From: a virus | Lineage: Duplodnaviria > Caudoviricetes | Virus record (IMG/VR): IMGVR_UViG_3300034116_000957 | Location: 1 to 61,937 of that record | Direction: 5' to 3' (one strand) | Length of the DNA stretch: 61,937 nucleotides | Position numbers and translations under genes: made by a program | Shown: one piece after another, positions 1-61,937 of the stretch | Position numbering within the stretch: the stretch's first letter is position 1 | How the letters are laid out: every line of letters begins with the position of its first letter | The notes under the pieces: generated by a model | What the model saw: the letters and a program-made list of their open reading frames with translations, nothing else | Told to the model about the DNA's origin: nothing | Database searches by the model: none

Positions 1-401
1 AGCCAGGTTAACTGACTGCTTCATTGGTCGTCGGTATTTGGATACCGTTTACGGTACAGATGAATACTGCGCGAGTGATCTGTATCGCATTAAAAACGTC
101 ATGGTGCTAAACGATGACGGCAACTATAAGCGCATGCGTTTAGTTGAATGGTACGAAGGCAATAACGATGTATACCGTCGTGACACTCAGCCATCAACTC
201 CAACACATGCATTGATATTTGGTCCTAACCGAATTAAGCTTTACCCATCGCCTTCAGTTAGTACGCCTTCAGGGATCATGATTGAAGGCTACGCTATTCC
301 TGGAGATGTATGGACGTACACGACTGCTGGTACTCCGTCGACAACTCCAGCCGACCAACAAGAATGCCCACTGCCAGATATTGCGCACGACTGCATTGTC
401 T
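1..401. repeat. Terminal direct repeat / circular overlap, copy 1
   Basis: 1-401 matches 61537-61937 except at positions 80, 172, 202, 208, 259 and 274. Confidence 0.95.
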
Positions 402-532
402 ATGGTGTTCTATTCAAAAAAGCAATGCAGCAACGCGATGTTGAGATGCTTCAGTATTATCAATCAGAATACGAGAAACGTATGGGTATGGTTGAGAGCT
501 TTGCTGCAACCTATGCAAGGAGAGCTACGTAA
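1..532 (+). CDS. Putative head-tail adaptor, 3' part (true start ATG at 61418, across the junction)
   Basis: Frame continues from MTRAEIKRQVRLLG at 61418; lies after the capsid genes; LYPSP...IEGY...LPDIAHDCIVYGVL pattern typical of podophage adaptors. Confidence 0.6.
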   Translation, partial: ARLTDCFIGRRYLDTVYGTDEYCASDLYRIKNVMVLNDDGNYKRMRLVEWYEGNNDVYRRDTQPSTPTHALIFGPNRIKLYPSPSVSTPSGIMIEGYAIPGDVWTYTTAGTPSTTPADQQECPLPDIAHDCIVYGVLFKKAMQQRDVEMLQYYQSEYEKRMGMVESFAATYARRAT

Positions 533-1272
533 TGGCTATATCCATAGACACGATACGACAAGAGACTTATCGCTTACTAAACGAATCCTCTAACTCAACG
601 CTTGGTCAGCTGCCAACTGGCACTGGCGGAACAACAATTACTAGTGATGTTACAGTTAGGACATACATCCTTGACGGCATTGCCAACATCTGCCGATCGT
701 GTGTGTTTTACCCAGTAGTCAATACTGCCTCTCTGACTAATGGTACGAATGGTGTCACAACTATTGGTACATCAACTACGGTTCCCCTGAATAGCGAGCT
801 GTGGTATCCGACTGATGTTTACATCTCAACCACAAGATTGTCCCACGCTAGTGAGCAGTCAGTTAGAGCAAACGACCTAAACTACAAAACAACTACAACT
901 AACGCATCTTCGTCGATGTTGTATTGGTACAGACCAGACAATAATCGAGTAAACATCTACCCAGGCAACGCTACTGGTGGGTCTGTATCTTTAATTATTC
1001 ATGGGTGTGGGATTCCAGCTGTTCCAGCTCTTGATAATACTAACTCATACGACTTCCTACCTGATGACGTACTTCGGCAAATGGCTGGCGCCTATGCGGC
1101 TATGATGCTTGTAATGAAGAACACTGATGACCCATCAGTTGCAAGCAGGGCTTTCTGGAAACAGTTTTATGATGAATGGCGAATGAAACTCTGGCTTCAA
1201 CTTGATAAGTCTTTGAAGTCGCCAGGTTCACCATACGCAATGCCCCCAGTGCCACAGCAGGGACAAAGATGA
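532..1272 (+). CDS. Virion structural protein, probable second adaptor/tail tubular protein
   Basis: 246 aa; start overlaps upstream stop; similar layout to the preceding gene (IYP motif, FLPDDVL, C-terminal helix). Confidence 0.5.
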   Translation: MAISIDTIRQETYRLLNESSNSTLGQLPTGTGGTTITSDVTVRTYILDGIANICRSCVFYPVVNTASLTNGTNGVTTIGTSTTVPLNSELWYPTDVYISTTRLSHASEQSVRANDLNYKTTTTNASSSMLYWYRPDNNRVNIYPGNATGGSVSLIIHGCGIPAVPALDNTNSYDFLPDDVLRQMAGAYAAMMLVMKNTDDPSVASRAFWKQFYDEWRMKLWLQLDKSLKSPGSPYAMPPVPQQGQR

Positions 1273-1565
1273 ATATAGCCTGGGGTAGATTGATCCTTCT
1301 TGCCATAGGTGCATTTACCGCTTCGGCTGCTCCTGAGTTTGATGCTGCGTGGAAGGCGCAACATATTTCTGACAATGCGTCATTCGGCGTGGTGACCAGA
1401 GTTCTCTTATTGTGTAGCATAGAAGGTATCAGGGCTGGTATACCGGCTATGACTACTGCGTTGATTGCCTTCTTCATGCGACAAGATAGCAACCTACCAG
1501 TTTTTTCAGTTAAACTACCGGAGGTGAAGCGTGTCAGCGAAACGACGAGGGACATCGATGGATAA
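1269..1565 (+). CDS. Small membrane protein (holin-like)
   Basis: Hydrophobic segments; ATGA overlap with upstream gene. Confidence 0.4.
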   Translation: MNIAWGRLILLAIGAFTASAAPEFDAAWKAQHISDNASFGVVTRVLLLCSIEGIRAGIPAMTTALIAFFMRQDSNLPVFSVKLPEVKRVSETTRDIDG

Positions 1566-1836
1566 AGAACAGGTGATAGCAGGTGCAATAGGCGCTGTAG
1601 CAGGAACTGACTGGTGGGATAAAACCAAAGTCAAAAACCTGTGGCATGGTCTAGCTGGTGTAATTGTAGGCACTTTATCTGCTGTTTATCTTACACCGCT
1701 GATTGCTAAGCAGATGCAATGGCATACGCCTGAGCAGGTAGTAGGTGTCGCATTTGCAGTAGGTACTCTAGGCTTGCGGTCAGTTCAGCTAGTAAACGCT
1801 GTAGCTGAAAGATTCATTAAAGGGCTGAAAGTATAA
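1558..1836 (+). CDS. Putative holin
   Basis: MDKEQVIAG start after GAGG; 2-3 hydrophobic segments and a basic C-terminus. Confidence 0.5.
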   Translation: MDKEQVIAGAIGAVAGTDWWDKTKVKNLWHGLAGVIVGTLSAVYLTPLIAKQMQWHTPEQVVGVAFAVGTLGLRSVQLVNAVAERFIKGLKV

Positions 1837-1841
1837 CAAGA

Positions 1842-2090
1842 ATGGAAGAAGTTACGTTAGAAGGGATAGTCGTACAAGGTGTGACCATTAATGTAATGTA
1901 CGACGACAATGGCACTGAATTTGGAGATCAAGCAAGTTTAGACAGCTATGTTAATGAGTTGTCCTTTAGACCTGACCTGAAAGACATGTTTCTTAAACTC
2001 ATTTACGCGCAAGGCGAAAATGCCATAGTTGGTAAAACATTAGTGTTTAATCCTGATGCAATTGATGGTGTTATCGTAAGACTAGTCTAA
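1842..2090 (+). CDS. Hypothetical protein
   Basis: 82-aa ORF tightly packed in the late operon. Confidence 0.6.
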   Translation: MEEVTLEGIVVQGVTINVMYDDNGTEFGDQASLDSYVNELSFRPDLKDMFLKLIYAQGENAIVGKTLVFNPDAIDGVIVRLV

Positions 2091-3160
2091 TGGCAACAGT
2101 AACAGCAAACGGGTTGACGTCACTTGGTTATATTGGCAATAGGACTACAGGTACTGTTACCAATATATCGTTGGGTAATGTTGGGCATGCACAAGGTTTT
2201 CAGTTTTTTGAAAATGTTTCTATAACTCGTTTTGCTGTTTATGTACAAGCACTTACGACTAATCCGTCTAGTGCGCAGATAGGTTTACAGACCATTGATA
2301 CGGCTACTGGATTGCCGTCTGGAACATTTCTTACAAGTGTAGCAGCAAACTCGTACACTGCTAACTCCTGGAACATCTTTACTCTTGCTACACCATACGC
2401 TGTGTCTGCTGGAGATAAATTATATGTAGTCTGGTTTAACAACGCTGGGTCTACTATTAACCTTGGTCTACTAACTCAAGAACAAGGCGCATTATTTAAA
2501 TCTAATAACGGAACTTACTCAGCATCTAAAACTACAACTGCTGGTGCTTGGTCTAAAGCAGTAACATTTCCTTGTTTCTGTGGAACGGCAACAGAATGGT
2601 TTGGTGAAAGCAATTTATTTGGAACCACTCAATACACACCCAACTTTACTGATGAAGTAGGTTTTAGTATTACTATGCCTACCAATATGCCGGAAATGAG
2701 GTTGTATGCTCTTGAGGGAGCATTAGGTGTTTCAAATATCACTACTGCTGACGTCAGTTATAAAATTTACAACAGTGCTGGTACTTTGCTGCAAACGTTT
2801 GTGACTTATGACAACGCTATCTCGTCAACGAGTACTGCTGTCCCAAATTTTGTAGTCCTACGAGGGAATGGTACTGACCTCTGGCTTTCGCCAGGGGCTA
2901 AATACTACATCATGATGGCTTTGTCAGGTTCAGGTACTCCTGCAACTTATAACTTATCCAGAAGAGTAGATATTCAGAACTCATCTACGGGAATAGTAAG
3001 TAAATTTACTACAAAGGTTGGCACCACGTTTACGGAAAACTCCACAGAATATGTTCCTATTAGAGTTCTATTTGATGCATCAAGATATGAAAACACTGCT
3101 GGTGGTGGAGGTGGTTATGTAAATGCTTCACCCATGTTTACAGGAGGGTTTTCAGGATAA
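2090..3160 (+). CDS. Beta-rich tail/receptor-binding-type protein, paralog 1
   Basis: Thr/Ser/Gly-rich, two internal beta-sandwich-like halves, similar to the next gene. Confidence 0.55.
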   Translation: MATVTANGLTSLGYIGNRTTGTVTNISLGNVGHAQGFQFFENVSITRFAVYVQALTTNPSSAQIGLQTIDTATGLPSGTFLTSVAANSYTANSWNIFTLATPYAVSAGDKLYVVWFNNAGSTINLGLLTQEQGALFKSNNGTYSASKTTTAGAWSKAVTFPCFCGTATEWFGESNLFGTTQYTPNFTDEVGFSITMPTNMPEMRLYALEGALGVSNITTADVSYKIYNSAGTLLQTFVTYDNAISSTSTAVPNFVVLRGNGTDLWLSPGAKYYIMMALSGSGTPATYNLSRRVDIQNSSTGIVSKFTTKVGTTFTENSTEYVPIRVLFDASRYENTAGGGGGYVNASPMFTGGFSG

Positions 3161-4242
3161 TGCCATATGTGACATCTGGGCGATTTAAAGGGTTCCTTAA
3201 TCCTGATGGTATTGCAAGTTCAGCTACGTCAACATTTACTACGTTTAACTTAAACAATGACGACATGGGCATCGCATATCAAATCACGATGCCAGAGGCA
3301 GCCACAATTACAAGGGTGATGCTTTATTGTACTGCTGCCTCCGCACTTACTAATCCTGCTACTGTAAGGCTTGAAGGAATAGATTTAACTAATGGACAAC
3401 CTGATAATACGTCATTATCTGGTGCTGCTGTAAACATTCCAAACACTGCTGGCTTTCTTACAATAACGCTAACAACGCCATATTCTGCATCAGCAGGATC
3501 AACGTTTTACATTGTTATTAGATTGGCAAACCAGAACTCTGGAAGCCAAACCTTTAGTATTACAAGAAGATATACAACTACTACCTACTCACCACTCGTG
3601 CTAACAAGAGCATCAGGAGCAGGAACATTTACTAAGTTGACTACTACTAATGGTTTCCCACAAGCAATAGTTGGTTCTTCTACCAAATGGTACGGTTGGT
3701 CTTGCCCAGTGGCAGCACACGCATCTGGCGCTGTCCAGGCTAATCCTACTTACGTGGGTTTTTATTTTCAAACTCCAGCGTCATTCCCAGAGTTGTTATT
3801 AAAATCTGTTTACTGTGGTGTACAAATGACAGCCAACGAACTGACCGACTTCGTAATTTTCAATAGTGCTGGTACTACACTCTACAGTAGTGTTTATGAC
3901 AATGATCAGTTTTCGTCATCGACATCAACAAGGATGAATGAGTTTATAGTCGCCAATGGTATATGGATAACGCCTAGCACAAAATATTATGTAATGTTTA
4001 GATCCACTACTGCTGCTGCCAATAAAAATATCTTTAGACACCTTGTGGATGGGCCAGCAGTTGTTTCAGATTTCACTAATGGTATGGGATGGGGCGTATC
4101 AAGATACACATCTGGAACATTTGTTGATGATGGTACTGCTATACCAGCAGCAGCATTGGAGATATGTCAGATGAGATATTTTCAAACAGGTGGTACTCCA
4201 ATCTATTCAATTCCTTCATCATTTAATCAACTTAGTGGATAA
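3160..4242 (+). CDS. Beta-rich tail/receptor-binding-type protein, paralog 2
   Basis: Shares motifs with 2090-3160 (LTTPYSASAG vs LATPYAVSAG; IFNSAGTTL vs IYNSAGTLL; KYYVM vs KYYIM). Confidence 0.55.
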   Translation: MPYVTSGRFKGFLNPDGIASSATSTFTTFNLNNDDMGIAYQITMPEAATITRVMLYCTAASALTNPATVRLEGIDLTNGQPDNTSLSGAAVNIPNTAGFLTITLTTPYSASAGSTFYIVIRLANQNSGSQTFSITRRYTTTTYSPLVLTRASGAGTFTKLTTTNGFPQAIVGSSTKWYGWSCPVAAHASGAVQANPTYVGFYFQTPASFPELLLKSVYCGVQMTANELTDFVIFNSAGTTLYSSVYDNDQFSSSTSTRMNEFIVANGIWITPSTKYYVMFRSTTAAANKNIFRHLVDGPAVVSDFTNGMGWGVSRYTSGTFVDDGTAIPAAALEICQMRYFQTGGTPIYSIPSSFNQLSG

Positions 4243-4254
4243 TGTGAGGTAGTC

Positions 4255-5544
4255 ATGTTTCAGATAAAACAAAGCGATGCAGATGCAGCACATAGACGTA
4301 TACCTGTACTTCTTGTAGACATTACAGATGGGTTTACGCCAGAAACTGGCGTCACAGCCCCAACTATTAACGTTAGCAAGAACGGGGCAACTCCAGTGTC
4401 TGGTGCTGGTACATGGGCTGAGATCGGCAATGGTCAGTATTATTACCAGCTCACAACTGGTGAAGTAGACACACTTGGTTGGGTGTCGTTGAATATTGAA
4501 AAAGCTACTGTTAGCCGTGACTATAATTCCGTAGTCCAGATCATGGCATATGATCCATTTGACGTTGTTAGAATTGGTCTTACCGCTTTGCCAAACGCAG
4601 CAGCTGGTGCAGTTGGTGGTCTTCCAACAGGCAATGCGTCAGGTCAGGTAACTGTAGCAGCTACGGCTACTGGTGCTCTTACATCTACATCATTTGCAGC
4701 TAACTCGTTGACTGCATCGGCTCTTGCTACAGACGCTGTGCAGGAAGTAGTTAATGGTGTGTGGGATGAGCCTTACGCATCCCACACAACAGCTGGCACA
4801 ATGGGTAAGTTGCTAGACATATTGCGCAAGGCAAACTTTGTAACTGAAGGTACTGTTGCAGCATCTGGTTCTCCAGCTAACTCAACAGTGTATTTCAGGA
4901 CTAACTTAACAGGCGCTAATAACTTCTATACCGATCAGACATTGCTGTTTGTTAGTGGGACGCTTTCCGGCCAATCACTCCATATTGACTCATTCACAAC
5001 CACTAATGGGGTTATACAAACATCTGACGCATTGACCGCAACTCCGACATCTGGTGATCAATTTGTTGTGCTTGGTGAGCATTCTTGGTCACGTAATGAA
5101 ATATCCGACGCAGTGTTGACTAGAAGTCTTACTTCTGCTGGAGCAGCAAACAATATTGCGATCACCTCTATTGTGTCTAACGTATTTCAAGCTGTAAACA
5201 CATTGGCTGTTGATGATCGAGTTACATTCGTAGGAACCGCCCCGGTAAACTTTGCACTTGGTGTTATCTACTGGGTAATTTCCGGAAGCTTAACGTCAAC
5301 TACATTTACTCTTAGTACGGCACAAGGTGGACTTGGTATCGCAACACCGTCTACTGGTGCGTTTACAGCCACTAAGGTTACCGGGCGTGACATGCTTTCT
5401 GCTATGCGATATTTGCGTAACAAGGTAGATATTAGTGGTAGTACAATGACCGTATATCAAGAAGACGACACGTCTGCGGCTTGGAACGCAGCATTGACTA
5501 CGACTGCTGGCGTGAATCCAGTTACATCGTTAGACCCAAGTTAG
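4255..5544 (+). CDS. Tail/structural protein
   Basis: GAGG RBS; 429 aa; T/A/S-rich; VWDE...HTTAGTMG motif seen in phage tail proteins. Confidence 0.55.
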   Translation: MFQIKQSDADAAHRRIPVLLVDITDGFTPETGVTAPTINVSKNGATPVSGAGTWAEIGNGQYYYQLTTGEVDTLGWVSLNIEKATVSRDYNSVVQIMAYDPFDVVRIGLTALPNAAAGAVGGLPTGNASGQVTVAATATGALTSTSFAANSLTASALATDAVQEVVNGVWDEPYASHTTAGTMGKLLDILRKANFVTEGTVAASGSPANSTVYFRTNLTGANNFYTDQTLLFVSGTLSGQSLHIDSFTTTNGVIQTSDALTATPTSGDQFVVLGEHSWSRNEISDAVLTRSLTSAGAANNIAITSIVSNVFQAVNTLAVDDRVTFVGTAPVNFALGVIYWVISGSLTSTTFTLSTAQGGLGIATPSTGAFTATKVTGRDMLSAMRYLRNKVDISGSTMTVYQEDDTSAAWNAALTTTAGVNPVTSLDPS

Positions 5545-5553
5545 GAGTGAATT

Positions 5554-6036
5554 ATGCCAACTACAGTAGCTATGACGCAATATACAGCCACCGCTGTATT
5601 GAGCAAACTGCTAAATAACTCAGGTACTCCGCCGGGAGTAACAGGCGGTTTGTTTTTGTGGCTTTTGAAAACAGCGCCTACATCTGACGTTGACGTCGGA
5701 ACAGGTGTTACGTTTATTGCGACTACATACACAAAGCCACAGGTTCCATTTACTGTTGGGCCAGCTAGTACACCTGCTGATTTTCAACGTGCATTTAACA
5801 CTAGCGCTATCAGTATTACGATGTCTGGGACAACTGACACTGCTGTAGGTATTGCGTTGTGTACTAACGGTACTACGATCCCAACAGCTGCTGACTTCTT
5901 GACGGGTGCTACAAGTAATCCAGTGTTCTTTTACGGAACATTTACGTCAGGTATTACATTGAACGCCACAGACGTATTGCAGTTTGCCGCTGGTACAAAT
6001 GCTGGTCTTACTGGAATCACAATAGACTTGTTCTAA
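5554..6036 (+). CDS. Tail structural protein
   Basis: AGGAG RBS; beta-rich 160-aa protein in the tail module. Confidence 0.5.
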   Translation: MPTTVAMTQYTATAVLSKLLNNSGTPPGVTGGLFLWLLKTAPTSDVDVGTGVTFIATTYTKPQVPFTVGPASTPADFQRAFNTSAISITMSGTTDTAVGIALCTNGTTIPTAADFLTGATSNPVFFYGTFTSGITLNATDVLQFAAGTNAGLTGITIDLF

Positions 6037-6039
6037 AAA

Positions 6040-7299
6040 ATGGCTACACCACTTGCTGGTCTTCGCGGAGGCCCCAGATTTGGCGTTTTAGGCGTCCCAT
6101 TTGGGGTCTCTTCTGGTACTAAAACAGGAACGGTATCAGCTGGAAGTTCTGCAAGAGTAACAATAAACCCTCCTGCTAGGACGGTAATTGCCAGCGTCTC
6201 CATGTCCTCAAGGGCTAGGTTGACGCCAAGATACATAGCTGTTGTTAAACTAAGGTCTAGTGCCAAGGTAACACCAGTTGCGTCTGTTGCTAAACAGGCA
6301 TCTATAAGTTTAAGTTCTAAAGCTAGGCTAACACCGTTAGCTGCAAAAACACAGATACGTGCAATAGCTTTAAGTGCTAAGACGTCTGTCTTACCCGTTG
6401 CTACAGTCAGTAAGACTACGTCTGTTTTACTGTCAAGTAAGACAGTAATCACACCTGTTGGTTCAAAAAGTGGCAATCCAGTAGGTATTGCCCAGTTATC
6501 AAGTAAAGCAAGAGTTGCTCCAGTAGCAACAGTAACTAAAGCAGTAGTTGCCCTACTGTCAAGTAAAGCAAGAGTTGCTCCAGTAGCAACAGTAACTAAA
6601 GCAGTAGTTGCCAAGTTATCAAGTAAAGCGACTGTGGCGCCTGTTGGATCCAAGAGTGGAAACCCAACAGGTATTGCTCAGTTGTCTGCTAAGGCAAGAG
6701 TCGCACCAATTGCGACAGTAATTAAAACAGTATCTGTCTTACTGTCAAGTAAATCGACTGTGGCTCCTGTTGGATCCAAAAGTGGTAGTCCGACAGTAAT
6801 TGCTCAGTTGTCTTCTAAGGCAAGAGTCGCACCTGTAGCTGCTGTAGTAAAGGTTGCTACATGTTCTTTATCTAGTAAGGTAATCGCAACACCTGTCGCA
6901 TTTGTGACAAAAATAGTTGCGCTTAAATTAACATCAAAAGCCACACTGTCTAGTAGTGCAAACAAACTAAAACTTGCATCGGCACAGCTCTCAAGTAAAA
7001 CAACACTGTCAACAGCAATCAATCCTACTGTTGTCAAGATTGCTGTAATTACAGTATCGTCACATGCTAATGTAACTACATTCCAGTCAGTTAGGCGTAC
7101 ATACACTCAAGCTATTTCGATGAGGTGTAATGCTACCCTTAACCCTATAAACGTACCTATTGCAGAAGACTGTAATTGCCCTGATTGGATAATAGATGGG
7201 GCTACTGTTTGCACTGTGTCTAGGGATGGAACATTGGGTAATAATGCAGTGATAACTGCTACATTACCAAGACAGTTTAAACGAAAAGGTTGTGAGTGA
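6040..7299 (+). CDS. Repeat-rich basic structural protein (~20-aa LSSKARVAPVA repeats)
   Basis: Many ~20-23-aa repeats; near-perfect 60-bp tandem duplication around 6499-6629. Confidence 0.6.
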   Translation: MATPLAGLRGGPRFGVLGVPFGVSSGTKTGTVSAGSSARVTINPPARTVIASVSMSSRARLTPRYIAVVKLRSSAKVTPVASVAKQASISLSSKARLTPLAAKTQIRAIALSAKTSVLPVATVSKTTSVLLSSKTVITPVGSKSGNPVGIAQLSSKARVAPVATVTKAVVALLSSKARVAPVATVTKAVVAKLSSKATVAPVGSKSGNPTGIAQLSAKARVAPIATVIKTVSVLLSSKSTVAPVGSKSGSPTVIAQLSSKARVAPVAAVVKVATCSLSSKVIATPVAFVTKIVALKLTSKATLSSSANKLKLASAQLSSKTTLSTAINPTVVKIAVITVSSHANVTTFQSVRRTYTQAISMRCNATLNPINVPIAEDCNCPDWIIDGATVCTVSRDGTLGNNAVITATLPRQFKRKGCE

Positions 7300-10200
7300 T
7301 GCCTGATAACACTAGACAAATAGGATCTGGAACGCAGTCGTACATATTGGGCGACAGGCGATTCATTGGCATTGACACCAACCTTCCTCCAAATACCCTC
7401 GACGTTGGCTTCATGCAAGACGTCACAAATATGTGGGTTGATGGAACTTCATTGTCTCCACGTCCGGGTTGGCAAGCCGAAACTACAGCTACGCTTGCTA
7501 ATCCTATATACGCATTGATTGGCTACCGAACAAAGGATAACCAAGACAATAAAGTCATATTTGTCAGTGGTAATTCTATTTACTCACACACGGTGTCTAG
7601 TCCAGTCACAACTACCAACACTCACCTTGGATACGGGTTATGGCCTGACGCAAGCCAGGTAAAGCTCGTGCAGCACGGCAAATACATCTATGGCGTACCT
7701 GGGCGCGGTACAGACACAGGAGCAAACCCTGCGTACACTGGCGGCTGCGTGTTTCGTACAGATGGAGCCAATCCTGTTGAGTACATCCCGCAGTTGGAGT
7801 CAGTCACAACTGATGGTGAATCTTACATGCAAAGTAAGGCTAACCTTACAGGTGTAGTGGTCAAGTCCATTGCATCTCGAACTGATATTGACGAGGCATA
7901 TCTAACAGCCGCTGAGTCTGCATTCGGTAAGACTGCTCTTTCAGGGTGGCCATCTACGTGGTCGGACAACCTTCTTAAAAACTCTACGCGTTCACCAGCA
8001 TTGTCTCCGATTATCCCTAGTGGAGACTTCGATGGATACAATGACGCCGCCAACAGTGGTAATGCTGATTTTGCAGCTGATTGGTCTAGTGACGGTGGTG
8101 CATCAGTCAAGATTATTGGACCAACAGGTGGATTGGCCTGGGCTCAGAACACAAACACAAAGATCTTGGTTGCTCCAAATAGTAGTACATACACCAGCGC
8201 TGTCGGAGGAACAAAGAAGGCGATCCTTCTAGATAACTCTGGTGAGTACATAGAACAGACAGTCCTTAACCTTCCTTATGAGCAATGGGGTCCAGCAACT
8301 ACAACTACACCGATAGGTCTGTACAACCTTCAATGGTATTCATTTGCCAACATTGTAAAGACTGAAGGCAGCGTTAAATACTCCGTTACTGTCACTGGAT
8401 TGACAACAGCAGGAGCTGAGATCAGCGGATGTATATACAGTAAGGAGTACGCGCAAGCTTATTCATTGAACGAGTCAGACTGGCTGTTAAACAATATAGT
8501 CATTGACTTCCGTGAGTTTACTAGTCAGTTAAACAAGATCAAGATTAGGTTTCAAAGCACTGCCGTAATTAAGCAGCAAGACATTGTCATTGACAACATA
8601 CGTTTCCACGCCAGTGTTGCAGCACTAAGTACATCGTCTGATAACCCTCTGAACAACGCGGGTCTTGTGTCAATCAAGTTCAAGCAGGAGAACACAAACC
8701 TTGCCTTGCGTAACGCTAGTTACGTAAAGAATAGATCTATTCGAGTCCTGTTTACATCACCGTACAAAGACCTAACAACTGTAGATACTCTGTCATTTAA
8801 ATGGGACTTTGAAACGGGATCTGTTACTGACACTGGGTCTTATCCAAACATAGTTCTTGGTCTGCAGAAGAACGGATCTACTACAGTATCTTGGTCGTCC
8901 ATTGGTGTATGGGATAAAGAAAATAGATACATCTCGTTCAACCTATTTAGGTTATCTAAAGACGAGAAGAGTAATGTCCAGTATGTGTATGTCAAGTTCT
9001 TGGAGGACGTATTTAAATCTGATGGCACGTCGTTTGGTACATGGGAGCCAGCGTTTGGCATAGGAGATCTGGTCAGAACTGGCAACAGCATGACTCCAGA
9101 CAACGTCTATGAGTATGCCTTCACGAGATGGTACCCATCAAGTCTGACGGCTAAACTTGGACCAGACCAGCTGTTAGCTGACGGTAAAACCTCAGATGGA
9201 TATGAGACAAACATATCTGACATATCTAACAGTGTGTTTACTACAGCCGCCTTGACGTCAGTCAACTTGACTATCAACCCATCAGTTACTACTACGGGTG
9301 GAAACTACACGGTTGATATGTCAAAGGATAGGCACAAGGTTGTTGCAGTTACAGATGCGACAGATGCCGACCAACACCTTATTACACACGTCCCAGCTGA
9401 GTATCAGATACGGTTAGTGTCTTCTGCTGCGTCTCCCGCCATTACATATATCGCGATGGATGGCACAAGTGTGACACCGTCATGGACAGCTTTATCTGGG
9501 ACAAGTTATTTTTATTACAACATTCCTGCTACGGCAAGTGGGAAGATACGTTACGTCACATCTGTGACTGGTCAGATTTGGATTGACCATTATGTGTCCT
9601 ACGGTAAAGTCAACTACTTTGCCACAGTATCGTCAGGTAACACATCTATCTCCGTGAATACTCCGTTTGCGGTCAATGACCCAATTGTGTTTACGACTAC
9701 GCTTGGCAACATTACAGGTGGTGTTACTTATTACGTAAAGACTACTACTGGGTCGACTATAACAATATCTTCAACTGTTGGTGGAGCAGCTATCAGCCCG
9801 ACCGCATCTACGGGAGTTGGTACATATGCAACGATACAACGCGCAACGCTTGCTCAGTACAGTCATGTTCTTGTGTATCGTAGGTGCAACGGAGTATTTG
9901 GCGACGGTCGGTTTAGGTTAATTGCTGTAGTCCCGTACGACCCATCTACCACTGGACTTCAGACCATTACAGGAAAGAACTGGACTGCCACATATAACAA
10001 CTCAGCTGTTACAGATGCTGGCGTCATTACACTTGCGGACACAGTTCCGGATAGTGATCTCCTGTATATCCCTGAGTTGTATCAACAGGGACACATCCAA
10101 GAGATTGGAAGAGACAACCTGCCGATTGGTGCCAGTGCAGTAGCCCTGTTCCAGTCTAGGTTGTTTATCAGTAAAGGCAATGTAATCTACGGTACGTGGG

Positions 10201-11297
10201 AGCTTGAGCAGAATCTGGAGTACGGTATATACACGACAAACCTACCCGTTCTGACTGAGCCAGGCGTACAGAAAAAGGGTGTGTCGTTTACTGTTGGTGG
10301 GCATCAGGACAAAGAGATTGTCCGTGCAATGATCAGCTCGTACGCTGAAAACATACAGCAGAGTAACTCTACATCGACTACCTTGTATGTCCTGAAGGAC
10401 AACAGCTTTAGTACCATTATTGGTTTTGACCCTACTACGTTCACAGTCCAGTTGTGGATTGGAACACCGGGCGCCGGTATTGCTGCCCCTCAGTCACTGG
10501 TAAACGTAGATGGCCAGATCTGCTGGCTTGCCGTAAACGGCGTAGTCCAATACAACCAAGGCCAGTTAGTCCCTAGGTCTAATGAGCTGCGTAAGTTGCT
10601 GTCGCTTGATCCAACTATGCAGGGTCCAGCAAACATATCTAAGACGTATTACCAGCAGTCGTTTGCGGTGTATGCAAACAGGAGGATGATGCTATTCTCC
10701 ACATCAAGCAATGCCGGTGCGGCTAACCAAACAGTCTATGTGTTCGACTCTAGGACAAAGGGCTGGGTCAAGTGGACCACGATTAATAACGAGTCGTTCA
10801 CCTCAGCTTGCGTCCTGTCATTTAGTGACAGCATCCAATACGTCATTGCTGGTGGAACCACTGGTCAGCTTTATAGGCTGGCAGGATCTGCAGATATTCA
10901 GACTGGCGGAACTACGCTTCCTATTAACTGGTCTGTACTTACGAGGCAACATGGTCAAACTTATTCGGAAGGTGTCGCATACCATGCGGCTAACCGCGCA
11001 TATCAGCTTGACCTACACATACAGAATGCGGATGGCGCGACTGTACCTGCAATATCTCCAGTTGGCGTCAAGATTAACTGGCTGGTTCAATCTCAGCTTG
11101 GCTCTGGCACTGGTGGCATATCAGTTGGTGGGTTTTACAGTTTTACTCAAAACGTAAACAGGTCTGCTGCTATACGTAATCTTGGCAAAGACATCAAAGG
11201 CACAGCGTTGCAGATTAAGTTGTCAGGTGAAACAACAGGATTGTTCTATATTCATGCAGTTCATCTGCATTGTTACGACATGGCTATACAGAGGTAA
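7299..11297 (+). CDS. Tail nozzle/stabilisation-type protein (P22 gp10/T7 gp12-like) with large insertions
   Basis: N-terminal F.GIDT...NMWVDG.SLSPRPG and C-terminal beta-propeller-like VYVFDSRTKGWVKW; placed just before ejection genes. Confidence 0.55.
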   Translation: MPDNTRQIGSGTQSYILGDRRFIGIDTNLPPNTLDVGFMQDVTNMWVDGTSLSPRPGWQAETTATLANPIYALIGYRTKDNQDNKVIFVSGNSIYSHTVSSPVTTTNTHLGYGLWPDASQVKLVQHGKYIYGVPGRGTDTGANPAYTGGCVFRTDGANPVEYIPQLESVTTDGESYMQSKANLTGVVVKSIASRTDIDEAYLTAAESAFGKTALSGWPSTWSDNLLKNSTRSPALSPIIPSGDFDGYNDAANSGNADFAADWSSDGGASVKIIGPTGGLAWAQNTNTKILVAPNSSTYTSAVGGTKKAILLDNSGEYIEQTVLNLPYEQWGPATTTTPIGLYNLQWYSFANIVKTEGSVKYSVTVTGLTTAGAEISGCIYSKEYAQAYSLNESDWLLNNIVIDFREFTSQLNKIKIRFQSTAVIKQQDIVIDNIRFHASVAALSTSSDNPLNNAGLVSIKFKQENTNLALRNASYVKNRSIRVLFTSPYKDLTTVDTLSFKWDFETGSVTDTGSYPNIVLGLQKNGSTTVSWSSIGVWDKENRYISFNLFRLSKDEKSNVQYVYVKFLEDVFKSDGTSFGTWEPAFGIGDLVRTGNSMTPDNVYEYAFTRWYPSSLTAKLGPDQLLADGKTSDGYETNISDISNSVFTTAALTSVNLTINPSVTTTGGNYTVDMSKDRHKVVAVTDATDADQHLITHVPAEYQIRLVSSAASPAITYIAMDGTSVTPSWTALSGTSYFYYNIPATASGKIRYVTSVTGQIWIDHYVSYGKVNYFATVSSGNTSISVNTPFAVNDPIVFTTTLGNITGGVTYYVKTTTGSTITISSTVGGAAISPTASTGVGTYATIQRATLAQYSHVLVYRRCNGVFGDGRFRLIAVVPYDPSTTGLQTITGKNWTATYNNSAVTDAGVITLADTVPDSDLLYIPELYQQGHIQEIGRDNLPIGASAVALFQSRLFISKGNVIYGTWELEQNLEYGIYTTNLPVLTEPGVQKKGVSFTVGGHQDKEIVRAMISSYAENIQQSNSTSTTLYVLKDNSFSTIIGFDPTTFTVQLWIGTPGAGIAAPQSLVNVDGQICWLAVNGVVQYNQGQLVPRSNELRKLLSLDPTMQGPANISKTYYQQSFAVYANRRMMLFSTSSNAGAANQTVYVFDSRTKGWVKWTTINNESFTSACVLSFSDSIQYVIAGGTTGQLYRLAGSADIQTGGTTLPINWSVLTRQHGQTYSEGVAYHAANRAYQLDLHIQNADGATVPAISPVGVKINWLVQSQLGSGTGGISVGGFYSFTQNVNRSAAIRNLGKDIKGTALQIKLSGETTGLFYIHAVHLHCYDMAIQR

Positions 11298-11300
11298 TAG

Positions 11301-11720
11301 ATGCCAATATATCCACCAGCTGCTGCTGGTCAAGGCGCGGCAGCAAGCAATGTTCAATACGTAGGCAATAGCCAATCTGTTGAAGATCCAGTTATTGTTA
11401 CGTCACAACCTTGGGATCCATGGGGTACAAACTTTGTTGTATCTAGCGAGATAACAGTAGACTTGCAGCTTGAGTTTGCTCCGATGATTGCGTTAGTAGA
11501 TTGCAATGCAGCAGGCGTCACCATCACTCTGCCAGACCCCGGGACGTTTGAAGGGAAAACTGTTACAATCCAGAAGATGGACGCGACTGCAAATGCCGTA
11601 ACAATAGCTACCGTGAGTGGCACTATTTACGGTGGGTCGTCAACGATTACTACGCAGTACACAGCGCGAGACTACACTGCTGTGAACAATGCTACGTATG
11701 TCGGATGGGTTGGGAGATAA
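11301..11720 (+). CDS. Small tail/fibre-associated protein
   Basis: VDCNAAGVTITLP...GKTVTIQKMDATANAVTI motif common in phage tail proteins. Confidence 0.5.
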   Translation: MPIYPPAAAGQGAAASNVQYVGNSQSVEDPVIVTSQPWDPWGTNFVVSSEITVDLQLEFAPMIALVDCNAAGVTITLPDPGTFEGKTVTIQKMDATANAVTIATVSGTIYGGSSTITTQYTARDYTAVNNATYVGWVGR

Positions 11721-11726
11721 GAAGCG

Positions 11727-12485
11727 ATGTTTGAAGAAGAATACTACGGGAACGCACCCTTGGTTACTGCTGATAATCAAAATTCTAGGATCTCAATGAA
11801 TCCCAGAAACTTTGCGGCAGCTCAATGGCAGAACTTAGGCCCTACCGGACAAGCAGCTGGAATGATCGGCGCTGGCATGGGCCTAATGTCAATGCTTGGT
11901 CGCAGGTCTGGTCCATCACGCTACGAGGTTGAACAAGAAGGCATTGGGCGTGGGTTAATGGGTGCATCTGATGCATACTCTGGTCAGCTCGGCGGCCTTG
12001 GTCAAATGCTTCAAAACCGTGGAATGCACAACATGGACATGTATCGTGACCGATACATGGACGCAATGATGAACCCTAATAATCAACTCTACGACATGGG
12101 GCAGCTTGCAGCAGCAGACACTAACCGTATGCGCGGAATTTCCCAACGCGCAGGAATAACGGGTGGCGGATTGCGATCTGCGCAAATAAATGCAGCTGGT
12201 TACAATCCAGGTTTTGGTGGTGGAGTTGCTGGAATATTATCAGCAGGTCGACAGCGCATGGGTCAGGCGCTTGGCACAGGGGCAAGTTGGGCGCAAGGTG
12301 ATTTTGGTCAAGGTCTTGGACTTGGCCAACAAGCATTTGGCGTTCTGAATCAAGGGCGTCAAGGATTTATTGGTAATCTCAGGTCATTGCAGTCTGCTGC
12401 GGATGCACGCCGTGCTGCTAGTAGCGCATCAATGATGAGTGCCGCAAAGGGCATTGGCTCTATGGCTGGTGGAGGATTTGGTTAA
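11727..12485 (+). CDS. Putative DNA ejection/internal virion protein
   Basis: Gly/Ala/Met/Gln-rich, no Cys, located between tail genes and the giant gene. Confidence 0.5.
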   Translation: MFEEEYYGNAPLVTADNQNSRISMNPRNFAAAQWQNLGPTGQAAGMIGAGMGLMSMLGRRSGPSRYEVEQEGIGRGLMGASDAYSGQLGGLGQMLQNRGMHNMDMYRDRYMDAMMNPNNQLYDMGQLAAADTNRMRGISQRAGITGGGLRSAQINAAGYNPGFGGGVAGILSAGRQRMGQALGTGASWAQGDFGQGLGLGQQAFGVLNQGRQGFIGNLRSLQSAADARRAASSASMMSAAKGIGSMAGGGFG

Positions 12486-14686
12486 TGGAACCCCTGGGAC
12501 TTCTAGGTGCTTTACTAGGTGGATATCAGCAAGGTCGTTTAACTAAGCAGAATCGTGCAATCAAATCTGCTCAGTTGTCGCGTCAACAACAAGAGAATGA
12601 GGCTCTTGCGAAATATCGGGAAGACTCATTGGAGCTGCAGCGTAAGCGCTTAGCAGGAACCGAAGATCCTGTTACAAAAGCTAGGCGAGATCATTTCTAT
12701 AAAGTCATTGGTGCTATTCGACCTGACATTAACAGTCGGACAGATAAGCTATTTAAGTCAGCGCAAACAGTTGATGAGTTAAACAGCGGTTTAGAAGGAA
12801 TACACCGCGAGTACGCTCCACGTATAAAAGGCCTACGTGGCATATATGACAGTTCAGGACTTCAGGACATTGGCAGCTTTGATGACTTGATTTACTCCGA
12901 AGTACCTGACTGGGTTAGGTCTGATAAGTTTGATCCAAACATGGCCCCTCGTCCAGATTTGGACATGGCAACATTTGACAAGCAAATTGCAAATGCTTAT
13001 ACCAACATGTCTAATCGCGGAATTACAGACCCTGCTTTGCAAGAACAAGAACTTGCAGCTGTAGTCAATTCACATGCTGCTAGGACAGGTCGTAGTCCTG
13101 AAAGCTTGTGGAAATATGTCAGCGGTATTCGGCCAAATCAACCAATACAAAGCACGACATATCAAGCGGTTACTGGCCCGTTAACACCCACAAATTTGAT
13201 GGATCCTAGTTTAGGTGCATTTAAAACCAAACAGGATGCAGTAGGCCAATCAGCAACTGAATATAGTCACGCCATGCCTCCAGGCATGACTGGTATGACT
13301 GCGTTCAGAGGCATGCTGAAAGATAGGCACGGTGTTGGTCAAGGCACGTCAGCACAACTTGCTGACGAAATGATGATTGACGACATCGTCACAATGTTTA
13401 AGATTCCTCGTATTGCGCAAAAATACGGATTGAACAATATAGAGGACCCTGTTCAATTTAAACGTGCATTGGAGATGTATTTCAACCCTAACACATTAAA
13501 TGAGTTCAGGGGTGCCGTTAATGAAAGTCAAAACTTTGGCATAGATCCAGAGGGTCAAAGAATTCCAGGTTATTCAAATGACACATATGGAGATTTTTCT
13601 CAGGGCTCATTTGGTAAGGGGCTTTCTGGACTTATAGAACAACAGCCATTAAATGCTCAAACAACAACGTATCAGCCACAAACATACAATGATGTCTCTC
13701 GTATCCCACTAGATATTCAAGATAGAAACGCATTACTACAAGGAGACAAGATACGTCAAGATGTTTCTAATGCAGTAACTAGCGGTGAGTTAAATGCCTC
13801 TCGTTTAAGGGTAGCCCGAGCTACTGAGTGGGCAAAGATATCTGAAGCTGACTTGGATTTACAGTTAAAGGCCCTGAAAGTTGTACTCGATCCGTTGAAG
13901 TATAAACTGGCAGTTGCCAATTTTAACTTAGATGATTGGTACAAGAAAAATCAAATTGGCATTGGAAATAAACGTGCGTCAGCTGACTGGAACCGCATGC
14001 TGATTGATGTTGGCAAACCATTAGGTCAATTATTGGTTAGTGCTGACAATGAAGTTAAATCAGCCGGTATGACTTTAACAACATTATTTAATCAAAACAT
14101 AATGACATCAGCGGTGTTTAAAACAAATCCTACATTATTACAAAAGATTAGTAATGGCGATGATCTAACACCAGCTGAAATGAAGTCAATACAAAGTGAT
14201 CAGTCATTAATGACGAATCAAGCCGTAAGGTTGGCATTAACTAGATACTCAGCAGCCTTAAATGAGCGAAGTGCCGCGAGGTCGGCGATGACTGCATTGA
14301 AGCAACAAAGCATGGCTTTATCTAATCTCAAAGAACCAGTCATCACTGGTAATGCACCTGGAACATGGGATGTAGATGATGTATGGGAAGCTCCTCCTGG
14401 TCTTGATGACGAAACAACTCCAGCACCAGCTCCAGCTCCAGCAGGTGGGGGTAAACCAGCTACAACCCCATCACCTGCAACAAAACTAGCACCGGCAGCA
14501 GCGCCTCCAAAAAACACGTCAAAAGTAGCTACTAACCCAGCAATCATATCTAGCGCACAGGAGAAATTCAAAAAGAAAGGCAGTGGTGGAAAAAGTAATA
14601 CACCCCCGCCGACTCAACCAAAAAATACTCCTAAGACTTCAACAAAAGTAGTTGTTCCTAAAGATGCTTTTGGGCCACCGCCATAA
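12485..14686 (+). CDS. Putative ejection/internal virion protein
   Basis: N-terminal LGALLGGYQQG plus coiled coil; Pro/Lys-rich C-terminus; no Cys seen. Confidence 0.5.
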   Translation: MEPLGLLGALLGGYQQGRLTKQNRAIKSAQLSRQQQENEALAKYREDSLELQRKRLAGTEDPVTKARRDHFYKVIGAIRPDINSRTDKLFKSAQTVDELNSGLEGIHREYAPRIKGLRGIYDSSGLQDIGSFDDLIYSEVPDWVRSDKFDPNMAPRPDLDMATFDKQIANAYTNMSNRGITDPALQEQELAAVVNSHAARTGRSPESLWKYVSGIRPNQPIQSTTYQAVTGPLTPTNLMDPSLGAFKTKQDAVGQSATEYSHAMPPGMTGMTAFRGMLKDRHGVGQGTSAQLADEMMIDDIVTMFKIPRIAQKYGLNNIEDPVQFKRALEMYFNPNTLNEFRGAVNESQNFGIDPEGQRIPGYSNDTYGDFSQGSFGKGLSGLIEQQPLNAQTTTYQPQTYNDVSRIPLDIQDRNALLQGDKIRQDVSNAVTSGELNASRLRVARATEWAKISEADLDLQLKALKVVLDPLKYKLAVANFNLDDWYKKNQIGIGNKRASADWNRMLIDVGKPLGQLLVSADNEVKSAGMTLTTLFNQNIMTSAVFKTNPTLLQKISNGDDLTPAEMKSIQSDQSLMTNQAVRLALTRYSAALNERSAARSAMTALKQQSMALSNLKEPVITGNAPGTWDVDDVWEAPPGLDDETTPAPAPAPAGGGKPATTPSPATKLAPAAAPPKNTSKVATNPAIISSAQEKFKKKGSGGKSNTPPPTQPKNTPKTSTKVVVPKDAFGPPP

Positions 14687-14714
14687 TGTTCAATCATTGC
14701 AGTAAAATGCAGTC

Positions 14715-17700
14715 ATGTCAGACAAAGTTGTATCCGGTGTAAAACTTACAAATAATCGCGATGCTAATATCAATGCGATTCTAAACAAAGCTAAGAACGC
14801 GCAGTGGGCATACAACGACCTGCGCGTTCTTATTAAAGATCTAGAGTCTGTACCAGAGCCTAAGCGCAAAAGCCTGTACGGCATAGACAATGATGATGTA
14901 CAGATTCTTAAAGAAGTTCGCCTTGAAGTTGTTAATGATATTCAAAAACGTGACCGTAAAGGTATCGGACCAGACTTAAACTATTACGGTGAAGACAAAG
15001 CAACGGTAGCTAGACTTGATAAAGAGTACAAAGCTACTAGAGCAAAAGAGAATAAGCGACTAGATCGCATTAATACACAAACACCTATCCAGAAAGCCGC
15101 CAGTTTGATTGGGGGGTTTGGTGAGGGTATCTCACTTGATTCCAGGGCAGCGGCTTATGAAAAATTTGGTGTTCCTGGTTCAACTGCTCTTAACACAGTT
15201 GACCCTGATGATCCATTTGCGTCTGCAGGTTTACGGGGTGGTCATGCGTATGGTCAAGAGTATTTAAATTCAGCTGCAGGTGTGCCTGGTACGCTCCTTG
15301 GTGGCGGTGCTGCAGCTGGAGCCGTTCGCCTTGCTTCTGGATTCTTCCCTCAAACACGACTTGCACAGGGAGCACTTGGTTTGTTGCAAGGCGGAGCTGC
15401 CATATATGGTGGTGCCGAAGGCGGTAAGTTCACATCCGGCTTGGCTCAAAGATTTTCGCCGGGTGCACGTTTAAGTGATGAGACTCAAGCAGCTATATCT
15501 CAGCGTACTGCTGGACCAGAGCGAGGTTTAGCATCTGCTGCTGCTCAAGCTACATTGTTCACACCGTTTTCCAAAAACGCAGAAGGTAGGTTTTCACTTC
15601 TTGAAGGGCAGGGTGTTGTTAAGTCTGCTAAAAACCTATTTACAGGTGGCCCTCAGAAGTTTAACCAAGGCGCACTTGAAACACCTCTTGACATAGCTGG
15701 TCGTGCAGCTGATGCAATGTCAACTAACAGTGAATCAACTGCCAATAACAAAAAGATAGAGGCTAGGTTAGCATCTAGATTTGGCAGACCTGCTACACGT
15801 GAAGAGCTTATTGCTAACGGTTGGATGACGCCAGAAGAGCAGCAGATTCAAATTGGCCTGTCACTTGGTTTAGGTGGATTTACGCGTCATGGTGAAATCT
15901 TTACTGGCAAGCATATATTCAATGCAGCTCAACAAGGAATAAATACACTACAAGACAGAGCTGTTGATCGCGCAAGAAATGCTGCAGGAGCGACTGCGCC
16001 TACGCCACCGCCATCACCAGTCAATCCTGTCACAGGTTTAATTTCAAGACCAAATACTGATAAGTATAAATTCAACATAACTGTCCCTGGTTTAAACCAA
16101 GCTCCTGCTGAGCAGTCTCGTGTGACATTTAGCCCGGGCGTTATGTCTGCAACTGTTGAGCCTCGTGTAGATCGCATACCTGAGCAGTACAAGACGTCAA
16201 TTGCTAAAGAGCTTCGCGATAAGGTTGGTCAGGTCAACGGAGTACTTATCACTGGTGTTAGCGCTGATGGAGACTTCTTCACGCAAACACAACAGATGGA
16301 TGGGTCAACAAAGATCGAGACCAAGTCTTACCAAGAGCTTCCAGATGCCCTTCGCCAGCGTGTTCGACAGGCTATGCTTGGTGTCAAAATTGACGGTCGT
16401 GCCATTGACGCAGATGCAACTTTTGACCCTTCGCGTGGATACACCGGTGAATACAACACAAATATTGATGCTCACCCAGTATACAAAAATCAATTCCCAG
16501 TCAAAGTTGAGATCGACGGCAAAGAAGTTAATGCTGCCGTCATGGAAAAAGTTGGCAACGCTAACGTTCGATTGCAATTACCAAGTGGCAACTCCATTGT
16601 AGTTCCAAGTGCAAGCGTAATTGGTGATGCTACAAATGCGACCGGTGTTCGCAAATCTTCTCCGCCTCGTTTGTCTAAGATTAAAGATGGTCAAGGAAAC
16701 CCAATCGCTTACGAAGATCAAGGAATTGACTTCTTTATTCCTATGGGCCAAGGAGAGCGTAAAGCTGCAGCCGAAACCCCTGGTAGTTGGAAGGAGATGT
16801 TTAAGTTTGACAGGTCAGAATGGGAAGACGTGTCAAATAATGAACTGCAGCCCGGTACCGTTATTAAGTTAGAAAACCTTGGCGCAAATAAAAATATCTG
16901 GGGCGTAGTACTTCGGCCTGAGCAATTTTCGTTTGATGGAGAAGATGCATATGGTTGGCGTGTTCAACCGTTGCACGATCCGCGTGCACCGCAGATTATA
17001 GTTGAGCACACAGGTGTAACGCTTGTTGATCCGAATAATCCTGACGCAATTGAGACGGCAGTTGAAACAGGTGCTCTCGACCCAACAATGGCTGAGTCGG
17101 CTGGCATTAACGCTGATGTTGAATCACCTGCACCTGAGACACAAGTACAAGCAACAGAGGAAGAACAATCTGGAACTCCAGTCGAACTCAAACCAACTGC
17201 TCCGTCAGGCGAAGCTGGTGTAAGCCCAGCAGTTGTTCAAACAACTACTAGTGGGACAGGCGTTGATACAGAAGCACCACAGCCTAGTGCTAGACCTGGC
17301 AGGACAAACGCTTCGCGTGCTGAAGCAGCCGCAACCTCTACAACTCCTACGGAAACAACAGCTGAAGAAGCAAAGGTTGAATCACGACCAACTAGTACAA
17401 CTGAACAACCGCCTCAAGAACAACCAGAGGCGCCACGCGCAACCTCTGAATCTACAACTGGCACAGCAGGTGAAACGTCCACTGCTACTGAAGGACGCGC
17501 AAGTACTGGAAGGCGTCGAGTGGGGAGTAGGTCGGTAGGTACTGTTCAGCCTGAAGACTTTACGTTCAAGTATGGTGAAGAGTTTAAGCAGACCATACCT
17601 GACAAAGACCTACCTGCAGAAATGCGATCAGATCGCAGAACAGATAAGACTGGTCAAGTAAACGCTTATCGCCGTATGACAACAGGCGAGCAAGCTAATC

Positions 17701-20700
17701 GCAAAGGCTCCGACCTAGCAATAATACCTTTTAAAGGTGTGTACGATAACCAGCCGCTGCAGAGACTTGTCAGTGCCTTTACGCTACATGTCGACACAGA
17801 AAAAGGCCAAGAGGCGTGGAATGTCCAAGTCAAAGATGCAACAAAAAATGGCAAATTTGGGCAGGCAGAGTTTAAGCAATTATTAGTTGATGAATGGGGG
17901 CAGACTGACAAGCAAGCTGAAGCGTTATCTAAATACGTTGATCGATGGGCTGTTGGTTGGGCTAAAGAAATCGCAAGATTAAGTGGCTACAACATTAATA
18001 CGGTGGCACGCGCATTGCGTTTAGACACTGACCCAAAAGCGCCGAATGACCTTGAAGATTGGGAGGCATGGAAGTCAAACTACCGTGAGCAACAGGTACT
18101 GGATGTAACCGAGGCTAATAAAAAACTTATAGCAAAACTCGTCGGTGTTTTTTATGCTCAAAGACTTGGTGGAATTGTAGGATTGACGGCTGAGCAACGA
18201 GTGTCTCTTGGTCGACCGGGAGCAACGTTTACTCTACAAGCAAACGGCAACAAGGTAATGCATGTTGCAATGGCTCTCAGAGGCAAGCTCAATTACGTGA
18301 CTCAAGTCCATGAAGTCAACCATCTACTTGTCAGGTCTTTGTATGGCCCGATGTATCACGAGTTGGCGGCATCTATACGCCAATCGTTTGTTATATCTGG
18401 AAATCAGGAAGCTAAAACACGAACTATAACACCAGATGTCGAGGAGCAAATTGTCACATCTCTAACAAATGCCATATTTAATAGCAGTGGTGTTGGTGTC
18501 ATTAAAGAACGATTTACAGAAGGTGGGGCTATCAACGATAGCACGCTAACCCAGATGTTCAATGCTATTGGACAGCAAATGAAGGAATCAATAGTTCCAG
18601 GTGAGACCGAATGGCATAACGACTTAGCAACTAACTCTGGCTGGGCAGTGCGGTTTGACGGTGGGCGTTCATACGCAACAGATACACCTATCCTGTACAC
18701 AATTGCAGTAGATAAGAATCCTGTTCCAGGCGTACTAGTTTCAGATTACAACCCAAATACAGGTGACAGAACAGTAGCAATTAAATACCAAATTGACGGC
18801 AAAGAAAAAACCGAACGTGTTGAATTCAGTCAGTTACGCATTGGTCAATCGTCTGTCACAAACTTGCCTGATGCGGCTCAAAGAATTTTGGCTAAGTGGA
18901 TGAACCACTGGCACGATTGGACTGTTGAACAGATTAATGACTTAGTACCAGAGATAAAGACAGAAAACTTTACACCTATTACACAGCAAGATTTGTTCCG
19001 TAAAAATGTTGGATACCAATGGTGGAGGAATGTCGACGACTATAGGCAAAGGGCTAGGACAACACAAGAAGATGCTAGTAAATTCTCTAACAAAAGAATT
19101 AGAGCACGTAGCACATATAGTTATCTAGGTTGGCTGGATAACCCACAGGGACAGGGTTACAACAGTTATATTGACATCGATGAAATGATGCGAATGGAAA
19201 GAGGTGTCTTATTAGTCAGGACAGATGGCAGAATAATGATAGGTGGAGCAAAGGGTGAATTTCAATTAACACCTGAGCTGATTAAACTTATCGAGAAAGA
19301 AAAAGCTGCGCGTGTAGAAGCTGAAAAGCCAACGCAACCTGAAGCTCCTAAAGCAAAAGTAGAAGACGCAAAGCCAGATAACCAGCCAGAAGCTCCTAAG
19401 ACTAGTAAGCCTAGTCCCGATGCTGAAGCTGGTGTAAATCCAAACGCGCAAGTTACTCCGTCAGATCGTCTCAATACTGCTAGGACGATGATAGATTCAA
19501 CGTTGCCAAGCATTACACAAGCGTTTAAGGCAGGTGACTTTGACAAGGTTAACAGCCTGATGAAACATGCTTTGGAATCCGTGTTGAGGTTGCAAGCTTA
19601 TAACAAAAACGATCACCCTGACCATGCTGCGTCGCACCGGAAATTTGAAGCACTAGTAGACGAAGTGACATCCTTTATTGATGGCGTCAAAGCAGATGTT
19701 GAAGCGGCAAGCGCAGCTAAAGAAGAGATCACCAAGATAAGTGATCAATCTGCAGATGATTTCCTTGATCAACTTGCAAGGCAGTCATCACCTGATACTA
19801 CTCCAGTGTCCCAGGAAGATGCAGACATCTTTGGTGGTGGATGGATGTCTACGTTGGCTAATAAAGAAGACAGCCAAGTTGAGGCCAAAGGTGAAGAGAA
19901 AAAAGAATGGAGGGAGAAGACTGACGAGATACTAAAATCTGGCGTCAAAACACTAATTGATGTGCCAAGTGTCGGTAGGGGTAAGGATAAAAGAACTGAC
20001 ATCAACGCGTGGCAAAACAGAGTTGACGATCTTATAGAAGATGTTGTCACGTCACCTATGACATACGTGTTTGCGAATAGGCGTATACGAGAACAAGCTA
20101 TATTCCACGACGCGCTAACTGGCGTATACATTAGTAAGGACACTACGAGTAAGAATACGCGCATGGGCGATGAGCGTTTTCAACTTAAAAGCTATATTGA
20201 CATTGGTGTCAGGACTAGGTTGACTTCATTAATGCGCACAGTTTCTGCAAAGAACAATGCGCTGTATATGAATATCCAAACTGATGGATATATACATCCA
20301 GTAAAAATAACACCAGATGTTATATATGCAGAGATAGAACGCGCTGTCAGTACTGCAACATCACAAGCAATTGCAGACTATGTGAAGCAAGAGCTTAACG
20401 CTGCGGGCACTGCTCAAGACGCTGTTATAAGGTATATGCGTAGGACAAATAACAATTTTGATGCTGCAGTCGAATTAGCAGTTAGTGCGGCAGCTTTTGG
20501 CAGATGGAAAAGATTTAAACCTGAGAAGCGAAAGTGGATTGATATAAGGACTTTAACAACAGATAGTATTGACCAGCGTAGTTTAGATGCTATTAAAAAA
20601 GCAAAGTCGTCCAATGAAATTATAAAGATTATTCAGGATAATCCAGATCATTTTTACGGAACCATGTTTGCACATTCAGTGGAAGGGTTATTGGATCCAA

Positions 20701-23700
20701 AAAACGGTGCGTTTCACATACGCAACAATTTTGAAGTACCTCTACTGGAATCAACTGATGCGCAATATGCATTTACTAAGAATAGTTTTAAAGAACAACT
20801 AGAAAGACGAGCTGCGCTAAGCTCACTTGATTCTGGAGACTTTGTAGAACCTGCAGCTAAGGCTGAAGGGTCTATGCAAAAGCTCATGCAAAAAGGGGAA
20901 GGTGATGACGTTGAAAGCCTAAGCGATGATGAGCAATCAATACTAAATATTGCCAAAAGCTTGCTTACGTCTCCTGATTACTTCAGGGATATGGTTGACA
21001 GCGTTATTAAATACGAAGAGTCGCACACAAAGCCGGAGTTGACATTCGAGAACTTGCAAAACCGGTTGGATGGCTTCTATCAATCTGTAACTGCGTATAA
21101 GGAAGACCTAGCGTGGGAGAGAGCCAACGACGGTGATGAATCAGTAATCAACGGGTTGATAAACAGTATTAATAAGCAGCAAAACATTATTGAGCAAGTA
21201 GAAGGAATAATTGCTAACCGACGTAATCGTGCCGCCCAGCAGAGCCGAGAGTCCATGGATTCTATGGAACAGGTGTTCGATGCTTTGTCGGAAATGACAG
21301 ACAAGGAATTGTATTCATTCTTCCTTCCTGATAGCAAAGAAGATAGAGGCAGGATTGACTCGTTGGCAACAACGTCATCTAACGGTACGACTAACTTTTT
21401 CTCAATGCACAACGGCCTTGCTAAAAACCCGTTTTCAGAAGAAGCACAGGAAGTACTTAGTAAACTTGCAGAATATGCAGATAATAAAGAGGACTCAAGC
21501 TCAGGAGATGTTGACTATTACTCTGTAATGGCTACGTCAATTGTCAATGTCAAAAAGATGTTTGAGCGTGCTACAGAAATCTACGATAGGTCAAGATCTA
21601 TACAAACCCGTGGCAACTTGACTCCGCGATATGTGAAGTTCCTTGACACGATGCCAGTTAAAGATGCAGTCATATTAGACGCAAGACGTGTCAACTTGCA
21701 GACATATAAGATTGGAAGTACGTCATCTTTGTCTGATGAAAACCTTCAATCATTCATTGGTGTTGGATCAGCTACATACAAAGATGCCTTGTATGGGTCA
21801 AAGGATGACAGGGATTTCAACGATCAGCTTAAGCAAAGACTCACCAAGGAGTTAGGGCAGATTCCTTCGCAAAGTCAGTTAATGGCTGGTGGATACAAAG
21901 TGTCCATCATTGATCAAATGAATACAGCTGAAATGAATGCGTTATTGGGCACCAATAACAAGTTTATTGACGAGTTGACATTGGAAAGACATAAGGGCTT
22001 ATTCCGTCAGTTGTTTTCGTACTTGAAAAGTACGCCGGAAGGTCAGCCAAAAGATGCAACTAAAACAGTAGAGCAAATACTATTCAAAGACCCGCACACA
22101 TACACTGTTGGCGAGAAAATATGGATGGTGCTGAATGTTGTTGAAAACACAGTTGGTAAAGACAAAGTTGATTCACATGTAAACGCATTGCGAGCAATAC
22201 TGCGTAAAGGATTGGAAGCCACTGAAGGTGGCACAAACGAGCGGTTAACCACACAGGCGAAGAACCTGCGCATGTTTAGACGCCATGTATCAGACTCAAT
22301 GGTAATGCCACTTCAGCGTGACTATGTAGGCACAAGGCCAGGCGGCTTAGTAGAAGTGACAACAACAAATTCCGCAGATGCCAAGAAGTTTGCAAGGGCA
22401 GTATTCCAACACGTGCTTCGCGCTGACACTACGTCAATACTTAACAAGGAAGTGTATGACCGGCAAGGATCCTATTCGACGCTCGTAAAGCGTATCAACA
22501 AGGCTATGAGTTATAGCAAAGCCGCAAAAGATGCTATTGGATCTCCGCGTACAGTGCTATCAGACGCAGAACTCTTTGCTATAGCTGAATCGTACGACGT
22601 CCCAGGAAACGAATACACGATTGAGGAGAAGTATGCATTCGTAAACGCAATGATTGAAAAGCGCGATCAAGCAATTAATAAGCCGCTAAAAACGTGGCTG
22701 CAAGACAAGCAAAAAGTACGCGCTCAGTTGACCATTAGAGACATTAATGAATATCTTGATCAGTCACAAATGAGTGACGTGGATAAAAAGGCATTTATTA
22801 GTCTATATACCAATAGTCTCAGTGCTGATAAGTCACAACTTAAACGTTTCGTTGCCCTTACTGGCCGACTTCCTGAAAGGCAGGAGTTACCGGCTGTCGC
22901 TAAGATTATTGATGTCGACATCAAGAAGTTACAGTCAGAATATGAATCTGTGGAAAAACTTGTAGCAAGCGTTGGGCTGGACGCACTGTCGTACAACGTT
23001 GTTGGTACAAGTATTAAGATAACTCACTACAACAGAATGATTGACTCTGTGTCTAGGCATGGAATATTTGTCAACATTGATCCTAGTTATCTGCAGGGGC
23101 AAGATGCATTTGCTAGAAGTACGTGGATTGACTTAAGTAATGTGCTGGACATGGAATTTGACCGTGCATCTCCAGAAGATGCTAAGTTAACTGAAGGTGT
23201 TCTGGCTTCAACATTGACAGATATGGTTTGGAGTAAATACGTTGGCGGATCTAAGACTAAAGATAACTCAACTCCTCCTAGGCTTGTTTCGTCATTAATG
23301 AAAGCTCCAAATCAAAGAGTCAAAAACGTATCTAACATAAGAGATATGGATGAACGTCAAAAGCTTGCTACCCATATTCACAATATGTCCACAGGCGCAT
23401 TGAAAGATGTATTGACAGACGTAACTCGAGATGGGATTGCACTTACGGACATAAACACTTCATTGCAAAAGCTTGGTAAGACAAGGTTTGTTGAGAGCTA
23501 CAACATCCCGTCAAAGGCTATGCCAGATCGTGAGGGAGGCTTTAAGGAATACAGTACGGAATATGCAAGGAATGTTATTGCCGCTCGTAAGGAAATGGTT
23601 CGGAGTGTAAACGATCCTACGTTTGACAACTATGAGTACGTTGTATCCAAGAGCTCTGCAAACAAACCTGATTACTCAAACGTCAAAGTTTATGACCGAG

Positions 23701-26700
23701 TAACTGGCAAAAATATATACGAGATTGACTACGTAAATGGGCGTGTGTTTGACATATCGTCTGGCACGAGAGTCCGCGTTATGCCAGTCCCTGTTAATGA
23801 CAAAGGCATTACTGCTCTGCATGTAAAGTTGGCCGACGTGATATTCCAAGGGGCAACCAAGGAGCAACGAGCTGCACGTGAGGATTTGGTTTACCAAGCC
23901 ATGGTTAACGAGCCCACGTTAAACCCTGTACCTGCGGTGTTCTGGCATGGTCGCTACCGCATCCTGCAACCAGTCGACGCCGACATATACGAACCAATGT
24001 ATATGTCAACTCTGCGCTCTGATCCAAAAGATGTGTTTAACAGCGTTGGGTCATTTGACCCAACTATTGAAGACGCGTACATCAAGCCTGTTCTTGATGC
24101 TTGGACTACGCCGGACATAACTGGTAACACACGTGTTAGAACTGACACCAGTGGACTTCCATTCTTTGATGGTTATGGATATACAGTTACTACCACTGAT
24201 GGTCACAGATCATCTGTGTTTGCTAATCTGATTGCTAACGGGTTGTCTAAGGAAAAGGCGTTGTCAATATACGCTATGACCGAACATCCAATATTTAAAA
24301 GCTGGCAAGCAGGTAATCTAGTAGAAAGTGTAGCTTTGCGTAAAGCTACCAGCTTTGTAGATCAAGGTCGGGTTGTTGATGCAGAAACGTATAACAAAGT
24401 AAACAAAGTCATCGCGCTTAATGAGTTTACTAAAGCTGTCGAAGACTACATGGATAACCCATCGCAGGAAAACCTTGATCGCGTCGAATTCACTTATGAT
24501 GAAACAGAACTAGGAAGGCACCTTACCGAAAATCAACTTAAAGCAAAAGCAAAGTCTATTGTGAAGACTCAGGCAGACGCTTTGGCGTACATTAAAACTG
24601 CTAATGACATGGCAAACAGCCTTATGACTGACGACATAGCATTCCATGTCAATCCATATAAAGCCCACCGAGAGGGCGAGAAGCAGATAAAAACTGGTCA
24701 GCCGTTTACGACGCTAGTCTTTGAAGATGGGTCAAACACATTCATGAATATGGATGCTCCAGGCTTGAGGACTTTCGATCTTGGGAGTGGTTTGTCTGCT
24801 AACGGATCTCGTGTCAATCAGCCATATTTTGCAAAGGCACACAACCCATATGTTTACGATGCCGTAGAGAATGGCATTCAGTGGGACACGATGCAAGGCC
24901 TGATCAAGAAAGCTATGAAGGCTGGCCATGATGGCCTAGTGATCACTAACTTTAGACCTAACTTGCTGACCTCTGAGCGTAAGAACATTCTGTACACATT
25001 TAACGACAGCAACATCAGGCCTATCAGTGAGATGGGTACACCAATGTATGACACACCTATTGTCATCTCTGATGAAATTGTCGAACCAATGTTTATGAAT
25101 GCTCCTATGTATGCTCCTGTGACTGCGCGTACTGTACCGGCTGCATCAAGTGCCGTGTTTGTAGAGCCACCTAAGTCAGCTAAGGAAATCGCCGGAGATG
25201 TCGTTGGCTATGCTGGTGACGTTGTACAAGGTATAGCTCGATTCCCATTAAGCCTTGACTTTGCATTTGTTGGCATCCAAGGTGCAAAGGCTTTGCTAGG
25301 TGGATTCCTGCGACCTTACGACACACGGATTGCCCTTCAGTCATTTATACAGTCTATGCGAGGTATGGCGCCTAATACGTCTATCACCATCGGTGGTAAG
25401 CGAATCGGATTTGATAAGCTTGGGCGTAGAGCATGGCTTCAAGTGTATGAGGAAATGCGCAAGGATCCATACTTCCAGTTGATGCGTGACTTGAATGTGC
25501 CATTGCACTTCGTCAACTTTGAGAAGAACGTTGAGACGAAGCGAAGGCAGATTTATCAAGAAGCTGGCGGAAAGATACGGTACGAAGACATCAAGCTTGA
25601 CATGCTTGATTTCGATGAACGCGGAAACATGACAGATTACTTTGAGAGAGTGACTCCAACGACTTGGCTTCCTCTAACTGGTATGTTTGAGCGTCAGATG
25701 TCTTTGAATCATGACTTGCTACTGTTTAATCAGATCAAGTATCAGCTTGAGCACAACTCAATGTTTAAGGGGTTGACGAACGAGGAGCTGGTTAAACGGC
25801 GTGACGTCAAAGCACTTGTCAACTTCTTGGCAATGAGCGTCGGAGATGTTCAATACTCAACTAACGACAGGTACGACGCAATGGCTGGTAGGTGGGGCAA
25901 GTTTATTGCTGCAGCTCCTAGATGGTATTTGTCAAACATATTGATGAATCCAATCATCAATCCAGCTGTTACAGCTTTGTATAAAGCAGTTCCAAAGATA
26001 CGTGAAGTCCTTGGTGAGAACTATCGTGGCGTTGGATTGTATGATTACAACTTGATCGAGAATAAAGAGCTCCTTGCATATCAGTTGAAAACATTTGTGG
26101 GTACTGCTGCGTTTACCGCATTAATGCCAGCGCTTGTTGAATTGCTCGGTCGCATGCTTGGTCGAGAAGATATAACTGGTGAACCAGGCATCGGGAAATG
26201 GAGATTTGGCAACTGGAAGTTTGCAGACAGCTCTGGTGTATGGGACTTCTGGAATACGGCACTAGCAACTGCTGATAAGGTAGTGAGTGGTACATATACC
26301 CCTCTGCCTAAGCCTGGGGACAAAAAGAGTACCGCAGACTGGCTACAGCAGGTTAGTAATCCAACGCTGTATAAAGTCTCGCCTGTAATCACCAAGGTGA
26401 TTCAGACATTCACTGGAGTTGACGTTATTGGTCGACCAGTTTATGAAACTGACAAGGAATGGATGCGATGGTATGAAGGATTCTTCGTTCCAACGATAAA
26501 GCAAGCAACTGGCGCGGAGCTTGGTACTAAGCCGTTTGTCCGAAGCTTGTACACTACGTCTCTTTCACCAACGTCTTGGTCAGCGATGTATAAGTCGTAT
26601 TACGAAGCAGATTGGCAGACTAGGGGTACGCAGCCGCGTTATGCCAATGAGGTAGCTATAAAACAGTTGTTGGCAGCTGCGCTTGGTACAAGGACTGATT

Positions 26701-26855
26701 ATGATCAGCATGTCCCTCAAGCATTCCAAGGTAAATACAGGCTCATGCAAAAGTACAAACGGTTGTATGACACAGGGCCATCAATGATGGAAATCATCAA
26801 TGACCCAAACATGAACCTCGGTGCAAGAATGATAACTGGTGAAGATAAGTTCTAA
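14715..26855 (+). CDS. Giant (4046 aa) polyvalent internal virion protein with HExxH metallopeptidase-like and ADP-ribosyltransferase-like motifs
   Basis: Uninterrupted 12.1-kb ORF; HEVNH at ~18309-18323; HPIFKSW...YFAKAHNPYVYD...KAGHDGLVI...TFNDSNIRP at ~24280-25025; last gene of the structural arm. Confidence 0.7.
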   Translation: MSDKVVSGVKLTNNRDANINAILNKAKNAQWAYNDLRVLIKDLESVPEPKRKSLYGIDNDDVQILKEVRLEVVNDIQKRDRKGIGPDLNYYGEDKATVARLDKEYKATRAKENKRLDRINTQTPIQKAASLIGGFGEGISLDSRAAAYEKFGVPGSTALNTVDPDDPFASAGLRGGHAYGQEYLNSAAGVPGTLLGGGAAAGAVRLASGFFPQTRLAQGALGLLQGGAAIYGGAEGGKFTSGLAQRFSPGARLSDETQAAISQRTAGPERGLASAAAQATLFTPFSKNAEGRFSLLEGQGVVKSAKNLFTGGPQKFNQGALETPLDIAGRAADAMSTNSESTANNKKIEARLASRFGRPATREELIANGWMTPEEQQIQIGLSLGLGGFTRHGEIFTGKHIFNAAQQGINTLQDRAVDRARNAAGATAPTPPPSPVNPVTGLISRPNTDKYKFNITVPGLNQAPAEQSRVTFSPGVMSATVEPRVDRIPEQYKTSIAKELRDKVGQVNGVLITGVSADGDFFTQTQQMDGSTKIETKSYQELPDALRQRVRQAMLGVKIDGRAIDADATFDPSRGYTGEYNTNIDAHPVYKNQFPVKVEIDGKEVNAAVMEKVGNANVRLQLPSGNSIVVPSASVIGDATNATGVRKSSPPRLSKIKDGQGNPIAYEDQGIDFFIPMGQGERKAAAETPGSWKEMFKFDRSEWEDVSNNELQPGTVIKLENLGANKNIWGVVLRPEQFSFDGEDAYGWRVQPLHDPRAPQIIVEHTGVTLVDPNNPDAIETAVETGALDPTMAESAGINADVESPAPETQVQATEEEQSGTPVELKPTAPSGEAGVSPAVVQTTTSGTGVDTEAPQPSARPGRTNASRAEAAATSTTPTETTAEEAKVESRPTSTTEQPPQEQPEAPRATSESTTGTAGETSTATEGRASTGRRRVGSRSVGTVQPEDFTFKYGEEFKQTIPDKDLPAEMRSDRRTDKTGQVNAYRRMTTGEQANRKGSDLAIIPFKGVYDNQPLQRLVSAFTLHVDTEKGQEAWNVQVKDATKNGKFGQAEFKQLLVDEWGQTDKQAEALSKYVDRWAVGWAKEIARLSGYNINTVARALRLDTDPKAPNDLEDWEAWKSNYREQQVLDVTEANKKLIAKLVGVFYAQRLGGIVGLTAEQRVSLGRPGATFTLQANGNKVMHVAMALRGKLNYVTQVHEVNHLLVRSLYGPMYHELAASIRQSFVISGNQEAKTRTITPDVEEQIVTSLTNAIFNSSGVGVIKERFTEGGAINDSTLTQMFNAIGQQMKESIVPGETEWHNDLATNSGWAVRFDGGRSYATDTPILYTIAVDKNPVPGVLVSDYNPNTGDRTVAIKYQIDGKEKTERVEFSQLRIGQSSVTNLPDAAQRILAKWMNHWHDWTVEQINDLVPEIKTENFTPITQQDLFRKNVGYQWWRNVDDYRQRARTTQEDASKFSNKRIRARSTYSYLGWLDNPQGQGYNSYIDIDEMMRMERGVLLVRTDGRIMIGGAKGEFQLTPELIKLIEKEKAARVEAEKPTQPEAPKAKVEDAKPDNQPEAPKTSKPSPDAEAGVNPNAQVTPSDRLNTARTMIDSTLPSITQAFKAGDFDKVNSLMKHALESVLRLQAYNKNDHPDHAASHRKFEALVDEVTSFIDGVKADVEAASAAKEEITKISDQSADDFLDQLARQSSPDTTPVSQEDADIFGGGWMSTLANKEDSQVEAKGEEKKEWREKTDEILKSGVKTLIDVPSVGRGKDKRTDINAWQNRVDDLIEDVVTSPMTYVFANRRIREQAIFHDALTGVYISKDTTSKNTRMGDERFQLKSYIDIGVRTRLTSLMRTVSAKNNALYMNIQTDGYIHPVKITPDVIYAEIERAVSTATSQAIADYVKQELNAAGTAQDAVIRYMRRTNNNFDAAVELAVSAAAFGRWKRFKPEKRKWIDIRTLTTDSIDQRSLDAIKKAKSSNEIIKIIQDNPDHFYGTMFAHSVEGLLDPKNGAFHIRNNFEVPLLESTDAQYAFTKNSFKEQLERRAALSSLDSGDFVEPAAKAEGSMQKLMQKGEGDDVESLSDDEQSILNIAKSLLTSPDYFRDMVDSVIKYEESHTKPELTFENLQNRLDGFYQSVTAYKEDLAWERANDGDESVINGLINSINKQQNIIEQVEGIIANRRNRAAQQSRESMDSMEQVFDALSEMTDKELYSFFLPDSKEDRGRIDSLATTSSNGTTNFFSMHNGLAKNPFSEEAQEVLSKLAEYADNKEDSSSGDVDYYSVMATSIVNVKKMFERATEIYDRSRSIQTRGNLTPRYVKFLDTMPVKDAVILDARRVNLQTYKIGSTSSLSDENLQSFIGVGSATYKDALYGSKDDRDFNDQLKQRLTKELGQIPSQSQLMAGGYKVSIIDQMNTAEMNALLGTNNKFIDELTLERHKGLFRQLFSYLKSTPEGQPKDATKTVEQILFKDPHTYTVGEKIWMVLNVVENTVGKDKVDSHVNALRAILRKGLEATEGGTNERLTTQAKNLRMFRRHVSDSMVMPLQRDYVGTRPGGLVEVTTTNSADAKKFARAVFQHVLRADTTSILNKEVYDRQGSYSTLVKRINKAMSYSKAAKDAIGSPRTVLSDAELFAIAESYDVPGNEYTIEEKYAFVNAMIEKRDQAINKPLKTWLQDKQKVRAQLTIRDINEYLDQSQMSDVDKKAFISLYTNSLSADKSQLKRFVALTGRLPERQELPAVAKIIDVDIKKLQSEYESVEKLVASVGLDALSYNVVGTSIKITHYNRMIDSVSRHGIFVNIDPSYLQGQDAFARSTWIDLSNVLDMEFDRASPEDAKLTEGVLASTLTDMVWSKYVGGSKTKDNSTPPRLVSSLMKAPNQRVKNVSNIRDMDERQKLATHIHNMSTGALKDVLTDVTRDGIALTDINTSLQKLGKTRFVESYNIPSKAMPDREGGFKEYSTEYARNVIAARKEMVRSVNDPTFDNYEYVVSKSSANKPDYSNVKVYDRVTGKNIYEIDYVNGRVFDISSGTRVRVMPVPVNDKGITALHVKLADVIFQGATKEQRAAREDLVYQAMVNEPTLNPVPAVFWHGRYRILQPVDADIYEPMYMSTLRSDPKDVFNSVGSFDPTIEDAYIKPVLDAWTTPDITGNTRVRTDTSGLPFFDGYGYTVTTTDGHRSSVFANLIANGLSKEKALSIYAMTEHPIFKSWQAGNLVESVALRKATSFVDQGRVVDAETYNKVNKVIALNEFTKAVEDYMDNPSQENLDRVEFTYDETELGRHLTENQLKAKAKSIVKTQADALAYIKTANDMANSLMTDDIAFHVNPYKAHREGEKQIKTGQPFTTLVFEDGSNTFMNMDAPGLRTFDLGSGLSANGSRVNQPYFAKAHNPYVYDAVENGIQWDTMQGLIKKAMKAGHDGLVITNFRPNLLTSERKNILYTFNDSNIRPISEMGTPMYDTPIVISDEIVEPMFMNAPMYAPVTARTVPAASSAVFVEPPKSAKEIAGDVVGYAGDVVQGIARFPLSLDFAFVGIQGAKALLGGFLRPYDTRIALQSFIQSMRGMAPNTSITIGGKRIGFDKLGRRAWLQVYEEMRKDPYFQLMRDLNVPLHFVNFEKNVETKRRQIYQEAGGKIRYEDIKLDMLDFDERGNMTDYFERVTPTTWLPLTGMFERQMSLNHDLLLFNQIKYQLEHNSMFKGLTNEELVKRRDVKALVNFLAMSVGDVQYSTNDRYDAMAGRWGKFIAAAPRWYLSNILMNPIINPAVTALYKAVPKIREVLGENYRGVGLYDYNLIENKELLAYQLKTFVGTAAFTALMPALVELLGRMLGREDITGEPGIGKWRFGNWKFADSSGVWDFWNTALATADKVVSGTYTPLPKPGDKKSTADWLQQVSNPTLYKVSPVITKVIQTFTGVDVIGRPVYETDKEWMRWYEGFFVPTIKQATGAELGTKPFVRSLYTTSLSPTSWSAMYKSYYEADWQTRGTQPRYANEVAIKQLLAAALGTRTDYDQHVPQAFQGKYRLMQKYKRLYDTGPSMMEIINDPNMNLGARMITGEDKF

Positions 26856-27115
26856 GCAGTAGAGATGTTGTCCATGTCAACAATGAATGGCATGGACAAC
26901 GTTTCAATCCTAAGGACAGCCCACTCGTCACCCATGCGTACGTTCTGTTCAACAATCGCGTTGCATACCTTGCCACGGCTGTTCTTGTATGTGACCTTAG
27001 TCCCTTTGTTGATCAAGATTTGTTGCTTTGCTGCTGATATCAGCATGGCTGACACTAGGAAGGTAACACTTCCACCAATGATTGCTCCAAGTCCTACTTC
27101 AAATAACATCTTCAT
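26852..27115 (-). CDS. Hypothetical membrane-anchored protein
   Basis: N-terminal hydrophobic helix; stop overlaps the giant gene's stop. Confidence 0.6.
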   Translation of the reverse strand: MKMLFEVGLGAIIGGSVTFLVSAMLISAAKQQILINKGTKVTYKNSRGKVCNAIVEQNVRMGDEWAVLRIETLSMPFIVDMDNISTA

Positions 27116-27395
27116 CGTCTCCTATGTTTACTGTGACACCGGCGCCAAGTTCTACCTTTGATGCAGATGCCCACTCCCCAAGTTCTTCGTAGTTGACTTT
27201 AATCAGTCCAAGCTTCAATGCTGCGTGGTTGATGCTGTTTACTCCGAGTACTTCACACGCCTCCCTGAGTAGGACATTGTGTTGATACTGTGTAATCTGC
27301 AGTCGCTTGCAAGCAATGGCTTTTGTTGGCGCCGTCAACGTAACTATTATTACCCAACGTTGCCATGGCGATACTTTCTTTCGCTTTTGTTTCAT
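27099..27395 (-). CDS. Putative LuxR-like HTH protein
   Basis: ATGA overlap with dnaB stop; VSPWQR...ACKRLQIT...LREACEVLGVNSINHAALKLGLI resembles a LuxR C-terminal HTH. Confidence 0.4.
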   Translation of the reverse strand: MKQKRKKVSPWQRWVIIVTLTAPTKAIACKRLQITQYQHNVLLREACEVLGVNSINHAALKLGLIKVNYEELGEWASASKVELGAGVTVNIGDDEDVI

Positions 27396-28717
27396 AGTGA
27401 TGAGTACGCCATGTCCTCGAACTTTGCCAAGTGTGGGATGAATGACAGGCATGTTCCTCCGACTGATCCATTCCTGTTCTTGGACACGATGATCTCGGCG
27501 TCTTCGGACTGTATGTCCTCTCGTGTCGCCATGTCAGCGTAGTACATCGGCCTGTACAAGAACATCACCACATCTGCATCCGACTCAAGGTCTCCGCTCT
27601 CACGAAGGTCAGACATCATTGGTCTCTTGTCATCTCGTCGCTCAACTCCTCGAGATAGTGACGACAGCGCTACGACAGCAACGTTTAGCTCTTTCGCCAT
27701 GCTCTTCAAGGCTCTTGAAACTATGCCTATCTCACGTGTCCTGTTCTCGGATTTATTGCCTGTGTCGATCATCTGTAAGTAGTCAATGAAAACCACCTTC
27801 AGATCCTTCTCTTTCTTCAGCCTAGTGACCCGTGCTCGTATCTCAGACACAGTGATTGGAGACTTAGCTGACACCATCAATGGCATCCCGAGCAGGTTGG
27901 CTCGTGCCTTGCGCAGATTCTCTTGCTCGTAGTCGTACATCACTGAGTTGGCAAGACGCTTGTTGTCGATACCTGTCATCAGGCTGAGCATCCTCTGGGC
28001 AACCATCTGTGATGACATCTCAATAGAGATGTATAACGCAGTGTGTTGCTTCCTAGCCGCTCCCAGTGCCATCTGTAGAGCAAGAGCAGATTTACCCATA
28101 CTTGGACGCGCACCAAGGATAATCAACTCACCTGGGCGGAATCCGTTAAGAGCATCATCCAAGTTTATGAACCCTGTTGTAATGCCAGCCATCTTTGTGA
28201 CTGTTCTTCCAACAATCTCTTCAACTTCAGGGCCGACAATGTCATCTACGTGAGGAGAATCGTCTACATGCCCATTAACCGAACCGACGTTTGATATCCA
28301 CTGGTCGTAGAGTTCTTGTGTCTCGATGTCTTCGTTGATGTTTGACACAAGGTGGAGGCACTGCTCCATCATCCTGCGTCTGTCAGCAGCTTTCTTGACA
28401 AGTTTTGCGTAAGTGATGATGTGAGATGTCGTCGGTACAAAATCACCGATCTGCATGAGGTATGCAAGACCGCCAACGTTGTCAAGCATCCCCACCTCAG
28501 TGAGTTCTGTCATCAAGGACACAATGTCGAGCTGGTCTCCACACTCGACGATCTCCCGCATGGCGCTGAAGATATGTCCGTGTGCTTCACGGTAAAAGTC
28601 CACCTCGGCAACTACGTCGCAGATAGAACCCCATCTCTTATAGTCAAGGAGGAGAGACCCCAGCAGAGACATTTCTGCTGGGATGTCGTTTGGTGGTACT
28701 ACTCGGCTAAGATCCAA
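27392..28717 (-). CDS. dnaB: Replicative DNA helicase
   Basis: GARPSMGKS Walker A, VFIDYLQ, SLSRGVERRDDKRPMMSDLRESGDLESDADVV, KNRNG; probable TTG start after AGGAGG. Confidence 0.97.
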   Translation of the reverse strand: MDLSRVVPPNDIPAEMSLLGSLLLDYKRWGSICDVVAEVDFYREAHGHIFSAMREIVECGDQLDIVSLMTELTEVGMLDNVGGLAYLMQIGDFVPTTSHIITYAKLVKKAADRRRMMEQCLHLVSNINEDIETQELYDQWISNVGSVNGHVDDSPHVDDIVGPEVEEIVGRTVTKMAGITTGFINLDDALNGFRPGELIILGARPSMGKSALALQMALGAARKQHTALYISIEMSSQMVAQRMLSLMTGIDNKRLANSVMYDYEQENLRKARANLLGMPLMVSAKSPITVSEIRARVTRLKKEKDLKVVFIDYLQMIDTGNKSENRTREIGIVSRALKSMAKELNVAVVALSSLSRGVERRDDKRPMMSDLRESGDLESDADVVMFLYRPMYYADMATREDIQSEDAEIIVSKNRNGSVGGTCLSFIPHLAKFEDMAYSSL

Positions 28718-28956
28718 GTGAGTCCCTCCTGTTTCAGGATCTTGCCGTGCTTGTTTGCTATCCAATCGATCTCAAACTCAAGGCGCATAATAATCTCGTC
28801 CAAGAGCTGGGCATCACGTTTTTTGCGATACTTCTGAATCATCTTTGCACTGCGTCGCAGGTTGCCGAGAGATGTCTTCTGCTCGAGTTCCTCCCGCCAT
28901 TCCGCAAGTTTGTCGACGGCGTCATGCATGTCAGATGCTGTTACCTCTACTCGCAT
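28699..28956 (-). CDS. Hypothetical protein
   Basis: 85-aa ORF overlapping both neighbours. Confidence 0.55.
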   Translation of the reverse strand: MRVEVTASDMHDAVDKLAEWREELEQKTSLGNLRRSAKMIQKYRKKRDAQLLDEIIMRLEFEIDWIANKHGKILKQEGLTWILAE

Positions 28957-29468
28957 TCTGCCAGCGCCTTTGCTGTCGCGCTTCCTGATTCAATCAGGCC
29001 GCTAACTTGAGTTGAGTCTGGGCTTGTCAAGTAGTGTTCCATGTCGTCATTTGCCATGACTTGATTGTAAGCATCGAAAAAGAGTTGCCGTGACGCATGT
29101 GCTTCGGACTGTCCGAGAACATGCCAACCACCAGCGATCTTCACAATCTTTGGCAAAATAGGATGAACTTTAGCAGCATGCTCGTCACGATTAGCTGCCC
29201 AATTGCGAATGATATTTGTAGCAGAATCAGCAAGGGATCCCGCCGATGGAATATTCCCAAACAGTCCAATGGCTTTCTTCCGTAGCTCAGCGACTGTCGG
29301 CCTGAACTCGCAGTGCAAGAGCACGTGACGCATCGTTGCTCCTACAACCGCATCGTCCCAGTCTCTCATGATCGTGAGGTAGATGGAAGCCATTCCATCA
29401 TCCCATTTAGTCGCCGCTGGTAGCGTTTTAAGAACCGCACACACGCCAGCAAATGTTTGCTTTGTCAT
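28947..29468 (-). CDS. Helicase loader/inhibitor (SPP1 G39P-like)
   Basis: Between initiator and DnaB; W...MRD....V...FRPTVAELR pattern; GGAGG RBS. Confidence 0.6.
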   Translation of the reverse strand: MTKQTFAGVCAVLKTLPAATKWDDGMASIYLTIMRDWDDAVVGATMRHVLLHCEFRPTVAELRKKAIGLFGNIPSAGSLADSATNIIRNWAANRDEHAAKVHPILPKIVKIAGGWHVLGQSEAHASRQLFFDAYNQVMANDDMEHYLTSPDSTQVSGLIESGSATAKALAECE

Positions 29469-29511
29469 AACCAACCTCCAAAGTATTTATACCGCACTGT
29501 CAAAAAGTTTA

Positions 29512-30330
29512 CTAGTCTCTCCACAACCTATCGGCCTGTGTCAGAGCGTCGTCAATCGTGTTTTGTTTCACCTGTACTGCGGTCGCAGTCGACCAGTGTT
29601 TCCAGAGAGCGTTGATGGTTACCATGTCTTTTCGCCCTCCCCACTTGGCAACCAAGTTCCGTGTAGCATGCTCGACTTGCTCTGGTGTGATGCTCGCCGC
29701 TTGCATGGATCGCAACACGTGATGTGCCCCCCTCCACTCCCCGAGCATGAATGCTGTGTGGAACACAGGATCCGTGAACACCTCTCTCCTGTACGCTAGG
29801 AACAGAGCTTTAGCAGGATCATCGTCCACTGGCATCTTGATGGATTCCCGTTTAGTCACCTTCTTGGGGACTATAGGGGTATATTCTTCTTTCTGTATAT
29901 TCTTTAATGTAATGAGGGGGTCGATTTCTGCACCCTCCCCCCTGTTGATTTCTGCACCCTCCCTCGGTGCAGATTCTGCACCCTCCCCAAACCCCGTAGG
30001 TAGTAGCTCGTAAATATTCGACGTCTGTCTGCCAGATGGTGTGTGACGGGCGCGGCAAGCAAGTACTGTGTAGCCTCGAATTTCGCCCGTAGAGAGGCTT
30101 TTGATAGCCTGTTGGACTAATCGCTCACTGATGCCAGTTTCCTGTGCTATAAGCGATACCGACGGGCAACACAGACCGTTCTGATCAGCATGCAATGCAA
30201 TGCACGTCAGAACCATCCATTCACTGGCGGTGAAGTCCTTGAGACGAGAACGGAGTTCGTGACTTAGCATCACAAACCCCGTGTATTTCTTCCGAGATCC
30301 CATTGTGGATCCGGACATAATCCCGATCAT
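29512..30330 (-). CDS. Replication initiator with N-terminal winged HTH
   Basis: SEWMVLTCIALHAD...CCPSVSLIAQETGISERLVQQAIKSL...GRQTSNIYEL; internal iterons. Confidence 0.8.
   Translation of the reverse strand: MIGIMSGSTMGSRKKYTGFVMLSHELRSRLKDFTASEWMVLTCIALHADQNGLCCPSVSLIAQETGISERLVQQAIKSLSTGEIRGYTVLACRARHTPSGRQTSNIYELLPTGFGEGAESAPREGAEINRGEGAEIDPLITLKNIQKEEYTPIVPKKVTKRESIKMPVDDDPAKALFLAYRREVFTDPVFHTAFMLGEWRGAHHVLRSMQAASITPEQVEHATRNLVAKWGGRKDMVTINALWKHWSTATAVQVKQNTIDDALTQADRLWRD
29881..29988. other. Putative origin of replication: 3 iterons plus AT-rich tract inside the initiator gene
   Basis: GAT(T)TCTGCACCCTCCC at 29923, 29947 and 29972, next to AT-rich 29881-29913; lambda O-like layout. 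Confidence 0.7.
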
Positions 30331-30332
30331 GT

Positions 30333-30893
30333 TTACCTCTTGTATGGGCACATAGGACAGAGCTGCACGTCATCTCTGACAAGGCATGCTGCCGTCTCGA
30401 GCACATTGCTCGCCTCCCGTTGGCTTAATCCTGCTGGTACGTTTACGACATCTGTTAGCTTTGGCTCAGTCAATGGTGTGCCACGTACAACCTCAGTCAG
30501 CACGTCGACACTCCATCCCTTGATCTCTGCCTCGTTGAGTATCTTCTTTTGCTCAGCAGGATCGAGTTTACACACAGCACGGTGATGTGTCCAGCTCAGG
30601 TTTGGATTCCTGTTTTCGAGCGGTATGGAACGCGCAACCCAGCTGTAGTTGGCAAGTGCCTGGTAACTATGCCCGGTTGTTTCCATCGCCTGTGTGTACT
30701 TCTCGCCGAAGCGTGACGCGCCGTAGTTCAGAGCATCACCGATGCCCCATTGCGTTGCTACCTCGAGGCTACTGAGTGTAGCCATCAGCTGTTCCCACTG
30801 TTCAAAGAGAAGGTCTCCCGTAAAGGAGACCCCTGTTCTTGTTATCTCGACGTTGTTGCACAGGAGGTCGACCCGGACTACCTTATTCTCCAT
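30333..30893 (-). CDS. LmbU-like DNA-binding protein
   Basis: WGIGDALNYG...YTQAMETTGHSYQALANYSWVAR...LSWTHHRAV pattern. Confidence 0.6.
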   Translation of the reverse strand: MENKVVRVDLLCNNVEITRTGVSFTGDLLFEQWEQLMATLSSLEVATQWGIGDALNYGASRFGEKYTQAMETTGHSYQALANYSWVARSIPLENRNPNLSWTHHRAVCKLDPAEQKKILNEAEIKGWSVDVLTEVVRGTPLTEPKLTDVVNVPAGLSQREASNVLETAACLVRDDVQLCPMCPYKR

Positions 30894-31467
30894 CTGGTTC
30901 TTCCTTTTCCTTGAGCGCCACGAACTTGACTACTTCCTGCTCTTCCGTGACTTCGCACCCGTCAGGCCTGACCTCGCTGTACAGAAGTAGATCGCTGATT
31001 GATTGTTGTGAAAGCTTGGACACAAGAACCGTTTCAGCAACCTTGACTGCGTCTGGCTGATACGTCTTAGCCCAAGCGACCGCAGCTTCTTTGTTTGTGA
31101 AGTTGATCTTCGCTTTGCTGGTGCGGAATGTGATCTCACCATACGGGCTGGTGTACGTCTTCTTATTGCGAGGAAGCAGTCGACGAGCCACATCAGTAGC
31201 GGTCACGCCATACTTCAGTTCAATCCAGCTGCGACGTGACTCCAGAGCTTTGATGCGCTTCTCACACATCTCTTGGATGCGCTTGAGTTGTGCACGTTCT
31301 GCCACGAGGAGAGAGTCAACCTCAAGCATCTTCTTCTGCAGGATCCAGAGGTCTTGCTCTGTTTCCACTGCACCATTGTCGAGCCAGCCATAGGCTCCCA
31401 CTACCTCGCCAGTAGTGGGGTCTATGACCCATCCGTTTTCACGGATAAGTTCATCCTGTTCTTCCAT
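30883..31467 (-). CDS. Gam/Gp157-like host-nuclease inhibitor
   Basis: Coiled coil followed by KKTYTSPYGEITFR; adjacent to the annealing protein. Confidence 0.65.
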   Translation of the reverse strand: MEEQDELIRENGWVIDPTTGEVVGAYGWLDNGAVETEQDLWILQKKMLEVDSLLVAERAQLKRIQEMCEKRIKALESRRSWIELKYGVTATDVARRLLPRNKKTYTSPYGEITFRTSKAKINFTNKEAAVAWAKTYQPDAVKVAETVLVSKLSQQSISDLLLYSEVRPDGCEVTEEQEVVKFVALKEKEEPDGE

Positions 31468-32093
31468 TAACCTTCCTCCTCGTCAGTCAACAGCTCAGTG
31501 GCAAACGCATCTCCGTTTTCGTACTCAGCCATTCGTGCTACGGCAGCGTTCAGCTTCTCGGTCTCCATCGTGGTCGAGCCGTACATCCGGGAGTAGATAC
31601 CCTTTGCATCCGCTGGAGTTAGCTCATTGCCAAACAATCGTTTACATCCATCCATAAACAAGTTGGCGGCGACCTTATACGCAACTTGTGGGTCTGTGGC
31701 TTTGACAACAACAGGCACAGCATTGATTTGGTATCCACGTGGGATTGGTGCATCAACGATGCGCTCACCCTCGTCGAGTTCGTCAAGAGCGTACTGTGTG
31801 CCGTAGCCAGCCATGAGGAGCGCACGTCCAACGGCGCCTGTCAACGACTTCTCTTCAAAGTCAGGGAAGTGAGCCTTATGCTCACGCTTGTGTCCGGTTG
31901 CGACGACGCGTCCATCAGGATCGGTGATGCTTGCACGTGAGAGACAAGACGTTTCGTCTGTGCTAACGATCTCTGCCGTGATTCCCCATCCATCAGCGAC
32001 TGGATGGTCTTCGCGGAACAGCGCAATGCGGACGTACACGGGGGCATAAAGCTTGCCCCCTTTCATTTTTACGAGATGGTCTTCGATTCTCAT
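31467..32093 (-). CDS. ssDNA-annealing recombination protein (Rad52/Sak-like)
   Basis: Y.PVYVRIALFREDHP...VATGH...EKSLTGAVGRAL..AGYG pattern. Confidence 0.65.
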   Translation of the reverse strand: MRIEDHLVKMKGGKLYAPVYVRIALFREDHPVADGWGITAEIVSTDETSCLSRASITDPDGRVVATGHKREHKAHFPDFEEKSLTGAVGRALLMAGYGTQYALDELDEGERIVDAPIPRGYQINAVPVVVKATDPQVAYKVAANLFMDGCKRLFGNELTPADAKGIYSRMYGSTTMETEKLNAAVARMAEYENGDAFATELLTDEEEG

Positions 32094-32740
32094 TGGTTAT
32101 CTCCAATCTTGCGCAGGAGCTCTGCTTCTGCATCTGTGTCAACAAACTTCGACAGCATGTACATGTTGCGCTCGAGTGTCTCTCGAACACGGTACGTGTT
32201 GCCTTGATACCACACTGTTTCATCTGGCAATGCAAATGTTATAAGCGGGTTGCACAAGAATTCTGTGGTGTCGTTGTTGATCAGTTCACCTGTCACGTCG
32301 AGCAAGTCAGCGATGTCTTGTGCAATGACGATGGCTCCGTCGATGCGGACATACTCTCCGTTGTCCTTTGCGGACAGTACTGAGCATGCTGGATCTGAGC
32401 AGAGGCGGCTGCCCCATTGTGCCATTTCGCCAACAGCTCTGGACAACCAGCCGTCTCCAGCAACGATCATCCTGCAGGAGTTGCGGTACATGAAGAACCG
32501 CCAGTCGTCGCAGAGAGAGAACAGTGTCGTCTGCTTGAGGATAGGCTTCTCGCCCTCAACACTTGCAATGAAGCCTGCAAGTTCTTCTTTCGTGTCACCA
32601 ATGATGACAGCGGTGATTTCGTGTTCCTTGGATCCACCGCACATGAGTCCGCCGGTTTCTGTTTCGGCGTAGTAAACGAGACCATGTTTGTCCAGATCAC
32701 TGACAAACATGTAGTCAATCGATGAATGCATGCTTTTCAT
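32090..32740 (-). CDS. Hypothetical protein
   Basis: Long ORF coupled to neighbours; start uncertain. Confidence 0.55.
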   Translation of the reverse strand: MKSMHSSIDYMFVSDLDKHGLVYYAETETGGLMCGGSKEHEITAVIIGDTKEELAGFIASVEGEKPILKQTTLFSLCDDWRFFMYRNSCRMIVAGDGWLSRAVGEMAQWGSRLCSDPACSVLSAKDNGEYVRIDGAIVIAQDIADLLDVTGELINNDTTEFLCNPLITFALPDETVWYQGNTYRVRETLERNMYMLSKFVDTDAEAELLRKIGDNQ

Positions 32741-33128
32741 TTCGCTCAAGATAGCGTTCCAACCTTTCAACTTGCATGGGGCTTCCATACATTGATTCAA
32801 ACGTTTTGATTTGTTGAATAACGGATTCAACATCCCGGCAGATGACTGTCATCTGCTGATCTGCCATACACTTTTGTTCTTTGCGTATGGCGCCTGTCTT
32901 GGTTTTGAGTTCGATGCCAACAGCTACGGGCATGTGCCAGTGGGCAGCATGAATGTAGAGGTCTGGGCAACCGAGTGTGTTGCCTTGCCATCCTGTTGGG
33001 TAGTGCATGTTCTTGCACCGTGGACATTGAACCTTGCGCCTTGCTTTACCTGTCTCTATGACGGTGTAGCCAAGGAAACCTAGCGTGTTTACGATCAGTG
33101 TTTGTAACTGCGCTTCCGTACTCTTCAT
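32715..33128 (-). CDS. VRR-NUC / PD-(D/E)xK nuclease
   Basis: TEAQLQ...GCPDL...IELKTKTGAIRKEQK with a CxxC insert. Confidence 0.8.
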   Translation of the reverse strand: MKSTEAQLQTLIVNTLGFLGYTVIETGKARRKVQCPRCKNMHYPTGWQGNTLGCPDLYIHAAHWHMPVAVGIELKTKTGAIRKEQKCMADQQMTVICRDVESVIQQIKTFESMYGSPMQVERLERYLERNEKHAFID

Positions 33129-33241
33129 GCTGGTATAATAACAGCAAGAACCTACCTCCATGGCGTTCTCAATAGGGTCGGGGGCGCCTCCTATGCACAC
33201 ACAGCCCCCTTCCCGCCTATCTACTTACGTAGAAAAGTATA

Positions 33242-33796
33242 TCACCTCCCGGTCGTGGAGTTTATCCAATCCCAACAATATCTGTTGATCGAGACAGTAA
33301 GTTTATGACCTCCGATCGATGTGTCGATCTTCGCGAGCTTGCATGCGATGTGTGCTGACTTTGGGTCTGGTGCAAGCCTGTATATCTTTTGATATTCGTC
33401 AATGCTGTGGACTGTCTTGATCCAGTCAGCGTGTCTGTGTGTTGGGTGTGCCATCATGTCGATGGGGTCTGTCTTCGCAAGGTGCCTGTAGCGTGTCCAT
33501 TTGTGTTCAGCTACGACCACACCCCGCTCTATCACAATCAGGAACCATCGCCTCATGGGGATCAGTCCGTTTAGGACTGCCAGAAGGTGATCGTAGTTCC
33601 TGTATGTGACGTTGATGGCGTCGACCGTGACCTCGCCTGTGTCTTTGTTGAGGCAGATAGTCTTCGCCCATTCGAGAGCAATGGACTGAGCCTGGTCGAA
33701 TGATTTGCTCCACTCGACCTTGCCCGTAGTCTTCACTCGGAAGAACCTCAATGTGGCTTGATCTTCCCTTTGTGTCGTTCCCTGCACTTGTAGCAA
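33242..33796 (-). CDS. Hypothetical protein
   Basis: 184-aa ORF in the early operon. Confidence 0.55.
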   Translation of the reverse strand: MLQVQGTTQREDQATLRFFRVKTTGKVEWSKSFDQAQSIALEWAKTICLNKDTGEVTVDAINVTYRNYDHLLAVLNGLIPMRRWFLIVIERGVVVAEHKWTRYRHLAKTDPIDMMAHPTHRHADWIKTVHSIDEYQKIYRLAPDPKSAHIACKLAKIDTSIGGHKLTVSINRYCWDWINSTTGR

Positions 33797-34131
33797 TGCC
33801 AGTGTGGCGTCCAGTTGCCGAGCAGGAATTCATCTACGATCTCGCACACGGTAGCAAGCTCCCCGTTAGGGTTCTTGGATTGATGTGTGAGTACAGGCTT
33901 CTTGCCTTCTTCGTTCCAGACCATCATCTGGTCTGAGATAACGTCTACGTCAAGCGTGTCAGGCACAGCGAATGTGGCAATGTCAAGGTTGAAGTAGTTC
34001 CATTGAAGTGTGCACATGGGAACGCCTTTGCGCTCCCATTGCGTCACGGTGATCTTCTTCCATAGAGGTTTCAGATCATCAGGAGCACTGTCAATCCAGC
34101 ACTCCATCAGTTCACGTATGATGTTGTTCAT
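33748..34131 (-). CDS. Hypothetical protein
   Basis: MNNIIRELM start; C-terminal CxxC. Confidence 0.55.
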   Translation of the reverse strand: MNNIIRELMECWIDSAPDDLKPLWKKITVTQWERKGVPMCTLQWNYFNLDIATFAVPDTLDVDVISDQMMVWNEEGKKPVLTHQSKNPNGELATVCEIVDEFLLGNWTPHWHCYKCRERHKGKIKPH

Positions 34132-34268
34132 TTCTTCTTTGCGATCTCCATCACCAGAGCTATCGGGTATAGAGGCACGGTGATCAAGAAGCACAGCACG
34201 AGGAATGGCAGGAAGTGCATGATCAACACACCGGGGATCGAGACCATGAGTCCGAGGATCTCTGTCAT
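34128..34268 (-). CDS. Small membrane protein (46 aa, not in ORF track)
   Basis: MTEILGLMVSIPGVLIMHFLPFLVLCFLITVPLYPIALVMEIAKKK; ATGA overlaps at both ends; GAGG RBS. Confidence 0.6.
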   Translation of the reverse strand: MTEILGLMVSIPGVLIMHFLPFLVLCFLITVPLYPIALVMEIAKKK

Positions 34269-34660
34269 GCTGTTACCTCTGCTTCGTCTGTGAAGATCCA
34301 CTCCCACAGGAATGTAGAGTCACCTGCCACAAACTTGAGTTTGTGTTGAATCACGGTGTTTCCAGAGCTAAGGTTGATAGCATTGTGGGAGTAGTCGATG
34401 TCTGCCTCAGTGACTTCACCCTTGATGATGTCGACCTTGGCTTTATAGGTGTCTGGGTCGATCATGTCGATGATCATGCGAGCGATAATCTTGATGCTTT
34501 CGTTGTCGCCCATTGCGCTGATCATGACAGGATTGTGATGTACGTTGGTGATCATGCAACGGATGCTCTGCAGCGTGTCCTTCTTGTAGTCCTTCACAAG
34601 CGGATGTTGAACGACGAATGGCGAGATGTGCGCGAACGCCTCGTAAGTATTAACTTTCAT
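34265..34660 (-). CDS. Hypothetical protein
   Basis: 131 aa; preceded by a structured leader. Confidence 0.6.
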   Translation of the reverse strand: MKVNTYEAFAHISPFVVQHPLVKDYKKDTLQSIRCMITNVHHNPVMISAMGDNESIKIIARMIIDMIDPDTYKAKVDIIKGEVTEADIDYSHNAINLSSGNTVIQHKLKFVAGDSTFLWEWIFTDEAEVTA

Positions 34661-34670
34661 TTGAACCTTT

Positions 34671-34704
34671 CAGTGCTGGTGTTTCGCCCCACCAGCAGGG
34701 CAAT
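34671..34704 (-). promoter_or_regulatory. Conserved 5' leader hairpin/pseudoknot, copy A
   Basis: TTGCCC-TGCTGGTG-GGGCGAAA-CACCAGCA just before the RBS. Confidence 0.55.
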
Positions 34705-34709
34705 GGACA

Positions 34710-35123
34710 CTAGTCGATGATCTCGTAAGGTGTCCGACTGAGTTGGAAGTTGAATGCGCCCCAGATGGAAGTGTCTTTTGACTTGTAGTGCAGGGCGTAG
34801 TCGTAGTTGTCCCATCCTTTTTCGAGAGAGAAGTCAAACTTCCGTGTGATGTCACTCCAGATCAATGCGCGGACAATGCACTCAATGGAATGTTGATCAC
34901 GTCCAACTGTCGTGGACAGGCAGACAGGATTGCATTCAATCGTCGTGTACATGGTTGCACCCGCATTTTCAAGTGACTCGTACTTGTATGCTGCCCAGTT
35001 GCTCATGCCATGAGTGTTCAGGTGTGTGAACACAGAGAGTACAGCGTCGAGCTGTGTCTGTGTCAGGGTGCCTTGCCCAACAAGGGCAAGTGCTTGTGTG
35101 TCAGAATCGGTTAATCTAACCAT
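34710..35123 (-). CDS. Hypothetical protein
   Basis: 137 aa; GGAGG RBS. Confidence 0.6.
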   Translation of the reverse strand: MVRLTDSDTQALALVGQGTLTQTQLDAVLSVFTHLNTHGMSNWAAYKYESLENAGATMYTTIECNPVCLSTTVGRDQHSIECIVRALIWSDITRKFDFSLEKGWDNYDYALHYKSKDTSIWGAFNFQLSRTPYEIID

Positions 35124-35135
35124 GGTGAAAACCTC

Positions 35136-35168
35136 CAGTGCTGGTCATTCGCCCGACCAGCAAGGCAC
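35136..35168 (-). promoter_or_regulatory. Conserved 5' leader hairpin/pseudoknot, copy B
   Basis: GTGCCT-TGCTGGTC-GGGCGAAT-GACCAGCA just before GGAGG. Confidence 0.55.
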
Positions 35169-35231
35169 TCAAACATTACACAGATATTATCGCACCAGGC
35201 ACATGATGTGTGACATGTTGTGACAACTTAT

Positions 35232-35621
35232 TTAGTCGCTCCAATAATCGCCGGACACACGATCTTCAAAGCCGCGTTGTGCGTCCGATTCAATCTCTTC
35301 ATTGATGCTTGTGAGCCAAGCTTCGACCTCAGCGCGGTACTCGTGGAGGTTTTCGCAGATGGTATTGATCGTCTCGTCCTCGCCATGTGTTTCCTTGACG
35401 TACTGCTCAAGGGCTTTGGAACACTGAGTCATAAACTCAGACGTCATGCCTTCGTCCAGTTGGTTCTGTTGTGCCCAGAACAGCGACTCAGCAAACTCAG
35501 CGACTTGAATCTGCTCGTATTCGACCTCAGCTGCGGATTCATCGTCCTCGATCGAGAGTTCGGCGACGAACTGTGCCGGGATATTGAATCCCAGCACGTC
35601 ACGAATTGAGTAGTCAATCAT
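35232..35621 (-). CDS. Highly acidic hypothetical protein
   Basis: GGAGG RBS; strongly D/E-rich. Confidence 0.6.
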   Translation of the reverse strand: MIDYSIRDVLGFNIPAQFVAELSIEDDESAAEVEYEQIQVAEFAESLFWAQQNQLDEGMTSEFMTQCSKALEQYVKETHGEDETINTICENLHEYRAEVEAWLTSINEEIESDAQRGFEDRVSGDYWSD

Positions 35622-35622
35622 T

Positions 35623-35946
35623 TCAATACCTCCCGCCACCTGTGTCGTCTGTTGGTGGCTCTGCGTAGTCAGATGGTTTTGCCCAGTTGATTGGGGTTTC
35701 GTCGTCGACGTCTTCGTTGGATTCTTCTTCCTCGCTGTCAAACACCTCGAAGTCGACACCTTCAGCAGGATCGCAAACGATTACTGCCTCGCCGTTTTTG
35801 TCTGCTGTAAAGTTCTTGTCAATCGAATACACAGTGAAGATGTCCGCTGGCATGCAGTTGCCCCCGTGAGGGCAATCCACGCGAACGGTGATGCTCGCAT
35901 CCGCTGGCATCTCTGCAAGCTTTGCGATCAATTCTTTTACTGTCAT
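35623..35946 (-). CDS. Hypothetical protein with acidic tail
   Basis: MTVKELIAKLAEMPADA N-terminus common in small phage early proteins; GGAGG RBS. Confidence 0.65.
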   Translation of the reverse strand: MTVKELIAKLAEMPADASITVRVDCPHGGNCMPADIFTVYSIDKNFTADKNGEAVIVCDPAEGVDFEVFDSEEEESNEDVDDETPINWAKPSDYAEPPTDDTGGGRY

Positions 35947-36437
35947 ACCGTCACCTCCTCTGCGTTCTTGTTGATGTAGTAAGCGTTGACGAAGTCGTCA
36001 ATCACAGGGTCGAAGATGTTGAACCATTCTGTGACGCCTCCCCAGTCAGCGACCATCTCGCCGCGTCCGATCTCAGCATCATCTGCGCAGTTACCGTAGA
36101 CCAGCACAATGCTGATGAATGTGTTGTCGTTGTCTTCATCGCGTTCGATCTCGCCATCGTAGATCAGCAGGTATTCGGTGTCGCATTCTTTCATGTGCTG
36201 AATCATCTGCTCAGGAGACGTGATGGGCGTGTACTCTTCCTCACCGTCAAACAGTTCGATGCATAGCCCGTGCTCACGGCACACAGGCAGAAGCTTCTCC
36301 ACCAGTTGGTACCCGTGCACATACTCAGCAAATCCGCGACCTTGCACACTAGGAGCATGCGTCTTCCGCACCTTCTGTGCAATCAAGTCACCGATTGATC
36401 CCATCAATACACTGTCAAACATGGTCGTGCTTGTCAT
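35943..36437 (-). CDS. Acidic hypothetical protein
   Basis: GGAGG RBS; coupled to the upstream stop. Confidence 0.6.
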   Translation of the reverse strand: MTSTTMFDSVLMGSIGDLIAQKVRKTHAPSVQGRGFAEYVHGYQLVEKLLPVCREHGLCIELFDGEEEYTPITSPEQMIQHMKECDTEYLLIYDGEIERDEDNDNTFISIVLVYGNCADDAEIGRGEMVADWGGVTEWFNIFDPVIDDFVNAYYINKNAEEVTV

Positions 36438-36964
36438 TACTTTTCCTCCTCCATCTTCAGACAAAACGGACACGGTTCGTCAAGCAAATATGCAACACTT
36501 GGCTTGTCACACACATCACACCAACCAACACCCAGCAACCAAAGGTCTTCTTCCGTTAGCTCTTCCGCGCTACGGACAGATAATTCTGTAATCTCACCGT
36601 TTGATGCCACCAAAGTCCCAGCAAACAAGTCTGCCGCCTGACCCCAAGTAATGTCAAAGGACAACTCTGGGTGTAAGGACACGATCCCACTAAACCAGTC
36701 ACGTGGCTCATTCCACCGGGAGTCTATATAAAGCGTCAGGTCTGGGGTAATGCTAGGGTCTGCATACACATTCACGTTCGAGTCCGTTAGCACTAGCCCA
36801 CAGCAACTCCCGTCATAACCTGTGTCTGCCTTGTAACGAGAAAGACCCACAGATGCGTCAATAACTTCGCGCTTGTCTTCTTTGATGATATGCACAGAGA
36901 GGAAGTTGTCCAACCGCTCCTTGAGCCCAGAGATCCGGACTACACTCTCACACGTATTCGCCAT
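36437..36964 (-). CDS. DUF1281/YubB ferredoxin-like domain protein
   Basis: MANTC..VVRISG...DSRWNEP..W...HPELSF...FAG...NG pattern; GGAGG RBS. Confidence 0.5.
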   Translation of the reverse strand: MANTCESVVRISGLKERLDNFLSVHIIKEDKREVIDASVGLSRYKADTGYDGSCCGLVLTDSNVNVYADPSITPDLTLYIDSRWNEPRDWFSGIVSLHPELSFDITWGQAADLFAGTLVASNGEITELSVRSAEELTEEDLWLLGVGWCDVCDKPSVAYLLDEPCPFCLKMEEEK

Positions 36965-37402
36965 AACAATAAACCTCCAACCGCTTCTCATTTGGTAGAG
37001 AAGAAAACCAATGCTACAGAATCATCACAGGGATCGCCAGTGAGAAATCTCACAGCCAGATGAAGTCGTGGTGATGGGAAATGGAAAGATGCGGGATTTA
37101 TGGGGAAAAAGGGGGAAAAGGTGACGATTGGATCGGACTTCGTCCCTACAGCTCGAGCCAGTAAAAATAATACCTGCTGTAGACCCCGTAAGTCGGCAAC
37201 CTGCCTCGTTTAACCGTTAGCTGCGCATTCATGCAGGAGAGATAAACACGTGGCTTATTCGGCGTTTTTCTCGTGTCTTTCTCGCCGACCACAGCGGGAC
37301 GAGTACTTAGGGAGGTCTATACTTACGTGTGGTTGTAGGATCGTGGTGTGACAACAACACGAGACTATACCTACAGGGGTGGGGTGGGGTGCGGTTAGGC
37401 AC

Positions 37403-37431
37403 AAAAAAAGGTGGGAGCCGAAGCCCCCACC
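37403..37431 (-). terminator. Rho-independent terminator (representative of nine in the array)
   Basis: GGTGGGGGCTTCGGCTCCCACC followed by a T-run on the - strand, immediately after the stop codon. Confidence 0.9.
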
Positions 37432-37433
37432 GA

Positions 37434-38258
37434 TTATCTCCACAGAGCGGCGGATCCGTGAACCTTGATGACATTGTGCATGTCAGGTTGTCCGTTGCAC
37501 CGACCACAGTCGGAACAGGTAACCTTGCGCAAGGTCTTTAGGCTTGTGTCTGCCGGACAGCGCGTGTGGCGTTCGCGTCGAAGCGTTTGCCATTCGATGT
37601 CAAAGTTCGCCTGTGCAAGGACGGTGAATGTTCCCCATCCCATCGCTTTGGCTTCCCGCGCTTCCTCTATGCTGTCGCAGGAAGCTTGGCACATGCCTTT
37701 GAAATCCTGTGCCCATTCACGCTTCCATTGATGCGTGTATGCGGTGTGTCCCTTGTCGATGCGGACATTGTCCAACAGCGAACGCCACACCGGAAACGGC
37801 ACCATGGCAGGATCACCGTAGGCACCGACCCGCGTTTGCCTGTTGAATCGGCGAATCATCTCGTTGATGTCTGCCACGTCGACGTCTGCAACGTTACCGT
37901 TTAGATATGATTTCCACATAGCTGTCGGCGCGTTTCCAACCTGCACATAGCAGGTATTTACCGCAGACGTTTCCAGTTTGCCGGTGCGGTGATTGATGCG
38001 TGTTCGCATCTGCAAACGGTTGATACAGTCGCCACAAATAGCGGCGTCTTGGTATTGCAACGCGTCAAGCGGTGCCATATCGGTGCGCATGATGTACGTT
38101 TGCACCATGTCACCGGTCTTGTCATTCGCTTTGTCTGCGGATGTTTCCAGACCCGTGACCCAAAGCGCGATAGGCGTGACGTTATCCCACGGCGAAACAC
38201 CGCGCCACACAATAGCGGTGTTGAAGGCAGGGTTTCCTGCACGATTGTAAAGACGCAT
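37434..38258 (-). CDS. Cassette 1: Cys-rich, possibly Fe-S/radical-SAM-like phage protein
   Basis: NDKTGDM, CGDC, CYV, RVGAYGDP, YTHQW, CPA, TCSDCGRC and HG motifs. Confidence 0.55.
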   Translation of the reverse strand: MRLYNRAGNPAFNTAIVWRGVSPWDNVTPIALWVTGLETSADKANDKTGDMVQTYIMRTDMAPLDALQYQDAAICGDCINRLQMRTRINHRTGKLETSAVNTCYVQVGNAPTAMWKSYLNGNVADVDVADINEMIRRFNRQTRVGAYGDPAMVPFPVWRSLLDNVRIDKGHTAYTHQWKREWAQDFKGMCQASCDSIEEAREAKAMGWGTFTVLAQANFDIEWQTLRRERHTRCPADTSLKTLRKVTCSDCGRCNGQPDMHNVIKVHGSAALWR

Positions 38259-38442
38259 AACGATGTAGCCTCCTATGCTACACAAGTATTGCAATATGCC
38301 ACGCCACACGCCAACCACAGACAGTCATATACTTACGTGGGCCTTGTAGTTCGTGGGCCAGTAACACCTCTACCTATACTAGCGGGGAGGGTGTGGGCAG
38401 CTTTTTTGACAAAAAAAGGTGGGAGCCGAAGCCCCCACCGAG

Positions 38443-38955
38443 TTAGATTTTGACGTCAGTGTTGATCGTCAGGCGATGTGGAGACGGAGGACATTCCTGA
38501 TTCTTCAGATATTCCTTGATCACGCGCTCTTTGTAGAGTTTTTCGCGCTCGATCTTGTGGTTGCGCCAGATTTCGTATCGGCGGAACATGTGCTCTCTCA
38601 TCTCTCTGCATTCTTCATGCCATGAGATGCATGCTGTATCAATGCGGTTCTCAAACGCGTACGACATGATTAACGCCATTGTCTGCTCATCAAACTGACG
38701 AACATCAAACTTGTAGTCAAAGTCATGAGTGTCGATCTGCTCGGTAACAAAACGATCAAGACCGTAGACGTCTTCTGCGTTGATAGCCTCCTCATTGGAA
38801 GGCAACTTGAGGTGACCTTCATTGATGGCATCTTGCACGATGTCAAGGACTGCCTCGTGGTCAATGGACTCGGATGGCACTTCCTCAGAGAGGTTGTGCA
38901 ACTTAGCGGCGAATGTGCTGAACAACTCAGCAAGAGCGATCAAAAACTTAACCAT
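38443..38955 (-). CDS. Cassette 2: hypothetical protein
   Basis: AGGAGG in the repeat leader; stop abuts the terminator. Confidence 0.75.
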   Translation of the reverse strand: MVKFLIALAELFSTFAAKLHNLSEEVPSESIDHEAVLDIVQDAINEGHLKLPSNEEAINAEDVYGLDRFVTEQIDTHDFDYKFDVRQFDEQTMALIMSYAFENRIDTACISWHEECREMREHMFRRYEIWRNHKIEREKLYKERVIKEYLKNQECPPSPHRLTINTDVKI

Positions 38956-39135
38956 TTGATGTAGCCTCCTTGGCTACACTTTATATGCAATATGTGACGC
39001 GATGCGCCTATTAGATACAGATATATACTTACGTGCAGCGTGTAGATCGTGCCAGCTTTGACACTCCACCTATACTGACGGGGTGAGTGGGGGCAGCGCA
39101 GCGACAAAAAAAAGAGGGGCCGAAGCCCCTCTGAG

Positions 39136-39771
39136 TTACCAGCCCTTTTCGTTCTGGTTTGCGCATGTGTCGCAGACATATCCAAGGTGTTTGTCCTTGG
39201 GTGTCAAGACATTCTCACGACCGCATTGTCCGCATGGCAGGTTGCGCGGATTGCTTGCCGTTGCACGCCGTAACGATGAGACGCCGGTTGGGTCTGCGAA
39301 GTCGAAGTCGCCGTCTGGGTCGTCGTCATCATAGTCATCCCAGTCACACCGGATGATGTCGTCCTCGTCGTCGTCGCCATCCTCGGGTAAAGGATTGCCA
39401 TCCCATCCCAGCATGTCAGGCATAAAGTCGGACGGGTCAGCGTTGAACAAATCCGCCCATTCCATCAAAAGTTCTTCACTAGCTGAATCGCCGCCGATGC
39501 TGTAGTAGATGCTTTCTACTTCAGAGCATCCTGTGCACTCTGTGCCTGGTCGATGCTCACAGTCATGAAACACGCCAATCTCAAGCACTAAACGATTGTC
39601 TACGCAGGTTTCGCCATCCTCGATTTCGTCGAAGTAGGTTGCAAGATACGTCTTGCAATGGTGTTGAATGTGCTCAATCTTGTGCCATTCAAGGCGTTCC
39701 GCTTCCATGGTGAACCACGCCTTCGCGGATGCGGTGAAGGCGTCGAACACCTTCCGTTGTGTCTCTGTCAT
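39136..39771 (-). CDS. Cassette 3: acidic protein with C-terminal Zn-finger-like motif
   Basis: Asp-rich tract; CGQC...CDTC. Confidence 0.75.
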   Translation of the reverse strand: MTETQRKVFDAFTASAKAWFTMEAERLEWHKIEHIQHHCKTYLATYFDEIEDGETCVDNRLVLEIGVFHDCEHRPGTECTGCSEVESIYYSIGGDSASEELLMEWADLFNADPSDFMPDMLGWDGNPLPEDGDDDEDDIIRCDWDDYDDDDPDGDFDFADPTGVSSLRRATASNPRNLPCGQCGRENVLTPKDKHLGYVCDTCANQNEKGW

Positions 39772-39949
39772 AACAATGTAGCCTCCTATGCTACACAATA
39801 TATGCATTATGGTACGTCACACGCCTATTCCAAAGATACATATACTTACGTGGGCCGTGTAGATCGTGGGCCAACACCACCTCATCTGTACTTGCGGGGT
39901 GAGCGTGGGGTTTGGCACAAAAAAAGAGGAGGCTTTCGCCTCCCCTCTA

Positions 39950-40309
39950 TTAGTCAGTAACCAGCAATGCCCAAGCGCATGGGTCATCTTCTTTCTGAAG
40001 CATTGCTTCGACATGATTAATGGCTTTTGTCCATTCATCACGTCCAAAGTCATGGTTGTATGCGACCTGCCAAATAACGTCTTGAGATTCACGCAACATC
40101 TCAAGAGCCCACCGAAGACCAACCATGGTTCCGAGGTGATTACCATCGACTGTGACGTCTACGTTTGTGTCTGTGAACATCTCATAGACTTCATCTATTG
40201 TGAGCATTATTGGTTCAAGGTCTTGTGCCTCGATACCTTTCTCGATGTGGTCAATGAGCATCCCAATCGTCATGACGCGGTACGCTTCCGACATAAGTTT
40301 TTCCATCAT
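39950..40309 (-). CDS. Cassette 4: acidic hypothetical protein
   Basis: Bounded by the repeat leader and terminator. Confidence 0.75.
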   Translation of the reverse strand: MMEKLMSEAYRVMTIGMLIDHIEKGIEAQDLEPIMLTIDEVYEMFTDTNVDVTVDGNHLGTMVGLRWALEMLRESQDVIWQVAYNHDFGRDEWTKAINHVEAMLQKEDDPCAWALLVTD

Positions 40310-40486
40310 ACGTAGCCTCCTATGCTACACAATATATGCATTACAACACGCGTCGCACCAACCACAGATAGATATATACTTACGTGCGCGATGTAGATCG
40401 TGCGACATTGATACCACATCCATACTTGCGGGGCGGCTGTGGGGTTTGGCACACAAAAAAAGGTGGGAGCCGAAGCCCCCACCAAG

Positions 40487-41197
40487 TTACAAGGTCACCT
40501 TGCAACGGCACCCTGGTACAGGGCACTGCAACCAAGGCGTGCTCGCTTTGATGACTTTGAAGTCATCACTCTTGTAGTTGCCCTCGCTGTTGTGACCGTA
40601 CCAGTTCCACGTGTCATCGGTATAGAATCCGTGACCGGCACTGCACCGCAGGTCGCAACACGCAACGTCAAACCATGCGTCCTCATCTTGTAGCCTTGCG
40701 ATTACAGGATAGGAATATCCGCCGCGTGCATCACACCCGTTGTGGGTCATTACTGCATACAACGTGACGTCGTCCCAATCACATTCGCCACCCTCAATAC
40801 TACAGTTGTAGTACAGGACTTCTTGTGAAAGGAAGCTTTCATTGTTGTACGTGTTGTGAGCACCTACGCTTTTTGCCATCAGGCTTTTTGTGAAGAAGTG
40901 TTCTACCACTTCACCCCATGATGCATCAGGCATAGTTTCCGCAACGGCATTGAGAGTGTCTGTGTACTCATTGTCAATGGTGAAGAATGTGCACAAAGCA
41001 TCAACAACGTTGCGGGTGATGTCCCAACCGTAAGCGCGGACGTTCAAACGAAAGTCCCAATCGACATCGGCAAGGGTCAAACCTGCGTTGCGCTCAAAGT
41101 GCCGCCCATAGGCGCCGCCCGAGTCTAGAAAGTGCCGCCCTGTGTCGTGCTGAATCATTGCGAGCCATTGCTCGCGGTCTGTTTTGTGTTCTGCCAT
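40487..41197 (-). CDS. Cassette 5: hypothetical phage protein
   Basis: TGRHFLDSGGAYGRH, NTYN.E..LSQ, H.GCDARGGYS.P motifs; C-terminal Cys cluster. Confidence 0.75.
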   Translation of the reverse strand: MAEHKTDREQWLAMIQHDTGRHFLDSGGAYGRHFERNAGLTLADVDWDFRLNVRAYGWDITRNVVDALCTFFTIDNEYTDTLNAVAETMPDASWGEVVEHFFTKSLMAKSVGAHNTYNNESFLSQEVLYYNCSIEGGECDWDDVTLYAVMTHNGCDARGGYSYPVIARLQDEDAWFDVACCDLRCSAGHGFYTDDTWNWYGHNSEGNYKSDDFKVIKASTPWLQCPVPGCRCKVTL

Positions 41198-41393
41198 GAT
41201 AGGCAAACCTCCGATTGAGTATCGGCTTTCGCCGTACACTTTATATGCAATAAACTACGCCACGCGCCTATTACAACAATATATATACTTACGTGCTGAG
41301 TGTAGATCGTGCTGATCCACTACTCTCGTCTATACTGACGGGGCGTTGGTGGGCGTCGAATGACAAAAAAAGAGGGGCCGAAGCCCCTCTGAG

Positions 41394-41816
41394 TTAGCAG
41401 TTCTCCTTTACCATTCCGCCTCGTGGACCGACTTTGATGATGAAGTCAGGATAGTCGCCGACTTCCCCAACGTAGCATTCAAAGTAGGCATCGTTGTCAA
41501 GGCATGGATACATCCGTTGGTCATTCAACCTGCGCCACAATGCATTCTTGATTGCTGGAATACTCTTGAAGTATTCAGGTTCGCCAATGCTATACGAGGA
41601 GCCGCCAACAAATATGCATTGATACCCGTTGAGGTCTTTTTGACGATAGATGCAACCGTCGGCTGTGTCATAGATATACGCTGGGTATAACTTATAGCAA
41701 CGTCCACGGTCACGATTGATTTCCTTGACTTTGGCGAGCGCCTCATTGAGTTTAGCAAACTCGCCTAACCACTCGAGTCTGCCGAGCGCGTTCCGCCGTT
41801 GAACAACATACTGCAT
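41394..41816 (-). CDS. Cassette 6: hypothetical protein
   Basis: Bounded by repeats; ends in GPRGG motif. Confidence 0.75.
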   Translation of the reverse strand: MQYVVQRRNALGRLEWLGEFAKLNEALAKVKEINRDRGRCYKLYPAYIYDTADGCIYRQKDLNGYQCIFVGGSSYSIGEPEYFKSIPAIKNALWRRLNDQRMYPCLDNDAYFECYVGEVGDYPDFIIKVGPRGGMVKENC

Positions 41817-42002
41817 GATACGTAGCCTCCTTGGCTACACAATATATGCATTACACTACGCCGAACGCCTATTAGACACAGATATATACTTACGTGGCGC
41901 ATGTAGATCGAGGCCCAATAGCAACACATCTATACCGGCGGGGTGTGCGTGTGCATTTTTTGGCACAAAAAAAAGAGGGCGGTCGGTGCGCCCTCTTCAG
42001 TA

Positions 42003-42383
42003 TTAGAAATCAGCCTCGAACTTAGCTACGTATGAACGCAGGTCGTCTTCAAGTACCTTGCATTCAGACTTCAAGTCAGCAATGGTGCGAAGGTGTGTCT
42101 TCTTTTCCATAACCGCTTGACTGTACAGGTTCTGATACATCTCAGCGCGTTCACGCTGTTGTTTAGCATCGTTCATTGCAAACTCGCCAAACTCTTTGTG
42201 TTCCTTGACATGACGTAGCAATGTCTGGATGTTTTTCCAGTCTCGTGCAGACCGTGCTGTGTAGATATCAACAGAGCGTTGAAGACTATTGGCATGATGT
42301 GTCATCTCCATATACTTTCCAACAGCGATAACAGTGACGAGAAGCATCGCGGAGCATAGCACCGCAAGAATCATAACTAACAT
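42003..42383 (-). CDS. Cassette 7: membrane-anchored coiled-coil protein
   Basis: N-terminal hydrophobic helix followed by heptad-like region. Confidence 0.7.
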   Translation of the reverse strand: MLVMILAVLCSAMLLVTVIAVGKYMEMTHHANSLQRSVDIYTARSARDWKNIQTLLRHVKEHKEFGEFAMNDAKQQRERAEMYQNLYSQAVMEKKTHLRTIADLKSECKVLEDDLRSYVAKFEADF

Positions 42384-42563
42384 ACTAAAACCTTTCTTTC
42401 TACCGACACTTTATATGCAATACAGTACGCTACACGCCTATTCTAAAGATATATATACTTACCTGGTGCATGTAGATCCTGGGCAGATAACAACGCAGCT
42501 ATACTGACGGGGTGCGGTGGGGCGACTTTTGGCACAAAAAAGAGGGGCCGAAGCCCCTCTGCG

Positions 42564-42806
42564 CTACTTCTTCAAGTAGCAACGGCACTGGCATTGACAT
42601 TGCTCACTGATTTCATCAGCGAGGCAATCGCACCAGCAAAAGAAGCGATTCTCTTCTGTCTCGATGTGTTGACGACATCGAGTGCAACACCCTGGGTTCT
42701 TGTAGTGCCACCATAGTGACTCCAGCAGTGATGAAAAGAACACCATGACGAAGAAGATTGCGCCATACAAAGCGCACCAGCCAAGGGCTGGAATGACCCA
42801 TTCCAT
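42564..42806 (-). CDS. Cassette 8: small membrane protein with Cys-rich C-terminus
   Basis: MEWVIP start after GGAGG; TM segment; CCTRC...CWCDC...CQCQCRC. Confidence 0.7.
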   Translation of the reverse strand: MEWVIPALGWCALYGAIFFVMVFFSSLLESLWWHYKNPGCCTRCRQHIETEENRFFCWCDCLADEISEQCQCQCRCYLKK

Positions 42807-42999
42807 ATTGGAAACCTCCGAACAAGTATCGGCTTTCACCGTACACTCTATATGCAATATGCTACGCTAAACGCCTATTCTAACAATATATATACTTACG
42901 TGGCTAGTGTAGATCGTGGCAAAGTAACACTCACGCTATACCGACGGGGCGATGTGGGGCAGCTCGGCACAAAAAAAGGGAGGGCTTTCGCCCTCCAAG

Positions 43000-43575
43000 T
43001 TATTTCCCAGCGGATGCCATATCCGCCGAATGGATAATAGCCTGCAACAACGTTGCACGTTTATTATCCACTGCACAAGACTTGGGTGTTCCCCAGTCCG
43101 TGAAACCGTGATGTGCAAGCATTACCTCTGCAATCCGGTCTATCATTTTTGGTTTGGCAAGGACTCGCTCCGATGTGCCGTTAGCGTCTACCATCCACAT
43201 GACGCTCTTGATAACGTGTCCGATGCTGAAGTCACCGTACATAATCTTGCCGGTTGTGATGTCGATGCTGTACTCATCCACCTTCGCTACATCATGTAGC
43301 AGGGATGCGACCAGCAACACATCCATATCGTAATCGGTGTACTCATCGGTATTGCATTCAAGCATTGACACCGCATACTCTGCTACCTCGACAGTGTGTT
43401 GCCACAAGCCGTGTTGGTAGTTGTGATGATGTTTCATCGCGCCGGGCGCGTTGTAGAATCCAACGGGAATGGTGCGCTCCACCAACTCGCGCAGATTAGA
43501 ATCTGCAATCATATTCTTCAGTGCAGAGAAGCGAGCCGATAGGTCAAAGATGCAAGGTTGCATAGTGTTATCCAA
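43000..43575 (-). CDS. Cassette 9: HD-domain phosphohydrolase (YhaM-like, no OB fold)
   Basis: APGAMKHHH.Y..GL..HT.EV, LLHDVAK, GH, HHG...WGTP, H.AD motifs. Confidence 0.85.
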   Translation of the reverse strand: MDNTMQPCIFDLSARFSALKNMIADSNLRELVERTIPVGFYNAPGAMKHHHNYQHGLWQHTVEVAEYAVSMLECNTDEYTDYDMDVLLVASLLHDVAKVDEYSIDITTGKIMYGDFSIGHVIKSVMWMVDANGTSERVLAKPKMIDRIAEVMLAHHGFTDWGTPKSCAVDNKRATLLQAIIHSADMASAGK

Positions 43576-43903
43576 TGTAACTAAAGATATATATCAGTGT
43601 ATAAACTTTGTTACACTATATATGCAATACACCACGCGACAGACCTATTCTAAAGATATATATACTTACGTGCGCTATGTAGTTCGCTAGCATCTTAGCA
43701 CTATACGTATACTTGCGTGGTGTCGTGATGCATTTTTTTACACCCCCCTCCACCCCTACCCCCTCCCCTCCCCTAGCTACCCTGTACCCCCACATGGCAA
43801 GCCTCCCCCATACTATATATAAAAAATATGTAACAGACGCCTACAGATCATCATCCCCAACTCCTCTTTCTCCCGCCGGAGAACCACCTCCCCTAAAATT
43901 TCA

Positions 43904-43931
43904 TTGCATCCCCCAATAAACATGTTATACT
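43904..43931 (+). promoter_or_regulatory. Sigma70-type promoter for the rightward arm
   Basis: TTGCAT-N16-TATACT with extended TG, followed by AGGAG and ATG at 43949. Confidence 0.55.
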
Positions 43932-43948
43932 TACGAGCACAGGAGTTT

Positions 43949-44182
43949 ATGATGAAAAAAGAATGTTTACGAGATGACTATGAGCAGCTATTGTCTGACA
44001 TGCTGTTGATGCAGTATCGGGTTGAGGTTTTCCGTCGCAACATGCAGGTGGAGAATGGCTGCAATTGTGATCAGTTAAGTTTGGCGATGAGTGGTTCTGT
44101 TGACGAGTTGGTTGATATTGGTACTCGTCCTGTGTTGATGCCAGTGGCAAAGAAGAAGTCATGGTGGTCTAAGTGGGTTTAA
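43949..44182 (+). CDS. Hypothetical protein
   Basis: AGGAG RBS; first gene of the + arm. Confidence 0.6.
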   Translation: MMKKECLRDDYEQLLSDMLLMQYRVEVFRRNMQVENGCNCDQLSLAMSGSVDELVDIGTRPVLMPVAKKKSWWSKWV

Positions 44183-44466
44183 GTAATGCGCGTACTATTG
44201 GTAGTGTTTGCAAGCGTAGTAGCACTCAGCGTGATTATCGTCCGTTTACGCGACTGATCGATCACATTAGTATTTCTACGCAGGAGATGATTTGGCTCTG
44301 GTATAAGGAAGGCATGAGTCGTCGTCAGATGAGTGCTTCATTGTTGGAGCTTGGTATTCCAAGCCCACCAATGAAGGTACCTTGGGGTGACAGTGCTATC
44401 CGTGTAGTTGTTGAGAAGTACAAGGCTTTGGAGGCAGTTAATGGACAAGCGGAAGAAGCTGAGTGA
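44173..44466 (+). CDS. Small DNA-binding protein resembling the recombinase domain of large serine recombinases
   Basis: WYKEGMSRRQMSASLLELGIPSP...WGDSAIRVVV pattern; no catalytic domain. Confidence 0.45.
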   Translation: MGLSNARTIGSVCKRSSTQRDYRPFTRLIDHISISTQEMIWLWYKEGMSRRQMSASLLELGIPSPPMKVPWGDSAIRVVVEKYKALEAVNGQAEEAE

Positions 44467-44842
44467 GGCAAAGCTAAATGAGATCCGGGCGATGTTGGCT
44501 GAGGGTGTCAAGCCGCAGTCTGTTGCTTGGCAGTTTGGCATAAGTAACACGCACATATACAGGATTCAGTCAGCTATGCGTAAGGGTGAGGTTAAACTCA
44601 AGCGATCTTCTCTGGATAGCTGCTTGGGCCACATAAAAAATGGCTTACCATTTAGGCGTGTAGTGTGGCCTGAAAAGCTTTATTACTACTGCGCCATTGA
44701 TGAGCCAACTAAATGGTTCGTGATGGTCAATACAGAAACTGGATGTGAAGTCATAACCTTCAGGCTTGACCTAGCGCTTGAGGATCTACTTGCAAAGGAC
44801 TGGGTTGTACTTACTTGGGAGGCTGTAAATGACTGGGCTTGA
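44441..44842 (+). CDS. HTH plus DUF2829/Tad2-like fusion protein
   Basis: N-terminal IRAMLAEGVKPQSVAWQFGISNTHIYRI HTH; C-terminal IKNGLPFRRVVW...EDLLAKDWVV. Confidence 0.6.
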   Translation: MDKRKKLSEAKLNEIRAMLAEGVKPQSVAWQFGISNTHIYRIQSAMRKGEVKLKRSSLDSCLGHIKNGLPFRRVVWPEKLYYYCAIDEPTKWFVMVNTETGCEVITFRLDLALEDLLAKDWVVLTWEAVNDWA

Positions 44843-45062
44843 AGCACTTGAGTGGTTGCGAAATAGTTACAATAAAGTTAAACGTGCAGAATGGAAAGAT
44901 GATGAATATCTCAGAGTATCTGACGACCGTAAAAGCATATGTCCATCACTAGGCTACCACCGTAAACGGGGAGAAGATTGTTACTATCCAGAGGATGCAG
45001 TTATTTTGACGGAGGAAATTTTGAATGACTTTATGGAAGATGATTGGGAGATAGTGGAATGA
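44829..45062 (+). CDS. DUF2829/Tad2-like protein
   Basis: MTGLEALEWLR...KVKRAEW...DFMEDDWEIVE; GGAGG RBS. Confidence 0.6.
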   Translation: MTGLEALEWLRNSYNKVKRAEWKDDEYLRVSDDRKSICPSLGYHRKRGEDCYYPEDAVILTEEILNDFMEDDWEIVE

Positions 45063-45166
45063 GACAGTTTTGGATTAAGGTGTTGCAGCGAGTAGTTCCA
45101 TATACAGGTTTTGTTATAGGTATCATATTTGCTGAGTGGCTTTGGAAACACTTCGTAGGACGATAG
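45059..45166 (+). CDS. Small membrane peptide (35 aa)
   Basis: MRQFWIKVLQRVVPYTGFVIGIIFAEWLWKHFVGR; ATGA overlap. Confidence 0.45.
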   Translation: MRQFWIKVLQRVVPYTGFVIGIIFAEWLWKHFVGR

Positions 45167-45185
45167 CAAAATGATATTATTTTCG

Positions 45186-45273
45186 AGTAACAAGGTAGTT
45201 TAATGGAAAAACATAGGTTCAGTGAAAGTCTGAGTCTTGTAAATGGACGGTGTCGAGGCCTCCTCTTGTTACT
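45186..45273 (+). ncRNA. Degenerate tRNA-like element 1
   Basis: AGTAACAAG/CTTGTTACT closing stem; canonical-looking D arm TAGTTTAATGGAAAAAC; extended anticodon-like stem; distorted T arm. Confidence 0.4.
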
Positions 45274-45361
45274 ACATATGACTTAAACGACAAGTTAATC
45301 CTGTTTGGATGGTATTATAGGAACGCACAGGTTCCAGCAAGTCCGACCTTCGCAAAAAAAA

Positions 45362-45449
45362 GATCACCAACTACCTGCCTATTTGAAAACAGCTGGGGTA
45401 GTCCGTAGACTTCGACTCTACGGTGACGGTTCGAGTCCGTCGGTGATCT
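45362..45449 (+). ncRNA. Aberrant tRNA-like element 2 (TCG loop)
   Basis: GATCACC/GGTGATC acceptor; GACGG-TTCGAGT-CCGTC T arm; CCGTAGA-CTTCGAC-TCTACGG arm; oversized D-position arm. Confidence 0.5.
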
Positions 45450-45469
45450 TTTTGCGCGTATAATGAAGT

Positions 45470-45991
45470 ATGGACAGAAAGTATGCGTCACCTGGCCGAG
45501 TAATGAACGCTGACGTCAGCGCCTACTACGCACACCAAGACCCAATGCAAGGCGGAATGGTTACACGGCGTGGTAACCCAGTAGGTCGTGGTCGCATTGC
45601 TGTAGATCCATCAATCATCCCTTTCCGTAGCGTTGTATTCATTCCTGGTTATGGCTGGGCTACTGCCGATGATACTGGTGGACGTATAAAGGGCAATAGA
45701 ATTGATCTAGGCCACGGTGCTAATGAAGGCGATATCGCTAGAGCTTATGGCCACCAGATGCACAATGTTCATGTATATCCGCCAGATACTCCTTATCAAG
45801 GTATGAAGGATCCAGCTGCTCTGGAAGCATTCCTGCAGAGTAAGTGGAACGCTAAATATGGTCCAGGCCGTCGCCGTGCAGAAATTGATCCAAGCGGTAG
45901 CCGAATGATTGACATGATGATGCAGGACCAATTGTCGGATTACATGCCGCCTCAGCCTCAACTAGGCATGCAACAGATGCTAATGGGCTAA
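45470..45991 (+). CDS. 3D-domain (cell-wall hydrolase-like) protein
   Basis: IAVDPSIIP...IPGYG...ADDTGGRIKGNRIDL. Confidence 0.85.
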   Translation: MDRKYASPGRVMNADVSAYYAHQDPMQGGMVTRRGNPVGRGRIAVDPSIIPFRSVVFIPGYGWATADDTGGRIKGNRIDLGHGANEGDIARAYGHQMHNVHVYPPDTPYQGMKDPAALEAFLQSKWNAKYGPGRRRAEIDPSGSRMIDMMMQDQLSDYMPPQPQLGMQQMLMG

Positions 45992-46014
45992 GCCTAAAGC
46001 GCTATACTGGTTGT

Positions 46015-46359
46015 ATGAAAGCAACCTTATATCAATACGCTCTTAGGAACATATCTGTTGTTGACGGCGACACAATTAAAGCTGACCTAGATCTTGGGTT
46101 TGGCGTCATCCTTGCGGCCAGGAAGATCAGGCTGGAACATATCAACTGCCCGGAGAAAGATACGCCCGAAGGGGTTGCCGCAAAAGAATTTACGATCAAC
46201 TGGACCTCAGCCAAGGATCAGTTCGTTGTAGTCGTAAAGAATCACCGTGAGGACAAGTATGGGCGAATACTAGGCACTGTTGTCATGAATGGCCAGAGCT
46301 TAGCTGATGCGCTTAAGATTGCTGGGTTTGGTGTGGATTACGAAGGGGGAAAGCGTTAA
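46015..46359 (+). CDS. Thermonuclease (SNase-like)
   Basis: VVDGDTI...IRL..INCPE...DKYGRILG. Confidence 0.9.
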   Translation: MKATLYQYALRNISVVDGDTIKADLDLGFGVILAARKIRLEHINCPEKDTPEGVAAKEFTINWTSAKDQFVVVVKNHREDKYGRILGTVVMNGQSLADALKIAGFGVDYEGGKR

Positions 46360-46815
46360 TTGGTACAGATTGCTTACATACGCATGCGCGATCGTTCACG
46401 GGCACAGAAGATGGAGAAACAGACTCCAGGAGCAGCAGGTTACGACCTTGCAAATGGCACAGCTGACAGGGTTAGTATTCAGCCAGGAAAGCACGCTATC
46501 GTCAAGACTGGCATCAAGATTAGTATCCCTCAAGGATATGAGATCCAGATTAGAAGTCGCAGCGGACTCGCTGCCAAAAACGGTGTGATGGTACTAAACA
46601 GTCCAGGCACTATTGACTGTGATTACCAGGGCGAGATCTGTGTGATCCTGTATAACGCTGGCAGTGACGTATTCCACGTTGAGCCAGGCGCCAGAATCGC
46701 ACAGGCAGTCGTCAACAAGCTGCCAGACGTAGAACTGCACGAGACAGTAACCATGGATCTTTTTGAGGAGGAATCGAAGCGTGGGCAAAACGGATTTGGA
46801 AGCACCGGCTCTTAA
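46360..46815 (+). CDS. dut: dUTPase
   Basis: AAGYDL, RSRSGLA, NSPGTIDCDYQGEI, RIAQ and RG..GFGSTG motifs. Confidence 0.95.
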   Translation: MVQIAYIRMRDRSRAQKMEKQTPGAAGYDLANGTADRVSIQPGKHAIVKTGIKISIPQGYEIQIRSRSGLAAKNGVMVLNSPGTIDCDYQGEICVILYNAGSDVFHVEPGARIAQAVVNKLPDVELHETVTMDLFEEESKRGQNGFGSTGS

Positions 46816-47134
46816 TAGCCACTACATGGTTGCACGTGACACGCAACCTGTAGATATTGCAGATGCGTGGGATCTGGACCGTTATGAGTTCAGCGCACTC
46901 AAGTATCTCTACCGGAGGGGAAAAAAGGAAAACAACACACGTGAGTCAGACCTTCTTAAGGCTATCTGGTACCTCGTGTACGCCATTTCCAAGAACAAAA
47001 CCCTATGCGGTATGGTCATCGAGCTAGTTAAATTGCATCAAAAGTATAAGGACACCGACAATGAACCGAGCAACCAACAGGCCGATTGCGCTAAGAGCGA
47101 TCCGCAATTCCCGTTTGAACATTGGAGTAACTGA
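46781..47134 (+). CDS. DUF3310-like protein
   Basis: SHY...QPVD...ALKYLYRRGKK...DLLKAIWYL. Confidence 0.7.
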   Translation: MGKTDLEAPALNSHYMVARDTQPVDIADAWDLDRYEFSALKYLYRRGKKENNTRESDLLKAIWYLVYAISKNKTLCGMVIELVKLHQKYKDTDNEPSNQQADCAKSDPQFPFEHWSN

Positions 47135-47612
47135 AGAAGGTGGAGAAAATCGCGGCAAATCAGTTGAATCTTATCTCGCAAGTTGCGTTCCTATTCTTCC
47201 ACCCGGGGCTCCATGGTGCGTTGCTGTGGTTCGATTCAGACTAAAACAGGCAGCAACAGAACTAGGGTTCACATACGATGTGACTATGCCACGCACTGGG
47301 TACACACCAGACTACGTAGCATGGGCATACCGTACCAAGAAGTGGATTAGCGTAGCTCAGGCAAAAGCTGATCCTTCCTTGGTAAAAGAAGGCGACCTCG
47401 TCTGTTTCTATTTCCCACAGATGGGGCGACACGCTCACATGGGAATGGTAGATAAGGTCGGCGACTGGGGAGTACACACCGTAGAGGGCAATACTTCTCC
47501 TGAATTAGCTGACTCAGAGTTCGTAGATCGTGATGGTGATGGTTACTACCCAAAGGTGCGAAACTGGTCAGAACTTGGTTCTAAAGGTGGGTTTATCGCA
47601 TTAGACTTTTAG
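47061..47612 (+). CDS. CHAP-domain amidase (probable endolysin)
   Basis: GVTE.GGEN.G, PWC, GDLV, HMGMV and TVEGNT motifs. Confidence 0.85.
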   Translation: MNRATNRPIALRAIRNSRLNIGVTEEGGENRGKSVESYLASCVPILPPGAPWCVAVVRFRLKQAATELGFTYDVTMPRTGYTPDYVAWAYRTKKWISVAQAKADPSLVKEGDLVCFYFPQMGRHAHMGMVDKVGDWGVHTVEGNTSPELADSEFVDRDGDGYYPKVRNWSELGSKGGFIALDF

Positions 47613-47655
47613 GTATAATGTTTACGTTTGAAGTAACTAACAACTAGCCAAATGG

Positions 47656-47685
47656 AAAGCCTAGCATCACAGTGCTAGGCTTTTT
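47656..47685 (+). terminator. Rho-independent terminator
   Basis: AAAGCCTAGCA-TCACAG-TGCTAGGCTTTTT. Confidence 0.8.
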
Positions 47686-47744
47686 AGTTTTAAAAGGCAA
47701 AATGATATAATCCAGACGTTAACTATTTTTACTAAGGAGGTAAA

Positions 47745-48065
47745 ATGGAACGTCCGTACGAACCAAAGACACTGATCCACAATCTTCTAGACAAGCAACG
47801 CCTGTCGCAGCGAAGATTCTCAGACTACATGGGTGTTGATGCCCCAACTATCTCGACATGGTGCGCTGGAAAGCGTATGCCAACAGACCCAAACATCGAG
47901 AAGATGGCGGAAGTACTCCAGGTAGATCGTGACTACCTACGTGGTTACCTTATTGCCCTCAACATCGTGCGCTCACACACGCCAGTTGTTGCTAATCATG
48001 TAGCTGATCACATCAAAAAAGAAGTCGAAAACAGGTTTTTAGACAACCTGAACAAGGAATTGTAA
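47745..48065 (+). CDS. XRE-family HTH regulator
   Basis: LSQRRFSDYMGVDAPTISTWCAGKRMP; TG-A-TATAAT at 47703-47711 and AAGGAGG upstream. Confidence 0.85.
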   Translation: MERPYEPKTLIHNLLDKQRLSQRRFSDYMGVDAPTISTWCAGKRMPTDPNIEKMAEVLQVDRDYLRGYLIALNIVRSHTPVVANHVADHIKKEVENRFLDNLNKEL

Positions 48066-48449
48066 ATGCTGAATAAAGTTATTCTAACTGGACGCATGGT
48101 GGCAGACCCTGAGCCAGTTCAGACGTCGGGTAGCACATCTATCACCAAGGTACGTGTAGCAGTAGATCGCAAGGGCCGTGAAAAAGAGACGGACTTCTTT
48201 GACTGTACGGCGTTTGGGAAGACGGCGGAGTTTGTTGAGACGTACTTGAACAAGGGACGCATGGTCGCACTCGTTGGGCAGCTCCGTGTACGCTCGTATG
48301 ACGCCAAGGATGGAACTAAACGGAAGGTCTGGGAGATCGTTATCGATGAGATTCATCCTCTTGACTCACGGAAGGTCGAGGGCGGGGAACAACCCACCCG
48401 AACTTCAGCGCCTGTAGCAACAGATGACATTGAGGACCCATTCGCATGA
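48066..48449 (+). CDS. ssb: Single-stranded DNA-binding protein
   Basis: LNKVILTGR..DPE...AVDR...TDFF...KGRMVA; acidic DPF tail. Confidence 0.95.
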   Translation: MLNKVILTGRMVADPEPVQTSGSTSITKVRVAVDRKGREKETDFFDCTAFGKTAEFVETYLNKGRMVALVGQLRVRSYDAKDGTKRKVWEIVIDEIHPLDSRKVEGGEQPTRTSAPVATDDIEDPFA

Positions 48450-48709
48450 CACGCGAGCGGATCAACGAGATCTGCGAAAGTGCAGTAGGCGATGAAGCTG
48501 GCACATTACTGGCTGATGGGCTAGATGCTGGATTTCTTGGTGTTACTGACGATGGCGTGGCTGTGTACAGTAAAGAAAAATGCGTTCGTGCACTCATGGA
48601 ACAAGACGGTCTATCTGATGAAGAAGCCATTGAATTCCTCGAGTTCAACACATTTAGCACTTACGTGGGTGAGATGACACCAATGTTCATCAATACCGGA
48701 TGGGATTAA
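48446..48709 (+). CDS. Phage hypothetical protein
   Basis: ADGLDAGFLG...AVY...EEAIEFLEFN...YVGE.TP pattern. Confidence 0.7.
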   Translation: MTRERINEICESAVGDEAGTLLADGLDAGFLGVTDDGVAVYSKEKCVRALMEQDGLSDEEAIEFLEFNTFSTYVGEMTPMFINTGWD

Positions 48710-48954
48710 CAGTCCCAGGCTCTGAGTGACTTATTGATGCGGCTATTCGGATCGTTTGCTGTCTTACTCGATGTGTTCTTGGCCTTCATGCCTGACATGC
48801 GAGCACAGAAAGACTTCCGTCTAGCTGCATCTTTAGGTGTTTTTGGGTTTGGGGCAGGTGGTTTGAGGTTGGCGCCAGTCGTTTTCTTGAAATATGCGCG
48901 ACCTGCAGAATTGAGACCACCTGCTGGGTTTTGATGCTTTTTAGTTACGCCCAT
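48706..48954 (-). CDS. Basic phage protein (DUF6321-like)
   Basis: NPAGGLN..GRA...RRKSFCARM.GM...SRINKSLRAWDC. Confidence 0.65.
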   Translation of the reverse strand: MGVTKKHQNPAGGLNSAGRAYFKKTTGANLKPPAPNPKTPKDAARRKSFCARMSGMKAKNTSSKTANDPNSRINKSLRAWDC

Positions 48955-48965
48955 GGCGCATTGTA

Positions 48966-49037
48966 CTCCCACTGCTGGGATCGAACCAGCGACCCTCCGG
49001 TTAACAGCCGGATGCTCTACCGCTGAGCTAAGTGGGA
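48966..49037 (-). tRNA. tRNA-Asn (GTT), CCA not encoded
   Basis: TCCCACT/AGTGGGA acceptor; TAGCTCAGCGGTAGAGC D arm; TCCGG-CTGTTAA-CCGGA anticodon arm; GCTGG-TTCGATC-CCAGC T arm. Confidence 0.95.
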
Positions 49038-49044
49038 TTAATCG

Positions 49045-49359
49045 TTACTTGATGTAGCCTAGCTTACGTGCCTTCTGTACGGCCTGTACACGGGCACCAC
49101 GGCCACTACAACCAAGCTTCCAGTACATTGCATCCATGTGGAATTGAACGGTCCTGTGGCTGATCAGAAGCGACTGAGCCATCTGCTTAGCAGTCATGCC
49201 TCCGGACATCATCTTTACGATTTCCTTCTCGCGTGGACTGAGCTCGTACGATCCATCAGTTGGTTTTACGGCTTCAGTTTCGGTTTCTTCACCGACCTTC
49301 TTCCACTCAAAACCATCAAAATATTCGCCTTCACGTCGGCCTGGTGTTTCTTCTTCCAT
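49045..49359 (-). CDS. LuxR-family HTH regulator
   Basis: LSPREKEIV....G...KQMA..L.IS.RTV.FH....Y.KLG. Confidence 0.9.
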   Translation of the reverse strand: MEEETPGRREGEYFDGFEWKKVGEETETEAVKPTDGSYELSPREKEIVKMMSGGMTAKQMAQSLLISHRTVQFHMDAMYWKLGCSGRGARVQAVQKARKLGYIK

Positions 49360-49440
49360 ATGAATATTCCTTGATGTACAATCTGGTTATGTAATACATG
49401 CAGTATTAGCAAGTAAGTATAACACACAGGAATCATAGAC

Positions 49441-50154
49441 ATGCCACAAGGTATAACTGAAAAAACACCAGACGCAGTGGTTAAGCGATACGAAGAAACC
49501 GGTGACAAAGGTATTCGTCGTGATAGGTCATACGCACAGCGTGAAAACCTTAAAGAAGCTGGTGTAAAACCTTTGACACGATCTGCCACTGGGTTAGTGG
49601 ATAAGCCTTCCAAAGTAACTGGTAATGTCAGGACTACGTCACCTACTGGTCGACAAGTTGAATCGCGGCTGTTGACTAAAGCAGGAAAAGAAGCAGGGCT
49701 CAAAGTTGGCACTGGATTAAAATCAGCTAAAACCCGGTTGCCAAAACCAGTAGTTGCTAAAATTGAATCAACTGCTAGTAAAACATCTGAAAAAACAGTC
49801 ACTACCAGAGATGCAGGAAACGCAAAGTACTTACGTGGAAAGCTATCTACACAAGCTAAAGCTGCAGCAAGTGCACCTGCACCAATAAAACAATCAACTC
49901 CATTGTCTCGTGCAGGAGCTGAAGCTGGAAAGATGGTTAAAAACACTGCAACCGCTATGACTGCGGTAGCACAAAATAATCCAGCTGTTACAGCTGCTTA
50001 TAATATTGCGGAATTAGATAAGGCTACTGGTTATAAACGAACTAAATTTAGTGGGAATTTTGGTGGTCCGTCATTTAGTTCTAATCCATATGCTAAAACA
50101 AATTTATCAGCACCTTCAATGAGGAGCATGCTTGGCATGCCAAAGGGGAAGTAA
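49441..50154 (+). CDS. Basic Lys/Thr/Ala-rich protein
   Basis: 237-aa ORF; low complexity. Confidence 0.6.
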   Translation: MPQGITEKTPDAVVKRYEETGDKGIRRDRSYAQRENLKEAGVKPLTRSATGLVDKPSKVTGNVRTTSPTGRQVESRLLTKAGKEAGLKVGTGLKSAKTRLPKPVVAKIESTASKTSEKTVTTRDAGNAKYLRGKLSTQAKAAASAPAPIKQSTPLSRAGAEAGKMVKNTATAMTAVAQNNPAVTAAYNIAELDKATGYKRTKFSGNFGGPSFSSNPYAKTNLSAPSMRSMLGMPKGK

Positions 50155-50402
50155 TGGCTATTGGACAGATGAACAAGCATGTCAATCACTTGAGTATGCG
50201 TAAACTGCTTGGGATTGAGCAGAAAGAGCATGGCTTGAAGCAAAAGCCAGGCGTTAAAGATCTGCCATCTATGGAGCAAAAGGAACACGGCCTCAAGAAT
50301 AAACCGTCTATGAAGCAGATCCAGCGCATGGAACAAAAAGAACATGTCAAGGACGGCAACATCGTTATTGGTAAGGGTTATGAAAAGGGGAAGAAGAAAT
50401 GA
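50154..50402 (+). CDS. Small basic protein with 3 EQKEH repeats
   Basis: EQKEHGLK twice plus EQKEHVK. Confidence 0.6.
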   Translation: MAIGQMNKHVNHLSMRKLLGIEQKEHGLKQKPGVKDLPSMEQKEHGLKNKPSMKQIQRMEQKEHVKDGNIVIGKGYEKGKKK

Positions 50403-50566
50403 AGTGCAAGGGATGCGGTAAGGGAATGGTTGGCGGCAAGTGTCCAGGTTGCGAAGGCAAGTCCATGGGTCAAATGATGGGCATGCAGAAGGGCATGAAG
50501 AAGGGTATGGATTCTAAGTCTAAGGGCAAGAAGTCTATGCCTATGGGATTCATGCGTGGCAAGTAG
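50399..50566 (+). CDS. Small Lys/Gly/Met-rich protein (55 aa, not in ORF track)
   Basis: MKCKGCGKGMVGGKCPGC...; ATGA overlap. Confidence 0.55.
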   Translation: MKCKGCGKGMVGGKCPGCEGKSMGQMMGMQKGMKKGMDSKSKGKKSMPMGFMRGK

Positions 50567-50768
50567 GAAAGTAGTACCTACCGAAGAAGAGGTGAAGGTG
50601 GTACTACCAAATCAGCCTCAAAGCACCCGGCAAATGCCAATGCAGGGTAATCGTCGCTTAAACATGGCAAGGGCGCAGAATGGCCTCACAGGGATCTCAC
50701 AGCGCATGTCTATGAATAATCTCATGGGTCTTGCTGCACGCAAGTCTCCTTACGGACCAGGGAACTAA
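50556..50768 (+). CDS. Hypothetical basic protein
   Basis: 70-aa ORF in a tight operon. Confidence 0.5.
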   Translation: MASRKVVPTEEEVKVVLPNQPQSTRQMPMQGNRRLNMARAQNGLTGISQRMSMNNLMGLAARKSPYGPGN

Positions 50769-50770
50769 TT

Positions 50771-52960
50771 ATGCCACAAGAACAACTCACTAAAGATGAT
50801 GAGAAAACAAGCAGGGATTTAAAAACCACTGCAGCTATCGGTTTAGCTGGGTTGTTGGGCATTCCTGTTGCTGAAGCAGGACGCAAGCAAATCGTCGGTG
50901 CCAAGATCCTCAAAATGATGGAGCGCGGGGATCTTGGAAAAGAATTTTTAGCTAAAGGCGGCAAGTCGGTTGTAGGTAAAACCGCATTAGATCAAACCAA
51001 ACAGTTTGCTCCTGATCAAAAACGTGTAAAAACCACAATTACTGGCAAGGACGTCAGGAATGCTGCGCTAGATCCTGCACTGAGACAGCAAATACATGAC
51101 CTTGTTGCATCAGAAGTACAGCGCCTTAAGAAGGTAACGTCTGGGATTACGCAGCCAATTACAGAGGCTATAAGTCCTACTGCTGTTAATAAAAGTGCTC
51201 GCAGGAAATTTGTTCCAGAGCAAAAAAGACAAGTTGCGGCTAAGCAGAAACAATCTACTGCTGCATATAACGCACGTGTTAAAAGATCTGAAGCAGCAAA
51301 GGCCGCTTCTGCTGCAAAACGTATCGATGCCGAAATATCACAACAAGTTATTGGCATGAATAGAGATGACAAGCTAAGAGGCACTGGCATTGGAATTAAC
51401 GAGGCTATATCTAAACGTATTCCAGAACTTGGAAAAGAGCGGAGCAGGTTAGTAGCATCTCGTAATAAATTAAATAAAGAGCTTGGAGAAAAGCCAAAGC
51501 GAGGAAGAACTCAAGCAAGCAGAGATGCCGCTATCGCATGGGACGCTAAACAACAGCAAATAAAGGCTATTAATGACCAAATAGCAAAGTTAGACGCAAT
51601 AATTGTGCCAAGTGGTCAATTACGCGTCAACCCTCAATTACCTGTTACTGAGTTACCGGGAGCAGCTGCTCCTATCATTGGACGTATGCCAGGTACTGAA
51701 CCAACTAGCACATTTTTCCGAGGTGGACAAAGTGTTCCGATTGCTAGACAACAATTTAATGAAGACATAACTGATTTAGGAAGGCTACAAAGAGATGTCC
51801 TTCCATTTGGTTTAACACCACCTAATTTCAGTCAACCACAGGGGTCTATGTCAATATTTACGGACCCAACAAATCCTGCGGCTCGAGGAACGACTACTTC
51901 ATTCCCTGGCGCAATAGAGACTCAGCGATATTTTGACGTGGCTGCACCTGGCACACCCCAGTTCACGCCTCAGCAAGGACCGATGCCAGAGCCATCACCA
52001 ACAATACGGGACAGATTTCTTGAGAAATACGACCCTGCCGGATACCAGGCAATACAAGATCAATTTACGGAAGCAATGGATACGTTTAATCCTGCCAACG
52101 TTAATAGTCGATATGACCCTACAGGTCAAACAAAAGTAAGTCCTGCTGAACGCACAGGTCGTATTATGAGGATGGCAGCTGAAAAGCAAGCTGGAAACAA
52201 AACCGACCCGACGTTAATAGACAGAATCTTAAAGATGTTTAACGTAACTGGGAATGTTTCTCCTGAAGTAGCGGCAAACATTGGTAGTCAAGCAACTGTT
52301 CAAGCTAAGAATGCAGTGGCTACAAAGGCTTGGCAAGCAGCTAACCCGAAAGTTGCGTTTGACCCAGCAAACGCGCAGCATGTTGAGCAACTTGCTGGAA
52401 TGGGTTGGCAAGATCCTTTGTCTGTACGGCAAACAAGTGTTATTAGCAACGCCGCGAATAACGCTGCCAGTGTTGGTGACATCAAGGTACCAAGGACAAG
52501 GCTTGGCATGAATGCAGCTGCCGCTGACGCTGGGAGAGCACTCGGGCTTAAAGGTACACAATCATTTAATCCAGACCTCAAGGTTGGTGATGTTAACCTT
52601 GGTAAGTTAAACAAGTGGGTGACAGGTGGATCAATAGTTGGCACTGGTGCAATGCTTGGTTACAACTACCTTAGAGGTAAGGGTGCTGAGAAAGATGCGG
52701 CAGTAACAGCAAAAAAAGCTCCAAAGCCAGCAGCAACAGGTACTGAACCAGACGCATTACAATCATGGTCACTTAAACAGTGGAATAGTATTGCAGGAAA
52801 GCAAGGTAATGAGTATCAGAAAGGCCAAGATATTTACAATGCAGTTGTAAATAAGGCGCAATCCGAAGGGTGGTGGCAAGACCCAAAATATGAAGAAAAA
52901 AAGAAAAAGATTCAATCTTTTTGGATGACTTTTGCAAAACAACGCGATGGCGGAAAGTAG
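50771..52960 (+). CDS. Large Ala/Lys/Gln-rich protein, possibly virion-internal
   Basis: 729 aa; no Cys seen; two hydrophobic patches. Confidence 0.55.
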   Translation: MPQEQLTKDDEKTSRDLKTTAAIGLAGLLGIPVAEAGRKQIVGAKILKMMERGDLGKEFLAKGGKSVVGKTALDQTKQFAPDQKRVKTTITGKDVRNAALDPALRQQIHDLVASEVQRLKKVTSGITQPITEAISPTAVNKSARRKFVPEQKRQVAAKQKQSTAAYNARVKRSEAAKAASAAKRIDAEISQQVIGMNRDDKLRGTGIGINEAISKRIPELGKERSRLVASRNKLNKELGEKPKRGRTQASRDAAIAWDAKQQQIKAINDQIAKLDAIIVPSGQLRVNPQLPVTELPGAAAPIIGRMPGTEPTSTFFRGGQSVPIARQQFNEDITDLGRLQRDVLPFGLTPPNFSQPQGSMSIFTDPTNPAARGTTTSFPGAIETQRYFDVAAPGTPQFTPQQGPMPEPSPTIRDRFLEKYDPAGYQAIQDQFTEAMDTFNPANVNSRYDPTGQTKVSPAERTGRIMRMAAEKQAGNKTDPTLIDRILKMFNVTGNVSPEVAANIGSQATVQAKNAVATKAWQAANPKVAFDPANAQHVEQLAGMGWQDPLSVRQTSVISNAANNAASVGDIKVPRTRLGMNAAAADAGRALGLKGTQSFNPDLKVGDVNLGKLNKWVTGGSIVGTGAMLGYNYLRGKGAEKDAAVTAKKAPKPAATGTEPDALQSWSLKQWNSIAGKQGNEYQKGQDIYNAVVNKAQSEGWWQDPKYEEKKKKIQSFWMTFAKQRDGGK

Positions 52961-52968
52961 CATAAACA

Positions 52969-53727
52969 GTGGGTAACGAAACTCTTATCGCTAAGCAGAT
53001 GCTTGGTTTGCTAAAAGCAGGCCGAGGAAAAATTGCTCCTATGGCAAAAGCTATTGCTCCGGGTGCTTACGATCAAGCTGTTAACTGGATGGATATGCTA
53101 TTTGATCCACCCAAGGTTGCTATGGAGAAGTATGCATCAGATTTTAACCCTTCTGCCTCAGTAGTTAAAACGTTGCAGAAAGTTAGAGATTTTGCTGGAA
53201 ACATAGGAGGAATCCCTATGGCTCCACCTTTTTTAGGTCAAGGCTCACACTCAAGAGGATATGTACCAGAGACAAAATTCACATTAAGTCCATGGGGCAT
53301 GTCTGGTATGGGCAGTATGGGTAACATGTACGATCCATACTTAGAAGCTGCTGTAAAGCACAATCAGGGAATGAAGCAAACTGAAGAAGCTCAAGATGCG
53401 GCAGCCAGTAAACCATTTGAAGACTGGGAAGCTTTGCAGCAACGAGCAGCAGCAAGGCATAAAGAAACTATTGCTTTCCAGCAAAAAATGCGCACTGACC
53501 CTCGTGTTTTAAAAGCAGCAAATAACGATCCAAAACAAGTTGCAAGAATTGTTCATGAAATGACAAAGTTGAATAATGCACGCAATTCATTCAACCCAGG
53601 TGACATTATCAGATACTACAACACTGCAAATGACGTACCTTTTGGATCGTTAAAGGCTGGGCCTATGACCGAGAATTGGTACGACTTGTCTGACAGAACG
53701 GGCCGTAGACCGTACATCATCCGCTAG
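52969..53727 (+). CDS. Hypothetical protein
   Basis: 252-aa ORF. Confidence 0.55.
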   Translation: MGNETLIAKQMLGLLKAGRGKIAPMAKAIAPGAYDQAVNWMDMLFDPPKVAMEKYASDFNPSASVVKTLQKVRDFAGNIGGIPMAPPFLGQGSHSRGYVPETKFTLSPWGMSGMGSMGNMYDPYLEAAVKHNQGMKQTEEAQDAAASKPFEDWEALQQRAAARHKETIAFQQKMRTDPRVLKAANNDPKQVARIVHEMTKLNNARNSFNPGDIIRYYNTANDVPFGSLKAGPMTENWYDLSDRTGRRPYIIR

Positions 53728-53747
53728 TAAGTTGGTATTATTAATGC

Positions 53748-54500
53748 ATGTCAGACATAGTAACAATCGACGGTAAACGGTACAGAGTTACAGATAACCG
53801 GAAAGTATTGCTGTGCAATGGGACAACAGTTGATGAAAATGGACCACGCCCGTGTAATGCTATGGCTCTTAAGGGTCGTGATTATTGCGGTCATCATGGC
53901 GGCAGGTCTCTCATAGGGCCAGCTCACCCTAACTTCATTACCGGCCTTGATTCCAAGAACTACAAAAGGTTTAGCAATGTAGGCAAAGACTTACTAAAGA
54001 AGATCGAAACACTACGAGAAGACCCTGACTTATTCAGCCTAAAGGACGATGCTGCCTTTATCACAGCCATCATGGACGCCCGGGCAGAAGCAGCCGCCGA
54101 AGGTGTTGGTATTGACCAATACAAAAAAGTGCAAGCGGCTTACTCGTTGGCTCATAGTAAATTGGGGTCTCCAGACTTCATCGACTCGTTTGAACAGATT
54201 GGCGATGTGTTGACTGAAACACTTGATCAGTACGCAGCGTCCAGAGACGTTATTGAACTTATAGAGAAACGCGTCGGCATTGTAGAAGCCGAGCATAAGA
54301 TGATGCATCAGAAAGCTTATACACTGGAAGTTGATCAAGCATTTAGCCTTGCAATGCAAGTACTAGACATCGTGCGCGAGAATGTACATAACGCTGAGGA
54401 GTTAATTGCTATTCGAGCCGGGGTACAGAGGCTATTGAAGGTGTACAAGAGTGAAGATGATGAAGTCATCGACGCGGAGGTAATTGATGAATCTGCGTGA
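53748..54500 (+). CDS. Probable terminase small subunit (Cys/HGG motif)
   Basis: C...C...C..HGG.S motif; directly upstream of the large subunit. Confidence 0.65.
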   Translation: MSDIVTIDGKRYRVTDNRKVLLCNGTTVDENGPRPCNAMALKGRDYCGHHGGRSLIGPAHPNFITGLDSKNYKRFSNVGKDLLKKIETLREDPDLFSLKDDAAFITAIMDARAEAAAEGVGIDQYKKVQAAYSLAHSKLGSPDFIDSFEQIGDVLTETLDQYAASRDVIELIEKRVGIVEAEHKMMHQKAYTLEVDQAFSLAMQVLDIVRENVHNAEELIAIRAGVQRLLKVYKSEDDEVIDAEVIDESA

Positions 54501-56220
54501 TCTGGAGAAGATGACTCCAAAGAAGTTCAAGCAATTTGCTCGTCCGGATAAACCGTTGACGCATGCTTTGCTTGAAGCAATGGACGCCAGGCTGAAAGAA
54601 GTTATTGAAACTGGTGACTACGACAGTGGAAAGGCATTCAAGATTAACGGATCAGAACTGGACTACCTCACGTGGCTCAAAACGTTTGCCCCGCACGCTG
54701 CGTCATCAGAGCTTGCACCACATCACAAACGCGCCTGGGATTGGGCTGAAGGACTCGAGCAGGGGGTAACGCCACCTGCACTTATTGAGTGTTGGTTCCG
54801 TGGTGGCGGCAAAAGCACCACGATGGAACTTATCTCAGCTCGCATTGCTGTGAAAGGTACCCGTAGGTTTCTTCTCTACGTGTGCAGTACACAGGAAGCA
54901 GCCGACCGCCACGTAACTGACATTGCCAACGCAATGGAACGCTGTGGAATTGAAAGGGCTATGAACAAGTATGGCTTTTCTAAGGGCTGGAATGCGTCAA
55001 AGCTTAGGACTGCTAACGGGTTTAACGTTCTTGCTTTTGGGCTCGATACTGGTGCTCGTGGTGTTAAGTTGGACCATCTTCGTCCAGATTTCATTATCCT
55101 GGACGACATTGATGAGTTGGATGACTCAGTTAATCGAGTCGAGAAAAAAGTAGCAACAATCACGCAAACTATTTTGCCAGCAAAGTCAAACGACTGCGCT
55201 GTCGTATTTGTGCAAAACCGTATTCACGCCAACAGTGTTATGTCTCAGGTGTTGTCTGGAGAGCTGGACATGCTGCAGAATCGCGTGCAAAGCCCTATTG
55301 TCCCGGCCATTAATGACCTTCGCTACGAGCCTGTCGAAAAAGAAGACGGGCGTATGGGTTACAGAATTACTAGCGGCACTCCTTCATGGAAGCACAAAGA
55401 CCTTGAGGTGTGCCAACAAGAGATTGATACGTACGGTCTCATTTCATTCTTGCGCGAGTGCCAGCACGATGTTGGTGTCGGTGGACGGTTCTTCCCTGAA
55501 TTCAAGCAGCACGACGATAAGGGTAATCCTTGGCACGTAGTTGACACCATTGACTTTAAGCCTTGGTGGAGATACTGGGCAAGCCACGACTTTGGTACTA
55601 ACGCTCCATGTGCATTTTATCTGTACTGCAGTGACGAGCATGAAAACGTGTACGTCATTGGAGAGATCTATAAGGCAGGTATGGTTTCCAGCCAACAGGC
55701 TGAGGCTGCGCTAGAGTTGCTTGAGAAGTTTAAGATGGCTGAGCCGGTTGATCCAGAGCGCCGCACTGGTGAATGGAAGACAAGGCTTGAAGCTATTGCG
55801 TTCGACTGGGGTAACACGTTCCCGCCAGACAACCCAGCACAACGCATTGGTGAGTATCCTGTCGAGGTCTGGTGGCGTAAGGGTATGCCAGCTGTAAGAG
55901 CTGTCAAAGACCGCAAGGCTGGATGGCGCCGGGTCAAGGAATGGTTGTCAGCAACAAGAATGACAGACGGAGCTGTTACGCCAAAGTTCAGAATCTTGCG
56001 CAATGGATGCCCTAACTTGATTCGTGAATTGGAAGCTGCGATGGCTGATCCTCGAGATCCAGAAGACCTCGACAACGGTACGAAATCAGACCACGCGCTC
56101 GACTCCTGTCGATACGGCGTCATGTGGCGTGAGTATCCTGTGTCTTGTGATTCAGTTCAGTCACAAGGGAAGTTTAATCCTACGTGGCTTGTCAAAAAAT
56201 CACCGGAGGACTTTGTATGA
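54487..56220 (+). CDS. terL: Terminase large subunit
   Basis: RGGGKST Walker A, RPDFIILDD Walker B, HDFG nuclease motif, DHALDSCRY. Confidence 0.9.
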   Translation: MNLRDLEKMTPKKFKQFARPDKPLTHALLEAMDARLKEVIETGDYDSGKAFKINGSELDYLTWLKTFAPHAASSELAPHHKRAWDWAEGLEQGVTPPALIECWFRGGGKSTTMELISARIAVKGTRRFLLYVCSTQEAADRHVTDIANAMERCGIERAMNKYGFSKGWNASKLRTANGFNVLAFGLDTGARGVKLDHLRPDFIILDDIDELDDSVNRVEKKVATITQTILPAKSNDCAVVFVQNRIHANSVMSQVLSGELDMLQNRVQSPIVPAINDLRYEPVEKEDGRMGYRITSGTPSWKHKDLEVCQQEIDTYGLISFLRECQHDVGVGGRFFPEFKQHDDKGNPWHVVDTIDFKPWWRYWASHDFGTNAPCAFYLYCSDEHENVYVIGEIYKAGMVSSQQAEAALELLEKFKMAEPVDPERRTGEWKTRLEAIAFDWGNTFPPDNPAQRIGEYPVEVWWRKGMPAVRAVKDRKAGWRRVKEWLSATRMTDGAVTPKFRILRNGCPNLIRELEAAMADPRDPEDLDNGTKSDHALDSCRYGVMWREYPVSCDSVQSQGKFNPTWLVKKSPEDFV

Positions 56221-56348
56221 TCTATGTGGTTTCAATTGTCACAATAGTTAACTTGTACATTAGTGTTATCGTATACTTGCAATTGAAGCGTATTACAGGG
56301 ATGGGGATAGAACTGCCATTCATTCATTACGGGGATAAGTACATCTAA
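56217..56348 (+). CDS. Small membrane protein (43 aa)
   Basis: GGAGG RBS; overlaps terL stop and portal start; hydrophobic N-terminus. Confidence 0.5.
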   Translation: MIYVVSIVTIVNLYISVIVYLQLKRITGMGIELPFIHYGDKYI

Positions 56349-58558
56349 TGGCACTACAAGATATGTTGCAAAACCTGCTGCCAGGTAAACCAAAAGTCAT
56401 GGCTATGAAGAAGCCAGACAACAATGGAACACCGGGTAGCTTCGATGTTGACAAGTTGCTTCTATCAGATCCTAGTAAGCTTGGAATTGATCACGACAAA
56501 GCTGATTGGACAGTTTCTCCTGAAGAAGATACTGAAGAAGCCATTAAGATTTCCAAGCTAGTACGAGACCAGTTTGAGAAAGCGTATCGGACTCGCCATG
56601 AAATGGAACTTGAATGGATGCAAGCACTTGCATTCTTCGAGGGGCGTCAATGGTACAAAATTAACAGCCAGGCACGTAACCTCGCTAGTCTTCAGGACCC
56701 GTCTGAAAGTAACCGTTACATTACGGTGAATAAGATGAGGCCGTTGATTGACGGTGTTGTAGGCAAGTTGACACAGGTTAGTCCAGATGCTCGTGCTGTG
56801 CCTCTGTCATACAACGATCGTGACCGAGCTGCAGCAGATGAGGCTAACTTCATTGCCGGTCACTACACGCGGAAGTTTAGCCGCGAGACACAGCTTAAAG
56901 AGCGCGTTCGCTGGGCGTGTGTTACCGGGACGTCGTTTGTGAAGATCTGGTGGGACAGCAAGGCTGAGCAAGTCATGCCTTACATGGGCATTGATGGTCA
57001 GATCCAAGGGTTTGAGAAGCTACCGCTAGGCGATGTATGCGAAGAGATTGTGCCGTGTTTTAACATCTATGTAGATCCACACGCTCAGACAGACGATCAA
57101 ATCCGCTGGATGATTCACGCATCTATTAAGCCTATGTCCTGGTTTGTGGACAACTACGGCGAAGCTGGCAAGAAGGTCAAGGCAAATGCTCTTACTGGGC
57201 AGACAGCAGGATATGTAGACGCTTACCTAGAAGGTGCTAATGGAACTGGACTTGGATGGGTGCAGCCGACATCGGCTCGACTTAACGCTGCAGACCACAG
57301 GCGACATGCATCCATTGTTTATGAGTACTGGGAGAAGCCTACTTCACAGTATCCAAAAGGTAGATACATCGTCACTACTGACGATGCGCTGTTGTACGCC
57401 GGTGTATGGCCTTACAACAAGCGTGATGAGTTCCCATTCGTACCTCTGCGCTGGCAACCGCGAAGTGGAACCCCATATGGGCATAGTCTAGGTTACGACC
57501 TTACCCATCTTCAGCTGACGTACAACCGCATTTACAGCCGTGCCGTCGAGCAGATGGAGAAGAATAAGGACTACGTTGTTATTGAACGTAGGTCTCGAAT
57601 TGGTGCAGACGCATTCAATGTAACTGGAGACGATATTGACGACAAGAACAGGCAGTTCAGGAAGATCTATTACGATACCGGCACGCATCCTCCGTCGATT
57701 CAGCGTGCACCGGGGATCAGTGCGGATTTGTTTCCGTTTCTCCAAGTTATTGAAAAGGACATGGCTGACATTGCCGGACTTCATGACGTCAGTCAAGGAA
57801 TGGCGCAAGCTGGCACTCCAGCTGAATCAGTACGTTTGCTGCAAAGAGCAGACAACACTCAACACAGCTACATCAGAGCAGACATCGAAATCAGCGCTGC
57901 AAAAATTAAAGAGTGGGAAATCGCTCTCGTTGAGCAGTTTGCTGTTGCTCCTTTCATGGGCTCTGTAGACGATCAGATGAATTCCAAAGACCCTGTACAG
58001 CAGGGCATCATCAACTTCGAGTCAATCAGAGACGGTGGTCAGTATAGAGTTGTTTACGTTCCAGGTTCAACTCAAGAAGATTCACCAGATCAGAAGATGC
58101 AGAAAGTTGCGATGCTTCGCCAGATGGGATTGTTTGGTGACCCTGCAGATCCAGAAACAAACGCACTTGTTGTCAAGATGTTGCAGTTGCCTGAAACAAC
58201 GCAAATCCTTGACCACTTGGCAATGCAGCAGCAGAAAGCACAAGAGATGCAGCAGCAGCAAATGGCTATGCAGGAACAGCAGATGGCCATGCAGCAGCAG
58301 CAGATTGATGCGCAATCACAGCCGAAACAGTCATTTGATCCTGAAGCGGAACAGATGAAGGCTGAGGTTGAGATGCAAAAGCAGCAGATGAAGAACGAAG
58401 CTGACATGGAAAAGCTCAACGCACAGAGCAGAGCTAAGCAGGATGAGTACGCTGCTCAGAAGGTAACAGACTTACGTCATGAGTTGATGATGAAACAACT
58501 CGGTGGCGGAGAAAGTCAGGGAAAACCACGCCCTGATGGTAGTGACAGAAAAGATTAA
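56348..58558 (+). CDS. Portal protein (P22-like)
   Basis: After terL; FFEGRQW, NKMRP, FPFVP and DIAGLHDVSQG motifs; Gln-rich coiled-coil C-terminus. Confidence 0.85.
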   Translation: MALQDMLQNLLPGKPKVMAMKKPDNNGTPGSFDVDKLLLSDPSKLGIDHDKADWTVSPEEDTEEAIKISKLVRDQFEKAYRTRHEMELEWMQALAFFEGRQWYKINSQARNLASLQDPSESNRYITVNKMRPLIDGVVGKLTQVSPDARAVPLSYNDRDRAAADEANFIAGHYTRKFSRETQLKERVRWACVTGTSFVKIWWDSKAEQVMPYMGIDGQIQGFEKLPLGDVCEEIVPCFNIYVDPHAQTDDQIRWMIHASIKPMSWFVDNYGEAGKKVKANALTGQTAGYVDAYLEGANGTGLGWVQPTSARLNAADHRRHASIVYEYWEKPTSQYPKGRYIVTTDDALLYAGVWPYNKRDEFPFVPLRWQPRSGTPYGHSLGYDLTHLQLTYNRIYSRAVEQMEKNKDYVVIERRSRIGADAFNVTGDDIDDKNRQFRKIYYDTGTHPPSIQRAPGISADLFPFLQVIEKDMADIAGLHDVSQGMAQAGTPAESVRLLQRADNTQHSYIRADIEISAAKIKEWEIALVEQFAVAPFMGSVDDQMNSKDPVQQGIINFESIRDGGQYRVVYVPGSTQEDSPDQKMQKVAMLRQMGLFGDPADPETNALVVKMLQLPETTQILDHLAMQQQKAQEMQQQQMAMQEQQMAMQQQQIDAQSQPKQSFDPEAEQMKAEVEMQKQQMKNEADMEKLNAQSRAKQDEYAAQKVTDLRHELMMKQLGGGESQGKPRPDGSDRKD

Positions 58559-58581
58559 TGTGGTAGATTGAGGGAAACTTA

Positions 58582-59400
58582 ATGTCTGACGAGATGGTGA
58601 TGCCAACTCCCGATTCACCAGCGGGGGCGACGGACAGTGGTTTGCGCGAAGCATTCGCTGGCTTTATCCAGGAGAACGCCGATTCTGGACAAGAGGCACA
58701 AGGGGCGATAGGTGCCGTAGACGCCGGTTTAGATGTAGACAACGATTCGTACTTGAACGAATTGCTTGGTGTGGAAACACCAGGGAATGTTCCATACGAG
58801 CGTTTTCGCGAGGTCAATGAACGTGCTAAACAAGCAGACCAGATTACTTCTGAGTTTGATAACTGGCGCGGTGTTATTGACGAATTCAAGCAACTTGGTT
58901 ATAACAGCGCTGCTGACATCCAGGCCGCTTTGGACGCTCAACAACAAGCGAACGAAGAAGCTGAGATTGCAAATCGCTACCAACAGCTACAAGACGCAAA
59001 TGTAATTGATCCTTACAATGCGCAACTCCAGCAAGAAGCGGAACTCACAAAGTTGCGCTACGAGCGGCAGATGCATAAGGTCAACACATATTTGTTGCAA
59101 CAAGAGCAATCTCAAGCAATGTCTCAGTACCCGTTGGCCAACCAAGCTCCAGAACTTGTACAAGGTCTTGTTCGCTCTGGCATGAAACCAATTGAGGCAG
59201 CTCAGGCGGTCGATTCACAGATCCGTGCACTGACTCGAAAACTAGTTCCGGAACTAGCCACAAAGTTGCAGGGACAGGCAGCCCCAACCCCAATGAGTAA
59301 TGGTCAAGCAGCAGCTCGTCCAGCATCTCCACAGCAAGGTCAAGGATTGTCTACAATCTCTCAACTTCTAGGTATCTCTCGTAATCGAAACTCAATGTAG
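58582..59400 (+). CDS. Capsid scaffolding protein
   Basis: Between portal and capsid; acidic, helical; VPYERFREVNE motif. Confidence 0.7.
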   Translation: MSDEMVMPTPDSPAGATDSGLREAFAGFIQENADSGQEAQGAIGAVDAGLDVDNDSYLNELLGVETPGNVPYERFREVNERAKQADQITSEFDNWRGVIDEFKQLGYNSAADIQAALDAQQQANEEAEIANRYQQLQDANVIDPYNAQLQQEAELTKLRYERQMHKVNTYLLQQEQSQAMSQYPLANQAPELVQGLVRSGMKPIEAAQAVDSQIRALTRKLVPELATKLQGQAAPTPMSNGQAAARPASPQQGQGLSTISQLLGISRNRNSM

Positions 59401-59410
59401 GTAAAAGAAT

Positions 59411-60475
59411 ATGGCAATCGATTTTAACGGAGCCCTTACGCTTGCGGATTATGCTGCAATTTCTAATGACCCTCTTGTCAAAGAGATCACAAAATCGCTT
59501 CATAAGACGTGGAACGCGCTTAAGGATATTCCACTCTCAACCAACCCAACCCTTCGTCAGACTGGTATGCGTTACCTCAACGCAAACATTCCTACGCCTA
59601 ACTGGACTGGCCTTAACGCTGAACCACAGACGTTTAAGTCAAAGCCAAAGTCGTATGAAGAGCAGCTCTACATTCTGCGCAACAAACTGACTGTTGACCG
59701 CCGCATTCTGGATCAGCCAAATGCAATCGTCGACCCAGTTGAGTCGCAGATTCAGATGTTCCTTGAAGGCTTTGCCTATGATTTCAATGACAAATTCATT
59801 AACAATGATCCGTCATCGACAGTCGCTGGCAATACCGCTGATTGTTTCCCAGGTCTTAACTACCGTCTGAAGAACGCATCCGATTATGACATTCCTGGTG
59901 AAATGATCATCGCGTCAACGGCTGACCTTTCCACAAACGCAACATCTGGTCTTTTGACTGGATCTGCTGGTTCTGGAAGTGCAAACCGTTTTATGGCTGA
60001 AGTCCAGGCACTGTTTGACAACATGAACGCACCAGATGGCGATGGTGTTGTCCTTTACATGTCTGAACTTTGTAAGCGCCAGATTGAAATGGCAATCCGC
60101 GTGATGGGAATCGGAGCTGGCTTCGATATTACCCAGGACAGCTTTGACCGACCAGTTGAAAAGTACAAGAATGCAACCATTCGTACTGTTGGTCGTAAGT
60201 CAGACGGTGTGACTCCTGTTATCGGCAATACGCTAACGCAGTCCGTTACTGGAAGCATTAACACGGTTGCAACAGCAAACCGCCAGACGTCTATCTACGC
60301 GGTTCGCTATGGAACTGGATATGTAACTGGATGGCAGTCTGAGCCATTCAAGCCAAAGTATCTTGGTCTCTCTCCTGAGAACGGAATCATGCACAACGTC
60401 CTGTTTGACTGGGGTGTTGGCTTGTGGATTCCTCACAACCGTGCAATCGGTCGTATTGACGTGGTTGTCAGCTAG
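59411..60475 (+). CDS. Major capsid protein
   Basis: 354 aa after the scaffold; ALTLADYA N-terminus, FIN.D...F.GL..R, TSIYAVRYG. Confidence 0.8.
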   Translation: MAIDFNGALTLADYAAISNDPLVKEITKSLHKTWNALKDIPLSTNPTLRQTGMRYLNANIPTPNWTGLNAEPQTFKSKPKSYEEQLYILRNKLTVDRRILDQPNAIVDPVESQIQMFLEGFAYDFNDKFINNDPSSTVAGNTADCFPGLNYRLKNASDYDIPGEMIIASTADLSTNATSGLLTGSAGSGSANRFMAEVQALFDNMNAPDGDGVVLYMSELCKRQIEMAIRVMGIGAGFDITQDSFDRPVEKYKNATIRTVGRKSDGVTPVIGNTLTQSVTGSINTVATANRQTSIYAVRYGTGYVTGWQSEPFKPKYLGLSPENGIMHNVLFDWGVGLWIPHNRAIGRIDVVVS

Positions 60476-60495
60476 TAAAGGAATAGGTAAAAAAT

Positions 60496-61410
60496 ATGGC
60501 ACGTGATCTTAAACTGTCTAACTGGACTTGGACTACTGTGGCTGGCGGCGCCAATACGATGGCCGTCACTGCAAGTACTCCATCAGGTGATCCGACAAAC
60601 ACTCAAGGTCTTGTCACCTTGGCAAACGGAGCTGCAGCTGGTGCTGGTGTTGGTTCGTTTCGAGCTGCATCCGATCCGAAAAACGTAGCCGGATTTATTA
60701 ACTCGAAGATGGATAACTCGTCATTTGCAAACTTCCTTGCAGGTAACGAAGTCTCTTCAGTGAATAACCAGCCAGCGCTCTGGGGTAACACGTCGTACGC
60801 GAACATGTACGCACGTTGTGCAGTTTCACTTGGTGGCATTGTCACAGGTGCAACTGTAACATTCCCGCAAGCAGCTGGTGCTTACATTGTGATGGAAGGT
60901 GCATACGACAATGGTGCATCTACGCCAGCTCCTAGTGGACTCTGGCTGCCTATTTCCGGCGCTATTCCACTTGTAAGTGGTGTTGCAGCTCTGTCTACTA
61001 CAGCTCTAGTGACAGTGGCGAGTGCTCACTTGTTTACTACGACTACACTTCACGGACTATCCGTCGGTGATCATGTCGTATTGAGCGCTGTGGGTGGCCT
61101 AACTGGAGTTGTTGCAGATCAGGTTTACCAAGTGTTTACGACGCCTACACAGACGACGTTTACACTGTCTAACGTCTCTGCAACTCCTGCAGTGCTGACA
61201 ATCACTGGTACATCTACTGGTGCTGTTGTGCAGAAGCTTATTACCAACAACACTCAAACCAAGATCGTATCTACACCTATGACGCAGAGCCTTCGACCTT
61301 GGACTCGTTGGGCGGTACATTACTTCTCGCTCACCAACACTAACGTGGCTAACGTTACCCTTAGCAAGACGTCACTTGTCCTTGGACGTGACAACGCGAT
61401 GGTGGGATAA
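60496..61410 (+). CDS. Capsid decoration/structural protein
   Basis: Follows the capsid gene; MARD start; T/A/G-rich. Confidence 0.55.
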   Translation: MARDLKLSNWTWTTVAGGANTMAVTASTPSGDPTNTQGLVTLANGAAAGAGVGSFRAASDPKNVAGFINSKMDNSSFANFLAGNEVSSVNNQPALWGNTSYANMYARCAVSLGGIVTGATVTFPQAAGAYIVMEGAYDNGASTPAPSGLWLPISGAIPLVSGVAALSTTALVTVASAHLFTTTTLHGLSVGDHVVLSAVGGLTGVVADQVYQVFTTPTQTTFTLSNVSATPAVLTITGTSTGAVVQKLITNNTQTKIVSTPMTQSLRPWTRWAVHYFSLTNTNVANVTLSKTSLVLGRDNAMVG

Positions 61411-61417
61411 TAGGCAC

Positions 61418-61937
61418 ATGACAAGGGCAGAGATCAAACGGCAAGTCCGACTTCTTGGTCAGCATTATTTTAGTGGTGACCTAGATCAAGATCCGTTTGG
61501 TCTTGACCTCTTGGTGAACGAAACGGCCAATGACGTAGCCAGGTTAACTGACTGCTTCATTGGTCGTCGGTATTTGGATACCGTTTACGGTACAGATGAA
61601 TACTGCGCGAGTGATTTGTATCGCATTAAAAACGTCATGGTGCTAAACGATGACGGCAACTATAAGCGCATGCGTTTAGTTGAATGGTACGAAGGCAATA
61701 ACGATGTTTACCGTCGTGACACTCAGCCATCAACTCCGACACACGCATTGATATTTGGTCCTAACCGAATTAAGCTTTACCCATCGCCTTCAGTCAGTAC
61801 GCCTTCAGGAATCATGATTGAAGGCTACGCTATTCCTGGAGATGTATGGACGTACACGACTGCTGGTACTCCGTCGACAACTCCAGCCGACCAACAAGAA
61901 TGCCCACTGCCAGATATTGCGCACGACTGCATTGTCT
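61418..61937 (+). CDS. Putative head-tail adaptor, 5' part (continues at the window start)
   Basis: ATG at 61418; open to the end of the window. Confidence 0.6.
   Translation, partial: MTRAEIKRQVRLLGQHYFSGDLDQDPFGLDLLVNETANDVARLTDCFIGRRYLDTVYGTDEYCASDLYRIKNVMVLNDDGNYKRMRLVEWYEGNNDVYRRDTQPSTPTHALIFGPNRIKLYPSPSVSTPSGIMIEGYAIPGDVWTYTTAGTPSTTPADQQECPLPDIAHDCIV
61537..61937. repeat. Terminal direct repeat / circular overlap, copy 2
   Basis: Matches 1-401. Confidence 0.95.

Follow-up and report, generated by a model that had tools for sequence, protein, structure and literature searches.

Results

Cassette anatomy

In an uncultured lake phage, the intergenic cassettes of an early operon carry a short tag twice, in direct orientation, around the box AWCTACA. 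The two copies agree within a cassette, differ between cassettes, and still agree in relatives whose tags are different; they have no pairing partner in cis. The 61.9-kb stretch of DNA analysed here (the window) is the whole record of this phage.

The window holds a leftward operon in which 10 terminator-to-promoter cassettes, all on the minus strand, lie between small early genes (Table 1). Read on that strand, the order is terminator, loop hairpin, tag A with CACG, AWCTACA, tag B with CACG, TAAGTATAT, leader and RBS; on this gene strand every one of the 10 is bounded by an intrinsic terminator and an RBS. A terminator-like GC stem with a T run was predicted from the sequence in 9 of the 10, the exception being the first cassette, which has no gene upstream; 18 such sites were predicted in the region against 5.8 expected. 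The hairpin that follows has variable arms and a loop carrying CCCCGYNRGTATAG, a paralogue of the CACGTAAGTATAT box. Its arms co-vary in inverted orientation (duplex energy -6.06 vs -5.42 ± 0.18 with swapped partners; 0/500 shuffles), and its stability is about that of shuffled sequence (-3.72 vs -3.77 kcal/mol).

Two repeat units follow each other head to tail between this hairpin and the leader. A unit consists of a GC-rich clamp, made up of 2-5 free bases and C-N-C/G-G, and then an A/T-rich box with CG at its start, which is CG-AWCTACA in unit 1 and CG-TAAGTATAT in unit 2. The CG before the first box and the CACG before the second are nearly invariant (C 34/37, G 37/37), and G+C in the tags is 84% at position -5 and 76% at -6. 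The phase of the repeat relative to the boxes is 0, 2 or 4 nt and 1-nt indels are tolerated, while the box spacing stays at 16 nt. On the gene strand, tag B is followed on its 3' side by the CACGTAAGTATAT box, and the CG that opens this box and the CG that opens the AWCTACA box start 16 nt apart. All 10 occurrences of CACGTAAGTATAT (8 exact, 2 with one mismatch) are on the minus strand; the plus strand has 0, and a reversed version of the pattern, used as control, also matched 0 times in the window.

Table 1. Cassettes, box array and solitary boxes in the window, in minus-strand order for the cassettes
Feature	Position	Strand	Gene-strand sequence	Plus-strand form	Remarks
First cassette, before gene 43000-43575	43669..43693	-	TAGCG abuts AACTACA on both sides		Repeat phase 4 nt off relative to other cassettes
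Cassette before gene 42564-42857	42899..42923	-	GCCACG flanks ATCTACA on both sides	CGTGGC twice	
Cassette before gene 42003-42383	42462..42486	-	TGC-CCAGG / TGCACCAGG	CCTGG twice	CAGG replaces CACG at end of both copies, in all four close phages
Cassette before gene 41394-41816	41893..41917	-	GCCTCG / GCCACG around ATCTACA	CGTGGCGC / CGAGGCCC	Partial match only; one relative carries CTCG on both sides
Cassette before gene 40487-41239	41292..41316	-	TCAGCACG flanks ATCTACA on both sides	CGTGCTGA twice	
Cassette before gene 39950-40309	40383..40407	-	CGCACG flanks ATCTACA on both sides	CGTGCG twice	
Cassette before gene 39136-39807	39849..39873	-	GGCCCACG flanks ATCTACA on both sides	CGTGGGCC twice	
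Cassette before gene 38443-38955	39032..39056	-	GCTG(G)CACG / GCTGCACG around ATCTACA	CGTGCAGC / CGTGCCAGC	1-nt indel separates copies
Cassette before gene 37434-38318	38336..38360	-	GGCCCACG flanks AACTACA on both sides	CGTGGGCC twice	
Last cassette	37326..37350	-	B9 / core ATCCTACA / A9	core TGTAGGAT	A-B match weak: CACACCACG vs AACCACACG
Box array (n=10)	37317..43672	-	CACGTAAGTATAT	ATATACTTACGTG	
Terminator and hairpin upstream of each cassette's tags	37351..43760	-	GC stem + T run, then hairpin		
Solitary box-like motif, divergent region	43925..43937	-	CTCGTAAGTATAA		No AWCTACA box, no tag repeat
Solitary box-like motif	49410..49422	+	CAAGTAAGTATAA		Ends 19 nt before ATG of gene 49441-50154; no AWCTACA box

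Tag copies match beyond chance

An initial annotation had quoted pairs of tags that copy each other within an element. Direct checking of the sequence found these pairs in place, including the CCTGG/CCTGG change on both sides of one copy (42462-42486); two further copies, at 37326-37350 and 43669-43693, lie beyond its range. In the window, A equals B at 28 of the 50 variable positions, compared with 17.0 ± 3.2 when B was shuffled among cassettes (50,000 shuffles, column composition kept; p = 0.00036). Without the copy whose tag another cassette shares, 24/45 positions were identical (p = 0.0013), and with the first and last cassettes also left out, 20/35 (p = 0.0047). For 40 cassettes from four phages the count was 97/200 against 65.4 ± 6.3, a value reached in 0/20,000 shuffles, and the 37 distinct A/B states from relatives gave 94/185 against 57.7 ± 6.3, with a shuffle maximum of 85. 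The annotation had staked its claim on the two sides staying more alike than chance, beyond their shared motif, once more copies were compared, and in both larger sets they did. Its core view, of a cassette-specific tag duplicated in direct orientation, is supported.

The matching is local. Identity between A and B in the 37 states was 0.78, 0.65, 0.46, 0.41 and 0.24 at positions -5 to -9 (expected 0.36, 0.32, 0.32, 0.25 and 0.28), i.e. the excess is limited to the ~2-4 positions adjoining CACG and none is left by -9. Nor do all cassettes match: some that are conserved in several genomes agree at just 2-3/9 positions, among them GCTGCTGCG / TATCGCACG (3/9), which occurs in at least 4 contigs, and the last cassette is without a match too. 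Mutual information in a 72-sequence alignment was dominated by cassette-family structure and was uninformative. The annotation had also argued that hairpin pairing is not the explanation, and indeed the tags show no specific pairing with the neighbouring hairpin arms.

Tags turn over between relatives and still match

Orthologous cassettes in other phages carry different tags, still matching within each cassette. The second-to-last cassette family, for example, has GGCCCACG, GCCACACG, CCACACG or GGCACCACG among its orthologues, and in relative G004 all tags differ from those of the window. In a distant relative (38-47% protein identity) the tags are wholly different and again matched (p = 0.002), even where CACG has become CTCG. 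Since orthologous cassettes changed both copies together, the match must have been renewed or maintained after the cassettes diverged.

Four phages have 10 copies per genome and a fifth has 9. Relatives vary at the cassettes in which genes they carry and in what order, in keeping with a PeSL-like context (see Discussion): three relatives lack a homologue of gene 42564-42857, and G001 arranges the 39136- and 39950-type genes in another order than the window. G001 also has a gene that the window lacks, and the two cassettes on either side of it are mismatched (1/5 and 2/5). Contigs from other samples join different cassettes, possibly as an assembly artefact. Among 89 cassette-context boxes there were 0 3-unit alleles and 0 coreless boxes, although the metagenome loci were found by a core-requiring pattern and only 40 of the 89 cassettes are unbiased in this respect. 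For the assembled contigs of four DNA runs no indels were listed, and 0/10 listed substitutions fell in tags.

A nucleotide search of a phage collection gave no match and a related-locus search with the HD protein gave no relative. The same search with the DUF7227 protein gave 8 loci, five of them distant; three of these five (L076-L078) were searched for repeats. Intergenic regions were examined in L077 only, where they held ordinary sigma-70 promoters and a different 5'-UTR hairpin, without a cassette of the window type.

The boxes as putative promoter elements

On our reading, TAAGTATAT would be a promoter box of the single-element type, with AWCTACA as an auxiliary box or operator. The boxes are invariant, different from each other, fixed at 16-nt spacing and dependent on lineage (for the GTAT-core box, TAAGTATA in the window's group and TARGTATR in G004), and their most likely reader is thus a transcription factor or sigma-like protein encoded by the phage. 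A promoter role is also suggested by solitary boxes, which lie 19-24 nt before two other start codons (window and G004), and by the lack of a consistent sigma-70-type promoter in the cassettes. The solitary CAAGTAAGTATAA motif is kept in three relatives; that at 43925..43937 overlaps a plus-strand sigma-70-type promoter (TTGCAT, 16 nt, TATACT) at 43904-43932.

A sigma-70 consensus scan found 8 promoter-like sites against 9.0 expected, and at the TCTACA-17-TATATT position only 2/10 cassettes passed it. A weight-matrix scan found no position common to all cassettes; the best recurring site scored ~6.5 bits in 29/72. Among the proteins scanned no sigma or RNA polymerase family was matched in Pfam or PHROGs, although very divergent sigmas could escape such a search, and the DxDGD motif occurred in 0/65 ORFs. 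A search of sequencing runs listed no RNA data set containing the phage. In the literature, all of the matches listed for the box strings were primer or vector sequence. Three other readings were rejected: a sigma-54 promoter (the plus-strand TGGCAC has no -12 partner), a G-quadruplex or i-motif (runs of G or C are absent from most tags), and a model of the integron type, with tag B of one cassette equal to the next cassette's tag A (13/45 positions by hand count, about chance).

Discussion

Relation to known systems

The closest known systems are the PeSLs (promoter-early stem-loops) of T4-type phages, which are composite terminator and promoter cassettes (Arbiol et al. 2010, PMC2839356; Comeau et al. 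2014, PMC4122927). As described there, PeSLs have in common with the present cassettes small terminator-plus-promoter units repeated between small genes, mostly of unknown function; GGGG...CCCC stem-loop terminators; and gene content and order that vary at the cassettes between related phages (PMC2839356). PeSLs are described with consensus sigma-70 promoters, whereas the cassettes here have no consistent sigma-70 promoter and carry lineage-specific boxes instead; the combination typical of PeSLs, a strong early promoter of sigma-70 consensus with AT-rich sequence upstream of it, was not found in them. The described PeSL hosts are T4-like myoviruses, while the present virus has 62 kb and a 4046-aa protein of unknown family. 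The second hairpin with its conserved loop and the co-varying direct repeat are features of these cassettes that do not appear in the PeSL descriptions examined.

Promoters read by phage sigma factors offer a second comparison, e.g. the phiEco32 gp36 promoter (tAATGTAtA, start 6-8 bp downstream) and the phage 7-11 gp47 promoter (GTAAtg-(16)-aCTA) (PMC8948821). Our cassettes resemble the single-element promoters described there in having a conserved 9-13-nt A/T-rich GTAT-core box before many genes and no -35 partner at canonical spacing. Unlike those phages, this one has no detected sigma-like gene, and the descriptions examined do not mention a flanking direct repeat.

In CII-activated promoters of phage lambda, a tetranucleotide is directly repeated on either side of the -35 region. 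The cassettes likewise have a short direct repeat, C-N-C-G, around a promoter-proximal box, but the lambda repeat is a constant sequence one helical turn apart, whereas here the period is 16 nt, the phase slides, and the bases next to the repeat vary between cassettes while matching within each. Also familiar are direct repeats in which identity matters and the sequence itself is arbitrary, as in target-site duplications, retroviral R regions and the overlap regions of recombination sites. As in these, it is the sameness of the copies that counts and not the actual sequence; those repeats, however, flank or join long elements or partner sites, while 7-10 nt separate the tags, which lie within a putative promoter region. 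The phage proteins scanned (Pfam, PHROGs) included no transposase, integrase or reverse transcriptase, the only Rfam match was a tRNA, and a PDB sequence search with the 4046-aa protein gave no match.

What keeps the tags alike

Our best explanation, which we hold tentatively, is a two-unit tandem repeat in a PeSL-like, phage-specific promoter region, whose GC clamps are kept alike by recurrent short-patch copying. The promoter-region module would sit in a stop-and-restart cassette separating small early genes. The clamps would be two copies of one sequence, carrying no address information and free to drift between cassettes, and within a cassette they would be re-equalised by short-patch templated copying between the two units, presumably when replication or recombination switches templates at the shared C-N-C-G anchor. 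Short copying tracts starting at such an anchor would produce the observed gradient of identity away from it. The lack of a cassette-specific complement in cis is consistent with copying, and the existence of conserved mismatched cassettes indicates that tag identity is not essential. The changing phase and 1-nt indels, with the boxes fixed, argue against a protein that reads the tags. Copying must nevertheless act on 6-9-nt repeats 16 nt apart with no net 16-nt deletion or duplication, which needs two template switches; neither 1-unit nor 3-unit alleles were found; and we know of no case where such gene-conversion-like copying maintains a repeat. Both the persistence of the match down to 38-47% protein identity and the high G+C of the tags are more simply explained by selection for identity.

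That identity itself is functional is, in our estimate, unlikely. Tag A would pair out of register with the complement of tag B on the other strand, so that the AWCTACA box is looped out single-stranded or the promoter bubble kept open; such slipped pairing would be the direct-repeat counterpart of a hairpin whose cassette-specific arms display a loop motif. The cassettes do contain a paralogous loop motif framed by arms that co-vary in inverted orientation, but that hairpin is no more stable than shuffled sequence. Conservation that depends on identity and not on sequence across distant phages, GC-rich tags beside A/T-rich boxes, and tolerance of one-base bulges and phase shifts would all follow, while several conserved cassettes are without a match and, on a rough estimate, a 6-9-bp slipped helix with two 16-nt loops costs energy far above what supercoiling of so short a stretch would return. 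To our knowledge there is no precedent in promoters for identity-dependent strand slippage. Somewhat less probable again is that the tags are an identity-dependent, sequence-independent promoter element that loops out or holds open AWCTACA / TAAGTATAT for a phage factor reading single-stranded DNA, either by out-of-register pairing or by a melted strand re-annealing one repeat away. Such an element would correspond, in direct-repeat form, to the hairpin promoters of phage N4, and would stand beside a true hairpin displaying the paralogous box.

The initial annotation had proposed a tandem binding site. This may hold for the invariant parts and is weakened for the tags, which slide by 0, 2 or 4 nt and tolerate 1-nt indels. 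In this form one phage or host factor would bind head-to-tail to two C-N-C-G-ending elements straddling AWCTACA and read the adjoining bases weakly, hence their tendency to agree; we regard it as doubtful, on a par with the single-stranded promoter element. The conserved C-N-C-G ends, with their near-invariant CG and CACG, would suit such an operator, as would the occurrence of CAGG, and likewise CTCG, as a rare variant shared by the two sides of a cassette, and the divergent early operon encodes two small proteins with resolvase-type HTH features (HTH_7 at E 7.5e-6 in one; the other an ESM Atlas lead at 0.89, below the 0.9 level). Independent half-sites, however, give the free bases no reason to agree within a site, the repeat shifts by 2-4 nt (phase range 0-4 nt), with indels, against fixed boxes, and a 16-nt period would place the two sites on opposite helix faces.

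An RNA switch, with the two copies competing to pair with a third, complementary segment of their own transcript or of a trans RNA, would predict direct-orientation co-variation and GC-rich tags tolerating bulges. We consider it very unlikely. Alternate pairing with a third strand, another suggestion of the annotation, was tested in cis, and no cassette-specific complement was found in the terminator, the hairpin, the leader or the genes on either side. For 5-nt tags, the best aligned complement was weak (2.9/5 vs 2.3), tag duplex energies with the own terminator, hairpin or leader equalled those with swapped partners (largest own gain ~1 sd), and duplexes with the own hairpin arms were likewise no better than swapped. 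The longest complement in the own downstream or upstream gene was 5.6-6.2 nt, compared with 5.7-6.0 nt in other genes, and single-sequence RNA folds of both strands gave inconsistent tag partners. If TAAGTATAT is a promoter box, moreover, the tags are not transcribed into the mRNA.

Least probable of all is a one-off origin, as a target-site duplication or recombination scar from insertion of a 7-nt box, or by chance or composition: the tag-box-tag layout with its variable duplication length (5-9 nt) and offset resembles a target-site duplication, but the inserted piece would be just 7-10 nt long, the same box at the same place in all cassettes implies an insertion that predates their divergence and hence tags shared between cassettes, the single duplication scar suggested by the annotation is contradicted by orthologous cassettes that differ between phages with both copies changed together, and chance is rejected by the composition-keeping shuffles.

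Implications

Co-variation is usually read as evidence that inverted segments pair with each other. The present regulatory cassettes show a robust co-variation in direct orientation, kept through complete sequence turnover. If copying is responsible, it would be a fast local process in phage genomes and a caveat for covariation-based structure prediction in repeats. If identity is functional, the cassettes would represent a promoter design in which only the sameness of the flanks matters. With 10 cassettes per genome and several genomes, they form a compact natural variant set for compensatory-mutation tests, and for this uncharacterised group of freshwater phages they define which boxes mark the lineage.

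Anatomy of the cassettes

The box CACGTAAGTATAT occurs 10 times in the window (8 exact copies, 2 carrying a single mismatch); every copy is on the minus strand, in the spacer 5′ of a small gene. Read on the gene strand, the spacer consists in order of the stop codon of the preceding gene; an intrinsic terminator (GC stem and T run); a hairpin in which the arms vary and the loop, CCCCGYNRGTATAG, is conserved; tag A with CACG; the core AWCTACA; tag B with CACG; TAAGTATAT; a leader with additional conserved blocks; and an RBS, often within a small hairpin, followed by the ATG. The initial annotation, which wrote the core as TGTAG(A/T)T, had recorded eight of these ten cassettes as its copies 2–9; the two beyond its set are listed in the table. 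The box-to-box start distance is exactly 16 nt in all cassettes, and there are 18 terminator-like sites in the cassette region versus 5.8 expected.

Each cassette has one hairpin between the terminator and tag A. Every hairpin has its own pair of complementary arms, differing between cassettes (duplex −6.06 versus −5.42 ± 0.18 with swapped partners, 0/500), and the 13–15 nt loop carries the conserved motif (CGTMAGTATA), a paralogue of the box, as is, more distantly, the core box. As DNA, the hairpin gains no stability over shuffled sequence (−3.72 versus −3.77 kcal/mol).

The leaders also contain a second short direct repeat, 3′ of the box and similar to GGCGT-NN-GGCGT (GGCGTTCGGCGT, GGCGTGTGGCGT); in one relative this is a repeated 7-nt unit, GTGTAGC, found again in the arm of the RBS hairpin. 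The TTGCATAT leader block is missing from the last cassette, which is followed by ~320 nt free of ORFs, the start of which is kept in two relatives. This stretch, in which Rfam gave no match, may encode a non-coding RNA or serve as a long leader.

Positions of features in the window
Feature	Position	Strand
401-base end repeat	1–401 and 61537–61937	
4046-aa ORF	14715–26855	plus
Minus-strand genes	~27,000–43,600	minus
Gene after the ORF-free stretch	36437–36991	
ORF-free stretch	36992–37316	minus
Additional cassette	37,326–37,350	minus
Additional cassette	43,669–43,693	minus
Loop-motif hairpins	37351–43760	minus
Terminator at contig joints	~39103–39129	
Partner at contig joints	~41361–41364	
Leader repeat (example)	39805–39830	minus
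Divergent region	43,700–43,940	
C-rich stretch (C-rich on plus strand)	43720–43900	
Putative small HTH proteins	44173–44466 and 44408–44842	
Proteins with weak Tad2-like matches	44408–45062	plus
tRNA-like stretch	45330–45450	plus
Host-type promoters (TGATATAAT and GTATAAT)	47690–47745 and 45455–45470	plus
tRNA-Asn	48966–49037	minus

Co-variation of the two tags

To measure the agreement of tags A and B, we compared the five free positions before CACG in each cassette, with tag B shuffled among cassettes as the null model. In the window, 28/50 positions agree versus 17.0 ± 3.2 after shuffling (P = 0.00036), bearing out the earlier observation that tag bases tend to match within an element. Removing the one cassette whose tag recurs in another gave P = 0.0013, and removing the first and last cassettes as well gave P = 0.0047. 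When three close relatives from an IMG/VR pattern scan were added (40 cassettes), agreement was 97/200 versus 65.4 ± 6.3, a value reached by 0/20,000 shuffles. A pattern scan of metagenome contigs returned 112 stretches, 80 loci of which were combined with the window and the three relatives to give 133 pattern matches with full flanks; the loop motif lies upstream in 98 of them. They comprise 75 distinct sequences, and exclusion of three chance matches in coding sequence left 72, with 38 distinct A/B states. Leaving out the distant one, the 37 states agree at 94/185 positions versus 57.7 ± 6.3 (shuffle maximum 85), so that the match, which the initial annotation had allowed might sink to chance level with more copies, stayed above it.

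Counted from the CACG end, identity at positions −5 to −9 is 0.78, 0.65, 0.46, 0.41 and 0.24, where 0.36, 0.32, 0.32, 0.25 and 0.28 are expected. The excess is local to the positions near CACG, and the effective tag is therefore 2–4 bases. In some cassettes the match is absent, as in GCTGCTGCG / TATCGCACG (3/9) and the last cassette.

Tags in relatives

The second-to-last cassette retains its flanking genes and its upstream arm across all relatives. Its tags are GGCCCACG, GCCACACG, CCACACG or GGCACCACG according to the genome, each on both sides of the core. The uncommon endings CAGG and CTCG are likewise each present on both sides of one and the same cassette.

A looser pattern scan found a distant relative, G004, with 5 of the 10 compared cassette-region proteins in common at 38–47% identity. 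It has nine cassettes with slightly altered boxes (CGATYTRCA and TARGTATR). Its tags are all unlike those of the window, yet the two copies are alike within a cassette (gapped local score of A versus B, 5.72 versus 4.61 ± 0.38, P = 0.0021). With the phase (0 or 2 nt) picked by eye, the four-base endings are CACG/CACG in 3 cassettes, CTCG/CTCG in 4, CTCG/CCCG in 1 and unmatched in 1 (the last). The co-variation is real and extends to relatives down to this level of protein identity.

Copy A ends 2 nt ahead of the box in four G004 cassettes. The repeat in the first cassette of the window is out of phase by 4 nt, with TAGCG directly on each side of the core, and a metagenome variant of this cassette has TGACG on both sides. 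One-base indels between copies are common: GCTG(G)CACG, TGC(A)CCAGG and GCCA(A)CTCG. The repeat phase is not locked to the boxes, although the box spacing is fixed.

Boxes and promoters

No sigma-70 promoter is consistent across the cassettes. A good sigma-70-type promoter, TTGCAT-16-TATACT with a TG, lies ahead of the divergent plus-strand operon and is predicted to drive it. Further host-type promoters, of ordinary form, lie ahead of plus-strand genes, unlike the leftward cassettes with their non-canonical boxes. There are also three solitary TAAGTATA-like motifs: one ends 19 nt 5′ of the ATG of gene 49441, one is in the divergent region, and one, in G004, ends 24 nt 5′ of another start codon. 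The box sequences differ by phage lineage, which points to a phage-encoded reader. By analogy, the box may be likened to the single-element promoters that phage sigma factors such as phiEco32 gp36 recognize (PMC8948821).

The ~180 nt just upstream of the first cassette contain, on the gene strand, runs of the GGGGAGGGG type. The close relatives, G004 and L077 (a phage with an unrelated cassette) have comparable G-rich runs at the corresponding position.

Origin of the co-variation

Tentatively, and at less than even confidence, we favour a tandem repeat of two units, each made up of a GC clamp and an A/T box, in a phage-specific promoter region, where the clamps would hold no information and those of both units would be made alike, repeatedly, by short-patch copying anchored on C-N-C-G. 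This model fits the identity gradient, the imperfect or absent matches, the shifts in phase and the failure to find a pairing partner. Against it stands the persistence of the A/B match at very deep divergence, and we know of no established process of short-patch copying without net 16-nt indels.

The main rival, which we consider unlikely, is that the identity itself is selected, with strands pairing out of register and so exposing the box: the display of the paralogous box next door by a hairpin with co-varying arms makes this attractive, but by rough estimate such pairing would carry a high physical cost. A tandem protein site, one of the mechanisms first proposed, we consider distinctly unlikely; the conserved C-N-C-G ends fit it, but the free bases agree while the phase slides. 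The initial annotation had also suggested two segments pairing alternately with a third strand, and here no cassette-specific complement emerged in the cassette or flanking genes. Aligned positions complementary to the tags included none that were specific (best 2.9/5 versus 2.3); tag duplex energies with the cassette's own terminator, hairpin region, leader or hairpin arms equalled those with swapped partners; and the longest tag complement in the cassette's own upstream or downstream gene was not longer than in other genes. An RNA partner, so far undetected, is very improbable. Least credible is a scar or chance: a one-off duplication scar from recombination, as once envisaged, is contradicted by orthologues that changed both copies together. 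No unit-number variation from slippage was seen.

Genome and gene content

The virus record is complete in the window (61,937 bases). The end repeat, with 6 mismatches, is either a terminal repeat or an overlap left by the assembly of a genome that is circularly permuted, although the record carries a linear classification. Minus-strand genes lead up to the divergent region, with the plus-strand operon beyond. PHROGs and Pfam matches include a portal protein, large terminase, major head protein, DnaB-type helicase, O-like initiator, Gam-like protein, SSB, dUTPase and endolysin; none among the proteins scanned was to an RNA polymerase, sigma factor, integrase or transposase. The 4046-aa ORF has no match in Pfam, PHROGs or a PDB sequence search and lacks a D-x-D-x-D motif; its product, unassigned to a family by these three, is presumably a giant protein that either belongs to the virion or is ejected. 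The window gave no nucleotide match in the phage collection; its sequence is present in lake-water DNA runs and in no RNA run.

Two adjoining early proteins have weak Pfam matches to Tad2 (Thoeris anti-defence; E 0.009 and 0.001), neither of which reaches the curated cut-off, and the first also matches HTH_7 (resolvase-type, E 7.5e-6). The cassette genes may have an anti-defence role. Further along, a tRNA-like T-arm (GGTTCGAGTCC) and acceptor-like helix precede a T run. ARAGORN and Rfam both made no call there; tRNA-Asn is the sole called tRNA in the window.

Relation to known phage cassettes

The relatives differ at cassettes by gene replacement and reordering. Contigs of other samples link different cassettes, with assembly artefacts possible, and many lake-sample contigs end at cassettes. 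In three lake sequencing runs (X9, X10 and X14), two sites with an identical terminator stem are linked in both directions; these joints reflect shuffling of cassettes in the population or else are artefacts of assembling repeats.

The promoter-early stem-loops (PeSLs) of T4-type phages (PMC2839356 and PMC4122927) are similar to this array, in which cassettes that combine a terminator with a promoter separate small genes, most of them without a known function. Neither a literature search for the box motif nor the parts consulted of these two papers and of PMC8948821 described a direct repeat that co-varies in this way. The cassette array itself resembles known cassettes; the direct-orientation co-variation within it is the unusual part.
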